A stretch of DNA of 63,161 nucleotides, the filler included, from Diploschistes diacapsis (Eukaryota), in assembly GCA_023645945.1 (NCBI GenBank). It is 20 parts of 20 records of this genome, joined end to end, with 100 filler letters (N's around TTAATTAATTAA, not from the genome) between each part and the next. Parts side by side here need not be neighbours in the genome. Positions count along the whole stretch, not along the records: positions 5,239 to 25,013 come from JALAIB010000361.1; 19 more parts are not named here. One strand, written 5' to 3'. The translations under genes and the position numbers were made by a program. Under the pieces are notes generated by a model. It ran no database searches and was not told the DNA's origin. It saw only the letters and a list, made by a program, of their open reading frames with translations. Of the stretch, positions 1 to 63,161 are shown in pieces (position 1 is the stretch's first letter; the number at the start of each line of letters is the position of its first letter).

Positions 1-522
1 GATCTATATGGCGTTATTTAAAAGATACAGCGTCTTTAAGAATACTATTTTAAAGATTAATAAGAACTTATACGAATTAAAGTAAGTAATAAAGGATTAA
101 TATAAGAAATACGATAATATAATTCTAAATTTAGGATTTAAAAGATGCGACGCCGATCTTTATATCTTTATTTTATAAGGTCGAAAGTTATTAATTAACT
201 TATACGTCGACGATATTATCGTGATAGTACTTAAATTACGAGACGTGAACTGGTTTAAGATAACCTTCGCTGAACGCTATAAGATCAAGGATCTAAAAGA
301 GATTAAAAAGATTTTAAAAATGAGAATTCAGCGACAACGTTAGAGAGTAGTTTAGTTAAATTTTGATTAAAAAGTTTACGTTAAGAAGATGCTCGATCGG
401 TTTAAGATAGCAACGGACACGTATAAAGGTTAAAAGGTCTTATTTAATGGATATAATGGTATTAAATAAAACGATTCGCCTGAATTAACGAACAAAATTG
501 AATATTAAGAAATAATTAATAA
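1..522 (+). mobile_element. RIP-degraded Ty1/Copia reverse transcriptase fragment
   Basis: Translates with stops to ...NKNLYELK...LGFKRCDADLYIF...LLINLYVDDIIVI...ERYKIKDLKEIKKILKMRI (Copia LYVDD). AT-rich and CpA-depleted. Confidence 0.88.
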
Positions 523-869
523 TGAGACAGATCAGCCCAGGCGTGCCAAGCCACCGGGGTCACGTGACGGCAGGGTCACATGACGGCAGAGTCACATGAC
601 GGGTACCAACCGTGCCACGGATGTTCGGGGGTGGTTATGTAGGCGGGTCGGACCCGACCCCCGTAGGGCTGGTACTTATATACTATTTATTCCTGTTATT
701 TTTTTATTTAGATAATTTCTTTTCTAGCTTTTCGAATCGAGACCTTTTATTTATAAATATTTAGTTATATATAATTTTATCGGATCTGGTTTAGTTCCCG
801 ATAATATAGTATTTTATTCCTACGCTAACGTTCTATATTCGAAAAGTTTATTTTATTTTCGTACTCGTG
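523..869 (+). mobile_element. LTR family A 5' LTR (523-835) plus start of internal region
   Basis: TGAGACAG...GTTCTA ends. Homologous to 32006-32323 and 58645-58959, and followed by the same TATTCGAAAAG internal start as 32324. Confidence 0.85.
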
Positions 870-1210
870 TGTTACGATCCAAGTACCAGACTTGGCACGT
901 CCCAGCTTTCTTGTATATAGACCAGCCAAGGTGACGCGGGTCACGTGACTGATAGATGCCTGGTGACAGATGTCTGTCGGGACAGATCTGCTCGGGCAGC
1001 TTTTTATCAGTAACAGCGCTGTCGCGACAGCTTTACTATCGGCAACTAACTATTACTTTAGATTATATATATAAACGTCGCCATGACTCCTATAAATCCT
1101 GATATATTCACTTTTATAAACATCCTTAATTATTACTCGGGATTAATCTATATTCGTTATCTCTATTATTAAAAAGCCTTTCTTTCTAAAGACAGTTTAA
1201 GATCTATAAT
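870..1210 (+). mobile_element. LTR family B (TGTTACGATCCAAGTACC...), partial, nested in family A element
   Basis: Same terminus at 25508(-), 25895, 26989 and a partial match near 36583. Confidence 0.8.
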
Positions 1211-1310
1211 NNNNNNNNNNNNNNNNNNNNNNNNNNNNNNNNNNNNNNNNNNNNTTAATTAATTAANNNNNNNNNNNNNNNNNNNNNNNNNNNNNNNNNN
1301 NNNNNNNNNN

Positions 1311-1451
1311 AGCGCTATCCCACTGAGCCAAAAGACTAACCACAATGCTTTCAGGAACCCCGAAGCACTGTTTCCCTATTACACTATATGTAGGTGCGTG
1401 GCTGTGGCAGCAGGGGGACCTGAACCCCAGGGCGCACCTTTGGGCGTTACA
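1311..1451 (-). mobile_element. LTR family C copy (partial)
   Basis: Reverse complement of the 172-bp LTRs at 37217 and 37638; TGTAAC terminus at 1451. Confidence 0.85.
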
Positions 1452-2009
1452 ATTATAGAAATAATGAATCTAGAAATTTAAACCACGTTTCCGATAATCG
1501 AAACGGAATATGAAACGTAAGGTACCCGTAAGCGAGCCGTATCTAGCGAGTACGTTGTTAACGCTACGAGATATCTTCGATTTAAATCTTTATTTAAATA
1601 TTAGAGATTATTTATAGCGGAATATCGAGAATGTTTTATAATAATTAATAACGCACGGGAAATAAATATATTATATTTATTTATAATTACGTTATAAGTC
1701 CGTTACGCTGCGTAGGCGCTCCGGAGAAATTCTTTAAAATTTTAGTTCGCTTATGAAGTTAAAATCGATATAAATACGATTACGTGAGGTTATTTTAAAG
1801 AATATTTATTTAATTTAATTAAAGATTTAATCAATCGAGAACTAGATGTAACACGCCGGTACGCGGACGCGAAATAAAAGGATAATTAATCCCTAGACAA
1901 GTTCGTGTATTATTTAACGGATATTAAAGAACAGTTCGAGCCCTATACGGAGACGTAACGGCGCCAACATCTTATCTCGAAATTACGGGAACTTCTTTAG
2001 AAATTTATA
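1452..2009 (+). mobile_element. RIP-degraded retrotransposon internal (gag-like) fragment
   Basis: Homologous to 30348-30480 (-). AT-rich and riddled with stops. The gag identity is inferred. Confidence 0.45.
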
Positions 2010-2011
2010 TA

Positions 2012-2520
2012 ACGTGTTTCACGGGGATTCCGGCCACCCCCAGATTCCGGCCACCTCAAATCACTACCGCCAACATTCTACGGTTTTTAGATATAATCTA
2101 TTCGTCGTAATTAGAATCTAATCGATTTAAATCGAATCTATTTTCTTTTTCTTTATCCTTTTCGATTTTAAAAACGCGATAACGTTTTTTACGCGTTATA
2201 GGTCGTTTCGAAATTATTCGATTCGATTTAACTCGAATTATTATCTTAAGAATTTCGTTTATATTAAATATAAAACGATCTTTTAATTCGATTCGTTTAT
2301 TTAATTTACGTTTTTTACGATTATTAAAAAGCGTTTTTTGTTTTCGATTTTCATTACGAAACGTTATAAACTCAATATACGTTAATTTAAGCATACGGGT
2401 TACTCGACTCAACTAACGTCGAATCGGGTTAATTAATTTTAAAACGGCTCGTAACGTTTGATTAAATTCTTTATTAATTTTTCGTAATTCGGTCGCATTT
2501 AATAAAGAATTATATAATAA
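2012..2520 (-). mobile_element. pogo/Fot1-Pot2-Tan1-type DNA transposon, right end with RIP'd transposase C-terminus
   Basis: TA then TIR ACGTGTTTCACGG with internal repeat (TTCCGGCCACC)x2. Homologous to 28082-28939 and 36880-37042. Confidence 0.85.
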
Positions 2521-3196
2521 NNNNNNNNNNNNNNNNNNNNNNNNNNNNNNNNNNNNNNNNNNNNTTAATTAATTAANNNNNNNNNNNNNNNNNNNNNNNN
2601 NNNNNNNNNNNNNNNNNNNNTTCATTATTTGTTAAATTAACGAAAAATCTTTGCTTTTTTCTTTTTTCTTTAATAACGATCGAAGTTTAATTAAATTATT
2701 AAGTATTGAATTCGTCGATTTCTTTTATTAATTTTTGACATTTAATAGTATCGTTATTTACGTTATTAAACTTAGTCGAATCTCTCGTAATTTTTCGAAA
2801 TCCAGCTAAATCGTTATTTACGTTATTAAATTTAGTCGAAGATTTTATTAACTATCGAAGTTTAATTAAACCTTAATGCTGAATCTTTTCGACTCTTATC
2901 CGCTATCGAGAATGAATTACATCTATTACTGAACCTACTCGATGTCTTCGTTATCTTCGAAATCTAGCAGAATCTCTACCTTCGCTGCTGGACCTTTCGA
3001 TTTTTTCGTCAATTTTCGATATTTAGTCAAACCGTTACTTACGCTACTAGATCTAATCGAAACCTTCGATAATTATCGAGAATTTAGCTGCATTTACTGC
3101 TGAACCTGCTCGATATTCTTCGACAACTATCGAAAGTTCGGCTGAATTAATGCTGAATTTATTCGATCAAAAAAGGGAATAAGATGGAGAATAACT

Positions 3197-3540
3197 TGTT
3201 TAACAAGCGGGTTACTTCGTACGAAGCCACTAATTTACTAGAACTGGCCTAGGTTAAAAGATTTAGTTGGACTAGATATGCTAGACGCTTCCGCCTGTGG
3301 GGGAATATTAAGCGGACAGGCAGAAGGTATGGTAGGCTCGATCCAACTCCGGAGGGTTCAGTTTAGGTAACCAGGAAGTTTAATTCAGCTGAACTTCCCT
3401 CCCGAATCTGCTGGAATTCGGACTAGACCGGTTAGGTCAGTAGTCCTTAACGCACACCGTGGAGGATAAAAGTCTGCACAGTAGGATACTTCCTAGGATA
3501 AGACCTGTAGACTTCAATATATCCATTACGTTGCCAAACA
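3197..3540 (+). mobile_element. LTR family D (TGTTT...AAACA, probably Copia-type)
   Basis: The 3' end GATAAGACCT(G/C)TAGACTTCAATATATCCATTACGTTGCCAAACA recurs at about 4686-4729, 31792-31836 and 59971-60003(-). Confidence 0.6.
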
Positions 3541-3626
3541 TAAATAACTAAAATTTATTCTCGATTATTAAATTATTTCGTACGAGATCTATTTTTGCGA
3601 TCTAAAATAGTTACGATTTTTATATA

Positions 3627-3829
3627 ACGTGTTTGACGGTCAGCTCGGCCACCCCCAAAGCTCGGCCACCTCACATTGCGATATTCATCATTCTTTCGGT
3701 TTTTCTCGATAATGGCCGCTTCGTATCGAAATAACTTGATATTATTAAAATCGGATATTAACGACTGTCTATAGATTCTAAATTTTTAATAATATACTAA
3801 CATTCGAGCGATCGCCCGCGTATTTTAAG
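3627..3829 (+). mobile_element. pogo/Fot1-type transposon left end with transposase N-terminus
   Basis: TA+ACGTGTTTGACGG TIR with (GCTCGGCCACC)x2, then ATG MAASYRNN...NIRAIARVF (degenerate psq-type HTH). Confidence 0.85.
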
Positions 3830-3929
3830 NNNNNNNNNNNNNNNNNNNNNNNNNNNNNNNNNNNNNNNNNNNNTTAATTAATTAANNNNNNNNNNNNNNN
3901 NNNNNNNNNNNNNNNNNNNNNNNNNNNNN

Positions 3930-4028
3930 ATCTTTGCCGGTTTCGCAGGTTTCGCCAGTTTCGCCAGGTTTCGCCCGTTTCGTCTGTTTCGCTAGAAAAA
4001 AAATTTTGCCCGAAAATCTTTTCGTGAT
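3930..4028 (-). mobile_element. End of unclassified TIR element (CATCACGAAA terminus, GCGAAAC subterminal repeats)
   Basis: Same terminus and repeats at about 31775(-), 36486 and 59843. Confidence 0.6.
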
Positions 4029-4030
4029 GT

Positions 4031-4340
4031 AATAATACGTTAAAAATCTATTATCGTATAATTAAGAATAAAAACACGTTATAATAATTAACCGTTCTAA
4101 GAATAGAACTTTAAAAAAAGAAAGTAATTATAATACGTAAAACCCAATAAGGGCTATTAAAGAATATATTAAATATATACCAAAACCCGCTAACGTGTTC
4201 TTATATAAAAACAGAGTTTTCGTAAATAAAGATAGTTTTTCAAAAATTATTTCATTAATACATCTATCGTTTAGCAGAGATCTAGCCACCGAATAGCCAC
4301 TTATCTGCCTTATTGTCACACTGTAGTATTAGCCTTTACA
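4031..4340 (-). mobile_element. LTR family E (TGTAAAGGCTAATACTACAGTG...)
   Basis: Reverse-complement homolog of 34950-35259. Confidence 0.65.
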
Positions 4341-4759
4341 AAAATATTATCGAAGATTATCGCATATTCGGCTTACTAATGCATGGAATAATTTAAAGGG
4401 ATAAAGAACCTTCCAGATTAAATGATTACTAATTACACTAGCGTGAAATGTGCCTATAAAAGGCCTCTCAATCTCCAACTTTCATAATTATCACCTTCAT
4501 CATCTTTAATACAATCACTGAACAATAAGCAGTTACCAGGTTAGGCAGGCTAGGGATTATTTCTTAGTTAGGACTAGCTGCAGAATATATCTTAGTCATT
4601 TTTTATTAGGAACTTCCACCACTTGCAACATAAGGCTTAACGGATTCCGTGGGGATAAAAGTCTATAAAATAAGATAGTCTTCTAGATAAGACCTCTAGA
4701 CTTCAATATATCCATTACGTTGTTAAACACATCTCATATGGTGGTCGGTTATTCTATTA

Positions 4760-5138
4760 ACGTGTTTCACGGTCAGCTCGGCCACCCCCAAAGCTCGGCC
4801 ATCTCACATTGCGATATTCATCATTCTTTTAGATTTTCTCGATAATAGCCGCTTCGCATCGAAATAACTCGATATTATTAAAATCGGATATTAACGATTA
4901 TTTATAAATTCTAAATTTTTAATAATATATTAATATTCGAGCGACCGTTCGCGTATTTAAAGTTTCTCGATCGACTATTATAAATCGATTTAATAAAAGA
5001 TAATTTAATTTTAATAATCACGAATCGGCTTAAATCTTTTTTAATTTAAAAAAAAATTTTAATATAATAAATTATACGTTTTATATAAATCGGCTTTCTT
5101 ATAACGTTTACGTTAATAATAAATATAATCTCAAGAAT
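4760..5138 (+). mobile_element. pogo/Fot1-type transposon left end, RIP'd
   Basis: TA+ACGTGTTTCACGGTCAGCTCGGCCACC TIR; homologous to 3627 and 36460(-). Confidence 0.85.
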
Positions 5139-5292
5139 NNNNNNNNNNNNNNNNNNNNNNNNNNNNNNNNNNNNNNNNNNNNTTAATTAATTAANNNNNN
5201 NNNNNNNNNNNNNNNNNNNNNNNNNNNNNNNNNNNNNNAGAGGGGACGCGGGGGAGGGCCAGAAAGGGGAAAGGGAAAGAGAGTGGGTTTAC

Positions 5293-5927
5293 TTGAAGTC
5301 CCAGATCGTGACTATGAGGTCGCGCGTGGCGGCGTGCAGGTGGGTGCGGATGTGCGAGACGAGGGAGTAGGCTAGGAGGTCGGAGGGGGCGCTCTCAAAG
5401 CCTGATTGGGGGATTATCTGGACGGGAGAGGGGTTGGAAGGTTAGTGGGCGTCTTTCTTAGCTTCGAGAAAAGCACACAGAGAGAATGAGAGGGTAAGTT
5501 GCTGCAAGCTCACAATAGCACCGCTCCTCTTCGCCGTCGCCTCGTACTTGTCAATCATCGCCTTCACCCAGGGTACCTCGCCCGTGCAGTCGATGTAGTG
5601 CGTGCCGTTCTCCGCGCAGGCTCTTACCACGGGCTCGCTGTAAAGGTGGTAAGGGCCGACGACATTGATAAGGACTGTTGTTCGCTTGGCTAGGTCTTCG
5701 AGGTCGGTGGGATCGAGGGTGCATATTTCTACCCGAGCCGGCTGGCGGTTGGGGTTCAGAGGCTTCATGTCCGAGATGATGCGCTCGAGCTTGGTGGCGG
5801 AGCGGCCTGCTACGGCCCATTTCAGGTCTGTTGGGAGCTGCTTCACGATGTGCTCGGCCGTGTATCTGCCCGTGTAGCCGGTCGCGCCGAGGAGGACGAT
5901 GTCGTATTCTCGGCCTTTTGAAATCAT
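5293..5927 (-). CDS. Saccharopine dehydrogenase-like oxidoreductase, 3'-truncated by contig end (exons 5927-5514, 5417-5293)
   Basis: Rossmann YDIVLLGATGYTG, WAVAGRS, INVVGPY and HYIDCTGE motifs. GT-AG intron joins in frame to IIPQSGFESAPSDLL. Confidence 0.9.
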
Positions 5928-6541
5928 TATTGAGATGTTCTTCCTGTAATATTATTGAGAATCTTTGTTTGGATGCGGAGAACGTCGACGCGCGTGACTC
6001 TAGGGTGATATTCGTGAAGATGCTCCTTCAATTGATATACAAATTTTAATGCTTTTCATCGCAAGAACAATCACCGTCTTAGACAAGCAGAGTCTATGAC
6101 TTTTAAAGGTTCAGAAATGATACTTACTGAAGGTACTTCTACTTCTTGTATAGCCAGACCTTCGAGCCTCGGCAGACAAGCATTTGACAATCTCAAGTGT
6201 GATGCCGGATGTCACCTTGAAACAAATGTATCAAGATAGCGTGGCATCCGTTGATACGAGTAACACGGGTCCGCCATGTCTGGAATCTGCTTTGAGCCTG
6301 TTCTCAACGTGGGTACATCTCGTTAACGGATGCTCCCACGTTCCCTCGGCATTGGTGTCCTCGAAAGCGATAACACGCTATGATACTGAAAAGCAAGGCG
6401 GATAAGAGCGTTGAGCAGAGTCTAACTTGGGTATCATTATCCTATTTATTTCACGTCTAGTTGTGCCTTCTATAGTATAGCCGTATCATACATCTCACCT
6501 AATGCCTATACAATGCTGTCCAGTACGAGTCCATGCTATGC

Positions 6542-8381
6542 CTATGCTCGCTGTGATTGCCTCAAAAGGAAATAATACGAAGTCGCCGCCGTACCAGCTG
6601 CCGACAGCAGCATCAACTGCAAGCGCCACGCCGGCGCAAACGCCGTGGAAAAGTACCTCGCGATTGCCGCAGCCGCGAGCGCTACCCAGCACACCACAGC
6701 CGTGATGGCCCGGAGATGATCCCAGCCCCCGCCTTTGGCCTTTTGCGCTTCTTTCTTGTTGCGCATCGATGTGCCCCAGCCACCTTCTAGAGCAGTAGCC
6801 GTGGAATAAACGATGATCCCGGGCAGCGGCAACTGGTAAAAGATTTGCGAGATGGCGAGGAAGAGCCAGCTGCAGACGTGGCGGCGGTTGCAGAGGTAGT
6901 TGTATGTCGTGCATAGCGCGATACGGAGGAAGAGGTCTACCAGCGAGTACGCGCGGTTGGAATCGCCGTGGAAAACGTAACGGAACGTTACGACCATGAT
7001 GCTGATGGGGCCGTAGAAGCGGTTCATGGCGGTGATGAAGAAGATGGGGCCGTGGATGGCGTAGACTAGGGGATACTGGAAAGTTTCGATCTGGTTGGCG
7101 CGGGCCCAGCGGATTTGCTGGAGGAGCCAGCGGAGGAGGGTGGTGGGCGTGTCTGTGAAGGCGATGGCCTCGGTGTTGAAGGTCACCTTCCAGCCGTCGA
7201 GGAGAAGATTGGTCGTGAGGTGGCGATCTTCATTGACTATCGTTTTGATGCCCAAGGAGGTTTGGACGTACCAATCGAAAAGGTTAGGCTGCAGCGCCGA
7301 CAGCCGAAACGCAGCGCATGGGCCAGGCTGGCAATCGACGGCATCGATTGCTCCTGTCTGACCCCGAGTAATGGCCAACTCGCTCCAGTATGCAGCAGAG
7401 CCTAGCGAAGCGATGAAACTGTCGTTCTCGTTATGAATCGAAAGTGACGAGCATGAGCCACCAATCTTTGGGTCTGAAACCATGCACCCTATAGTCAATG
7501 GTAGTGTCTCTGGAGTTACCCACGTATCACTATCACTAGTCCATAGGTAAGAGATGTCGTGGGTTTGGCCCAAGACCCAGGAGAAGACGAAGTTCGTGAA
7601 CATAATGCCTTTCTTGCTGATGTGCGGTTGGTAGACGCAAATTGCGCGGAACGAGCTATCGTAGGGGTCCAGCGCGTTGTGCTCTTTGAGAATTTCGACA
7701 GCCCTTGCATAGACCATGTGCATCGCATACTCCTTGGCCTCGTTCCTGAGCTCGCGAGGAATATCATGAAATGTCCAGCCGGCCGGTAGGTAAGCCAAGT
7801 CTGTTTTGCCCAGTTTGGATAGAATGTAATCTTTGGCCAAGCGTACAGCCGTGACCCCAAGAGGCTCCTGCAGCCCTATGAAGAGAATATCCTGTGGGAA
7901 GACCTATATATCTATAAGTCCTTGTTCATCTTAACATTGTAGGCCGAAGTACCTTGCGAACAATGTTCGCCATCTCCATGTCCTGAGCTTTGTTCCCATC
8001 AATGCCCACAAGCAGTAGTTCCAGACCAGGGCAATCACGGTAACTTTCCAAGCACTTGGTAAAGAGACCTGGCTCTTCACGGTAGCCGACTACAGAGGCC
8101 ATGCACCTGGCGTACGAGGTCTTCGCGAGTGCTCCCTTCTCTACATCTGATGGCGCGAGTTCCTCCTGTAGCCGCCTGACTCGGCGCCTGCTCCTCCTGC
8201 GGTTGATTTCGGCAAGACTGATTTGCCAGGTGGTCTCCATCGTGATGGGAAAGATAAAGACATGTTTACGAATGTATCCAAAAACAAACAAAGCTAGGAG
8301 CAAGCAAAGAACGACGTTGACGGCCTGTTGCCTCCAGGAGCGTTTCAGCATGCCTGGCTTGATATCAACTGTGGAGAACAT
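6542..8381 (-). CDS. Processive GT2 glycosyltransferase, hyaluronan-synthase/NodC-like (exons 8381-7953, 7903-6542)
   Basis: VVGYREEP..FTKCLES, GIDGN, SDSDT, PGPCAAFR, EDRHLT and QQIRW (D,D,D,QxxRW) motifs. One N-terminal and several C-terminal TM helices. 49-nt GT-AG intron keeps frame. Start codon uncertain. Confidence 0.9.
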
Positions 8382-9033
8382 TACACTTGATGCAATGTAC
8401 AACTAAAGAAAGCTCTAAACGAGTGACAATAGGGCTTCCACCACAGATGAAGAAAGAGCGAGCAGACTGTTTCAATACTGCTCAACACACAGCACAGCCG
8501 CGCTGCTGAGATGCAAAAGAGGATATAGCGGCAGGGCCAGCTCTTGAGGCGGCATGTTAACTTAAGGAATCGCAGAAAATCACTAGAGAAGTTAGAAGAC
8601 CTTCAAACCCAGCCTTGCTAATAACTATGATGGGTTTCGCCCTCTCCAGACGACCCAAATCTAATAGTGAAGTAGCTGAAACAGAGCCAGGAACACCTGT
8701 TCGTGAGATAGATGAGAAAGAGCGTAGGTTTCCGGCCAGCCCCCAAAAACAACTTGCACGGTGTGGTAATTTACGGTAAGAAATAGGCGCTAGCGGAAAG
8801 ATTGCACGAAGGATTCAGCCTTATGTCTAACTTCGACTTCTATCCCGTGTTTGTAAGGCCGTGTTCATGCATGCATGCAACTTCGCGCTGCTGCGGAAAT
8901 GAGCACAGGTTCGCTGGTGTTCCCACGTGTATGCGTGTGTGAAGCAGAAGACCATGGGTGAAAGAACCTCATACCCCTTATTCGTCCTTGCTTTGTTGAA
9001 AATCTCTCCTAGCTTTCCTTATGGTGCACGTCC

Positions 9034-10618
9034 ATGTCTCCGTTCCGCCTGCCTAAGGTCTTCATAGCGGCCAGTCTCCTCGCCTTTGTATTGCTCAGCT
9101 TCTTGATATCAATACTACGTCGCACTGATGAAGAGTTCCGGGGCAATAAATATAATGCCTTTGTGGATGCGGGAGAGCAAACCGAAGAACGACCAACCTC
9201 CACCACCCTTGTTCGAGGAGCCTCTACCACGTTGATTCATATCGTCACTCCTTTACCACCTGCAACGCTTGCCGCGTCTGGCAGTGACGAGCATACCGCA
9301 AGTGCGATCGAGGAAAGCTCTACTACATCAGGCATCGCGTCGCCATCAGACGTAGCTCTTCTATTAAAGACTGGCTCGAGCAACGTTTGGCGTCGGCTGC
9401 CACTTCACTTGCTTACCACGTTCGCGAATGCTCGAATTCCCAATTATGCCATCTATTCCGATGTAGAGGAACGGCTGGCTCCTGGCATTAGAACTATCGA
9501 TACCATAGCTAACGTCTCTCAACTGCTTCGAAAGCATGATGCCAACGCCTACGGGATCTACCAAAGTCAGCAGGATGCTATACGGCCTGATATCTACCGG
9601 GAGCAATCCGGTCTCACGGGGGACACTCTGCCACCTGAAAGCGAAGACGGAAATCCTAAAGGATGGGTTCTGGATAGATACAAGTTCTTGCCAATGCTCG
9701 CTCATGCTTATGGAACTTGGCCTCTTGCCAAATGGTATGTCTACATGGAAGACGATACCTACCTATTCTGGCACAACATCCTCCAGTGGCTAACTCTGGA
9801 ATCTTCAAGTGAGGCTGTTTATTATGGTGCCAGCTCCGGGGCCAACAATGCTACATTTGCGCAAGGCGGATCTGGAATCATCTTTTCAAATGCTCTGATG
9901 ACAAAGCTGTTCGCGTCGGACCGCGTTGCTGATTTGAATGCCTATGGAGATTTTACCGCAAAATCGTGCTGTGGCGACATCATCTTGGGGAGTGTTTTGC
10001 GTGACTATGACGTCAAAGTCAATCGCGGAGAGTTTGGAAGCCTGTCCTTCCGCCCAGAGCCTCCTTGGCGGACAAGGTTTGACGTGTCGGTTTGGTGTGA
10101 GCCAATCTTTACGTTTCATCATCTGCATCAGCAAGACGTGGCGGGGCTATCGGAACTCGAGGAGGAGCTCCTCGCCGATAACGTGCGTTTCTCCTATACC
10201 TGACTCAAGGTTACATGTGCTGACTCGTCGACAGCGTCGAAGAGTGCTTTTCCGCGATGTCTACATGAAGATGATAGACCCCTATCTTCGGTCGGATGAG
10301 GTTTCTGATTGGGATAACTACGCGGATCTATACGTTCTGAAAGCGAACGAACCAATACCGATAGCATTACAGGACAGCGCTCTGGACCTTCAAAGCGCAG
10401 TCGTCACAAGCAGCGGCTGCCGCAACGCATGTCTTGGTATCACTTCCTGTTTCTCGTGGCGCTTCAGCGATCACACATGCTCGCTGGACACTGGCATCAA
10501 GCTAGGCAGAGCCATATCAGCCTCTACGAGCGACAGGCCGGCCGTAGTAAGTGGGTGGATCCTGCCAAGACTCAATGAGACACTTCTCTCTCATGAATGT
10601 TGGGGCTTCCGCGACTGA
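9034..10618 (+). CDS. GT31 (Fringe/C1GalT-like) glycosyltransferase with C-terminal PAN/apple-like Cys motif (intron 10183-10234)
   Basis: Type II TM anchor; LLLKTG, LDRYKFLPM, WYVYMEDDTY, FAQGGSG, CCGD, WCEPIFTFHH motifs; CRNAC...CFSWRF...C. Confidence 0.88.
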
Positions 10619-11462
10619 GGCCTTCTTCGATGCGCAAATCAGATACGAGCTCGACATTGAGCGACCCAGCCGGTCACCTCCCATTTGAGAGAAAATGGCA
10701 GGCACAGCCTCCACAAGCTAGATGAACAAGCATTCGAGGCCAAGGCCAAGCGGACGATGCGAACCCAAGTGCGCACAGCTTCGGCAACTGCTCAGTACAC
10801 TTTAAGTCGCAAGGTCATGACAGTCACGACACCACGACGCAATGTTCTGGCGAACGACATCAATTATAATTTTGGACACGGAATACAGCCTATATCAACC
10901 GAAGAAAGTCCACACAGTATGGCACATTTGGTGCAGAACGAATCACTATTCGTATCCTCTTCATTCCAGGCGCAAGGCTGTAAAGATTTGGGGGCGAGTA
11001 TGAGATTTATCCACATTCTACCATCTACATCTCGCCTATCTTCGCTGCAATCAGAGGGACCGTGGCACCAGTGGGTGATAGAATTCCGTTACACCTCCTC
11101 AGCATCTTTCTAATGGTATGACAGCCCAATTGTTACTTCTCAACTGCTTCAAGACTTTTGGTGATCCATTACTGGTGGAGACACTTGAAGCCGAGCTGAT
11201 AAACAAACTGGCTGAACTTACCAACGACATGATCTATTCTAGGTATGTCTGCGGACTTGGCGGACTACCTAGTTGCGTTTCCGCGGGCGAGGAACACGAA
11301 TAATGTGAAATGGCGGTGATCATCTCAACCCAGTTGAAAATTACAAGACAATACGCTCACTTTCTGACTAAGCCTCTAGGGCTGACTAAGCTCACTTTCT
11401 TCGGTATATCTACCTCCCTGGGTCTCGGATTTTTACGAAGTTGCGCGAAACTGGAATTAAAA

Positions 11463-13034
11463 ATGTACGAATATTCTAGGGAGAAGTTTGTCCCGGCAGC
11501 TATGTCTTTGCGCCGTCTGCTGCCGCGGCATGCAAAGGGCTACCTGTGGATATGTTTCTTGGTATTAGTGTTTGGATCAATGATCTTGTCTGACAACGGC
11601 TTTTCTCCCTATAGCATCCTTACCGCACCATTTGCAGAAGGTTTCTATGATACATTCGACCACGGGCCCGTGGAAGCCAATGTGCACTCGGTAGCGAGCG
11701 ACCCAGTGCCTCCGGTCGGTCGGCCTCCGCTGCCATCCACTGGCATACCTCGGCCGGCGGAAGAAGTACGCAAAGGAGTACCGGTGGAAGGGCAGGGAAA
11801 AGCTTTGGTATTTGGCAGCGGCGCTACCACTTTCACACCAGATGATATCGTCATTCTTTTCAAAACCGGCGCAACCGCACTATGGCGCCGAGTCCCCATC
11901 CACCTCTCTACATCCTTCGCCAACTCCTCCCTCGTTCCCAACGTCATCTTCTACTCTGACAACTCAGACCACATCGCGGGACGCCCTATCGTTGACGTCC
12001 TGGCCAACGTCTCCTCCACCCTCAAAGCCCACCCGGACTTCGAGCTCTACCACAAAGTTCAAGAAGCCCACCAATCCAATCTCTACCTTGAAGCCGCAGC
12101 AATCGATGGCGACTTCTACCTCCCCGGTGGCTGGCGGCTAGACAAGTACAAATTTCTGCCTCTAGTCCAACACGCCGCGGCCAATTACCCAGGCAAGAAA
12201 TGGTATGTCTACATGGAAGACGACAACTACCTCTTCTGGCACTCGCTCTTCGCCTGGCTCGGCACCTTCGACCCCTCCACCCCTCTCTTCCTCGGCTCCC
12301 CCGCAGCTCGGCTCGGTGAAGACTTTGCCGGCGGGGGCTCCGGCTTCGTCATCTCCGGCGCGGCCCTGGAAGCCACGTTTGGCGGCCACCCGGACCTCGC
12401 GGACAAGTGGGAGTCCTACGCCCAGGAGCGTTGCTGCGGCGATCAGGTCCTCTCGCACGTCATGGCCGAAATGGGCGTTCCGCGGGACCGCCGGTACGAC
12501 AACACGGGCTGGGCTGGGCTGCAGGCGCTGCCGACGTGGAAAATGGGATTTGGGGAATGGAATTGGTGCAGTCCGCTGTTCAACGTGCACAAGACGCACC
12601 AGGCCGATGTGTCGGAGCTGTTTGTCTTCGAGAGGAGGTTCCAGCAGATGCACGGGGAGCGGGCGGTGCTGAGGTACAGTGATTTATTTGTGGAGATGGT
12701 GCTGCCGTATCTCGTGGCGGAAAGGGTGGAGTGGGACAACGAGGCGAGCCAGAAGTGGTTTGCGTCGGGGTCCGAGGATGCGGAGGCGCTGGGGAAACTG
12801 TCGAAGGCGGAGAGGGAAAAGAAAGCTTGGTTCTCGGCGAAGTCGTGCAAGCTAGCGTGCAAGGAGTGGGAGGAGTGCTTGACTTGGAAGTACGCGGATG
12901 ATAATTGTGGCTTGGCGAGCACGGTGTCGAGAGGCAGGAAGGTGGATGCGGGGATACTGATGAGGAGTGGGTGGATGATGGGGAGGATCGAGAGGCTGGC
13001 GGAGGGGAAGGACTGCAAGGGCTTGGGTTACTGA
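11463..13034 (+). CDS. Second GT31 glycosyltransferase with PAN/apple-like C-terminus
   Basis: TM anchor; ILFKTG, LDKYKFLPL, WYVYMEDDNY, FAGGGSG, CCGD, WCSP motifs; CKLACKEWEECLTWKY..C. Paralog of the 9034 gene. Start could be 11310, 11463 or 11502. Confidence 0.88.
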   Translation: MYEYSREKFVPAAMSLRRLLPRHAKGYLWICFLVLVFGSMILSDNGFSPYSILTAPFAEGFYDTFDHGPVEANVHSVASDPVPPVGRPPLPSTGIPRPAEEVRKGVPVEGQGKALVFGSGATTFTPDDIVILFKTGATALWRRVPIHLSTSFANSSLVPNVIFYSDNSDHIAGRPIVDVLANVSSTLKAHPDFELYHKVQEAHQSNLYLEAAAIDGDFYLPGGWRLDKYKFLPLVQHAAANYPGKKWYVYMEDDNYLFWHSLFAWLGTFDPSTPLFLGSPAARLGEDFAGGGSGFVISGAALEATFGGHPDLADKWESYAQERCCGDQVLSHVMAEMGVPRDRRYDNTGWAGLQALPTWKMGFGEWNWCSPLFNVHKTHQADVSELFVFERRFQQMHGERAVLRYSDLFVEMVLPYLVAERVEWDNEASQKWFASGSEDAEALGKLSKAEREKKAWFSAKSCKLACKEWEECLTWKYADDNCGLASTVSRGRKVDAGILMRSGWMMGRIERLAEGKDCKGLGY

Positions 13035-13578
13035 ACGGGCTTGAGGCATGCATTTCTCGGACTATTCCCTGATACTGTGGATTGAGGGTCTTGGTCGTTC
13101 ATTTTGGGACGGCGGGGGGCTTCATTTGCTTAGGCGCTGCCTCGTTTGTTTGGTGTAAATACGCCATTGTCTAGAGACAGACAAGCATTCCATGGCGTTT
13201 GAGGTCCAAGCTTGGGCGGATAATGACAGAGTCTGTAAGAAAAAAGGTATCGGGAAAAGCGCAAACACGGCCGAGGACATTATGGGTGATCTACTTATGA
13301 ATAGAGCTTGAGGTAGCATAGAGAATAGGGAAAATACACGTACGGAGGCGACATTTTCTGACTGATTGGTTGAATGATGAACGGGTTGCTATTGGGCTCT
13401 CTCTCTCTCTCTCAGCCCTGTGGGGTTTCAGCCTAATTAACACAATGGGCGTCAAAAAACTTCCTCAAACATTTACCCCATCACTTACTCTCGAAAATGC
13501 AAACCATTTGCTCATGAATCCCCTCTTCACCCGTCAAGTAGGAGAATAGTCGGACATATTCAATCCCCGGGAGGCAAA

Positions 13579-13845
13579 ATGTCACCAAGGTGGGGTTCCA
13601 TCACTCCAGAGCAGAACGACGGCAAGATGTCCCCAGCCACCAGCAAGCAGAGCGACGGCGACTATCAGCGTCATCACTCACGAGAACGACGACGTGAGGG
13701 AGAGCGTCAGGACCGGTATGGCAAGCAGAAGGTTATGGCGCACCGAGACTGGATATGTTCTGTCTGTGACACTCACAACCTGGCTGTGCTTTCGCCTCTC
13801 GCAACATGTGAGCATTACAGAACTCCTGAGGACCGGCAGGCGTAG
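13579..13845 (+). CDS. Small hypothetical ORF with partial RanBP2-type zinc-finger-like motif (may be a remnant)
   Basis: DWICSVCDTHN...C after an R/E-rich stretch; the second CxxC is incomplete. Confidence 0.3.
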   Translation: MSPRWGSITPEQNDGKMSPATSKQSDGDYQRHHSRERRREGERQDRYGKQKVMAHRDWICSVCDTHNLAVLSPLATCEHYRTPEDRQA

Positions 13846-14882
13846 TGTGGAACATGTTCCCTAGTAAGGGGTGGACCATCGCAATAGGAAGTGATGATTC
13901 GGCTCAGCCTCACTTTGCCGCCAACAGCGGAGGTTCTGCCGCTGAAGGTCAACAGCCGATGACATCGACACCGTTGAGCAGACTCACGATCAACCTTGCT
14001 ACCAGGCTCTTAAGCAATTGAGAAAATCTCAACCCTGGGAGTACGTTCCGGAAAGAACGTCCACAGCGTGAGAGCAACCAAATCAGCAATATTTTCGAAG
14101 AGCAAGGGAGGCCCTGAACTGCTCCAAATTCTTCTCGAGTACATCCGGAGCGCAGACTAGGGCAACCTACAAGTACTCAACACTCTTTCGCTCTATTGAG
14201 ATGCGTGGACGCCTCATTGCCGCCATACCAAGGCTGTTATTACCGCAGGAAATATTGCTTCAAGATACATCCGGAAATGCCTCTGCTGCGCTGGCTGTGG
14301 TGCAATTCTGTAGCATAACTTTCTACAGAGCTACGCCGGGGTATTAGGGTGCACGGAGAGTCAATCATATAGGCAAATTTGTGATTGCATTCAGCATATT
14401 TCTATACCAGATATAATACAACTCGACTCACTTAAACAGACAAACCATCTAAAGTTGCTTATCATGTTGTTTATGCATTATTGTCGAGATCTGATCTACG
14501 AGCGCTTGTAGAAAGGGATATTAGCGCCAGCACTAATAACCTGAACTGAGATAATAATATTCGAGCAGCGGTTCACGGTAGGAAGTGCTTGTTGCTCGAC
14601 TATCCTGAGCCACCAGCAAACGCCGAAAATTCTTCAAAAGTCACAGTCCTCGGGTGTTCACATCAGACAACATGGATTAGGATAGGTGGGTGGTCGATTT
14701 GGGCGCTAATGCGCTCCATATCTAAGAGCCTCGTTGTGCCCGATTAGTTCACAGCCTTCCCCGTCCACAGAAACATGGGAACTTACTGTGAAACGCTACT
14801 AGACCTTGCTACGACTTCCTTTGCTTTGCTAATATATTCTTTTGCCCATCTGACACCGCGAAAAAAATACCAATGCCGCTTC

Positions 14883-17307
14883 ATGGATATCACCAGCCCT
14901 CGAGTTGGCCTCTGGAGAGACTATAGTCGCGGACCTCTGGACCAATGGCAACTGCTCATACCAGACTACTGGGCTCAGTGGATACTGGCTTTTGTCGCGG
15001 TATGGCTGACCCTCAGTACCCGCTATCTGGGTAGAATTCAGTGTAATGCTATCGTTTGGCTTTATCTGAAGTGGACTGGTGGTGGCAGCGGCAGTGGTTC
15101 TGGAAATTCTAACGCTCAAAGATCTGGACAAACTGCGGCATATCTTGAGCAAGAGCACTTACTGCCGAATGCAACGGATCGGCAAGATTATGGTACAAAT
15201 CATGCGTCCAACCGTGAGCTCCATGGTGGATTAGGGAGAAGTAGTCCGGAGTCCCGCGCTAATGCCACATCGCAACCGCGCAATGCCTCCGAGACTGCTC
15301 CAATTTCATTACCAGACGAACAACGGCCCACTCTCGGCGATAACTATGCTCCTAATAGTACGCCACCAGAGCAGGATGAGCCAAGGGACTTCATGGTTAG
15401 CGTGCTGGAAAGCTCCGAGAGCAACCGCCAGATTGTGTGGAGGTTCGTCAGACATGCGTTCAAGGAAGGCTTTGAACCCTCACAAGCTACTGGAGTGGTA
15501 TTCGTCACATCAGTGCTTTTCGGGCTCTTCATCGCCTGGGTCATCGCGGGCCTGTTCTCCGCAAGGATCGCGACAGACCGAGCAGCGCTTTCATCCTCCA
15601 CAACCTGCGGAATCTGGCAGTTCGACGATGAAGATGCGGGTGACGAGGCGGCTTACCGTGACCAGCTTCACGATTATCACAAGGAGGCAACTGCTGGACA
15701 ATACGCTCGAAACTGTTACAATGGCACGGGAGAGGACTCTGCAGCTTGCAGCATGTTCTACCAGCAGAGCATCCCTTACTACGTGAAACGTCTCCAAGAG
15801 TGCCCTTTCAGTGCGGAGCTCTGCGCCAAAGGCCTCTTTACTGCACTTGAACTGGATACGGGTCAAGTCGATGCCATGACAATCTGTGTCAATGCTCGTC
15901 CAAGTTTCAAGTTCCGTCGAAATACGGTATGCTCCCCGCTCAACATGAGTAGTGAGTACATTAAGCAGACCATGGCCTATAAAAATGTCAGTACCTACAG
16001 GTACTACTACGGACCTACAGAGCATGCCAAGTATACATTTGAGACGACAGGTGATGCATTCCAATGGCTGGATCCAGCGTATTCGGTCAAGTGAGTCCCA
16101 ATACTTTTCTTTTACAGCACATTCGCAGCAGAATAGAACCTTGCATGGCCTAAATGGTTCACAATCGTGATATCTTCGGCACCTAATTAATTTTGAAACT
16201 TGATGGGGTTTGAAAAATGTGTTTTGAAAAGAGCCCCATTGGCTCTGAGAATCTAAAGCTGTTGAAGATTCGGCAACGCTACCCATGTCTTCCCTTATTC
16301 AAAGTCATATCCCTTAGGACCAAGTTTCAATCGTGGAAGGGTGTCTACTGAATAAGCCCAGCATCTACTTCTCCTCCAACTACCCCGAGCTCGATTACTG
16401 GCTCCCCCGCCCCGAGCTCCGCAGCTCCCCCTCCACCTCACTATCCACTTCCACCCTAACCATCATCTTCGTCCGCTCAATGCACATCTACCACACCAAC
16501 CCGAGTTATGACCCCATCTTCCCAGCTCATGAAGCCAAATTCTTCCCCAACGACAACGAGCCCCTCTACTACAACTCCGACCCCCGGGCGCGCGTCTTCG
16601 CCTGCGTGGACGCCACCACCCTCGCCTCCCCATCCGGCGACGAGTCCTGGCCCCTGACTGCTCCCGCCCCTGCTTCCGTCCACGTCGGCCCAGCCTACTG
16701 GCTGACCAAATGGTCCCTGGAATCCTCCACCGTCTACGACGCCCTAGCATGGCGTCTCGGCCGCGCCCTGCTCGCGCAGGAGAGCATCGGGCAGTCCGTC
16801 GCTTCAGGTCAGTTGCACGCTTCGCGCCAGTGGGAGGACGAGGCGGAACATCTCTTCGCCACCTCGCTGGCGCGGATCCAGTTCGACGCGATGGCGATTG
16901 CGACGGGGGCGGGTAGGGAGAGGCCGGGATATAGAGACATGACGCCCGACGAGGGGAGGGGGAAGCTCTGTGGGCTGTGGAAGTTCAAGACGGTGGGGTA
17001 CACGAATGTCAATGTGGTGACGCTGGCGGGGTTGGCGGCGGTTTTGCCGGTGGCGGCGGTGCTGAGCTCGGAGTGGGGAAGTGTGACGTGGGTGTGTGGT
17101 GGCCGTTGTGGAGGGAAGAAAGGGGGATGGGAGAGACAGTTGGTGATTTTTGTCCTGTTTCAGGAGGGGTGCCGGGTGCTGGCGACGGGCGGAAAGTGGG
17201 TGGCAAGGCCGGTACTCTGGCTTTTTCGCAGGCTGTGGGGTTTGTGTGCCGGGTCGATGGGTCGATGGCGATGCCGCGATGGTGAAAGCGAGGACCATGA
17301 AGCGTAG
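14883..17307 (+). CDS. Uncharacterised multi-TM fungal protein with Cys-rich luminal region (intron 16091-16361)
   Basis: ORFs 14775 and 16333 join in frame through a GTGAGT...CAG intron. TM segments at the N-terminus, middle and C-terminus. Start could be 14775 or 14883. Confidence 0.75.
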
Positions 17308-17644
17308 TCTAGGCATGCTGGATTACGGAGCTGCCTTCAGTTCGAGGCGGTCCGGACATGAAAACTCTGTCCCGCTTCTGGGATGAAAGTTTGAGATCGA
17401 TCAACGACATCATCCGGTTCGCTCAGCAATTGCCAAAGTAGCTCTTGTATTACCATATGGTCAAATGTCACTATGAGGTTTTATTGTAATGCCTCAAATG
17501 TATGTTTTAGGATTCCATGAGGCTTTGCCAGAGCTGCAGATTCGCAATATATACACAGCCACTGCCCCGTTCGCGGGATCCTACAATGCTTCGCTAGAGC
17601 TATCAAGTCACAACATGTACACAAGCAACCGCCCCGCCCCGATC

Positions 17645-18495
17645 CTAGCACGCCTTGCCCACCAGCACCGCAGCCGTGTCACGACTGGACACGTTAGCCA
17701 CACACCCGCCCTGCACACAGCCCAGTCCCTCTCCCATCCACACTTCCCTAACCATGATACGCCGACCCCCCCAAAGGCCCGGCACCTCCATCCAGTTCGC
17801 GACCTTCTCCACCGTCCCATTCCCCGGATTCAGCATAAGCACCAGCCTCCCCCCTCTGCAAAGCCCCAGCCACGTCTGCTTGAACATACAGTCCGCGTTC
17901 GCACCCCACTTGTACGGCTTCGCCGGCGTGCCGTAGACGGCGTCCTGGCCAAACGCCAAGCAGGTGCTCATTCTTCAGCAGCGCGACATTCTCGTCCTCG
18001 CCCGCTAGCTGCGCGATGTCCGTGCCGATGAGCACCGGGACTCTTCATGGCGGCCTAGAAGGCGAGGTCGACGCTGCCCAGCCCGAGGGAGTTTCTCGTC
18101 CAGGATGCGCGTCACGTCCGTCCAGGCCGGCTTGATGTCGTTGCTCGTCCGCCACGAGATGTCCGTGTCCCCCCCCCGGGATGCAGAGCGAAAAGAGGAT
18201 CTCGTTGGGCTTGCCGGACCAGCGCCTCGCGCATGCGGGTGAAGCGGATGGCGCTGTTGGACGTCGTCCAGTCGTAGGCCGCGGGCGCGAGGTCCGGGTC
18301 CAGCTGCGTCGTGCAGGTGCCGTTGGCCGGTCGTGCTGACGTAGTAGTACCGGTCGCAAGCAAGCGACGTACTGATCCGTCCAGTTGGCATGGATCTTGG
18401 TCTCGAGGCCGTCGATGCCGTCGGGGAAGGCTGTCGTGTTGGGCTTCAAGTGGCCGTCTGTGCGGCCCGTCTTGTTCGACCAGCAGTGGTTGTTA
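17645..18495 (-). pseudogene. GH27 alpha-galactosidase pseudogene
   Basis: Fragments in different frames: HCWSNKTGR..PNTTAFPDGIDGL, SWRTSNDI, AAMKSPVLIGTD, AFGQDAVYGTPAKPYKWG, VREVW.GEGLGC. Deletions and frameshifts; DDCW motif is mutated. Confidence 0.85.
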
Positions 18496-18779
18496 AAATG
18501 ATAAGTTGGGATCCCATGATACTCTAAATGGTGCTGACTTTACGCTGTTAATAAATGAACTCCAAGGTCTCAATTCAAACTAGCTTGATACGCGTAAAAG
18601 TTTTGTAGAAGCCTGCAAATCTCGGCATGCAGATTCAACAGTCGTCGAGGTTGAGGTAGGTGTACGCATTTCAAGTATGTATTCCAAGTATCCAACAGCG
18701 CGACCTAGGATCTAAAAGCCAACGACAAAGAATCAGACGTCTCTATTGACTTGGATACTCCTTTGGACAACTTTTTTCT

Positions 18780-20037
18780 CTACCTGCCTCGATCCCCGCT
18801 GCTCGCGAAGCTCACATTCGGGCCCAGTGGTGGCAGAGTAACCAGGCTCCTATATAGGTTTGGTTTGGCGTGACCGCGCTGCATCATCCACCAAGCAATT
18901 CTTAGAGCCGTTGAATCTATGATAACCGCTAGGATCCACGCCCTTGTTCCTGCCTCTACTGCCCAAGAGAACATCGAGCGGAAGCTGCTATAGAGGAATC
19001 CAACAATCGCAGTCTGTAGCAGGGGTGACATAACTGGCAGGCAGGCGGCTACGATGGAGGAACAGGGCTTCGATACGAGCCCACAGCGTGTTGGCGTTGG
19101 CAACTTCCAGTTCGCTGTGCCAGCTGCTGTATGACTGTGAACTTGCTCTTTTCCCTACAGGTTGCTGTATTCGGGGGTTTTGATAACATATTCCGGATTG
19201 TCCGTGACTGCTATTACAAGCACACTGCAATAGAGCCGAGCCACTCACGTTGCCAGACAGCTCGGATAGGTGTCAGTTGTAATGGCTAAGTTTAAGTGAT
19301 TGAGACCAACAAGAACTCACAAAAAGCCCTAGCCAGAATATTCCTATCAAGTAAATTTTCCTCTTGAAACTGATCTGTAGATTTTTGATTACAGGAAGAG
19401 GAAGTGAAAGGACAACGAAATCGAGGAAGATATCGCAAGCCGCTTGCGTGATACTCCAAATACCGAAGTCTATAGTTGTATGACCCGATTCATTCCAGAA
19501 ATTTGACACTGGGGAGGCGGAAAACATTACAGACTTAATATCAGGTTAGAAAACATGTCTCGGCATTAATATTGACACTCACTAGAACGGTAGCAATATG
19601 TGAAGATCCGTCTGTATAACAGCACGACTGATATTTTGATTAAGCCATAAGTCAAATGATCTAGCATTATATCCGCACAAAGATACTAAGAAATCTATCA
19701 GTTCAACCAGTGTTGTAAAGAGGTATGGAGTAAGAATACCTTGAAGTATTCCACCTCAACCGCAGGCGTCAACGTAACTATAAGCTGTCCGACCCCCGCG
19801 TTGATAGTGGAATACATGCAACCGATGTTGTCCGCAATCACTATATTCTAGTATAGTGAGCAGTGAAGGATACTGTTGGCGGTATATCATGCCAAAGTTG
19901 CCAGTATGGTCCAGTCATCTGCTCCAAAGGCAAGATTCTTAACGCGGCGAGCTGAGAAACGAGCAGTGACTGGCAACCGCTGCCGTTATGGGCAGCACAA
20001 TGCTAGTAACGATCATAGGGATCTGGAAGGACTGCAT
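18780..20037 (-). pseudogene. PTH11-like / fungal rhodopsin-domain membrane protein pseudogene
   Basis: ARFSARR...FGADDWTILATL, DIFLDFVVLSLPLPVIKNLQISFKRKIYLIGIFWLG, PCSSIVAACLP. Frameshifts near 19972 and 19070. Confidence 0.8.
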
Positions 20038-21189
20038 CGCTAACCCATTGGTATCCAAGAACAGAGACTTGCGACAGATTGAACAGGTCAGAAAGGGAGA
20101 AACAAAGGAGCATCCTGCGATATTCCCACAGGTCGATGCTGTATATTAACAAATTCCGTCTTTCCAGCTTCGCCACCTTGGGCCTCTTGGACTACAAGCA
20201 AAACCCCGTTGTGTAACCGGCTGAAGTGCGTGACAATATCTAAAGTTTTGAGCATCGTCTTTCGATTAATGGTCGGCTGCTTTAAGGCTCCCTCCCATGG
20301 AAATGCGAGGCCTAAACAGTGGTAATTTTAGCACCCAAGGAATGTGGAGAAGGTTAAATCTAGCCCGTCCACTGGGTGATAGGGTAAAGGCTGAAACATC
20401 CCGCAATTGTCTAGCTGCTATGTATTGTGAAATATTTGGACTTCAAGACGATGCGCTCTCCAACACTAAATGGTGGCTGTGTTCCTAAAAATCACTCCGG
20501 CGTAGTCCGAGTAAATCCTGTGACCCTCTCGAGAATGCGATTACCCCGTACTTCAGAGGTAGTACATTGATTGCATCAATAAGCATCACGGCCTGGAGGG
20601 TAGTAACTCATCAGCCGAACTTCGCCTCGCCTGGCTTCTCTAGCTTGTGGAGAACATCTTGTGCCATACAGATACAGATACGAGCACATTCACGGTAGGT
20701 ATGCATGCTTTATTACACTTACTTACCTACGTCGTGGCAATCCGAGTGGCAGCTTAATGGGTAATGGCTGCCTTGGAGGGCGTTGCATGCTTCTGGATTT
20801 TGATGCAGCTGAGACTGGCCGAGTTAAAGATGTGTTCGACAGCCCGAATCTGCTGTGAGTTACGCGCTCCTGTCCCGCCCATTCGATCCTCTATTATAAT
20901 AATCTGTGCTCTAATGTCCAAGGCGCTGTGTACACCTAAGCCAAGCGCACGCGGACAGTTCCATCCGGTATAAGCGTTAACGAGTTCCATGTTGACTTCG
21001 TGGAGGGTACAACTAAGCCTCAGGAATTCCTTGAAAATTGCATGTTGCCGAGCACACACACTTTGGTTTGCAGGGAGAGTTCTGTATCCTCCAACATAGC
21101 AGCAAGCTTTTCCTGATGGAGCTTACGATCTTCCTAATCTTCTCTCGCGCTTTACTCTTGTCGTATTCATTGCAAACCAATAGCCAAGA

Positions 21190-22130
21190 TGGTTGCACCG
21201 AGAATATCCCAAGGCTCATGGCGTATCACCATGACTTCAAAGAACCCACAAAAGGCGTCGTTGAGCACACTGCTATATCCAAGCAGATTGCCGAAAACCC
21301 TCTCATGCAAGACTGGATCTTTTTCGTGACTACCGAATAGTGGCGATCTGCTCCTCGCGTTGTCGATGCCATGGTCAAATGGCCTGGCTCGCAAGAGCTT
21401 GAGCATACTGGTTGGACGCTCGCAAACGAAACAACCCTGCCGCTCGTGCAGGAAAATCATGAAACATCCTCAACGCCTGGCGCGTATGCTAGGTGCCATG
21501 CAGATGTCCGAGCAGGGAGACGGCCTCGAAATCGACCACTTCATCGATAACTTCGACTGGACTGGCGGGGCAGACTTTCGTGAATGTAGGCGGGAGCCCA
21601 TGGCTCCGCAGCTGTAGCTGTGGCCAGAAGGTATTCCTCCATCCGTCGTGCTGTCCAGGATCTCCCGTTTCGTGCTGGCAACTGCAAAGGCGCCGGAGGA
21701 CGTTTCGGACCGCGTCGAGCTCATGCCCCAGAACTTCCACACACTGCAGCCGATCAAGGCTGCGGACATTCATTTCTTGCGCTGGATTTTGTACAATTGG
21801 AGCGATAAATTCGCTATCAATATACTACGCAACCTTATCCCGGCTTGGAAAAAGGGCGCCAAGATCATGGCCAACGAGTTCTTACTTCCAGAGCCCGGCG
21901 TGCTGGATTACGGTAAGGCATGATACAAGTCAGAGCTTTGTTTTTCCAACAGCTGATGTACATTGCAGCAACTTTGACCTCTTAATGAAGCAAATGATGA
22001 ATGCATAAGAACGGGAGATAAATGAATGGGTAGCGCTATTTGCAGCGGCTGATCCAGGCTATAACTTGACCAGTGTCCAAGTCCCTCGAGGTTCAAAGCT
22101 GGCAGTCTTGCAGGTCGTATGGGAAAGAGA
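21190..22130 (+). pseudogene. Fungal SAM-dependent O-methyltransferase pseudogene (5' limit uncertain)
   Basis: FKEP..GVVEHTAIS, FVNVGGS, QNFHTLQPIKAADIHFLRWILYNWSD and EWVALFAAADP motifs. In-frame stop at 21338 and several frameshifts. Confidence 0.85.
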
Positions 22131-22787
22131 ATCTTTATGTTCGAGTCCTCTCATAAGAATTCTACAGGGCGTTTGAATAGGGGGTAAACACGAAATCTGG
22201 CTCATCAAAGGGTATCGCCAAAGCTTTCCCGTAAGACCGGGTTTGATGCACCTGATGTTCCGAGCATTCTCCAGCATTTATTGACCACCTTGCCCTAGAT
22301 TACTTGACCATTCGAGCATCGTAATAGATTAAGTAGATTAAGAACAGCCGAGTAACACTACCGAGAACCCAGGCATAGGCAAGCCTTGATACTAGTATAT
22401 AGAGTGGGCTCAGCGGTACTAAATTGGCGTTTTGCAATATCACACTGGCCTATGTGGCGATCTTATACGGATTCGCGCACCATAGTAAATACAGGGCTGC
22501 TGATAATTTTTTACATTATAAATGACAGAAGCTCTACTCGATCAAGAGCAGGTCCAGCATATAACTCAAAGCAAGTTTTTTAAGTGTTCTCGATGTATGT
22601 CGAGTCTAATATGGTGGACCTACCATAATGTGTCGGCAAAATAATTGAGTCAGCCCTATATTTGTACGGAGAGTGAGCGGAGCAGGTAGTTGCTCCTGAG
22701 TTAAACAGGGCGTATTTTGATATTTCACCATTTTCATGGGCCATCAGCCTCGCAGATCCCAATCCCTCAACATTTCCTTTTTGCGCG

Positions 22788-23490
22788 ATGCCTTTCTCAC
22801 TGCCAACTAATCCCCCCGCTGCAAGCGACGAAGACTGCGCCCTCTGTCACGAACCTCTTCTCGTCCCTCGCAGCAACAACGGGCAGCCCTCGTACCTTAT
22901 CGATGACGTTGAATTCCGCTGCAAGCATCACTTTCACTGGTCCTGCATTCTGGAGTATTCCATCTCCTCGTACGATGCACGCAATCGCTGTGCTCTTTGT
23001 AAACAGAGCGTACTTGATCCCCGAGGCGAATTTATCGTCAAGGTACGAAACGAAGATGGGGTTACCACTGGGTTTGATTTCGGTCATGAAATCGACCGAC
23101 ATTTGTTTTACAAGGCGAGTCTCGCAAAGGCAGCTACAAATTTCCCAAACTTCCATTCACCATGCATAGGCCAATCCTGAAGCTGAAAGAGCGACGACAT
23201 TCCTGTCTTTGATGTCGCAGATGGAATTCTCAGACGCTGAGCTATTCCTCAAAGGCGAGGATCCAGATGCCGGTGGAAAATTGGACCCTAATGTTTGCTA
23301 TGACGGTGGTGGAGTAACAGCTCTGCATATGGCCGCACTGAATGACGATGTGGAGGGGATTCAATTACTTCTAAAATATGGCGCAGACAAGGACTTCAAG
23401 TCAGAAGACGGTCAAACGGCACTTGACATGGCTAGGGAGGCACACTCGGAAAGGGCAATTGCACTGTTGACACCTTATGGAAAAGAATAG
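22788..23490 (+). CDS. RING-H2 finger plus ankyrin-repeat protein, about 215 aa (GC-AG intron 23115-23169)
   Basis: CALC...CKHHFHWSC...CALC; GVTALHMAALND..LLLKYGAD, GQTALDMA. The intron joins the two ORFs in frame. Confidence 0.8.
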
Positions 23491-23759
23491 AAGAAGGTGG
23501 CGCGATCGAAAGTCAGGCTTCGTTCAACAATCTAAGGGCCCATCCTTTCGGGAAAAATACATTGCTCTATCCAAACATTATTCAGAACTTGGACTGAAAT
23601 CAATATCGTCTCAATAACACGCAAGTCGATAACATGCTAGACACATAAAGGGCAGGATCACGTCAGCGTTGCCACGGCTCGACAGCCATGGAGGAATCGC
23701 ATATGTTTTGCTATGTATAATAACAAGTTTGGAATCGCTCATGGTTACTGAGGAGCTTG

Positions 23760-24314
23760 AATGATAGAAATTCTATTCAAAAAACCTCTCGTAGCGTCTT
23801 GTAATGTTGTGGAAGCCAACGATTGATCCATGTGTAGGAAAGTTTGCTGTAGGAGTTGACTGCTTCAGTAGCAATCCAGTATCGTTGGACTTCGTCTGGC
23901 TTGTCTGCCCATTTTGGCCGCCATTTGGTGAAAGAAGCTAGATTGTTTCGAATAGATTAGATGCTGCTGGTAGAATCGATGTCAGATAAAAGTACGAAAG
24001 TAACGACTCACTTGTGGGTTCTAGCCTTGAGCATTTGCGATTTTTGAAAGTTAGGAGGATATCCAATGGCTCGAATTGAGTAAAGCAATTGCACCCCACT
24101 TTAAGCGCCAGCTGAATCTCCCCATCAGTCGTTTCTTGCTCCGCAGACCAGTTCTGACGCAGTTCCAGTACCCGTTTAGCCCATTTCGTACTACCTTCAG
24201 CGTCCTCAAACTCAGGATACAGTTTAAACAGTCCGGCCTGTATTAAATGGTCCAGAGAGACTGAAGAGAATCGATCCGTAAGGTTCACTGCGCCCTGAGA
24301 AAGGTATTTGCCAT
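23760..24314 (-). pseudogene. Fragment of a probable fungal hypothetical gene, frameshifted and abutting repeat DNA
   Basis: Protein-like ORF (AGLFKLYPEF...LLTFKNRKCSRLEPT), GTGAGT...TAG intron, then a frameshift in HQMAAK/WADKPDEVQRYW. AT-rich repeat begins right upstream. Confidence 0.5.
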
Positions 24315-24424
24315 TATAAAAATCTTCAAAATATTAATAATAATAATTAATTAATGATTATATAATCATAATATTACGTAATATTTAATTATTATTATTA
24401 TTATTAACGTATATGCATAGCGAG

Positions 24425-24605
24425 TGTAAAGGGTGGAATACGACAATGTGGCAAGATGGCTGTACGCAGGGCATATTCATGCTAGGACTAATTACTAAAG
24501 AAGAGGAGAGAGTAAGAAAAGCAAAATCCCCCTTCAAGTACCCGCAAGCCAAGACCCTGAATGCCGCTTATCCGATTATTGGTATACTTTTTGCTTGGCC
24601 TTACA
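24425..24605 (+). mobile_element. LTR family G, 181 bp (TGTAA...TTACA)
   Basis: Inverted termini; reverse-complement copy at 25114-25292. Confidence 0.8.
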
Positions 24606-25113
24606 ATTATCTCTTCCTTTCTTGTTTTGGTCCTCCAGAGCTACCTTTATGGTCCTTTTTTTGTTTATTAAAATAGGTTAGATAATTAACTCGATTTATA
24701 TCGTTATTATCTCGATCCATAATATAGGTCGAGCTTGTTTTCGCTTTTGTATGCATATTCTAAGGTTCGTTAATAGTTAATTATAGTAGGAATAAATTCT
24801 AATATCGACGCTGGTTGTTTATAAGTTAAATATTTGTTAAATTAATAATATCCTTATTTAAATATCAATCTTATTATAATATCTTTACCTTATTTATAAC
24901 ATTCTTACACTTCATTTCTTCATCTTTTAACCCCTATTCCTTTAATTTATACTATAAATCCTATTAACGAGTTATTATCGCCGTTCATTCTTGCTTTTCG
25001 TTCGTCGTTCACTNNNNNNNNNNNNNNNNNNNNNNNNNNNNNNNNNNNNNNNNNNNNTTAATTAATTAANNNNNNNNNNNNNNNNNNNNNNNNNNNNNNN
25101 NNNNNNNNNNNNN

Positions 25114-25508
25114 TAAGGCTAAGCTAAAAATATGCCAATAGTCGGACAAGCGGCGTTCAGGGTCTTGGCTTACTAGTACTTGAAGGGGTATTTTGCCCTT
25201 CTTACTCTCTCCTCTTCTTTAGTAATTAGTCCGAGCATGAATATGCCCTGCGTACAGCCATCTTGCCGCATTGTCGTATTCCACCCTTTACATATAACGA
25301 CGTTTATATATATAGTTTAAAATAACAGCCAGTCGCCGACAATAAAGTTATCGCGACAGCGTTATTACTGATAGAAAGCTGCCCGAGCAGATCTGTCCTG
25401 ACAGACACCTGTCACCAGGCATCTGTCAGTCACGTGACCCGCGTCACTCTGGCTGGCCTATATACAAGAAAGCTGGGACGTGCCAAGTCTGGTACTTGGA
25501 TCGTAACA
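25114..25508 (-). mobile_element. LTR family G (25114-25292) adjoining or nested in LTR family B (to 25508)
   Basis: Reverse-complement matches to 24425-24605 and 870-1080. Confidence 0.8.
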
Positions 25509-25894
25509 GCTTTTCGATCGTCTTTTTTTTTAGTACCCGACGTCGTTCGTTAAATTTCGGATTTAAAAAATTTCTTCGTTTAAATATATCTTTTTATTAT
25601 TTAATAGGGCGTTCCTTAATTGTCGTATTAGTTTTATATATATCCCAATAATTAACCTCGTATGACTAAATAGAAAAACGCTTTATCATCTTTTCGTCAC
25701 TTTCCTCTTTCTCGAAATCTTTAGGCCCAAATTTAGCATTAATTACATTATAGGCTGACATCTAATATAAGGATCTAGTCTAGACCTGCTATAGAAGACG
25801 AAAGTTCGAAGAAACTTTATTTTTATAAATCTTTTTTTAATTATTAATTTGGGATATGAGCTTTTTAATCATCGTGCTCTACTTATAAAAGTTG

Positions 25895-26322
25895 TGTTAC
25901 GATCCAAGTACCAGACTTAGCACGTCCCAGCTTTGTATATAGATCAGTCACGGGACCAAGGGTCACGTGATGCGCTTACTGCTCGCGTTTATCTTTATAA
26001 GCGGCGAGTAGGCTTTCGTTACCGCTCGACGGTCGCGTTTATTCTTATAAACGGCGAGCCTCGAAAATACCGTTTATTAAATTTATAATAAACGGCGAGC
26101 GAGTTAATTATATATAAACACGACTTTATCTTCGTGAAAAAGGACGTGTTTATTTTTATAAATATCCTTAATTATTGTTCGGGATTAATTTATATTCGTT
26201 ATCTTTATTATTTAAAAAACCTTTTTTTTAGAAATAATTTAAGACTTATAATTATTTTATCTTTTTTTCTTATTACATTCCTCTTTTAACAGAAATTAAA
26301 TCCATTTTAATCTTATTCGTGT
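25895..26322 (+). mobile_element. LTR family B copy
   Basis: Colinear with 26989-27410. Confidence 0.8.
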
Positions 26323-26422
26323 NNNNNNNNNNNNNNNNNNNNNNNNNNNNNNNNNNNNNNNNNNNNTTAATTAATTAANNNNNNNNNNNNNNNNNNNNNN
26401 NNNNNNNNNNNNNNNNNNNNNN

Positions 26423-26807
26423 GAATTTACCGGAATACCGCAATGAAATTTTTTTTTAAAAACAAAAGCGTAAGAAATAGACGTGATAATTCTAGAAATA
26501 TTTAAAAAAAAAGTGTTTCGGTGAATGCACGGACACGGATACTACATTTTCGTGAATTTATTAACACGGACATCGTAATAAAAATTTTCTCGATACGAAT
26601 ATTAACACGGATATTATATTATAATAAAAGCACGGATACGGATATTATAATTAAAAATTTTAAAATATTGATATTAATACGGATATTATACTTCCGTGAA
26701 TCCACGAACACGGACACCGCAGCTAAAAAATCTAAAACACGGATACTGACACTATCAGTGTCCGTGTCACTGACACGGCCGTGTCAGTGTCAGTGACGGC
26801 CAGCCTA
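26423..26807. mobile_element. hAT-like/foldback element end (TIR TAGGCTGGCCG; GACACG/GACACT subterminal repeats)
   Basis: Ends CGGCCAGCCTA; same family at 60024, 62433 and 62945. Confidence 0.7.
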
Positions 26808-26988
26808 ATCTATTTAACGACAATGACTAGGCCTGATTTAACCTACCCAATAGGACTATGCGCCAGATTTATACAGAATCCAGGCCCAGACCATTTTTCG
26901 GCGCTAAACCGCATCTGGCAATATCTACGGTATAGCTGGAATTTCGGCCTATTATATAATCAGACCTCTCATAGCCTAAAAGGCTACT
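26808..26988 (+). mobile_element. Copia pol fragment (RT C-terminal region), weakly RIP'd
   Basis: IYLTTMTRPDLTYPIGLCARFIQNPGPDHFSALNRIWQYLR (TRPD motif). Confidence 0.88.
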
Positions 26989-27440
26989 TGTTACGATCCA
27001 AGTACCAGACTTGGCACGTCCCAGCTTTATATATAGGTCAGTCACGAGACCAGGGGTCACGTGGTGCGCTTACTGCTCACGCTTATTCTCGTGAGCGGCG
27101 AGCAAGCTTTCGCTACCGCTCGATAATCGCGCTTATTCTCGTAAACGGCGAGCCTTAAAGGTACCGTTTATTAAACTTACGGTAAACGGCGAGTAAGTTA
27201 ATTATATATAAACACGATTTTATCTTCGTAAAAAAAAACGTGTTTATTTTTATAAATATTTTTAATTATTATTCGGGATCAATTTATATTCGTTATTTTT
27301 ATTATTAAAGAACCTTTTTTTTAAAGATAGTTTAAGATTTATAATTATTCTATTTTTTTTTATTATATTCTTTTTTTAATAGAGATTAAATCTATTTTAA
27401 TTTTATTCGTGTATATTTTGTATAAATAGAGATTATAACA
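26989..27440 (+). mobile_element. LTR family B, apparently full length (about 452 bp, TGTTAC...ATAACA), inserted in Copia pol
   Basis: Inverted termini, allowing one RIP change; multiple copies in the window. Confidence 0.75.
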
Positions 27441-28081
27441 TTTAAATACTTTTAAAAATAAGTATTATTAATAATATAACCGGACGATCGCCATCGATAA
27501 TTAAATCCGTAATATTTTACGTATTTAGAATATTAACGCCATTAGATGATACCGATATGCCCATAACGGACACCGCGGAAGCTAGAAATGACGATTTCGG
27601 AAATAACGATAAACCTAACGAAGATAAATCGNNNNNNNNNNNNNNNNNNNNNNNNNNNNNNNNNNNNNNNNNNNNTTAATTAATTAANNNNNNNNNNNNN
27701 NNNNNNNNNNNNNNNNNNNNNNNNNNNNNNNCCTATCTTGAGCTTATAATATTAATAGATTTAGATGGTTTAAGTAATTCAGTCTAGGTCTGATTTAATA
27801 ACTAAAAATCGATTTTTTTCTTTAATATTGTTTCCTATTCTTATCCGAAGATTGGATCATTTACGATCTCTATATAGTTCTTTAAAATACTAACACGCGT
27901 CAATTTTCAACTAACGTCGCTTATTATATCCTCTTTATTTATTATAAACGTTATATGACTCCTTAAGGCTTTAATTAATGACAAATATTTAATATCCCGC
28001 TGTCGCTTATTAATAACGAAAGTCGTGTTATATAACTTTCTTATACCCTAAATCGTTATAATTATGAAAACGTCGTCTATA

Positions 28082-28939
28082 ACGTGTTTGACGGGGAAGT
28101 GGGCCACCCCCAGAAGTGGGCCACCTCAAATCACTACTACCACCATTCTACGGTTTTTAAATACAATTTATTCGTCGTAATCAGAATCTAATCAATCTGA
28201 ATCGAATTTATCTTCCTCCTTTGTATCCTTTTCGATTTTAGAAACGCGACGATATTTTTTACGCGTTGTAGGTCGTTTCGAAACTATCCGACTCGATTTA
28301 ACCCGAGTTATTATCTCAAGAACTTCGTTTATGTTAAACATAAAACGATCTTCGATTCGTTTATTTAATTTTCGTTTCTTACGATTATTAAGAAACGTTT
28401 TTTACTTTCGGTTTTGTTTACGAAGCGTTATGAATTCAGTATACGTCAATTTAAATATACGGGTTAATCGATTCGAATAACATGGAATCGGATTAATTAA
28501 TTTTAGAACGACGCGCAACGTTCGATTAAAAATTCCTTATTAATCTTTCGTAATTCGTCGTGTCTGGCGAAGAACTATGAAATAAAAATAAATCTAAATT
28601 AAATCGGTTCGTAATCAATAAAGGACTATAAGGTAGAAATAATAGGGTCCGATATGTCGAAACGAGCTTATTAAGCACGGTTATAGAATTAATAAATTAT
28701 AATTTAATATTTATAAAATCTGTTTAAGCGTTTCGATTCGTAATAGTTCGATTACGAATTATTAAAAATAATTCGATTTATTCCGACCGTGTCATACGTA
28801 ATCTATTTATTCGAGTAATATAATCCGTCTTTTACGCCAACGCGTTTTTTAACGGCGAAAACACTACGACATCGAATGATTTAAAAAGATAAAAATTTTA
28901 CGGTAATAATATCATCAGATCGATTCTATTAGATATATT
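28082..28939 (-). mobile_element. pogo/Fot1-type transposon right end, RIP'd
   Basis: TA+ACGTGTTTGACGG, (AAGTGGGCCACC)x2; colinear with 2012-2520. Confidence 0.85.
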
Positions 28940-29589
28940 NNNNNNNNNNNNNNNNNNNNNNNNNNNNNNNNNNNNNNNNNNNNTTAATTAATTAANNNNN
29001 NNNNNNNNNNNNNNNNNNNNNNNNNNNNNNNNNNNNNNNCGTATAATATAATAATTATAAAATTCTTAAAAGGAAGTTATTTCGTTACTCTTTAATTAAT
29101 TATTCTAATATAAAAACTTTTTACCGAAATAACTGGTCCAGAAAGCTGCTCTCTAAACAAAACTTAATACGGATTATAAGCAAATTTGCTTTCGATGTTC
29201 TCTACTTCTAGGTAAAGTAGATCCAGGAAATCTCAACCAAAGTATCTTCCGAGATACCAGGTGATAATAAATAGTTCCAAATTAGCTTCAAATTAATAGA
29301 AGGAGGACCGAGGATTAGATCAATATATCTAATTAGAACTTAATTGTAACCTAATTAGAAAAAAGATAGGAAGATAAAGCAGTATATAAAGCCAGGTTCT
29401 GGTAACTGCAGATAAGGGGAAGAAGAAAGTTCTACAAAACCGAAGCTTTGCTACGAACTCTGGTTCAGTACATGAACTAGGTGCAGAAACTACTGGAGCT
29501 AGGACTGTTCTAGGAATTGGTCGTCCAATTCGTTGTTATTATTAATCAGTATGTACTTAAATTGATTTATGAAGTGAAGATGCATTCTA

Positions 29590-29758
29590 AAAGTTATAGT
29601 TACCATCGAGCTCTTTATAACTACTATTGTAGCTATTAAGCGGGTGGATGCTTAATGGCATCATGTCCCATAGCGTCACAGGCGACGCCAGCGAGGGCAG
29701 GGACAAGCGAGCCCAGCAAGAACAAGCGACTCTCCCTAGTAGCACTATAGCTACTACA
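29590..29758 (-). mobile_element. LTR family F 5' part
   Basis: Reverse-complement similarity to 33601-33760 and 34491-34680. Confidence 0.6.
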
Positions 29759-30347
29759 AAAGATATTAATAACGAGTCAATTATTTACGTCAATAACGGA
29801 TTAATTACCCACGTTAATGACGAGTTAATTACACACGTCAAAAACGTATCAACGATAAAGGCGAAAATTTAATTAAATTATACTAAACCTTCATTATCTG
29901 CTCCTATTAAGGATCACAGCACCCTAAAAGTTCCTACTTTCATTCCATATGATCAACCCGAGCTAGATAATAGTGACCGACGATTAATAAAGAAGTTTTT
30001 ACGGATTAAAATTTTAAGAAAAAGAATTAAACTTAAACCTAAACTTAAATTTATTAAATCGAATATACTAAAACTTATTACGCCAATAACGGGCGTTATA
30101 CACGTCATTAATAATCCGATTACGCATATAACACCCGTTAACGCCACGTTAACAACTTCCAATATATAAGATTCTTAAACAATAAACGACATAAACGACG
30201 CTTTAATAATCATAAACATTTAAAATATTAAAAAATTATATAACACGNNNNNNNNNNNNNNNNNNNNNNNNNNNNNNNNNNNNNNNNNNNNTTAATTAAT
30301 TAANNNNNNNNNNNNNNNNNNNNNNNNNNNNNNNNNNNNNNNNNNNN

Positions 30348-31060
30348 GGTCGAAGGTATTTCGTAGCGTTAATAACGTGTTCGTTAGATGCGGCTCGCTT
30401 GCGAGTAGTTTACGTTTCATATTCCGTTTCGATTATCGGAGACGTGGTTTGAATCTCTAGATTCGTTATTTCCGTAATTAGACTTTAAATTCTTTTTTGT
30501 TTTAATAATTTCTGGCGTTTTTTTTAAGGTAGGAGATATGTTCTCGGTTAAATCGCGAAGGGTTTACGTTCGATAGATATTTTTCTTCGGTAGTAGAATT
30601 TAATTATTCTTTTTCGTCTAATTTAGGAATTCCGACGGCGACGCGTTTCTTTTCGACGATTCCTTTTCTTCGCGAGACTTTTGCGGTTACTAACCGTGAG
30701 GACTTCGTTAATATCTCGTTATGTATTAATGATTTCCGTCGGGATGAAACAACGGTATCCGTTAGATCTACGGTTACTACCGATTTTTTAATATTTCGAG
30801 ATATAATCGCGGTTTTTCGTTTTCTTTTACTTATTTTACCGGACCACTGTTTTACTAAAAGAAAAGAAATTAGAATTATAAAGGATGAAATATAATAATA
30901 TAATAATAATAATAATTATAATATTCATAAATTAGTCTTTAAAAAAGGAAAGAGTAAATCTTTTTATACAAAAATTTTTATGTGGACCTGCGGCCTTGGC
31001 GCGGCGCTAGGGCTGAGTTCCTCCGCTCGCCCGGAGGACTGTCACAGCTTATCTGTTACA
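30348..31060 (-). mobile_element. Retrotransposon 5' LTR start (TGTAACAG at 31060) plus RIP'd gag-like region
   Basis: TG terminus interrupts a repeat that is continuous at 29945; internal part matches 1452-1580. Confidence 0.5.
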
Positions 31061-32005
31061 TATATGATCAACCCGAACTAAATAATGGTGACCGATTGTT
31101 AATAAAAAGGTTCTTACGAATTAAAGTTTTAAGAAAAAGAACTAAACCTAAACTTAAACCTAAATTTACTAAACCGAATATACCAAAGCTAATTACGTCA
31201 ATAACGAGCGTTATATACGTTATTAATAATCCGATTACGTATATAATACCCGTTAACGCCATGTTAATAACGTTTAATATATAAAATTCTTAAATAATAA
31301 ACGATATGAACGACGCTTTAATAATTATAAACGTTTAAAACATTAAAAAGTTATATAACACGAATTCCGTTATTAATAAACGATAACGAGATATCGAACA
31401 TTTTTTATTAGTTAAAATATTAAAAAGTTATATAACGTTTGTAGTAAATAAATAAAAAATAATAAGCGATGTTGGTTTAAGATCGACGCGTGTTAGCATT
31501 TTAAAGAATTATAAGGAAGCCGTAAATAATTTAATTTTCGGACAAGAATAAGAANNNNNNNNNNNNNNNNNNNNNNNNNNNNNNNNNNNNNNNNNNNNTT
31601 AATTAATTAANNNNNNNNNNNNNNNNNNNNNNNNNNNNNNNNNNNNNNNNNNNNACATAATATATTAATAAAAAATGATTGCCCTCGCCATCTTCCCCAG
31701 CTTTCGCCGGTTTCGCCGGTTTCGCTAACTTCGCGGATTTTCGCGGTGTTTCGCCGCCAAAAAAATTTCGTGATGAAGTAGGATAATTTCCTAGATAAGA
31801 CCTCTAGACTTCAATATATCCATTACGTTGCCAAACAATAATTAAAGTATCATTTTTGAATTATCATTTTAATATATATAAACGGACACGACATGGCTTT
31901 CGTTAATTTTAACGTGTTTACATCTTATGATTTACGTTATTTTCAACAAAGTAATATTATCGATATTTTTATTATTTTCTAATATTTGTTAAAGAATAGT
32001 CTATT

Positions 32006-32861
32006 TGCGACAGATCAGCCCAGGGGTCTGCCAAGCCACGGCAGGGTCACATGACGGCAGGGTCACATGACGGGTCCCACCGCGTATAGCCGCTGCCAGC
32101 CGTACCAAGGATATTAGGGGGTGGCTGTGTAGGCGGGTAGTGCCCGAACCCTATAGGGCTAGCATCCATACTATTTATTTCTGCTACCCTCCCATCTAGA
32201 TAATTTCTTCTCTAGCTTTTCGAATCGAGACCTTTTACCTACAGATGTCCAGCTACACGTAATCCTTCTAGATCAGGCCCAGCCCTCGGTAGTATAGTAT
32301 CCCATTCCTGTGCTAGCGTTTCATATTCGAAAAGCTTATTTTATCTTCGTGCTCGTGACGAGAGTTTAAAACGTTAATCGAACTAAATATTCGGGTAAGT
32401 TCACGATAACCGAACTCGAAAGTACTATCCGCCGACTTATTATAAATAATGACCCCTGTTAATAAAAAGGATTAAAAAAAGAAAATTTATAATACCTCCG
32501 ACTTTTAAAGAATTAACCGAGATCCCAACGGTTAAAAATACGATTCAAAAAACGAATCGATAGTTAAAAAATAATCTATAAGATATCCCGCGTTACGGTA
32601 ATTATTTATATTAAGAACCTTCGAGGAATTCAATGCCAGCGAAGAACTAATACGAAAAACATTTTAAAAAAGCTCCCGCGACGAATCTAAACGAAAAATA
32701 TCTTCGTTTAAAGACTCGATAAAAGATTAAATTAATAAAGACAACGTTACCGAGAACGTAATAAATTTATAATTATAAAAATAAATAAAAAAGATTTATT
32801 AACGAATTAAAAATAAATTAACGAAATTAATAAAATTAATACGCATTTACGTAACAATCGT
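32006..32861 (+). mobile_element. LTR family A 5' LTR (32006-32323) plus PBS and RIP'd gag region
   Basis: TG...CA termini, homology to 523 and 58645, PBS-position sequence complementary to the LTR. Confidence 0.85.
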
Positions 32862-32995
32862 NNNNNNNNNNNNNNNNNNNNNNNNNNNNNNNNNNNNNNN
32901 NNNNNTTAATTAATTAANNNNNNNNNNNNNNNNNNNNNNNNNNNNNNNNNNNNNNNNNNNNCGCTATGAGTGTCCGCTCGCTATGCATATACGTT

Positions 32996-33790
32996 ATTAT
33001 ATTTATATTGGGGATATAAGCTACCTATCGTAATTAATGTCAAGCTTTTCGCTTAGTTTGTTGGATCCTTCAAGATCTTAGAACGCATTAATGTTATTAG
33101 CATCGTACATCTCGAGCCGGTGCTATACCCAATTAACGACCCTTACCGCCGACGATCTCTATCGCCGTCATCTATAATTATAAAAATCGAAAAAGAATAC
33201 GAGATAAAACGATTATTAATTAAGCGTCATATACGTAAAGGACGTGGATAAAGTACGTAATACTTAATTCAATAATTAAGATATGATATTATCGATAATA
33301 TATAAATCACCGAACGAGAATTATAACGATTTTTAATAAATCGGATCGTCGAGTTTAAAGCGAAATATAATGCCGCCGTGGATGTAGGATTATAAGAGAT
33401 ATAAGACTAGAATTATGTCTACGATAAGGAAATGGCCTTAATAATAAAGTAAAATTATTTTAAGAATAAAAGAAAGAAAAGTAATATCAGATGTTTTGCT
33501 AGAATATTTTGGGGCTAAAGTTCAAAAGTTTGTTTTGCTATTTTGATACTTATTACGGACATGGCTTATAGAGGCATAAGCTTTTCGTCCTGATGGATAT
33601 TGTAATAGCTATTGAGCTACTAAAGGTGTTACTTGCTCCTGCCCTCGCCGGCCTCGCTCGTGACGCCATGGGTGATGATGCCATTGGGCATCCACCCACT
33701 TAGCAGCTATTGTAGTAGCTATAAAGGGCTCGATGCCCACTTAGCTATTTAGAAGGCATCTTCTACTCACACAATGATTTGATACTATCA
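32996..33790 (+). mobile_element. Ty3/Gypsy chromovirus 3' end (integrase tail, chromodomain) plus LTR family F from 33601
   Basis: FVGSFKILERI, then EKEYEIKRLLIKR...YLIQ*L.YD chromodomain remnant; TGTAATAG LTR start. Confidence 0.75.
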
Positions 33791-34379
33791 CTCCAATTTT
33801 CCAGTCATTTTAGAGAATTTAGATTGAGCGAAAATCAGCGGCCAAATTATTTGAAATCTTTCGGATTTTGAAGAATAAAGCCACACAACGAGTGTATAAC
33901 GCCGAAAAAAAGTTTTTTATATTTTTATTAAAATCTACGCTTAAAAACACTCGTAATGATAAATTTAACTAAAACCTTTTTTGCTTGGTTAAACCCGATT
34001 TTAAAAGACTCAAAAATCCGCTTATTCGAGTTGTTATTTTTAATTCGTTATAAAAAATTAACTAGTGCCGTAATCAATATGCACTTTTTAGATTTGATAG
34101 GTAATTGATTGAAAAGTAATATTTTTAAATAAAATTAAAGATAACGATTAATTTCGAAGAGTTATTGNNNNNNNNNNNNNNNNNNNNNNNNNNNNNNNNN
34201 NNNNNNNNNNNTTAATTAATTAANNNNNNNNNNNNNNNNNNNNNNNNNNNNNNNNNNNNNNNNNNNNGTTAAAGCAGAATTATTAAAGATATAAAACTAA
34301 AACTATATCTACGAAGTAAAAGCAAGCTTAATAAAGAAACAGAATTGCTTTAAAAATAGGAGAAAAGGAAGCAATATAA

Positions 34380-34720
34380 GAGATATTGCTAGAATATTTT
34401 AGAACTAAATATCGAAGGTTTATCTCGCTCATTTAATACCTATTTAGGATATTGCTTATATGGACATAAGCATTTTGTGTCGGTGGATATTATAGTAGCG
34501 GCTATGGCTACTAGCTGTTGCCACTACCACTACTACTGCTACTGCCACTACTACAAAGGGGGTGTCGCTTGCACTTGCACTTGCCGGTGTCGTTAGTGAC
34601 GCCATGGTGGATGTTACTGGGCATCCACCCACTTTATAGCTATAAAGGGCTCTATGCCCACCTAGCTATTTGCAATCCATGTTCTACACACACTACAATT
34701 TGACTATAAACTGACAAAGG
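34380..34720 (+). mobile_element. 3' UTR plus LTR family F variant (from 34491)
   Basis: Colinear with 33490-33790. Confidence 0.6.
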
Positions 34721-34949
34721 CATCTTTTCTCGCTTTTATTATCTAGCTTTCTTTAAACTTTATATCTTATCTTATTTTTAATAATATGTTTTTTATTGTT
34801 TCTAATGCATTCTTCAATATAGATTCGAAACCATCTTATTATTCTAACGATTCTCCTATTAATGTTTTATTTTTAGATTACGAGTTTCGTTCTTATTACT
34901 CGGTATGATCTGAATCTTTTTATTAAATAAAATAATTTTAGATCGTTTA

Positions 34950-35259
34950 TGTAAAGGTTAATACTACAGTGTGACAATAAGGCAGATAAGTGGCTATTCG
35001 GTGGCTAAGTCTCTGCTAAACGATAGATATATTGATGAAATAACTTCTAAAAAACTATCTCTATCTACGAAAACTCTGTTCTTATACAAGAACACGCTAG
35101 CGGGCCTTGATATATACTTAACATATCCTTTAATAACCTCTTATTAAATTTTACGTATTATAATTACCTTTTCCTTTCCTAAACTCTATCTTTAAAACGT
35201 TTAACCCTCGTAACGTACCTTTATTATTAATTATACGATAATAAATCTCTAACGTGTCA
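34950..35259 (+). mobile_element. LTR family E (TG...CA, about 310 bp)
   Basis: Matches 4031-4340(-). Confidence 0.65.
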
Positions 35260-35820
35260 TTAATATTCTATATTTTAATAATATTAATCATTAATATATA
35301 ATTTTATTTAATATTTATTAATTCTTAACTAACGCGTAGACGGCGAGTCGTTAATACTTTAATATATTATTATTATTAATTTATTATTAGCGTAAATCCA
35401 ATATAAAGGTTCTATTTTTTTATCTTTCTTTTTCTTTCTTTATTCCCATTCTCGTTAATTATTTATTTTATTCNNNNNNNNNNNNNNNNNNNNNNNNNNN
35501 NNNNNNNNNNNNNNNNNTTAATTAATTAANNNNNNNNNNNNNNNNNNNNNNNNNNNNNNNNNNNNNNNNNNNNATATAACCTAATAAAACGACACCGACG
35601 AATCTATTAATAAAAATACGGAAACCACGTTTTTATTAATTATAATATGAATAAAAGAGATTTCGAAGAATAATAACATTTCGGAACATATAACGAAATA
35701 TAAAGAAACGATAAAATATTTATTTATAGAAATATAAACATGTTATTCGATCCTTAACGTTAAATTAAACACCCGAGGATCTTTAAATAATAATCCAAAC
35801 GAAAACGTATCGTACGAATT

Positions 35821-36031
35821 TAGAACGCCCCTATAGGAATACTACACAACCAGGGGCTGGGCCTGATCTGGAAGGATCACGTGTAGCTGCAATCTGTAGG
35901 CTGAATGGTTCAGATTCGAAAAGGTGAAGAACTAACTAGGTGGGCAGTAGCGAGGTATAAATACCCCCAAGGTCAGCCCTACTGCCCTACGGGGTTCAAC
36001 CCTTGAACCCACAAACGTTCAGGATGTTCCA
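35821..36031 (-). mobile_element. LTR related to family A (TGGAAC...GTTCTA)
   Basis: Shares CAGCTACACGT...ATCAGGCCCAGCCCC and TTTTCGAATC with the family A 3' half. Confidence 0.65.
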
Positions 36032-36460
36032 ATAATCGTGATTTTTAAATTTAAACCGAATCGGATTTTTTCGCGTCGAATTTTTTTAATTATTTCTATT
36101 ATTAACGTAAGCGATACACGAAAGCCAGTTTATATAAAACGTATAATTTATCGTATTAATATTTTTTCTTTTGGATTTAAGAGGATTTAAGCCGATTCGT
36201 AATTATTAAAATTGAATTATCTTTTATTAAGTCGATTTATAATGATCGATCGATAAAGTTTAAATACGCGAACGATCGCTCGAATATTAATATATTATTA
36301 AAAATTTAGAACTTATAAATAATCGTTAATATCCGATTTTAATAATATCGAATTATTTTGATGCGAAGCGGCCATTATCGAAAAAAACCGAAAGAATAAT
36401 GAATATCGTAATGTAAAATGGCCGAGCTGTGGGGGTGGCCGAGCTGACCGTGAAACACGT
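36032..36460 (-). mobile_element. pogo/Fot1-type transposon left end
   Basis: Reverse complement of 4760-5138; TA flank. Confidence 0.85.
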
Positions 36461-36879
36461 TATTATAAAATTTTAAAACGGAAACATCACGAAAAGTTTT
36501 TTAAACCCAAAATTTTTTTTTACGAAAGTGCCTGTTTTGCGGGTTTAGCGGGTTTTGCCATGTTTCGCTAAAAGGTCTAACCGGACTTGGCACATCCCAG
36601 CCATTCCTTGTACATAGACCAATCGCGGTGACACCGGTCACGTGATAAGTAGATGCCTTTAGGGTTTATTTACTTATTAGCGGGTAGAATCAGAGAACGG
36701 TAATTCTATTCTTTTATTTAATTAATTTGGTGAAAGGAAAGCGGTTATGTAAAAAACATTATTATTGCTTTTATAAATCNNNNNNNNNNNNNNNNNNNNN
36801 NNNNNNNNNNNNNNNNNNNNNNNTTAATTAATTAANNNNNNNNNNNNNNNNNNNNNNNNNNNNNNNNNNNNNNNNNNNN

Positions 36880-37042
36880 ATTTCTAATATCGGAAAAGAT
36901 AAAAAAAAGAAAATATATTCGGTTTAAATCGATTAAATTCTAATTACGACGAATAGATTTTATCTAACAACCGTAAAATGGCGATAGTAGTGATTTGAGG
37001 TAACCGGAATCTAGGGGTGGCCGGAATCCCCGTGAAACACGT
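36880..37042 (+). mobile_element. pogo/Fot1-type transposon right end
   Basis: Reverse complement of 2012-2170. Confidence 0.85.
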
Positions 37043-37216
37043 TATATCTTTTTTTTCTAACGTTTTTATTATATGAAAGTCGTTGTTCTTTGATTGTTTT
37101 TTTCTTTAGTACCCGGCGACGTTTGTTAAATTTAAGATTTATAAGATTCTCTCTGTTAAATATTTCTTTCTGTTATTTAGAAGGGCGATCGCTAATTACC
37201 GTATTCGTCTTATAGG

Positions 37217-37809
37217 TGTAACGCCCGCAGTGTGCGCACCGGGGTTCAGGTCCCCCTGCTGCCACAGCCACGCACCTACATATAGTGTAATTGGGACACA
37301 GTGCTTTCGGGGTTACTAAAAGTATTATAGTTAGTTTTTTAGCTCAATAGGATAACGCTACTTATTAAGTATTACTTCTACTGTTATAGTTATACTTTCA
37401 TTCCTTAAATCGTTGAATCGAGCACGAGCGTAAATAATACGTCGAATTTATTATATTACGGCTAAATCCTGCGGGGTTATACAAGAATATGCAGTTAACT
37501 TTAAGTACGGCTAGGTAACCCCGTTTTTAAGTTTATAACGTAGGTGTTAGAAACGGTTTAGAATATTTAATATATCCGAGACGTTATATAAGACGTGACA
37601 GGTGCTAAAGGCCAGTATTGTAGGAAAGGAAGGTAACTATAACGCCCGTAATGTGCGTATCGGGGTTCAGGTCTTTTTGTTATTACAGCCACGCACTTAT
37701 ATATAGTGTAATAGGGAAACAGTGCTTTCGGGGTTATTGAAAGCATTATGGTTAGCCTTTTGGCTCAGTGGGATAGCGTTACCTATTAGGCACTACTCCC
37801 GCTGTTACA
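37217..37809 (+). mobile_element. Complete non-autonomous mini LTR retrotransposon (TRIM-like), LTR family C
   Basis: 172-bp LTRs at 37217-37388 and 37638-37809, 249-bp non-coding interior, PPT AGGAAAGGAAGG at 37622-37633, TSD ATAGG at 37212-16 and 37810-14. Confidence 0.9.
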
Positions 37810-37925
37810 ATAGGTATCTTAATAGTTAATTCTATATATCTAAATTAAAAAGCGCGCTATTATTTTTTCGTTATTTTCTTCTTTCTCGAAATCTTTAGGC
37901 CTAAATCTAGCATTAATCACGTTAT

Positions 37926-38085
37926 TGTAAGGCCTGCGGGATTACACATCTGCCACCTGCTGCCACAGCCACGCACCTACATATAGTGTAATAGGGAAAC
38001 AGTGCTTCGGGGTTCCTGAAAGCATTGTGGTTAGTCTTTTGGCTCAGTGGGATAGCGCTACCTATTAGGCACTTCCCCCCGCTGT
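37926..38085 (+). mobile_element. LTR family C variant with a different 5' end
   Basis: From CTGCTGCCACAGCC onward it matches LTR C; TGTAAGG start. Confidence 0.8.
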
Positions 38086-38185
38086 NNNNNNNNNNNNNNN
38101 NNNNNNNNNNNNNNNNNNNNNNNNNNNNNTTAATTAATTAANNNNNNNNNNNNNNNNNNNNNNNNNNNNNNNNNNNNNNNNNNNN

Positions 38186-40056
38186 CCTGCGGCTCCATGA
38201 AATCCACCAACTTCTCGTGCACCGTGTACCGCATCTTCCGGCCCTTGCTCGCCTTGACGTCCACATTCTTCCTGCGCTGCCGCGAAGCGCGTAGAAGCGC
38301 GGTGGGGTTAGCCGAGGAAGACGCGGCGGCGAGAGCGGGGTCGTGGGAGGCATTGAAAGTTGTGAGCGTGGTGTTGTTGGTAGTGGCGTTGGGGGTGGAG
38401 GGGTAGGATTTCTTGTGCTCGATTAGTTCGCGGAGGAGGAGGGCGTAGAAGTCTGCGTCGTCGAAGAGGGTGGGGTTGGTGGGCTGGTCGTTTGTTGCGG
38501 TGGTGGTAGTTGTTGTGGTGGAGGATGCGGCTTGGTGGAGTGGAGCGCATGAGCGGGGTGTTTGGGTGCGCTGGATGAGGCGGTCTAGGGAGTGGCCTTG
38601 GAGATAGGTGTCGAGGACTGAGGTGAGGGGCTGTTGGGTGGGGGCTTGGGTGAGTTTGTTGTGCGAGGGCAGGGTGGAAATAGATTGGGTTCTTTGGGAC
38701 CATTTTGTTAGGGTCGAGCAGTGGCGTAGGTAGGAGGTAGAGGAGAGGGAGTCGAGGGCTTCGTGGACGGATAAGGTGGGTGTGGAGTGGGTGGCGGAGA
38801 AGGGGCGCTTGCGGGATTGCGGTTCAGATTTGGGGGATTTAGATGCGTAGTGTTTTTGGAGGCCTTGTTGAAGGGCGGTAATGGAGTTGAACAGGCTCAG
38901 GGCAGCAGACTCGGCGGACTGGGCTGCTGAGGCGATGGCCTCTTTCTCCGTTGCTGGGCTTTCTGTGGCGCTAGGTGCTTCTGCAAGGGAGTTCATGGAA
39001 ACAAGGGCCTTTTGAAGCTGGATACGGGTACTAATGAGGGTGTCAAAGGTGGCGTATTGCTGCTTGACGGCCATTCCTTTAGCGGCATCAGCCTTGGTAG
39101 CTTCGGAGATGCTGGCCACGACGGACTTCTGCTCAGCAGCCATCATTTCCCGAAGTGCTGCTCGGTTAAATCCGCCAACTTCTTGTTCTTCTGGCGAAGT
39201 GCCCTCTGTGTTGGAACCTTCACTAGGCAAATCACTATCGGAGAACTCGTCGTTTGAATCGGCCTCTTCATCTTCCCCATCATCGTCTTCTTCATCAGAA
39301 ACAGCTTCTACCTTAGCTTGATCTTCCGTTAAGCACTGGCCTAGTCCTGCCATTGCAAGATCCTCATCATCATCGAAGCCTCCAAAATCGTCTCTAGACC
39401 CAGCCTCTGATGCTTCTGCACTTGATGTGCCGGTCACGAGCTTATTACTACCTCTGAATGTGAATCCCTTCTTCTTGAATTGCTCTTCATCTCCTACTCC
39501 AAAGGCTTCGTCACTATCAATTTCATCATCAAGGTCGAGCTCTTGAATACCGTTCACATAGTCAGGCTCATCGTAATCCTCCCCATCTTCCTGGCTATCG
39601 TTTTCTGACGCACTACCACGACTCCCTAAATCACTTTCTGCGTCTGGTCGCCTGGCAAATGGATCGTCCTCGTCGACGTCGGCATAGTCGTTGTCGAAGT
39701 CATTGTTCAATGCGCTTCGACTGACCGTAGATCCAGCATACTGAGAGCCTACCGTCGGCGCGGTGGGCTTGCGGAGGTTGCTCTCACTATAGAGTGTTAC
39801 CTTTAAACGATAGGAAAGCAGTCAAATGAACATACCCCACAGTCTCATAGTGTTCACGCCCCGCTTCTCCACCGCTGCTCCCTTCTTCATCAGAGGCACC
39901 TAGGCGATCAAATCCTCCCTCAAAGGCTTCTGGATCGACGTCTAAAAGATGTCAGAACCCGGACAGAATGTATAGAATTAGCAAACCTTTAGGAGCTGGG
40001 TCTTCGAGCTCAGCGATAATATCAGCTAACTTCTTATGGCCTGCCGCACTCGCCAT
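38186..40056 (-). CDS. BFR2: Bfr2/AATF ribosome biogenesis protein, 3'-truncated by contig end (introns 39986-39942, 39835-39787)
   Basis: REHYETVGESNLRK, acidic N-terminal region, KGMAVKQQYATFDTLISTRIQLQK (AATF), and FDDADFYALLLRELIE...VDVKASKGRKMRYTVHEKLVDFM (TRAUB). Confidence 0.95.
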
Positions 40057-40133
40057 ATTGCGCTCACCGATTTGCGGGATAGGAAAATTCTCGATGTACT
40101 TTGCTTCGACGGTTCTGCCAAGATTTTGGGCAA

Positions 40134-41298
40134 GTGCTATTCTGCCTACTGTACACATAAATTACAAGATGAGTACCATGGTTCTATAGATACTTTCTCA
40201 ATCACCTAAATTTGTCTGCAGCCACAAGTACCTGTGGAGTTATCCCCCTTCCCAGCCACATTTGTTTACTTTTTGCGCGATTTACATGCTTTTTTTGTTG
40301 TTTTTGATCTTATCTTTCTAATTATTTTTTAGATATAATGGATGCTTTCTTGTCTGCTCGCTCTGCGCTTTCTGCCGCCGATGCGGCCACGTTTGACGTG
40401 GTCGCCGATGTCGATAACGACGACGAGCTGGGTCTTGAAGACCGTATGCTTTACGACACTTTCGCCGCTGCCCTGGGCCGTGGAGATGTCGTTTCCTCCT
40501 CCGCTCCTCCCTCCGCTCTTCCCATCGCCCCTGCCTCGCCTGCCCTCGCCGCGCTCGCCGCGCCCGCCGCGCCCGCTCGCCTTCGCCTCCCTTTGCCGCC
40601 GCTGCCTGCTGCGGGGAGGCTTTACAGCTTCCCTGCGGATTTCCCGGCGTGGAGGGCGCGTTTCTTTGCCGTCGCGGACACCCTGCGGGTGACCGTGGCG
40701 GATTTTGACGCGCTTTGGCTATACGTGGATAACTTCTGGACGTCCAACAGGACGTCTGGAAGTATTACGTGGTATCGCTGCCGTTATTGGCGCAGCGGCG
40801 ATGCCGAATCGAGATCTGCTGCGCGTAGTGTCGATATAAAGAGGAGGAAGATGACGCGGGATCGCGTGGTTTGTGGTATGGCCATCGCGATCCGTAGGGA
40901 CGTAGGCGGCGTGATGGTGGAGCGGAGGGGGGCATAATGGGCGGAGGAGGAGGAGCACGGCATGAGGGAGGTTATGAAGGGCCCAAAAGTACGCTTTTAA
41001 GTTGTTTTTAAAGTATTTTAAGCATCTTTTGGTGCTTTAGTATTTATTTCTTTTTGTTATATAGTCTTTATGGCTATATAGCTTATTTTATAAGTCATTA
41101 TAGGCACGATAATGATGAAATTGTATTTTTTTTATATTTAATTTTATATAGTTCTACGTATTTCTATAAGTGATATGCATTTGTATGTAAATTACATAGA
41201 GATCTAGGTACCTGGCAGAGCCACAGCGAGCTAGGCAGAATGCATCACTAGGGCGCCACCAAATATGTTACACAATTTTACAGTAGGCAGAATAGCAC
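40134..41298 (+). mobile_element. Putative non-autonomous Mutator(MULE)-like element with 20-bp TIRs
   Basis: GTGCTATTCTGCCTACTGTA (40134-53) is the perfect inverse of 41279-98. AT-rich arms surround a GC-rich ORF. No TSD seen. Confidence 0.6.
40338..40937 (+). CDS. 199-aa ORF resembling a truncated WRKY-GCM1/FAR1-type domain of a fungal MULE transposase
   Basis: LWLYVDNFW...WYRCRYW...KRRK..R..CGMAIAI...V. A His residue (EEHG) lies just past the stop. Family assignment is from motif recall only. Confidence 0.45.
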   Translation: MDAFLSARSALSAADAATFDVVADVDNDDELGLEDRMLYDTFAAALGRGDVVSSSAPPSALPIAPASPALAALAAPAAPARLRLPLPPLPAAGRLYSFPADFPAWRARFFAVADTLRVTVADFDALWLYVDNFWTSNRTSGSITWYRCRYWRSGDAESRSAARSVDIKRRKMTRDRVVCGMAIAIRRDVGGVMVERRGA

Positions 41299-41706
41299 AT
41301 ACCTTTTTTTGCAGCGGTTTAGCACTGACGGTTTTCGCAAACGCTGAGCGCACTTATCGTAGCTACGCTGGCAATATATTCGTCACTTCTAAGTTCTAAG
41401 AGCTCTAGAAATAACACAATGGCCTGTTATATAGCGGCACTACTAAAGTAGTAATGAATCTGAATACCTATCACCGTCAAAGTTAAACCCCTGTTGATGT
41501 AACTTAGTATATTACCCCGCTGCCCTATTATTCTTCTGTTCCAAATGCTTCCTCTTTAAATTACAATGTCCTTTTATTCAATTGCCTCAACTTGATCTTA
41601 TTGCGAGAGAAATTGCAACGCCATTCCTTTAGGAGCAGTCTCGCGCTTGCTGCTCCTTCATGGGTTGAGGACTTGTCGTCGCGGCCCCCCTGCCAAACTA
41701 CAGTCC

Positions 41707-42587
41707 ATGGCATCACCGACCTCTTTTCCTGTTACTCAGGCGACCACCGCCGACAACCCATCGCAACAGCAACAGTCCAGCGTAGCGACACCGTTCCCGA
41801 ATCCACCTACATTCTGGACCTCCTTCACAAGTAGCAACATCTCCGCTTATCAAGCGCTCGAAGCCAAAGCTAGTGGTTTTTTTGCTCCTCTGGACTTTCC
41901 GCCCGAGCTGCGGGATCTGCGCCCGCCCACACCACCTCCCAACGGTGAATTTCACAGCTTTGGTGAAGCGCGCTCTGTAAGCTACCCCCACTCGTTTCCT
42001 GTATCATTAATCTTGAAGCCACTCTCTTGCTGAATCATTCCTGCTTCTAGGTCTTCGCAACGCTTCCTCCTCTGCCTCCGCATGCCTCCTTAAACCCGGA
42101 CTCCCAGCCAAACCCCCAGCACCTTCTCAACGTCACCCGCTCGCTGTTGCTCTCATACCTCGAGCTCCTGCATGTACTGCACACAGACCCGAGTCCCAGT
42201 TTCTACGGCCCCAAATGGGATGATCTGCATCATCTGTTCCAAAATGCGTATCATACACTGAACGCGTATCGACCATGGCAGGCTAGGGAAGCTTTGATTA
42301 CGATACTGGAAGAGACTGGCGAGAAGGCGAGATTGGAGATCAAGGGGGTTGATGAGTTAGAGGTGAAGGTTAAGGGCGCTTTGGATGGATTGGTGGAGAC
42401 TTTGATGAAGGAGGCGGAGGACGGGGAAAAAATGGAGATTGATAACAAGGAGAAGGAGATTGTGGTCAATGGGACTGGCACGGGCGGCACTGATGGTGTC
42501 AATGGGGTTCATCCAGCTGGAGAAGAGGAGGAGTTGGAGAAGGAGAGGAGGATATGGCGGATTTTGGACGAAGAGCTTGGAAGCTGA
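41707..42587 (+). CDS. MED7: Mediator subunit 7 (intron 41977-42050)
   Basis: PFPNPPTFW, LRPPTPP...SFG, RSLLLSYLELL, NAYHTLNAYRPWQAREALI motifs. Confidence 0.93.
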
Positions 42588-43823
42588 AGGTACGCGGTTA
42601 TCTACCTTGATTGGAAAGGGTTCTTTGGGGCTTGTTGGCTTGATATTCTTACGATACCCAATATGCGTGTTGCAGCTTGCGAAATCTTCTGTTAGTGCAG
42701 TTATTTGGGATACATGTCTCTTCGTTTCACTGCGGGGGCAATGCCTTCTCACCATGGGTTACGGCTGGGGTGTGGCTAAAGGCGTTATAATGTTTCAATA
42801 ACTTCAATGGCGTGCAAGGAGGCGTCTTGGGTCGAATGACTTTGCAGCGCTTAAAAGAGAAGTCTTGGAGATGGTTAATCGTTCCAGTTATGCCGTCGAC
42901 ATGTGAATAGATTCTTGGGACGAGGTTGCGGCAATTGTCCCTTATTAGAATCTACCCTCTTAGGTGCAAAGACATTCCAGAACCCAACGACATCTTGGGC
43001 CTGTTCTTGATGCTCATACGTGTAACGCTCAGAGCTTGAGCCTCCAAGCTGCCTCACATGAGGATTTCCCTAGCCTGATTGCAATCCCACTTACTCACAG
43101 CCTGAAGATCTGATTTTTCAATGCGTTTCAACTCCATAGGGGAATCCAATCAACTAGAGAAAGCGTAATTCGAGCGAATCATATTTGCCTTAACGTCTCT
43201 TTGCCTATACATTCAGCTACTCACGCCGCCGAGAAGCGAATGAAAAGGACGTGAATACAGCAACATTGCCTTAGGGTAGAGAGCTTGAAGTACTCCCAAG
43301 GACCCTATAGATAGTGCTGCCAGCCAAACGTGGACTGTGGCTAGATAGATATAGTTGAACATACAGCGCTCCAGACCATGGGTTTCTAAGATCAATTGAT
43401 GAATCAAAGGAATTTCAAACAATATTTACCATTTCCTCCCCTATTCTCTCTTTAGGTATCAAAATGCTCTGTAATTGTGTGATTGAGGCCGTTGCTCCCC
43501 ACAAGTAGCCGAGTCACGCTAACTCGCCAAAACACAAACAACGCCCGAATTCTCGTGTGAGCGCCAGCATCCCAGTCCTGGTACATACTGGAGCTTGCAC
43601 TCACTCCCACTTCTACAAGTCTTATAGCCCCCATTTTATTGCCATACGCTCCTTCACCTAGCCTTGTGTCTCGCTCGGCTTTTCTTTACGAGGTAGATGC
43701 CCATTATGCTTTCAACATTATAATTTATCTCCCAGGGACGACGCGTCGTCACTCTCGTGTGTGTTGTGGATTAAAGCCCCCGCTTACACTGGAGCTCTAC
43801 CCCCATATACCGTCCCATTGCGT

Positions 43824-45978
43824 ATGGCAGCTGTCTCTATACCGCCTTCTCCGCACGCCATTGGAACCATGGCCAGCCGGAGAGTTCCTCTCGCGAATGT
43901 ACCCAGCAACATCGTGAACTCTCCGATTCGAACTACCGCGACAAAGCGAGGCCGGTCTCAAAGTACTGCTGGAGAAGATGCCTTAGGTGGCCAACCTCCT
44001 GCGGCAAAGAAGCAGATCCTCGGCCTTGATCAGCCTGTTCCAAGGACACCAATAGCCCGGAGGACGGCCCAAGCTGCAACACAGAAAGCCATTGAAAGAG
44101 ACGCCTTGGAGGCAAGGGCACAGGCACCGAGGGAAAGGCCGGCTCCTGGCAGGGCTGTCAGACAAGAGAGGGCAGAAGTCGATAGTCAGTCGCTGGAAAC
44201 AGTGCGTCAATGGCAGAAACACTACAGGAAGGTGTTCCCAACCTATGTCTTCTACTTCGAGAATGTGCCAGACAACTCAAGACGGCAGTGTTCGAAGGCA
44301 ATAGCAACCCTTGGTGCTGTAAGTATTAACTCTAAAGTGATATGAATGTGTTGCTGACTGTTCTAGCGCGAGGAAAAGTTCTTCTCTCGAGAGATTACCC
44401 ATGTCATCACAACACGCCCACTACCTAATGACCATGACCGATCCACTGATACAGGTCCATCATCGACAGCACCTTCGATCCAAGATGCGACGCAGCCACG
44501 TACAATCAATCCTTCTCTCCTGGACAGAACTGCAGGAAACCTTGCTGCAACATTAAAAAATCACTTCTCAAATGAAATACCGCACTCGAAGAAAGGTGCA
44601 ACCCCATTGCAAGATGCAGAAGTCTTCAAGCAACCCCAAGCTCGTGTCGACGTACTGCAGAAGGCTAAGGATCTAAATATTAAGATTTGGCATCTTGAAA
44701 AGCTGCAGCGGGTGTTGGCAACAATCCTTGATGATGGACAGCCATCGCACGGGCATAATACGCGCAGCCATGTTGCAAATGTCGCTGCTCAACCTCGACC
44801 AGCCAAACAGAATGACTTGTCTCAGATGATCAAGAATGAACGACTCCACCAACGAGGAGATCGAGAATGCAGTATGGGAAACGCAGATCTGATTCCCCTC
44901 AAAGGACCATATATCTATATTAGTGATATGAACGAAAAAAGCAAACCCATCATGATGCGAGAATATGCCAAAGTCCAACGGAAAGAAGACGGCGAATGGC
45001 CACAATTCCGATCCGCTAGTGTAGGCAAGTGTCCTTTTGTGGAGGAAGATCATCAAAGTAAGCAATATGCCGAGCACGAGAGACAGAAGGAAAGAGAACG
45101 TGTCACCCTCGCCCAAGCTAAAGCCCAAGAAAAAGCAGCTCGACGGCGCGCCCCTACGAAAGTGAACAGCAACGACATGCGGCCGCCAACCGCCATCACG
45201 TACAAGGAATCCCTGACCGAGTCCCAATCTGCCAGAAACTCAGGATGCCCCCAAATCTCTAACCAGCTCCCTCCCCCTTCGCCCACGGGTGACTTCAGCT
45301 TTACCAGAGCGCCTAGCTACAACGATCCCAAAAGCGCCTTTGCAAGCCTAAGACCGGGCTTCATCCGCGGCGAGCCAATGGCCTCCGGGATGCAGCAATC
45401 GAACATCACTTCCGCTATCCGCTCGCAGATGATCTCCTCCACTGCCCCCGCGCCCGGCGCAAAAGCAGGTACCAGTAAGGAAATCCATGGGCTGCAGCGA
45501 AAGGTCCTCGAGCGGAACAACGGCCCACTCGGCTTAGTGTCTTCGCGGAGGATGACGGACATAGCTGGCACGGCCGCCCGCATGATGGGGAACAATCCAC
45601 GGGCTGCGAAGCAGAAGGCGCAGGAGAAGCTGGGGTACAAGCCAGAGCCGATTGTACTAGATGAGGAAGACGAGGAAGAGGAAGTGGCGATGGACGAGAA
45701 GAAAAGTACGGTCTCAAGAACGGAAAAGAAGGAGCCTAAGCCGGGTTACTGCGAGAATTGCAGAGAGAAATTTAATGATTTCGATACAGTGCGTTTTCCT
45801 CCAACTTACGTTTATCGTACCTTCCCCTCATGAGACATGCTAAACAAATGAATAGCATACTCAAACCCGCAAACACCGCAAATTTGCCCTCGACAAGGAC
45901 AACTGGCGTGAGCTTGACGAGCTCCTCTCCGTGCTCGCCAGACCTCTACGCGTTGCCTCCAAACTAAGCAAAGGATAA
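43824..45978 (+). CDS. DBF4: Dbf4/NimO/Dfp1, Cdc7 kinase regulatory subunit (introns 44319-44366, 45789-45855)
   Basis: Motif N (WQKHYRKVFP.YVFYF...REEKFFS..ITHVIT), motif M (KGPYIYISD...PIMMREY...WPQFRS...CPF), zinc finger C (KPGYCENCREKF..HTQTRKHRKFA). Confidence 0.95.
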
Positions 45979-47001
45979 ACCAACACAGTACAATAATAAC
46001 GACTACCAATGCCACAGCAAAAGCTCTGCATGCTTGCATATCTCTTCGTTTCTTCAGCGGTCCCTTCAATTCAATTCTATTCGACTTGCGCGAGCATAGC
46101 AGCGGCGTTCTCCAGCAACTCGAGCATTTCTCCAGTCGGCTAGAGGAGTTGGCCCTGCTTTGCATTCACAGGAGTTTTGTCACGGAAACGTTCTCCAGAT
46201 TTCTTACCATTTTTTGGATGCTGTTTGGCGGTTACCACGGGAGACCAACAGCACCACCTATTCCCTTGTCGATGGAAGGGGGATGTCTGTTGCGTCCTCC
46301 CCGCTTTCTTGGCTGGTGATGGAACCGCGGTGCGGTTGGGAGGTGTTGGCTCTACTTTACTCTGTTTTGCTTTGCTTGGCACTTCGTTGGTTCGCTCTCG
46401 CGCTTCTTGTGCGTGCGAAGTGTGTGCACACCATGCCGTGTCGTCCTCCGTGACTGAACGTTGGTGTCAATGGATGATATGGGCAGAAGGAGGTTGGAGA
46501 CAAGCAACGGAGTACGTGGAGGATGGGATTGTGTATGTATGTACAGGCGGTAGAAAATGGCGGTGGCTGCCGGGAAAGGGGCGGGCTGCGTACATAGTTT
46601 TAGAACCCAATGAAAAGGGTAAATCAAAGTGCCTGCCCACGTAATTTGATGGGAGTTTGTGAGCTCGAGATGCAATTGAATGTGGATTATTTAAAGATAT
46701 GGAAGTAGAGACATGCTTTTTAGACAATGCAACAAGGCAAAGTCGCCCGGGTAACAAGCAAACGACGAACAGTTAACGGATGCCCTGCAATGGCAATAAC
46801 CTGGGAATAGCAATTAGCTAGTAACTTGTTCCGTCACCTTGCAAAGAAATGACATGTACTTCTTTTGTCCTCATAAAACCTTGGACTTGGCTCTCGCACG
46901 TCACCTCATCTCATATAAGCAGCTTGAATCTTAGTTTCAAGATCGGTAATCCGGTCTCCAAACACGTCCTTAAGAATACTTCCTCATCAATTGACGCCCG
47001 A

Positions 47002-49040
47002 TCAAACTCTCTTCACTGCCAAAATAGGATCCCTATTGAACTTGTTGACGTATCGTCTGCCTGTACCAAACTTCTTTACTGGCTGTACCCTGTTGCTCCG
47101 CCTCTGCGATGGCGTATCGCCCAAGGCAGCCACCATATTTGGCGACAAGGGACCCAGGACGGGCCTAGATCGAGGCGTTAGCTGAAGAGGAAGTGGCTTG
47201 TCGGTCTGCGTTGCGGCAGAGATGTGGAGGTTCTTCAAGCGCATGGTTGCCATCTGTGTCTGCGTCGCTTTGCTTGCATATGTCGAACAGTCGTACTCTT
47301 TGGTACTTTCTGTTTGGGTAGCCGTTGAGGCACAAGCGAAAATTCGTGCTCGAGGTGCTTGCTTGGTAGACGTTTTGTTCTGGGGTACAGTTCTTTTGTG
47401 CGGTCCTTTTTTCGATGCTTCCTTTTTCGAAGGTTCCCCTTTCGAACTCTTCTTAATTGGCAAGTCAGTCTTTAGCTTCGTTTGTGAAGGTTTTTTGGCG
47501 GGCTTCTTGGTTTGTGATCGAACCTTGCTGGAGCCTTCCTGTATGTCCTCAGATTTCTGTGTTGGAACTGTCGTTTTAGCTGCTGTCTTTGCTGGTTGAT
47601 TTGGAGAGGCTGCTAGGACCTTGCCAGGGTGCCTAGGAACGCTTGGCAATTGACCCGAGGACGCAACGGCACTGTTAAGACTCTTCTTCGGGTTCGATCC
47701 AATCGGAAGGCGCTCTGGTAGGTTCTCGCTTTCACGGACTCGAAGATCGTAAGTCTTTGGCTCATCCTGCTTTGGTATTTCCACAGCCTCCTTTTTGCTT
47801 GATGTAACATTGGACTTAGCAGTATTTTTTTTCTTCGAGACTGGTTTGTCGCTATTAGTCGTCACCTTTGCTTTCTTTTGCGCAGAATGCTCAGCAAACG
47901 GCAATTTTCGTTTAGGAGGTGGCATGTCGTTAAGTGGCTCCATGAAATAACCTGGATTGGAAGATCCAGGCCTTAGGTCGCTAAGGGGTTGTGATTGGCA
48001 TACATAATTTCGATCGCCGGGGTTGTGAGAGATTGGAGGATGCTGTGAAATTGGCGGATTATGCGTGCTGAACAGTTGCCTATCACCATATCTAGAATTG
48101 ACCGCGTCATTTTGAAAATCTGAGGTTACTGCATCTGGCCACAACCTAGCCCTCGTCACAATCGATTCAGGGATGCTTGGGCCAGGGACGATTGACATTG
48201 TTGAGGAAGCGCTTGGAAAGATCCTTCCATGACTCGGATACGGAAAGTTTGACGTGGGATCGCTGAACCGCTGTTGGTGGTGTAATGGGTCACTACGAGC
48301 TGAATTGTTTCCACTAGCTGCCGAATAGATCGTTCTGGCGGTGTCATATGTTCCCACCGTGCCATCAGTCCGGTACGTGGTACTCGTAGAGGCAGTTGGA
48401 GGCCTGAAACTGTGATGCTCTTCTTGCGATGAGACAGGCTTGTCCTTGACCGGTAGCCGAAAGCTCCGAAATATCTCAAGCGCCTTGTTATATCCATTTC
48501 CTTGCAAATAATTCATCTGTATTCTTCTGGTCTAAACGCGGAGGTTAGTCTATGTTTGGGATGCAATCATGAGCACAACCTGGCCGTTGCGGAGCTTGTA
48601 TCGGAGAGCAATAATGGGCTGCCTGGTGAGTATCATGATTTGACGCTCGGTATCATGGAGCACAATCTGAGTGGCTCTTCTTTCATCTTCTGTTGCCTGC
48701 ATTGCAAGCTCGTCAAGGCTGACTTGCTCCTGTAGAGGGAGAAAAACAGTTAATTCAAGAAAATGAAGAGTTTGCATTAAAATTTAAAGCAGGGATCTTT
48801 ACTGACAAGAGCATGATCCCCCACGGTCACCTTGAAAAGAACGCGTCTCTGTATGTTGCCATCATTAGTGGGCGATGTCACTGTTTCAAAAACTACGGAT
48901 AAATCGCTTCCCTGGGGCAGATGAGTCCATGGCAGTGGTCCATGAAGAGATGTGGTAGTGACATAGGAAAATTTGATAAGAGGGAGCTTTACAAGCTCAG
49001 GGCTGGCTTGCCTCTGCTGGATGGGAACAAACATGGCCAT
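47002..49040 (-). CDS. REC114: Rec114-like meiotic DSB protein (introns 48806-48730, 48579-48532; 3' end uncertain)
   Basis: Spliced N-terminus LPLIKFSY...WTH...IIALRY...GQTRRIQMNY...YNKALEIF..FRLP fits the Rec114 PH-domain signature. It is followed by a long disordered S/P/K-rich region. Confidence 0.62.
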
Positions 49041-49560
49041 GAAGACAACCGGAGTAATGAAAGCTATCCTAGCATCCACATTGCCTGAGGCTATTCAAGG
49101 GAAAATAGGAGATTAACTTGACCATCTGATAAATATACTCAAGTTTCCGTGTCCCGCTTGGTAAGGGAGTGATTTGATAATGGTCGAGGCTTCGGTATTT
49201 CATACTCAAAGAGAACTTTAAGCATTTTGATATGTGGTGTGCAGGACAAGGCTGAAGACTAGCGGTATCTAGTTCAAATCGAGTTAGGCTTGCTTTTGAA
49301 ACCTGGAGCTTGAAACTTTCCCTCACCAACAAATTCGCGTCGCGATCCTGGAATGTGAGCTTGAAGGACTTTGTTCTACCAGTAAATTGTTTGAAAGCTG
49401 GTGCAAAGCTCTCTTAGGCCTATTACATCTTGGTAATTGGAACAGTGGGCGCGCACGCGCATTGTCGCTCCCTACCATGAGCAACACAATTCTCCCTTGA
49501 AGAGGGCAAGATCCGCGCACCGTTGCGGAGAGCCGTTTCCGGGCGGAGGCTAGAACAATC

Positions 49561-52500
49561 ATGGCCTCCGATGTCCAGCATGAAGCATTAAACCACCCAG
49601 ATCAGGGCATCGATGGACAGACAATCAAGGAGGAGAATCTACAATTCAATGGGATCTCTTTGGAAGACCATTGGCCTGATCCACCAACGGATAGGGAAAG
49701 GTTCCTTGTAGACCTTCAAGAATTCCACAAGCAGAGAGGGTAATCTGAGCTGAAGTCCTGCTGGAAAATGTAGCTAACGCTATGTGATTCATCAGAACTA
49801 CCCTCGATCCAAACCCTAGAGTTCACGGAAAGCCTGTAGATCTGTTCGATCTATTTCGGAACATCAATTCGAAGGGGGGGTACGATAGAGTTAGTGCAGA
49901 AAAGCTGCTATGGCGCAAAGTAGCCACAGAGCTCGAACTCAATCAGCACCATGCCGCAGCTTCTGCATTCGGAGCAAAAACAGTATACTACAAGAATCTG
50001 GCGTAAGTTGTTGAAGACGGACGGACCATCTTATCATCCCATTCTATCCTCCTAATTTTCTCGCAGCGCATACGCCCTGAAACGGGTCCACAAGAAAGAG
50101 CCTCCGCCGAAGGAAATCTTAGAAGACCTCACTGCGAAGGGAGGGGACCTGTTAAGTCGCAGTACCGAAACATTCAGACCGCCACAAAGATACGAGACTG
50201 TTGCCAATGGCAATGAAACTGAGGGTTCAGATGAGGATGCGTCCAAAACACCAAAGGCCAACCGCATGGACATCGATGAGCCAGCAAGTGGAGAGCGCCG
50301 TTCAAGAGGTATATTCGCTTCTATTTGCTGGTAACCAGACCTTTACGTTAATATGAACAGGTCTACGCCAGGCTCCGCCGCAACGTGTTCTATTCCAGCC
50401 TGATCTATCTTCTTCCAGGCGGCAAAACACTTTTCAAGGTACAAATCCCCAACAAGCGTCCCTCACACACATGGGCCTATCAGTACCTCTAGGCCTAAAC
50501 GCGAACAACAACAGCGGCGTATTCTCTGCTCAAAAGCACGATCCCACCATGGCTCAAGCCCTCACTTTCCGAAGCTTAGCAACGCCGAGGAGCAATCCAT
50601 CGGAATTTCAAAAGAAAGCGCAGCAGCTGCGAGAAGCTCGATTGGCAAGCGCTAGAGGATTCGAGCCTCCGAAGCCACAATTCATGGCGCCTGGTAGTAG
50701 GTTTTCTCTTTTGTCGTTTCTAATGATTGAACTAAAAGCTGTCGCAGCTGGCTTCGCTGGCCCGAACATCTACATTCGGACGCTTAATGCGCTTCGGTCA
50801 GGGATCGATGAGGAGATCGGTTATGCGCTGCACCACCTCGTCAAAATATCCCATGAACGAGGCGACAAATTCAGGTTCGAGGCTTTTGTTGGGTTTGCAG
50901 AGGGGCTCATAGAGCAAGGCCTCAGAGTGGGCTCGCTGTTCTACGATGTGTCCTGGAAAATCTCATGGCTGGGCTACGCTAGCGATGACATAAAGAGCAA
51001 CGACACACTAGACGCTGTTGACGGCACCTCGGACATAGTGGATCGGGTGAAGAAGCTTAGCCGGTTAGACGTCTCGGATGATGTGCAACCAGAGAAGTTC
51101 CAGCTCAGTCTACAGAAATGTATCGAAGCCGGTCTTGTGCTTCGTAATATGGCGATGTTAGAGGAGAATGCAAGATATCTCTCGGAGCTATGGCCGATGC
51201 GCGATCTCCTCTCTATCATCCTGAGTCTGCCACCATTAACTTGCGTCGTGGAGTTGAAGCACTATGCGCTCGACCTCGCGGAGCAGCTAACGAAATTCTG
51301 GATCTTCGAGGCAAACGACCCACTGTATAGTCTGCTTCTGGAACAAATTGAACAAGGACAGGATCGTGGTGCAATTTTAACGGCGTTGAGAGCGATATGT
51401 CGCATCTCGATGAATCTCGAAGAACCAAATCGACTACAGAACATCTCCATTAAGGCCATTACGTCGCTTATGGAATGGACGCTTCTTGACGATGACGAAC
51501 TCGTTGAAGCTTGCTTGGATTTCTTCTATCAATACACGGCAGTATCGAACAATGTCGCCCTGGTCCTGGACAACACTGATAACGGTGTGATCCCGCTCAA
51601 CTCCTTCACTCATACGCTAGGACGGCTTCTCTTGCACAACAGCAACGACAGTGTCTCGAAACGCCTCATTACAGAGATCGAGGTAGCCGCCGCCAACGAC
51701 ACAGTACTCGAGGTGCCGCAAGATCTTATGGAGCAGCTGATCACTATCTCGGAGCCGGATCGATCGTCGACATGGTTGAAAGCTTGTTTTGAAGAACACG
51801 CTGAAAGCTACATGACGCAGATCCAGCTCTGGCAAGCCTATCAGAATCGCTTCCAGCTGTTCAGCAACCCCTCCAAACCGATTCTGCAGGCGGCTGAGTT
51901 TATCAAGAATATCAGCGCGACTTTCACGGGCACGAGCGCTCAAGTCGTGACGACGGAAAATCCTCCAAAGTTTATCATCAAAGGCATTCGGCCAAAACGA
52001 GTACCAAAGGACACCAAAGGACGTACCTACATTCCCTGCCTCTGGACTGATCCGAAGAAGAAGTCGGAGACAGGCGGGAAGAAAACTTGCGGCAGCTTCT
52101 ACCTCAAACCGGAGCGACTGTTCGAGCATGTTGTCAGGGACCATATCGGGCTGGCCCAGAACGTCCACTCCGGAAAGTGGGAATTCGAAAAGCTCCGTCG
52201 GCAAGCTAAGGAGCACAAGCACAGATTCCACTGTCATTGGGCGGATTGCCAGCACTTTGCGGCCACCAAAGGTACAGACTCGCCCTACAAGGTTGGTATG
52301 CACGTCAAGACACATCTGCCGCACCAGAATGATGCGGCTGTCCAGCAGTCCTCGCACAGTGGGGTGAAGCGTCGCAAGATTACTGAATCCGAGGCCAGCG
52401 TCAGGGCCGACAAGTGCTTCGACAAGTACATCGGCAGAGATCTTCCTGCCGTTTATCAAGAATATGAGTGGAGGAATACAGCCACGGACGATCGCAACAA

Positions 52501-52726
52501 CGCGACTGGCATGCCATTGACAGCAGCCCTGGTGCTACGCAACCTTGCTCGCACGGTGCCTCGAGCCGTTACCGGCGTGGAAAGCGACAAGAGCATCAAG
52601 GACTGGATGGAGCAACTGTTCCTGCCGCTAATGGACCAACTGCACTACGTCCTGGCCGTGAACAAGGTGCTTGCACCCAACATCTACGACCTGCTGGAAG
52701 CCATCAAGAGAGGCACCGAGCCATGA
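49561..52726 (+). CDS. RSC9: RSC complex subunit Rsc9 (ARID, ARM-like, RFX-like winged helix, C2H2); introns 49740-49795, 50003-50066, 50309-50360, probably 50694-50747
   Basis: ARID VDLFDLF...GGYDRVS...WRKVA...YYKNL; GPNIYIRTLNALRSG...ALHHLVKISHERG; TQIQLWQAYQ..F...AAEFIKN; AALVLRNLAR. Confidence 0.93.
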
Positions 52727-54113
52727 CCGCGGCATGAGGGATGAGCAGTATTTCGATCAGTACCATTGGACGGAGTTTGTGGGGAGTTGGATTGATTTTG
52801 TTGCCTAGATACCCGGGCGTCGCGTGCCAGCAAGAGGATACAGCACGGTGGCTTTGTGCGCGCAGGCAGGCAGGCAGGCACCAGAGATGGCGATTGGCGT
52901 TCCCGAATGGCAAGGCTGATTGACCAATGAGGCAGATGGCAGGCTGGGGGAATGTCGTACTAGCTGGTACCTTACGATTATTATACTTTGTACTATGTTA
53001 GTCACACCCTTTTCGCCGGGCTGAAGTGCCTCGGACGACTGAGTCTGCGCTCAGTCAATGCAGCAATCAATCAACAAAATCAACGGTCCATTTACGATGA
53101 GATATCAGCCGCATCAATGCCTTTCGCTATCAGTTGAAGGTAGGCTGTAGGGAAACGAAGCCAATCGTCCTTTTTCGGTGCAACGGTGAGGAGGCACCCG
53201 TTATCGTAGTGCATGCAGCAAACACAAGTGTGGGGGACGTTACAGTGTTCCGTTGCAGATGGACAGTTTTTGGCGATAGAGGACGATGAGAAATAATGGG
53301 GAAGAGGAACGAACACAAGGCTAGACGGTGATGATCGAGTTGAAGTAGGGGTAGAATAGTGCTGACGGCGGGGCGAAGAAGAGAAGGAGAAGAAATAGTG
53401 TATAGTTAAACTTGTCTAGCTTTTGCCCATCGCACACGACCTTCCCAAGCACCTGATTTCGTTCATTAATCATATTAATCACAGTCATTAAGATCAAGTT
53501 CGATCTTGTGGTTTTCGCTTTTCAACAATACTCGTCTTTTTCTCTCTCGCCTTTATCGATACCCAATCGCCGCTAGTCCGTCACCTCTGACTCAAACAAT
53601 CTCATTTTTATCCACCATCCTCTCTCTCTACCTCCCATTTTCATCTTCTCCCAATGCACTTTCGGTGAACCTTCAAGGCACGCACCTCCACTAGGTATGT
53701 TTACAAGCGACGAGGCTCACCATCTGGCAAACAAGTCGTTCTGATAGGCCCCTGTAGCACAGGAACACTAGACATCAAAGCCTTGTACCTTGCTTGCCCA
53801 ATCACTTTCTCACCCGCCCTTTTGCCCTACAGCTCCTGCAAACATGCATCAACAACGATGAAGAAAGAAGCTGCCCAGAAGGAGTAGAGGGGTTGAGTAC
53901 CCTGAACAGCAAGCTACTAGCGTCTATGTCTTCAATTGACGCTTCTCTGGCCTTGACCAGCTCCCAAGAACCACTTCAGCCATGCATCTCTGCCTGGAGC
54001 ATCCGCGATAACAATCTGAGTCACGCTTCTATCCTTATCCATCTATTTCTCACAAATCCACAAACCCACCTTGAGCTCTCACAGCTCTAACGCCCAGGCC
54101 GAGTCAAACCGCC

Positions 54114-57109
54114 ATGCATCAGCACCCCAGGACGCCGCCGGTGACGGCATCCCCAGCGCGATCGCCGCAGACAAATCCCATGAGAACCAACAATCCTCGG
54201 GATCAGAGCAGAGGCAGCAGTCCCGGCTCGGTTGCGGAGAAAACTTCGTCCGTGGAAGCTGCAGCAGCTGCTTCGGAAGGCGGCAAAGCTACCATGAAGA
54301 CCCAGGAGCCGGTTGACAAAGACAATCTTGCCAAGCTCAATCAAGTCGTTCAGGCGAGTCTGATCCGTCCTTGATCGGTTTTTTTTTTTTTTTCTTTTCT
54401 TCAAGCTAATGGTTGCAGAACTATCACTGCAAAGCTGCTCTGATCATACTCCAATCGCGCGTTACACTTCCCCCAGCCATTGGGCGCAAAACGAACCTGC
54501 CTCGTCTTAACAAATGGGTATGTGGGCACCCATGCCTCTGCTGAGGTCCAAAGTCTAACGCAAAGGCAATTCTGCAGTTCAACATCGAGCTCGAAGAATC
54601 TGATGCTTTGGTGGAGGACTACCAGCCGTGGAAAAGCTGCGATGTATTGAACAATCGGCCACGGCCCATGGTCATCGAGGTGTACCTCAACACCAGGGAC
54701 TTGCTGAGCAACCAGAGTCTGGTTGTCTATGACGAATTCAACAAAAGGTGGGACGTGGAAGATGCCATCCGAAGCTTCTACACTTCAAGGTTGGGCGGCG
54801 AGGGCCGACAGAGCGGTTACGATGTCACCTTGGAACGTTGGGTCATTGGGCTCGGTGATGGAGAGAATGAACTTCCCAGTGACCTGGGATCAATACTACC
54901 AAAGGTATACAAGAACAGTATAATTCTATTCAGGTCGCTGTTCACCATGATGAGTCTCATGCCAGCTTGGAAGTTGAGCAAGAAATCGCAGAAATCGCGA
55001 CCCTCCCACCAGCTGCCAAAGCTACATTATCGCGTGTATGAGGACGGCAAGGGTCCCGCTTCGACCGGCATCGACAACCTGTCCATACCCCTCCCCGAAA
55101 CGGAGAGCCGACACGTTACGGACTATTATTTTGGTAGCATCGATTCACCCGCCGGGCCGTTCTCCATTAACGTTTCGTATCGGAGCAATTGCAACTTTCA
55201 CATAGAGAACTCCGAGGCCATTCTGAGCTCCCAATTCATCGATGAGGACATGTTCAAGCCTTCGCTGAGAAATCAATCCGAAAAAGCCACGAATCGGTAT
55301 CGTGAGCACGGCTCTCTGCCCCAAGGGCAGAGGCTGAGCGCAGGAGGTGCCGAACAAGCTCAGGCATACGGTAGCCTTTCGACCTTCCACAACACTGGCG
55401 CTCGCGGCAACACCAGCCCTCTCAGCGCATTGCGTGCGGCTAGGGAAACGAACGCGGCCCCGCCGTCGGATTCACCACCCGTCAAAGCTCCTCCCGAGCA
55501 CAGGGCCTCCTCTCAAGGCTCTCGCCCGTCTCTCAGGTCGGAGGCGCCAAGCATGGGTAGGAGAACGTCGGTTTCCTTCATGCCCTTTAAATCGCCTTCC
55601 CTTTCAGCATCTCCATTGCAGGGTGACCAGACGATTGCAACTTCGCCGCGAAATGCCGCCTCTGCTGCCCCGAAGTCATCTGCCTTGACAGCTCTCGCCG
55701 AAGCTCGCAATCCTGGGCTTGCACAGCAAAAGGAACCGCCGACTCCGAACTTACCGCTGCCCTCGGATCCTGTCGTACCTTCTTCAGCATCCAGCTCGCC
55801 TAGGCCCACGCCCCGGTACAGCAGCAGCTTTGGGCACCGTCGTGGAAAACCATCCACGGGTGGAAGCAAGGGAGAAGAAGATAACAATAGCAGCGGAAGA
55901 GGGAGCGCGTCTTCGTCCAACGCACAACCCGGCTCCGGGCTGATGACCGAAGGTGGACACGGCAGCTCAGGCTCGCTGCAAACCGACGACGATAATATTT
56001 CGGACTTTCTCAAGATGCTGGATCAGAAGAAAGACCTCAAAAGCTTTCGCACCCCATCGGACGCAGGGACAGGGGATGCCACGACACGCAGAACGACGGT
56101 AGCTCTGTCGAAGTACCAACGACTCAGGGACTCCAATGCCGTGCTCTCGGATTCCATGTCGTCATCGATGGTGGGCCACAGGTCTTCGACCTCGTCCAGT
56201 CGACAGCTATCGAGTGTGCCCCCTATGGTCGCCGGCACGTCTCTGTCAACATCTTCGTCGCCTGGGGAGCGCATGTCGCCCCGTACGCCGCACACGCCGG
56301 CCATCCCTTCCAGACTAAGCGCCAACAGTATCATTGACTATAACGCCACACGCGAGCGCGGCGCTGGTCGAGGTAGGATACCCGAAGGCGAGGAGGGTGC
56401 AGCAGACGAGCGAAGTGAGGCCAGGACGGCACGAGACCATGCCGGCGCCATCGATATACCCACGTCGCCGCGAACGCATCATCCGAGCTTCCGCCGGTCC
56501 AGCTCTGTCGCGCAGCACCGGGCCTATACCTATGATGAGGACAACATCGGCGACATCCTGCCCTTTGGTCTACGAAGTGCCAGTCTCGGCGGAGGCGAAG
56601 AGCGCGAACCTCTAAGCTTGAGCGCGCTTCTGGCCATGCAGGATGATGCCGGGGTCGCACTCCCAATGCTAGGTCCGGCGAACAACCCGGCAGGGGCGGC
56701 TGTCGACATGGCCAGGCAAAGGTCCTCGTCGTCCCAGGACGACAGGAATTGCGACGGCTCCGGTTCCACGAGGGGTGCACCTTACCGTCCGCGCATCGGT
56801 CGCGGATCGGGCCGTGGCCAGACACCACCTCATGGTTCCAGTACCAGTTTGGCAGGGGACCGCGGCAGCGGAAGCGGCAGCTCGGATCAGCGTGGGGGGC
56901 GGTACAGCTTCCCTCGCTCGAGCCACACCTTCGAAGACGAGGAACCGCTACTTTTCGCCATGAGCGAGCTCGGCAGTGCCCAGCAGCAGGGACGTAGAAG
57001 CCTGGAAGATGGCAGGAGGGGTTCGGTAGCCGCGGGAAGCGACGTTGGGGGCTCGGGAGATAATATTTCGAGGAGGGGGAGCAGGAGGGGAACGCACGGT
57101 TGGTCGTGA
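54114..57109 (+). CDS. ATG13: Autophagy protein Atg13 (GC-AG intron 54354-54418; GT-AG intron 54518-54577)
   Basis: HORMA KLNQVVQNYHCKAALIILQSRV..NKWFNIEL, PMVIEVYL, LERW, YKNSIILFRSLF; disordered region with DDDNISDFLKML and EDEEPLLFAMS. Confidence 0.96.
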
Positions 57110-57726
57110 TGCTATGGCAGCTGCTGAAGAAGAAAATGGTGACCGGGGGAGACGGTGGAGAAGCAGAAGCGATAAAAAAAATTTCAGAGGACGTTATCGT
57201 ATCGTATTGGGTAAAAGTACCTTTGGACAGGGGGGGGGGGTTTTTTTCAAGCATGGGGTACATTATATTTCTGAGCGGCGAAATCGGGCGCAGAGCCCTT
57301 TACCTTCGCTTTTTGTATCTTTTATGGATATGGATATTGCTACAGGGTTTATATAGGAGAAGGGAGAAAGGAGAGAGGGAGTGACGTTCGATCCAGGGGC
57401 ATTCATGTGTAGGCCATTCACTTACCTGAAAACAACCGACGTATTTTAGAAGGGCGGAAGAGCCAGACAGACAGCGAGAGTGGCTTTTGATTCTCCGAAG
57501 CCAGTGAGCGCAGTCGGTTCTCGGTTACGGATGTGGATGGAAGGTTACGGTGCAGATTTTAATTGAGCTGTGGAATAATATCCCCCCCCATCTATAGCAG
57601 AAAACGACGGGGTAGTCTACTTTAATAAGATAATGTATTGGGCTAGATTCGATCGTAATCTCATCTCGGGCGCGAGTTGGGAAAACTTTGCCCGGAGATG
57701 ATGGATTTGAATTTCATTCACCCGAA

Positions 57727-57941
57727 AGCTTGCTGCTTGCTGCTTGCTGCTCCCCAATGGTTTTTTTTTTTTTTTTTTTGAACTTGTATATCAATCAATA
57801 AAAGATCGTAAAATCGCTCTTATCACAAAAAAAAAAAAAAAAAGCGTTTGATAGAGATGTATTGTTTCCTACTCCCCCACCACCACCACCACCACCACGC
57901 CTTTTTGGGTAACTGCTGCTAACCACCTACCTACCTACCAG
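57727..57941. repeat. Simple-repeat patch: (GCTTGCT)n, long poly-T and poly-A, (CAC)n, (CCTA)n
   Basis: Directly visible at the contig end. Confidence 0.8.
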
Positions 57942-58041
57942 NNNNNNNNNNNNNNNNNNNNNNNNNNNNNNNNNNNNNNNNNNNNTTAATTAATTAANNN
58001 NNNNNNNNNNNNNNNNNNNNNNNNNNNNNNNNNNNNNNNNN

Positions 58042-58959
58042 TATTAACGTCGATAAAATAATTTAAAATCTTTTATTTATTTTTACTTTTAAAAGACCCG
58101 TAAAATCTATTAAAAAGATAAGCGTATTTTAGATTATTTTCGGTAAAGACGGAGGTCGGAAAAGAATAAAAGCTCGAAGAGATTCTTGACGTTAAACGTG
58201 ATCCCGAGCGAAGACTGACCGTTTAATATAAAGTACGTTAAGTAAAATAATTACTCGACGATAATTAATATCCCGCCGTTAATTTCGAAAATACTCTCGA
58301 TATTTTACGGGAGTTTTATTAATTAAATCCCGAAAAAAGAAGATTTTTATGGCTTATAACGTTCGGGGATAAACAGCTTACGTTAATAAAAAGTATAAAC
58401 GGAAACGAGCTTTTAGAATAAGACGGTATCGATTATTACGACGAATACGCTTTTTTATAGAATCTAAAAGTATATTTAATTAAGAACGCCGCTGAAAAGG
58501 ATTCAGGAAAAAAGAAACGTTAATTACGAAAAAAAACGGGTATCTTTTTAAATAAATATAGTAATAAAGAGGAGATCGAGGTATAAATTATTTAAAAAGA
58601 GTATAACGCTTATAAGAGATATAAGCATTTAGAAAGAGGGATAGTGAGATAGATTAATCTAGGCGTCTATTAAGCCACCGGAGTCATATAACGACAGGGT
58701 TATATATCGATAGGGTTATATAACAGATGCCAACCGTGCTAATAATGTTAAAGGGTGGTTATGTAGGCGGGTAGGACCCGAACCCTATAAGGCTGGTACT
58801 TACATATTATTTATTCCTGCCATCCTCCTATTTAGATAGTTTCTTTTCTAGCTTTTTAAATCGAGACCTTTTACCTGCAGATGCCCAGCTACACGTAATC
58901 TCACCGGATCAGGCCCAGCCCCCGGTAGTGTAGTATCCCATTCCTGCGCTGGCGTTTCA
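58042..58959 (+). mobile_element. Gypsy chromovirus 3' end: chromodomain remnant, PPT and family A 3' LTR (58645-58959)
   Basis: E*KLEEILDVK...*YKVR*..*..DDN*YPAVNFEN..ILREFY; purine tract AGAAAGAGGGATAG abuts TGAGA...TTTCA. Confidence 0.85.
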
Positions 58960-59346
58960 ATAAACGTTAATTGATATTTCTTACGTTTATTTCTTATAAT
59001 AATTATTATAGATTTTAATCTTTGCGTCATTTACGATAAACGAGTTATTATATAAATTAAAGATATAGAACTAACCTTATAATTTTATAATAATACGATT
59101 ATATCGTCGTTCCGTTAGTCTATTCGAGATCAAAAAAAACTAAAGAATCGGAATTAAAATCTCATATTTAATAAGATGTATTAAGAAGTTTTATCGGGTA
59201 TTACGTTAATAAATTATAAAGTTTACGTTAAACGTAAGTTATTATANNNNNNNNNNNNNNNNNNNNNNNNNNNNNNNNNNNNNNNNNNNNTTAATTAATT
59301 AANNNNNNNNNNNNNNNNNNNNNNNNNNNNNNNNNNNNNNNNNNNN

Positions 59347-59842
59347 AGAATATAGCGTTCCGATAGGCACCGTATTTAAAATTAATAACAGTTTATATGA
59401 TTTAAAGTAAACGATCGAAGATAATATAAAAAATACGGTATTATAATGTTAAATTCAAGCTTTATTCGTCCAATCAATTATTTATACGTTTTTATTTTGA
59501 GAGATCGAAAGCTACTAAACAATTTTTACGTAAACGATATTATCGTGGCAGCGCCGGATCTATACGATGTATCTTGGTTTAAAAAAGCATCAATTGAACG
59601 CTATAAGATTAAGGACCTAAAAAAGATTAAAATTTTTTTTGAAAGAAGAGTTCAGGACAGCGCTTAGGTTCATTAAGTTCAACTGAACTGACCTTAGATT
59701 AAAAATATACTTCGAAAAGAGGCTTTAACGGTTTAAAATAATAACGGATATATATAAAGATTAGAAAATGCCGTTTAATAAATACGACGGCATTAAATTA
59801 GATAAGAAATCCTCCGAAATAATCAATAAAATATAATGTCAA
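59347..59842 (+). mobile_element. RIP'd Copia RT fragment, same family as 1-522
   Basis: NSLYDLK, FYVNDIIV (YVDD changed to YVND), ERYKIKDL. Confidence 0.85.
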
Positions 59843-60023
59843 CATCACGAAAAGGTTTTGGCGGCGAAACACCGCGAAAATCCGCGAAACTGGCAAAACT
59901 GGCGAGCCAATCATTTTTTACTAGTCTATTACGTAAGCAAAATTAATTAATAATTATAATATCATACTAATTGTTGAGCAACGTAATAGATATATTAAAG
60001 TCTAAAGCTCTTAGCTATGAAAG

Positions 60024-60551
60024 TAGGCTGGCCGTTTCGTGCCACGGACACTGACACGGACACCGCAGCAAAAAATTTTAAAACACAGACACTAACACGG
60101 ACACTAACACGGACACCGCAGTTAAAATTTTTTAAACATGGATATTAATACGGATATTATATTTCCGTAAATCCACGGACACGGACACCGTAATTAAAAA
60201 ATTTAAAACAAGAATATTAACACGGATATTATATTTCCGTAAATCTACGGACACGGATACCGTAATTAAATTTTTAAAACACGGACATTAATACGGATAT
60301 TATATTTCCGTAAATTTATTAATATTGATATTATAATGTAATAAAAACACGAAAATACTTTTTTTTCAATATTTTTAAAATTATTACGTTTATTTCTTAC
60401 GTTTTTATTTAAAAAAATTTTTTAAAAATAGAAACGTGAGAAATAAACGTAATAATTTTAAAAATATTTAAAAAAAGTATTTTCGTGTTTTTATTATAGT
60501 ATAATATCCGTGTTAATAAATTTACGGAAATATAATATCCGTATTAATATC
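60024..60551. mobile_element. hAT-like foldback element, left arm and palindromic centre
   Basis: TIR TAGGCTGGCCG, ACACGG repeats, sequence inverts on itself around 60417. Confidence 0.75.
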
Positions 60552-61077
60552 NNNNNNNNNNNNNNNNNNNNNNNNNNNNNNNNNNNNNNNNNNNNTTAAT
60601 TAATTAANNNNNNNNNNNNNNNNNNNNNNNNNNNNNNNNNNNNNNNNNNNNATAGAAAGATAGGTTCAAGAACACGATTACGTCGAAAAAAGAATATTAA
60701 GAATAATAAATTTTTAAATATTTTAATTACCGGAAAGATATAGAACTATATTAGGATATAAAAATAGCGGGATAGAGATTTCTTATTAATAAGATTTATA
60801 TAAAGTTCGTTATAAGATAGCGAATTATTAAAAAAAGGGATCGTATATAAACATAAAAGTAAGCGGGCAAATTTAGTAAAGATAATCTTTATAGGGCAGC
60901 TCTATTTAAGGAGGCCTGCTAGGTAGCTCTAGATAATCAATGCATCCTACACCTCACAAATGTCCCACCTAGGTATGCTGTTGACTACGAGATCACACTA
61001 CATTCCCCTACTACACCCCCTACGACTACCTACCTACTACAGCAAGGGAAGTCTCCCTAGACAGCGCGCCTTGTGTT

Positions 61078-61856
61078 TATATTATTATCGTTAATATAAT
61101 AAAATATAACGTTATTTTAAAAGATTCGTAACTAAATATCCCATAATTTAACGATTAATTTTAAGACACGAACTTTTAAATTAAACGGATATATATATGT
61201 TAATATATCCCGTCTATACGTAATCATAACGACTACGATAGATAAAAAGAAAGTATTATATAATATTACCCGAACCGGAATTAAGGAAAACCTTCATTAA
61301 TAAATTTAATTACGAGAAATAAAAACTCGTATTAATAAGAATACTAATAAGAAAGAAAATGACTATCTTTTAGAAATTTTTAAAAAATATTATTAATAAT
61401 TATACCTCTTTTAAAAAGAAATAGGCGTACGAATACTACTTAAGTATAAACCTTAAGACCATATTATTGAACTTATGGACGGAGAAACCTTAAAATTTGA
61501 ATCTTTTTATAAAACATTAATAATAAAGTTGAAATTCCTTAAACAATATCTCCAGAAAATGTTTAAAAAAAGATATATTCGTAAATCTAAATTATTAATA
61601 TTATTTCTAATCATTTTCGTACCGAAACCTAACGGTAAAAAAAGATAAACTCTTTAACCCTATATCGACTTCCGGAAGCTTAACGTTATCACCGTGAAGA
61701 ACCGTTATCCCATACCGAACATTTAAGAATTACGAGATCGACTATATGGCGTATTATAATATACGAAATTGAACTAACGAGCAAGCTTTAATTTCATAAA
61801 GATAAAAGAAGGCGAAAAATGAAAAACAATATTTAAAACACGTTACGGGTTATTCG
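61078..61856 (+). mobile_element. RIP'd Ty3/Gypsy pol (RT N-terminal half)
   Basis: DHIIEL, YIRKS, IFVPKPNG, IDFRKLNVITVKNRYPIPNI, K*KTIFKTRYGLF motifs. Confidence 0.9.
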
Positions 61857-61956
61857 NNNNNNNNNNNNNNNNNNNNNNNNNNNNNNNNNNNNNNNNNNNN
61901 TTAATTAATTAANNNNNNNNNNNNNNNNNNNNNNNNNNNNNNNNNNNNNNNNNNNN

Positions 61957-62433
61957 AATGTAGTGTCCGTGTTAATATCAGTATTTTAAAATTTTTAATT
62001 GTAATATCCGTGTCCGTGTTTTTATTATAATGTAATGTCCGTGTTAGTATCCGTATCGAAAATTTTTTTATTATGATATCCGTGTCCGTGCATTTACCGA
62101 AACATTTTAAATTATTTTTTTAATTTTAATAATTCTAGAATTATCACGTTTATTTTTTACGGTTTTATTTTTTTAAAAAAATTTTACTGCGGTGTTTCGG
62201 TGGATTCACCGTAATATTTCGATAAATTTACGGAAATGCAGTATCCGTGTCAGTATCAATATTTTAAAATTTTTAATTATAATATCCGTGTCCGTGCTTT
62301 TACTACAATGCAGTGTCCGTGTTAGTGTCCGTGTTTTAAAATTTTAGCTGTCGTGTCCGTGTCAGTGTCCGTGTTTTGAAAATTTTTGCTGCAGTGTCCG
62401 TGTCAGTGACCGTGGCACGAAACGGCCAGCCTA
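61957..62433 (-). mobile_element. hAT-like/foldback element end
   Basis: CCGTGT repeats ending in AAACGGCCAGCCTA. Confidence 0.75.
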
Positions 62434-62944
62434 ATCTCGATAGCTTTTAAGATAAAATATAGCCGTACCTAATCGTCGAAATATTTTATCGATAAGAACT
62501 AGCGGTCAATCTAATCCTATTAAAAGCGATTAATTAAATCAATAAAAATAATAACGAAAAAAAAATGTTGCGTAACGTTTAAAAATCAGAATTAATTTAT
62601 TTTACGATCTTTACGATAATAATTTTAGATCTTATCGTGTTCGTTCTTAATTAATTATTTTAATAACTCGAATCGCATATTCTCTATCGTTGGTTATCTC
62701 GAAGGCCAGTTGGACCTATTTTTTGAATCCCGTAAAATTCTTAAATATTCCGTATTTATTTTTTTAACTTCTTAAATATTCGTCGAGATAAAATTTCATT
62801 CATATTAATACGCGGTTACGTATAAATCCTACGGCGAAAACGATTCGTTTTCTTTAATAGCTTTTTAATTCGAGTTTATTCGACTCGAAACGAAAGCTTT
62901 AAAAAAAGAACTATTTTTAATATCAAAACCTAACTCGTTCATAT

Positions 62945-63161
62945 TAGGCTGGCCGTTTCGTGCCACGGTCACTAACACGGACACTGACACGGACACGACA
63001 GCTAAAATTTTAAAACACGGACACTGACACGGACACTGCACTATAGTGAAAGCACGGACACGGACACGGATATTACATTTAAAATTTTTACAATATTAAT
63101 ACTGACACGGACACTACACTTCCGTGAATTCACCGAAATACTGCGGTGAATCCATCGAAAC
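62945..63161 (+). mobile_element. hAT-like/foldback element end
   Basis: TAGGCTGGCCGTTTCGTGCCACGG followed by ACACGG/ACACTG repeats. Confidence 0.75.

Follow-up and report, generated by a model that had tools for sequence, protein, structure and literature searches.

A candidate glycan-biosynthesis module of filamentous ascomycetes linking a hyaluronan-synthase-like GT2 gene to two GT31 paralogues

Class-I hyaluronan synthases (HAS) such as CvHAS of Chlorella virus and Xenopus HAS1 make a polymer of alternating GlcA and GlcNAc. They share the DSD, (E/D)DRHLT and QQxRW motifs and the WGT(S/R) gating loop with the GT2 enzyme described here, which is HAS-like by sequence and model; the structural alignments with a model of its orthologue show 20-23% identity over 432-474 aligned residues. 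Compared with class-I HAS, one GT-domain loop is longer by about 30 residues in the clade A GT2 proteins. We know of no HAS gene that is the partner of a GT31 gene, and the literature searched yielded neither such a pairing nor a description of a cluster that combines a HAS-like GT2 with two GT31 genes. The Aspergillus GAG cluster resembles our locus as a small co-located fungal gene set for one secreted polysaccharide. Its enzymes (a GT4 synthase, an epimerase, a deacetylase and hydrolases) belong to families entirely unlike those of the triad, and no GAG-type families were seen among the ORFs scanned in the 63,161-nucleotide stretch of Diploschistes diacapsis DNA analyzed here (the window).

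Cps1/ZtGT2 and Cps2 are, like the window GT2, polysaccharide synthases of filamentous fungi; their wall or matrix product is described as unidentified and they have been compared to hyaluronan synthesis (PMC5653360, PMC9500679). The same sources give Cps1 a mass of about 52-56 kDa and three membrane helices, one N-terminal and two C-terminal. The window GT2, by contrast, comprises 596 aa, and in the model of its orthologue two helices lie at the N-terminus and about seven follow the GT domain. For Sclerotinia sclerotiorum only Cps1 is reported; we found that this fungus also has SS1G_06158, a member of the window GT2 family. The CHS8/CV-ESV 'virus-like' chitin (hyaluronan) synthases, as presented in PMC7053769 and PMC5122149, cluster with cda1 and UNGD; they too are HAS-similar fungal GT2 enzymes encoded in a conserved glycan cluster of few genes. 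According to these descriptions they contain QRKRW and neighbor a chitin deacetylase and a UDP-GlcNAc 6-dehydrogenase, whereas the window enzyme has QQIRW and GT31 neighbors, and the window ORFs scanned contained no chitin deacetylase or UNGD domain.

The original prediction placed three intact glycosyltransferase genes at 6542-13034 of the window, with a HAS-like GT2 separated from the first GT31 by a divergent gap of about 650 bp. Our gene models bear this out (Table 1). The intergenic region presumably serves as a bidirectional promoter; it has no k-mer of at least 10 bases in common with the spacer between GT31-1 and GT31-2. The GT31-2 frame is open over 11310..13034, and 11502 is the likely start, from which the database protein P0121 is equal in length and 100% identical to GT31-2.

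Table 1. Features of the GT2/GT31 locus in window coordinates.
Feature	Position	Strand	Details
GT2 gene, class-I HAS-like	6542..8381	(-)	596 aa
GT2 exon 1	8381..7953	(-)	143 codons
GT2 intron	7952..7904	(-)	49 nt, GT..AG
GT2 exon 2, stop included	7903..6542	(-)	
GT2 motifs			DSD267, EDR368, QQIRW405, WGT519
Divergent intergenic region between GT2 and GT31-1 start codons	8382..9033	.	652 bp
GT31-1 gene	9034..10618	(+)	510 aa
GT31-1 exon 1	9034..10182	(+)	
GT31-1 intron	10183..10234	(+)	52 nt, GTGCGT..AG
GT31-1 exon 2	10235..10618	(+)	
GT31-1 domains			signal-anchor helix ~residues 9-27; Fringe-like GT-A with EDD239; Cys-rich PAN-like C-terminus
GT31-2 gene, single exon	11502..13034	(+)	510 aa
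GT31-2 N-terminal part			signal anchor 11-31; disordered stem 51-92
GT31-2 C-terminal part			GT-A domain ~100-400 (E239-D240-D241; G313-D314); PAN/Apple-like domain ~405-510

Exon 2 of the GT2 gene matched the Pfam families Glyco_trans_2_3 (E 1.2e-9) and Chitin_synth_2 (E 4.3e-9). Using phmmer, the protein was aligned to Xenopus HAS1 (E 5.4e-27) with DSD, EDRHLT, QQIRW and WGTS in register, and the profile of the GT2 family detected CvHAS (E 1.5e-47) and XlHAS1 (E 1.5e-43) far ahead of chitin synthase (E 1.4e-8). Structural comparison used a model of the orthologue P0006 in place of the window protein; P0006 is also 596 aa long and aligns with the window GT2 from end to end at 68% identity. 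The 13 top VIA entries for this model are all HAS (Z 28.9-33.5; CvHAS 33.5 over 432 residues), followed by PcManGT (25.4), BcsA (24.7) and ScChs1 (24.6). The predicted likeness of the GT2 to class-I HAS is well supported by sequence and model.

GT31-1 and GT31-2 are paralogous type-II membrane proteins (36% identity over 281 aa, E 6e-59). Both exceed the gathering cut-off of the Pfam family Fringe (24.7 and 26.3 bits versus 21; E 1.7e-5 for GT31-1), which was found in 42 of the 44 GT31 family members. For the AF2 model of GT31-2 (pLDDT 86.7, pTM 0.78), the 18 top Foldseek/VIA entries are all GT31 enzymes, including CHSY3 (Z 21.2), C1GalT1 (19.6) and Manic Fringe (17.9). Known GT31 enzymes (CHSY3/CHPF, C1GalT1, Manic Fringe, B3GLCT, GfsA) match the GT-A fold at Z 16-21, whereas other GT-A families reach at most 11, and the window proteins share with them the metal-binding E-D-D at the DxD position, the GxxFxxS motif IV and the motif V Asp. 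The sequences themselves show low similarity: the best profile match is B3GLCT (E 1.2e-9, spanning motifs II-IV only), with C1GalT1 at 6e-6 and GfsA at 2e-5. Unlike these enzymes, the window GT31s have an added C-terminal PAN/Apple-like domain and are genetically linked to a GT2 synthase.

The designation GT31-PAN paralogues was thus right as to paralogy, while the PAN label is weakly supported: PAN_4 matched the window C-termini under the cut-off (E 0.017 for GT31-1 and 0.037), it reached E <= 0.01 in 12 of 44 family members, and the family profile matched the apple domain of Toxoplasma MIC4 at E 0.0039. This architecture defines a large family, with 347 representatives at a cut-off of E <= 1e-30 and 1276 when it is relaxed to E <= 1e-3, many of which must therefore do unrelated jobs. 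In both window proteins Gly replaces Glu/Asp before the catalytic Asp, a feature given for the galactofuranosyltransferase GfsA (PMC11538602). Because of this Gly-Asp motif the donor sugar may be unusual, perhaps a furanose, and the earlier description of these enzymes as typical beta-1,3-Gal/GlcNAc transferases is now doubtful.

GT2, GT31-1 and GT31-2 orthologues carry consecutive NCBI locus tags in Agyrium rufum (MMC25_000822/823/824), Sclerotinia nivalis (OCU04_005374/373/372) and Ciborinia camelliae (NHQ30_003044/043/042), with the GT31-1 orthologue as the middle gene in each. Two metagenome loci (L001, L002) have the triad in the same order and on the same strands as the window. The triad is therefore present in Lecanoromycetes and Helotiales. 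GT31-1 and GT31-2 have consecutive tags in Mollisia scopiformis, a Mollisiaceae sp., Monilinia laxa and M. fructigena, and GT31-2 lies two tags from GT2 in Clarireedia jacksonii and Diplocarpon rosae; tag adjacency tells neither strand nor distance and comes mostly from one order, Helotiales. In GT2 clades A and B, 13 metagenome loci were informative, i.e., had at least 2 kb of flank upstream of GT2, and all 13 have a divergent GT31 neighbor there; they represent 11 distinct loci, L010 being equal to L011 and L016 to L017. The best GT2 and GT31 matches were on separate contigs in Macrophomina phaseolina MS6 (MPH_01588, MPH_01461) and on contigs of unequal length in Cudoniella acicularis. Altogether, the GT2/GT31 pairing spans four classes, with members from Lecanoromycetes, Leotiomycetes, Eurotiales and Sordariomycetes.

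Phylogenetic support (SH-aLRT) is 100 for the GT31-1 clade, 99 for the GT31-2 clade and 99 for the clade-B GT31 group. Both the GT31-1 and the GT31-2 clade contain Lecanoromycete and Helotiales members, so that the duplication predates this split and both copies were kept. The check for conserved linkage, set beforehand, thus found triad or pair kept across fungal classes, and the GT2-adjacent GT31s form orthologous subclades of their own, which distinguishes them from ordinary dispersed family members.

An Acyl_transf_3 gene (AT3 O-acyltransferase; E 1e-17 to 1e-22) adjoins GT2 in 5/5 informative clade-C loci, and 0/5 of these have a GT31 within the flank; this synthase type can therefore exist without a GT31 neighbor. 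AT3 also lies just past the GT31 in L016, L017 and L024, and the Eurotiales-like loci have both GT31 and AT3 near GT2. Judged from these arrangements, the ancestral unit was a GT2/GT31 pair, joined by AT3 in some lineages, and the second GT31 is an old addition in one clade. We read AT3-GT31-GT2 as an old glycan module.

In our assessment, the three genes probably (roughly 0.6) belong to a single glycan-biosynthesis module that filamentous ascomycetes have conserved, with the GT2 providing the backbone and the GT31s its decoration. The genes are intact, the family and fold assignments hold and the linkage extends across fungal classes; we infer the action of GT2 and GT31s on one product, its cellular site and its nature. 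Occurrence of the triad in distantly related fungi points to a shared cell-surface sugar polymer. The GT2 would be a membrane-embedded processive synthase of class-I HAS build, with a cytosolic GT-A site and its own transmembrane channel, that polymerizes a beta-linked, probably HexNAc-containing chain from cytosolic UDP-sugars and extrudes it to the luminal or outer membrane side. The catalytic and PAN-like domains of the GT31s would face the secretory lumen; each enzyme could attach a different side residue to this chain, or the two could build a branch of two sugars on it, with the PAN-like domain perhaps holding the glycan. Where a lineage has AT3 in the same cluster, this membrane acyltransferase would O-acylate the product. 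The nearest working analogy may be hemicellulose synthesis in the plant Golgi, where a GT2 backbone synthase operates with type-II decorating transferases. Topology is a difficulty for direct decoration of the GT2 chain: a luminal GT31 requires luminal nucleotide sugars and HAS-type enzymes are thought to act at the plasma membrane, so that the GT2 would have to work within membranes of the Golgi or of vesicles.

Alternatively, the GT31s might act in the Golgi as protein O-glycosyltransferases, like Fringe, C1GalT1 or GfsA, that modify secreted or wall glycoproteins instead of the GT2 polymer; linkage would then persist only through the shared bidirectional promoter and joint regulation, such as in wall remodeling. 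The best-matching characterized GT31s (C1GalT1, Manic Fringe, B3GLCT, B3GalT6, GfsA) mostly act on protein-linked glycans, type-II topology suits Golgi glycoprotein processing, the GT31 family is large and mostly dispersed, and clade C lacks the GT31 neighbor. We nevertheless consider this unlikely: across the four groups, specific GT31 subclades stay beside GT2 in all 13 informative clade A and B loci and in several named genomes, the presence of AT3 in the neighborhood is better explained by a shared polysaccharide substrate than by co-regulation alone, and CHSY3, a glycosaminoglycan polymerase, supplies the top structural match with its GT31 domain. Mere inheritance of gene order among functionally unrelated genes, already disfavored, is very improbable. 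Fungi do keep their gene order over short evolutionary distances and the locus-tag evidence is mostly from Helotiales, but, judged over 31 loci, flanking genes are not conserved as the GT genes are, the pairing crosses class boundaries, and both GT31 paralogues have been retained since before the Lecanoromycetes/Leotiomycetes split.

The product could also be a diffusible signal, if the GT2 made short chito-oligosaccharide-like molecules that the GT31s, and elsewhere AT3, decorate. NodC makes chito-oligosaccharides, the same has been argued for vertebrate DG42/HAS, and AT3 enzymes include Nod-factor acetyltransferases. The Chitin_synth_2 match and the HAS/NodC-type EDRHLT and QQxRW motifs agree with this idea, as does the symbiotic life of the source fungus, run X1 being labeled as a lichen metagenome; the enzymes for fungal lipo-chitooligosaccharides are, as stated in PMC5122149, unidentified. 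Such a signal is improbable, however, since the whole-chain P0006 model fits processive HAS, transmembrane channel included (432-474 residues, Z 30.8-33.5), a deacetylase or N-acyltransferase gene is absent from the window and the loci examined, and a cytosolic oligosaccharide would not meet luminal GT31s.

Outside the proposed glycan module, the view that downstream genes are decayed holds for a GH27 alpha-galactosidase remnant split over frames at 17645-18539 and an O-methyltransferase fragment near 21.6 kb, but not for a RING/ankyrin gene located at 22.7-23.5 kb or for the long reading frames that lie open within 14775-17307, all of which look intact. The neighbors at 5442-5951 and 14775-17307 matched nothing in any of the 31 loci, and beyond close relatives no families other than GT2, GT31 and AT3 were found in common among these loci. 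A near-identical relative (run X2) has all three GT genes. The 12 indels listed, of 25 in total, all fall outside coding exons, and the GT2 coding sequence differs by at least 36 substitutions; among the 36 listed there is no stop codon, and 19 alter the residue.

The original prediction placed three glycosyltransferase genes in this stretch, a GT2 gene diverging from the first of two GT31 genes across about 650 bp, and both its coordinates and its gene count proved correct, with our gene models setting the gap at 652 bp. The two GT31 proteins, GT31-1 and GT31-2, share 36% identity over 281 aa, and both carry a single hydrophobic helix at the N-terminus, with E-D-D in the DxD position. The cluster sits in a gene island of about 5.4-24 kb, and the window as a whole consists of GC-normal islands split by AT-rich blocks. 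The description of the downstream genes as decayed held only in part: the remnant of a GH27 gene and a fragment of an O-methyltransferase gene agree with it, whereas the other neighbours look open. For one of these, the ORF at 14775-16094, the protein atlas returned only ascomycete 'hypothetical protein' clusters. The GT2/GT31-1 gap and the GT31-1/GT31-2 spacer have no words of at least 10 bases in common, and they share six 9-mers against 4.0 expected.

Genes and other features of the window, with positions along the whole stretch
Feature	Position	Strand	Structure and matches
AT-rich blocks	1-5000, 24000-37500, 58000-63161		GC 0.25-0.35, against about 0.5 in gene islands
Saccharopine-dehydrogenase-like NAD(P)-binding exon	5442-5951	-	One flank of the cluster island
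GT2 gene	6542-8381	-	Exon 1 8381-7953; intron 7952-7904 (49 nt, GT..AG); exon 2 7903-6542; 596 aa spliced
Stretch lacking in a rock-metagenome contig	8820-9075		254 bases; part of the divergent region and the GT31-1 start codon
GT31-1 gene	9034-10618	+	Exon 1 9034-10182; 52-nt intron; exon 2 10235-10618; 510 aa
GT31-2 gene	11502-13034	+	510 aa; identical to database protein P0121
Two long ORFs	14775-17307	+	439 and 329 aa; without Pfam family
GH27 alpha-galactosidase remnant	17645-18539	-	Melibiase_C (E 5e-5) and Melibiase_2 fragment (E 0.014) in separate ORFs, three overlapping frames; probably a pseudogene
Partial O-methyltransferase	21493-22008	+	One of two overlapping frames matches Methyltransf_2 (E 3.7e-6) over profile positions 109-171 alone; probably decayed or split over several exons
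RING-finger and ankyrin-repeat gene	22677-23490	+	Opposite flank of the cluster island
Second gene island	38130-57109		Housekeeping: AATF/Che1-TRAUB (Bfr2-like), Med7 (two exons), Dbf4, RFX-like ORF, Atg13

Conserved linkage was the central expectation of the original prediction, and we found the same genes co-located in distant genomes with differing flanks. Reading NCBI locus tags among the matches of three protein searches, we detected the complete triad of GT2, GT31-1 and GT31-2 under consecutive tags in Agyrium rufum (MMC25_000822/823/824), Sclerotinia nivalis (OCU04_005374/373/372), and Ciborinia camelliae (NHQ30_003044/043/042). The GT2 and GT31-2 tags of Clarireedia jacksonii and Diplocarpon rosae differ by two, and GT31-1 and GT31-2 carry consecutive tags in Mollisia scopiformis, a Mollisiaceae species, Monilinia laxa, and M. 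fructigena. All three genes of M. vaccinii-corymbosi fall inside 21 tag numbers on one contig, and eight more GT2/GT31 pairs of matches come from contigs of equal size. There were two exceptions, Macrophomina phaseolina MS6, with GT2 and GT31 matches on separate contigs, and Cudoniella acicularis, with matches on contigs of differing size.

A single GT2-alignment scan of metagenome contigs yielded 31 further loci with a GT2 relative (L001-L031), onto which the window proteins were mapped by tblastn. Two of them, L001 and L002, whose GT2 is about 60% identical, carry the complete triad in the order and orientation seen in the window, and in eleven others (GT2 33-42% identical) a single GT31-PAN gene, that is, a GT31 gene with a C-terminal PAN-like domain, diverges from the GT2 gene. 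L007 has a GT31 fragment at the contig end; L003, L006, L014, L019, L025, and L026 were too short for a GT31 neighbour to be judged. The more distant GT2 relatives in L027 and L028-L030 (best-segment identity 24% and 33%) lie on long contigs and show neither a GT31 gene nor an Acyl_transf_3 O-acyltransferase (AT3) gene within 5-9 kb upstream.

A quick maximum-likelihood tree of the GT2 family, with 73 rows and rooted on the distant L027, separates three ascomycete clades. Clade A (21 rows, SH-aLRT 98) unites the window protein with Thelotrema, Agyrium, Helotiales, Botryosphaeriales, Diplocarpon, and Coleophoma and has the triad where the arrangement is known; clade B (34 rows, SH-aLRT 84) holds Eurotiales and Sordariomycetes with a single GT31; clade C (14 rows, SH-aLRT 99) comprises Dothideomycetes, Xylariales, and a second Monilinia copy, with no GT31 in the flank. 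Of the clade-A and clade-B loci, all 13 whose sequence extends 2 kb or more upstream of the GT2 gene have a GT31 neighbour; two identical pairs reduce these to 11 distinct loci. Clade C is evidence that a synthase of this kind can exist with no GT31 gene beside it.

An all-against-all comparison of ORFs across the loci revealed one more recurrent neighbour family, the AT3 membrane acyltransferases (Acyl_transf_3, E 1e-17 to 1e-22). In all five informative clade-C loci (L013, L022, L023, L031, and, as a fragment, L020), AT3 is the divergent neighbour of GT2; in L016, L017, and L024, clade-B loci of Eurotiales-like type, it lies directly past the GT31 gene. The window has no AT3 gene (best tblastn E 0.18). 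Counterparts of the window's own flanking ORFs, including those at 14775-17307, were absent from the 31 loci by tblastn. Three glycan-related families, GT2, GT31, and AT3, thus travel together amid changing surroundings.

A GT31 tree of 53 rows shows three separate groups: the orthologues of GT31-2 (support 99), those of GT31-1, which sit on a long stem (100), and the GT31 proteins of clade B (99); the branching order among the three is less secure, at 83. Lecanoromycete and Helotiales members occur together both within the GT31-1 group and within the GT31-2 group, so the GT31 duplication is older than the split of these lineages, and both copies have been kept. A Sordariomycete protein, P0196 (Chaetomium strumarium B0T15DRAFT_537846), branches next to the window protein within the lichen-fungus group; it is 64% identical to GT31-1, against 44-56% for the Helotiales orthologues. 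Its placement could be due to gene transfer, contamination, or odd retention.

The window GT2 aligns with the hyaluronan synthase (HAS) motifs DSD, EDRHLT, QQxRW, and WGTS, its own motifs being DSD267, EDR368, QQIRW405, and WGT519, and the catalytic motifs DSD, EDR, and QQIRW are invariant in alignments of 20 and of 40 homologues. Sequence search matched it to Xenopus HAS1 (XlHAS1) with E 5.4e-27 and to the Chlorella-virus enzyme (CvHAS) with 1.2e-23; a profile of 40 family members improved these values to 1.5e-43 and 1.5e-47, respectively. Pfam reported Glyco_trans_2_3 and Chitin_synth_2 (the latter at 4.3e-9), and the protein atlas returned generic GT2 clusters only. For the fold, we modelled P0006, an orthologue of equal length that is 68% identical to window exon 2, and compared the window protein itself by sequence. 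The model (pLDDT 85.3, pTM 0.87) has two helices ahead of the GT domain, at 15-39 and 44-74, and another seven within residues 428-595. In VIA structure comparison, scored by Z, its best 13 matches were all hyaluronan synthases (Z 28.9-33.5), with 420-474 residues aligned and the membrane part included; CvHAS reached 33.5 over 432 aa and XlHAS1 31.5 over 460 aa (model residues 7-569). PcManGT (25.4), BcsA (24.7), and ScChs1 (24.6) followed.

These sequence and profile matches, together with the ranking of the P0006 model, make the designation of the GT2 as HAS-like well founded and bear out that part of the original prediction. The enzyme is thus predicted to be of the class-I HAS type, a single chain with its own transmembrane channel; the label covers sequence and fold, not product. 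Class-I hyaluronan synthases make a polymer of alternating GlcA-beta1,3-GlcNAc-beta1,4. A fungal chitin synthase of CHS divisions 1-3 was rejected as an identity for the GT2, because the best chitin synthase against the 40-member profile, P. sojae Chs1, scored 1.4e-8 versus 1.5e-47 for HAS, and the structural Z was 24.6 versus 33.5.

By Pfam profile, and for GT31-2 also by predicted fold, both decorating candidates are members of CAZy family GT31 (Fringe-like). Fringe scored 24.7 bits on GT31-1 and 26.3-26.8 bits on GT31-2, with a curated cut-off of 21, and matched 42 of 44 family members. In GT31-2, the AF2 model (pLDDT 86.7) has a membrane helix at 11-31 and a disordered stem at 51-92, followed by a GT-A domain and, C-terminally, a well-packed domain. 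Foldseek followed by VIA gave GT31 enzymes as all of the best 18 entries (Z 15.8-21.2), among them CHSY3/CHPF chondroitin polymerase (21.2), C1GalT1 (19.6), Manic Fringe (17.9), GfsA (16.0), B3GalT5/6, and B3GNT2, while other GT-A families reached at most 11, the next being GT14 (11.0). With the family profile, the order was B3GLCT (1.2e-9), C1GalT1 (6e-6), and AfGfsA (2.1e-5), then Fringe and CHSY3 (3e-4).

E239-D240-D241 of GT31-2 aligns with the DDD of C1GalT1 and B3GLCT. In a single pairwise HMMER alignment, its G313-D314-QVLSHV falls on DDMVLGMC of B3GLCT, so that D314 matches the second Asp of PDDMVLGMC; GT31-1 has the counterpart CCGD for CCG313-D314. According to the available portions of PMC11538602, motif V of GT31 enzymes reads (E/D)DVxxGx(W/C), and the Glu/Asp that contacts a pyranose donor in other GT31s is replaced by Gly in galactofuranosyltransferases of the GfsA type. 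Position 1 of the motif is Gly313 rather than Glu/Asp in GT31-2 and is invariant in 44 of 44 aligned members. The window enzymes would therefore share with GfsA a Gly directly before the catalytic Asp, a mapping taken from that one alignment. GfsA has a weaker profile match than B3GLCT and C1GalT1 and a VIA Z of 16.0 versus 21.2 for CHSY3. The Gly-Asp motif is a lead that the donor may be other than the usual Gal/GlcNAc.

PAN_4 matched the C-termini of the two window proteins at E 0.017 and 0.037, under the cut-off; among the 44 family members it reached E <= 0.01 in 12, and PAN_1 was found in two. The C-terminal part of the GT31 profile matched the apple domain of Toxoplasma MIC4 (0.0039); against Eimeria MIC5 the profile scored 0.51. 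The GT31-PAN architecture is widespread, with 1276 representatives at E <= 1e-3 and 347 at E <= 1e-30, and extends to some Saccharomycotina yeasts. Because this family is so large, the GT31 genes linked to GT2 are to be seen as particular subclades of it.

Two described fungal GT2 systems were compared with the module. In the portions of the papers available, Cps1/ZtGT2 proteins have a mass of about 52-56 kDa and three membrane helices, one N-terminal and two C-terminal (PMC5653360, King et al., 2017; PMC9500679), the Cps1 paralogue Cps2 is missing from S. sclerotiorum (PMC5653360, PMC9500679), and the Cps1 product is still unknown (PMC9500679, on Botrytis Cps1). The window family is larger (596 aa), its helix bundle is of the HAS type, and SS1G_06158 of S. 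sclerotiorum belongs to it; on these grounds we treat it as separate, set apart by the published descriptions. A GT2 clade of about 40% identity was first suspected to be ZtGT2/Cps1 and was dropped on account of the size and topology that the same portions describe. The CHS8/CV-ESV enzymes, as far as the accessible text of PMC7053769 and PMC5122149 goes, are chitin/hyaluronan-synthase-like, have a QRKRW motif, and are clustered with cda1 and UNGD. Membership in this group was rejected: the window motif is QQIRW, the neighbours are GT31 genes, and the scanned window ORFs contain no chitin deacetylase or UNGD domains.

The full-text literature searched contained no description of a cluster of a HAS-like GT2 with GT31 (with or without AT3) and no mention of SS1G_06158, and a GT31 partner gene was mentioned neither there nor in the available portions of the Cps1/ZtGT2 and CHS8/CV-ESV papers. 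In the accessible parts of two expression studies, a Trichoderma blue-light paper reports one GT2 and one GT31, both down-regulated and given without gene IDs, and a Podospora non-self paper gives family counts only (GT31 two of five up). What could be read of a lichen CAZyme preprint, a study of the Blumeria wall, and chitin-synthase reviews had no bearing on the cluster. The cluster thus appears to be undescribed in the literature searched and to be a small fungal polysaccharide cluster around a processive GT2. Among the 120 GT2 matches listed, none came from Magnaporthe, Fusarium, N. crassa, A. nidulans, or A. fumigatus, which may explain why the module went unnoticed.

We regard a co-inherited module for one secreted glycan as the best-supported reading of these assigned and linked genes, at a probability of about 0.6, where shared substrate, compartment, and chemistry are what we infer. 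The HAS-type GT2 would make the backbone, the two luminal GT31 enzymes would add side residues to it, and in other lineages AT3 would O-acylate the product. The main difficulty is topology: luminal GT31 enzymes need luminal nucleotide sugars, so that the GT2 would have to be active in Golgi or vesicle membranes. Plant hemicellulose synthases act in such membranes and offer an analogy. A more specific proposal is tentative, namely that an ancient AT3-GT31-GT2 cluster makes a hyaluronan- or chitin-like backbone in the secretory pathway and adds to it O-acyl groups and side residues of an unusual kind, which may be galactofuranose, to give a new fungal matrix polymer.

The GT31 enzymes might instead serve protein O-glycosylation and be merely co-regulated with GT2. 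The independence of clade-C synthases from a GT31 neighbour is compatible with this view, and the presence of a GT31 gene beside every informative clade-A and clade-B synthase is to be set against it; on balance we consider it unlikely. Still less probable is a decorated chito-oligosaccharide signal as the product; Pfam does place Chitin_synth_2 on the GT2, and against this the P0006 model superimposes on processive HAS with the membrane part included. That the co-location is meaningless synteny we consider very improbable, given the genes kept together in distant genomes with changed flanks.

Chitin and glucans apart, the genes behind fungal wall and matrix polysaccharides are poorly charted. 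A synthase of HAS architecture that deep synteny links to dedicated GT31 enzymes, and in other lineages to an acyltransferase, offers a defined set of three to four genes and, for lichens, a concrete candidate for the fungal partner's synthesis of its matrix polysaccharide. If the proposed polymer exists, it might in lichen fungi contribute to the gel binding the thallus together. The module occurs in tractable species and their kin (Botrytis, Sclerotinia, Monilinia, Trichoderma, Penicillium, and Podospora relatives), and the proposal would be open to genetic tests in Botrytis, Sclerotinia, Trichoderma, and Penicillium.

The window locus is present in three sequencing runs, from a lichen metagenome (probably the source), 'organism A', and a rock metagenome, none of them recorded as RNA. 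Contigs of the run with a near-identical relative are about 97-98% identical to the window and span all three genes. The 12 listed of 25 indels are all intergenic or upstream of the GT31-2 start, and the substitutions listed for the GT2 coding sequence (at least 36) comprise 17 synonymous and 19 non-synonymous changes and no stop codon, a count that is indicative only. The AT-rich blocks of the window look like the RIP-degraded repeat regions of a filamentous ascomycete. The 254-base gap in the rock-metagenome contig, which is of low depth, may reflect a strain difference or an assembly artefact.
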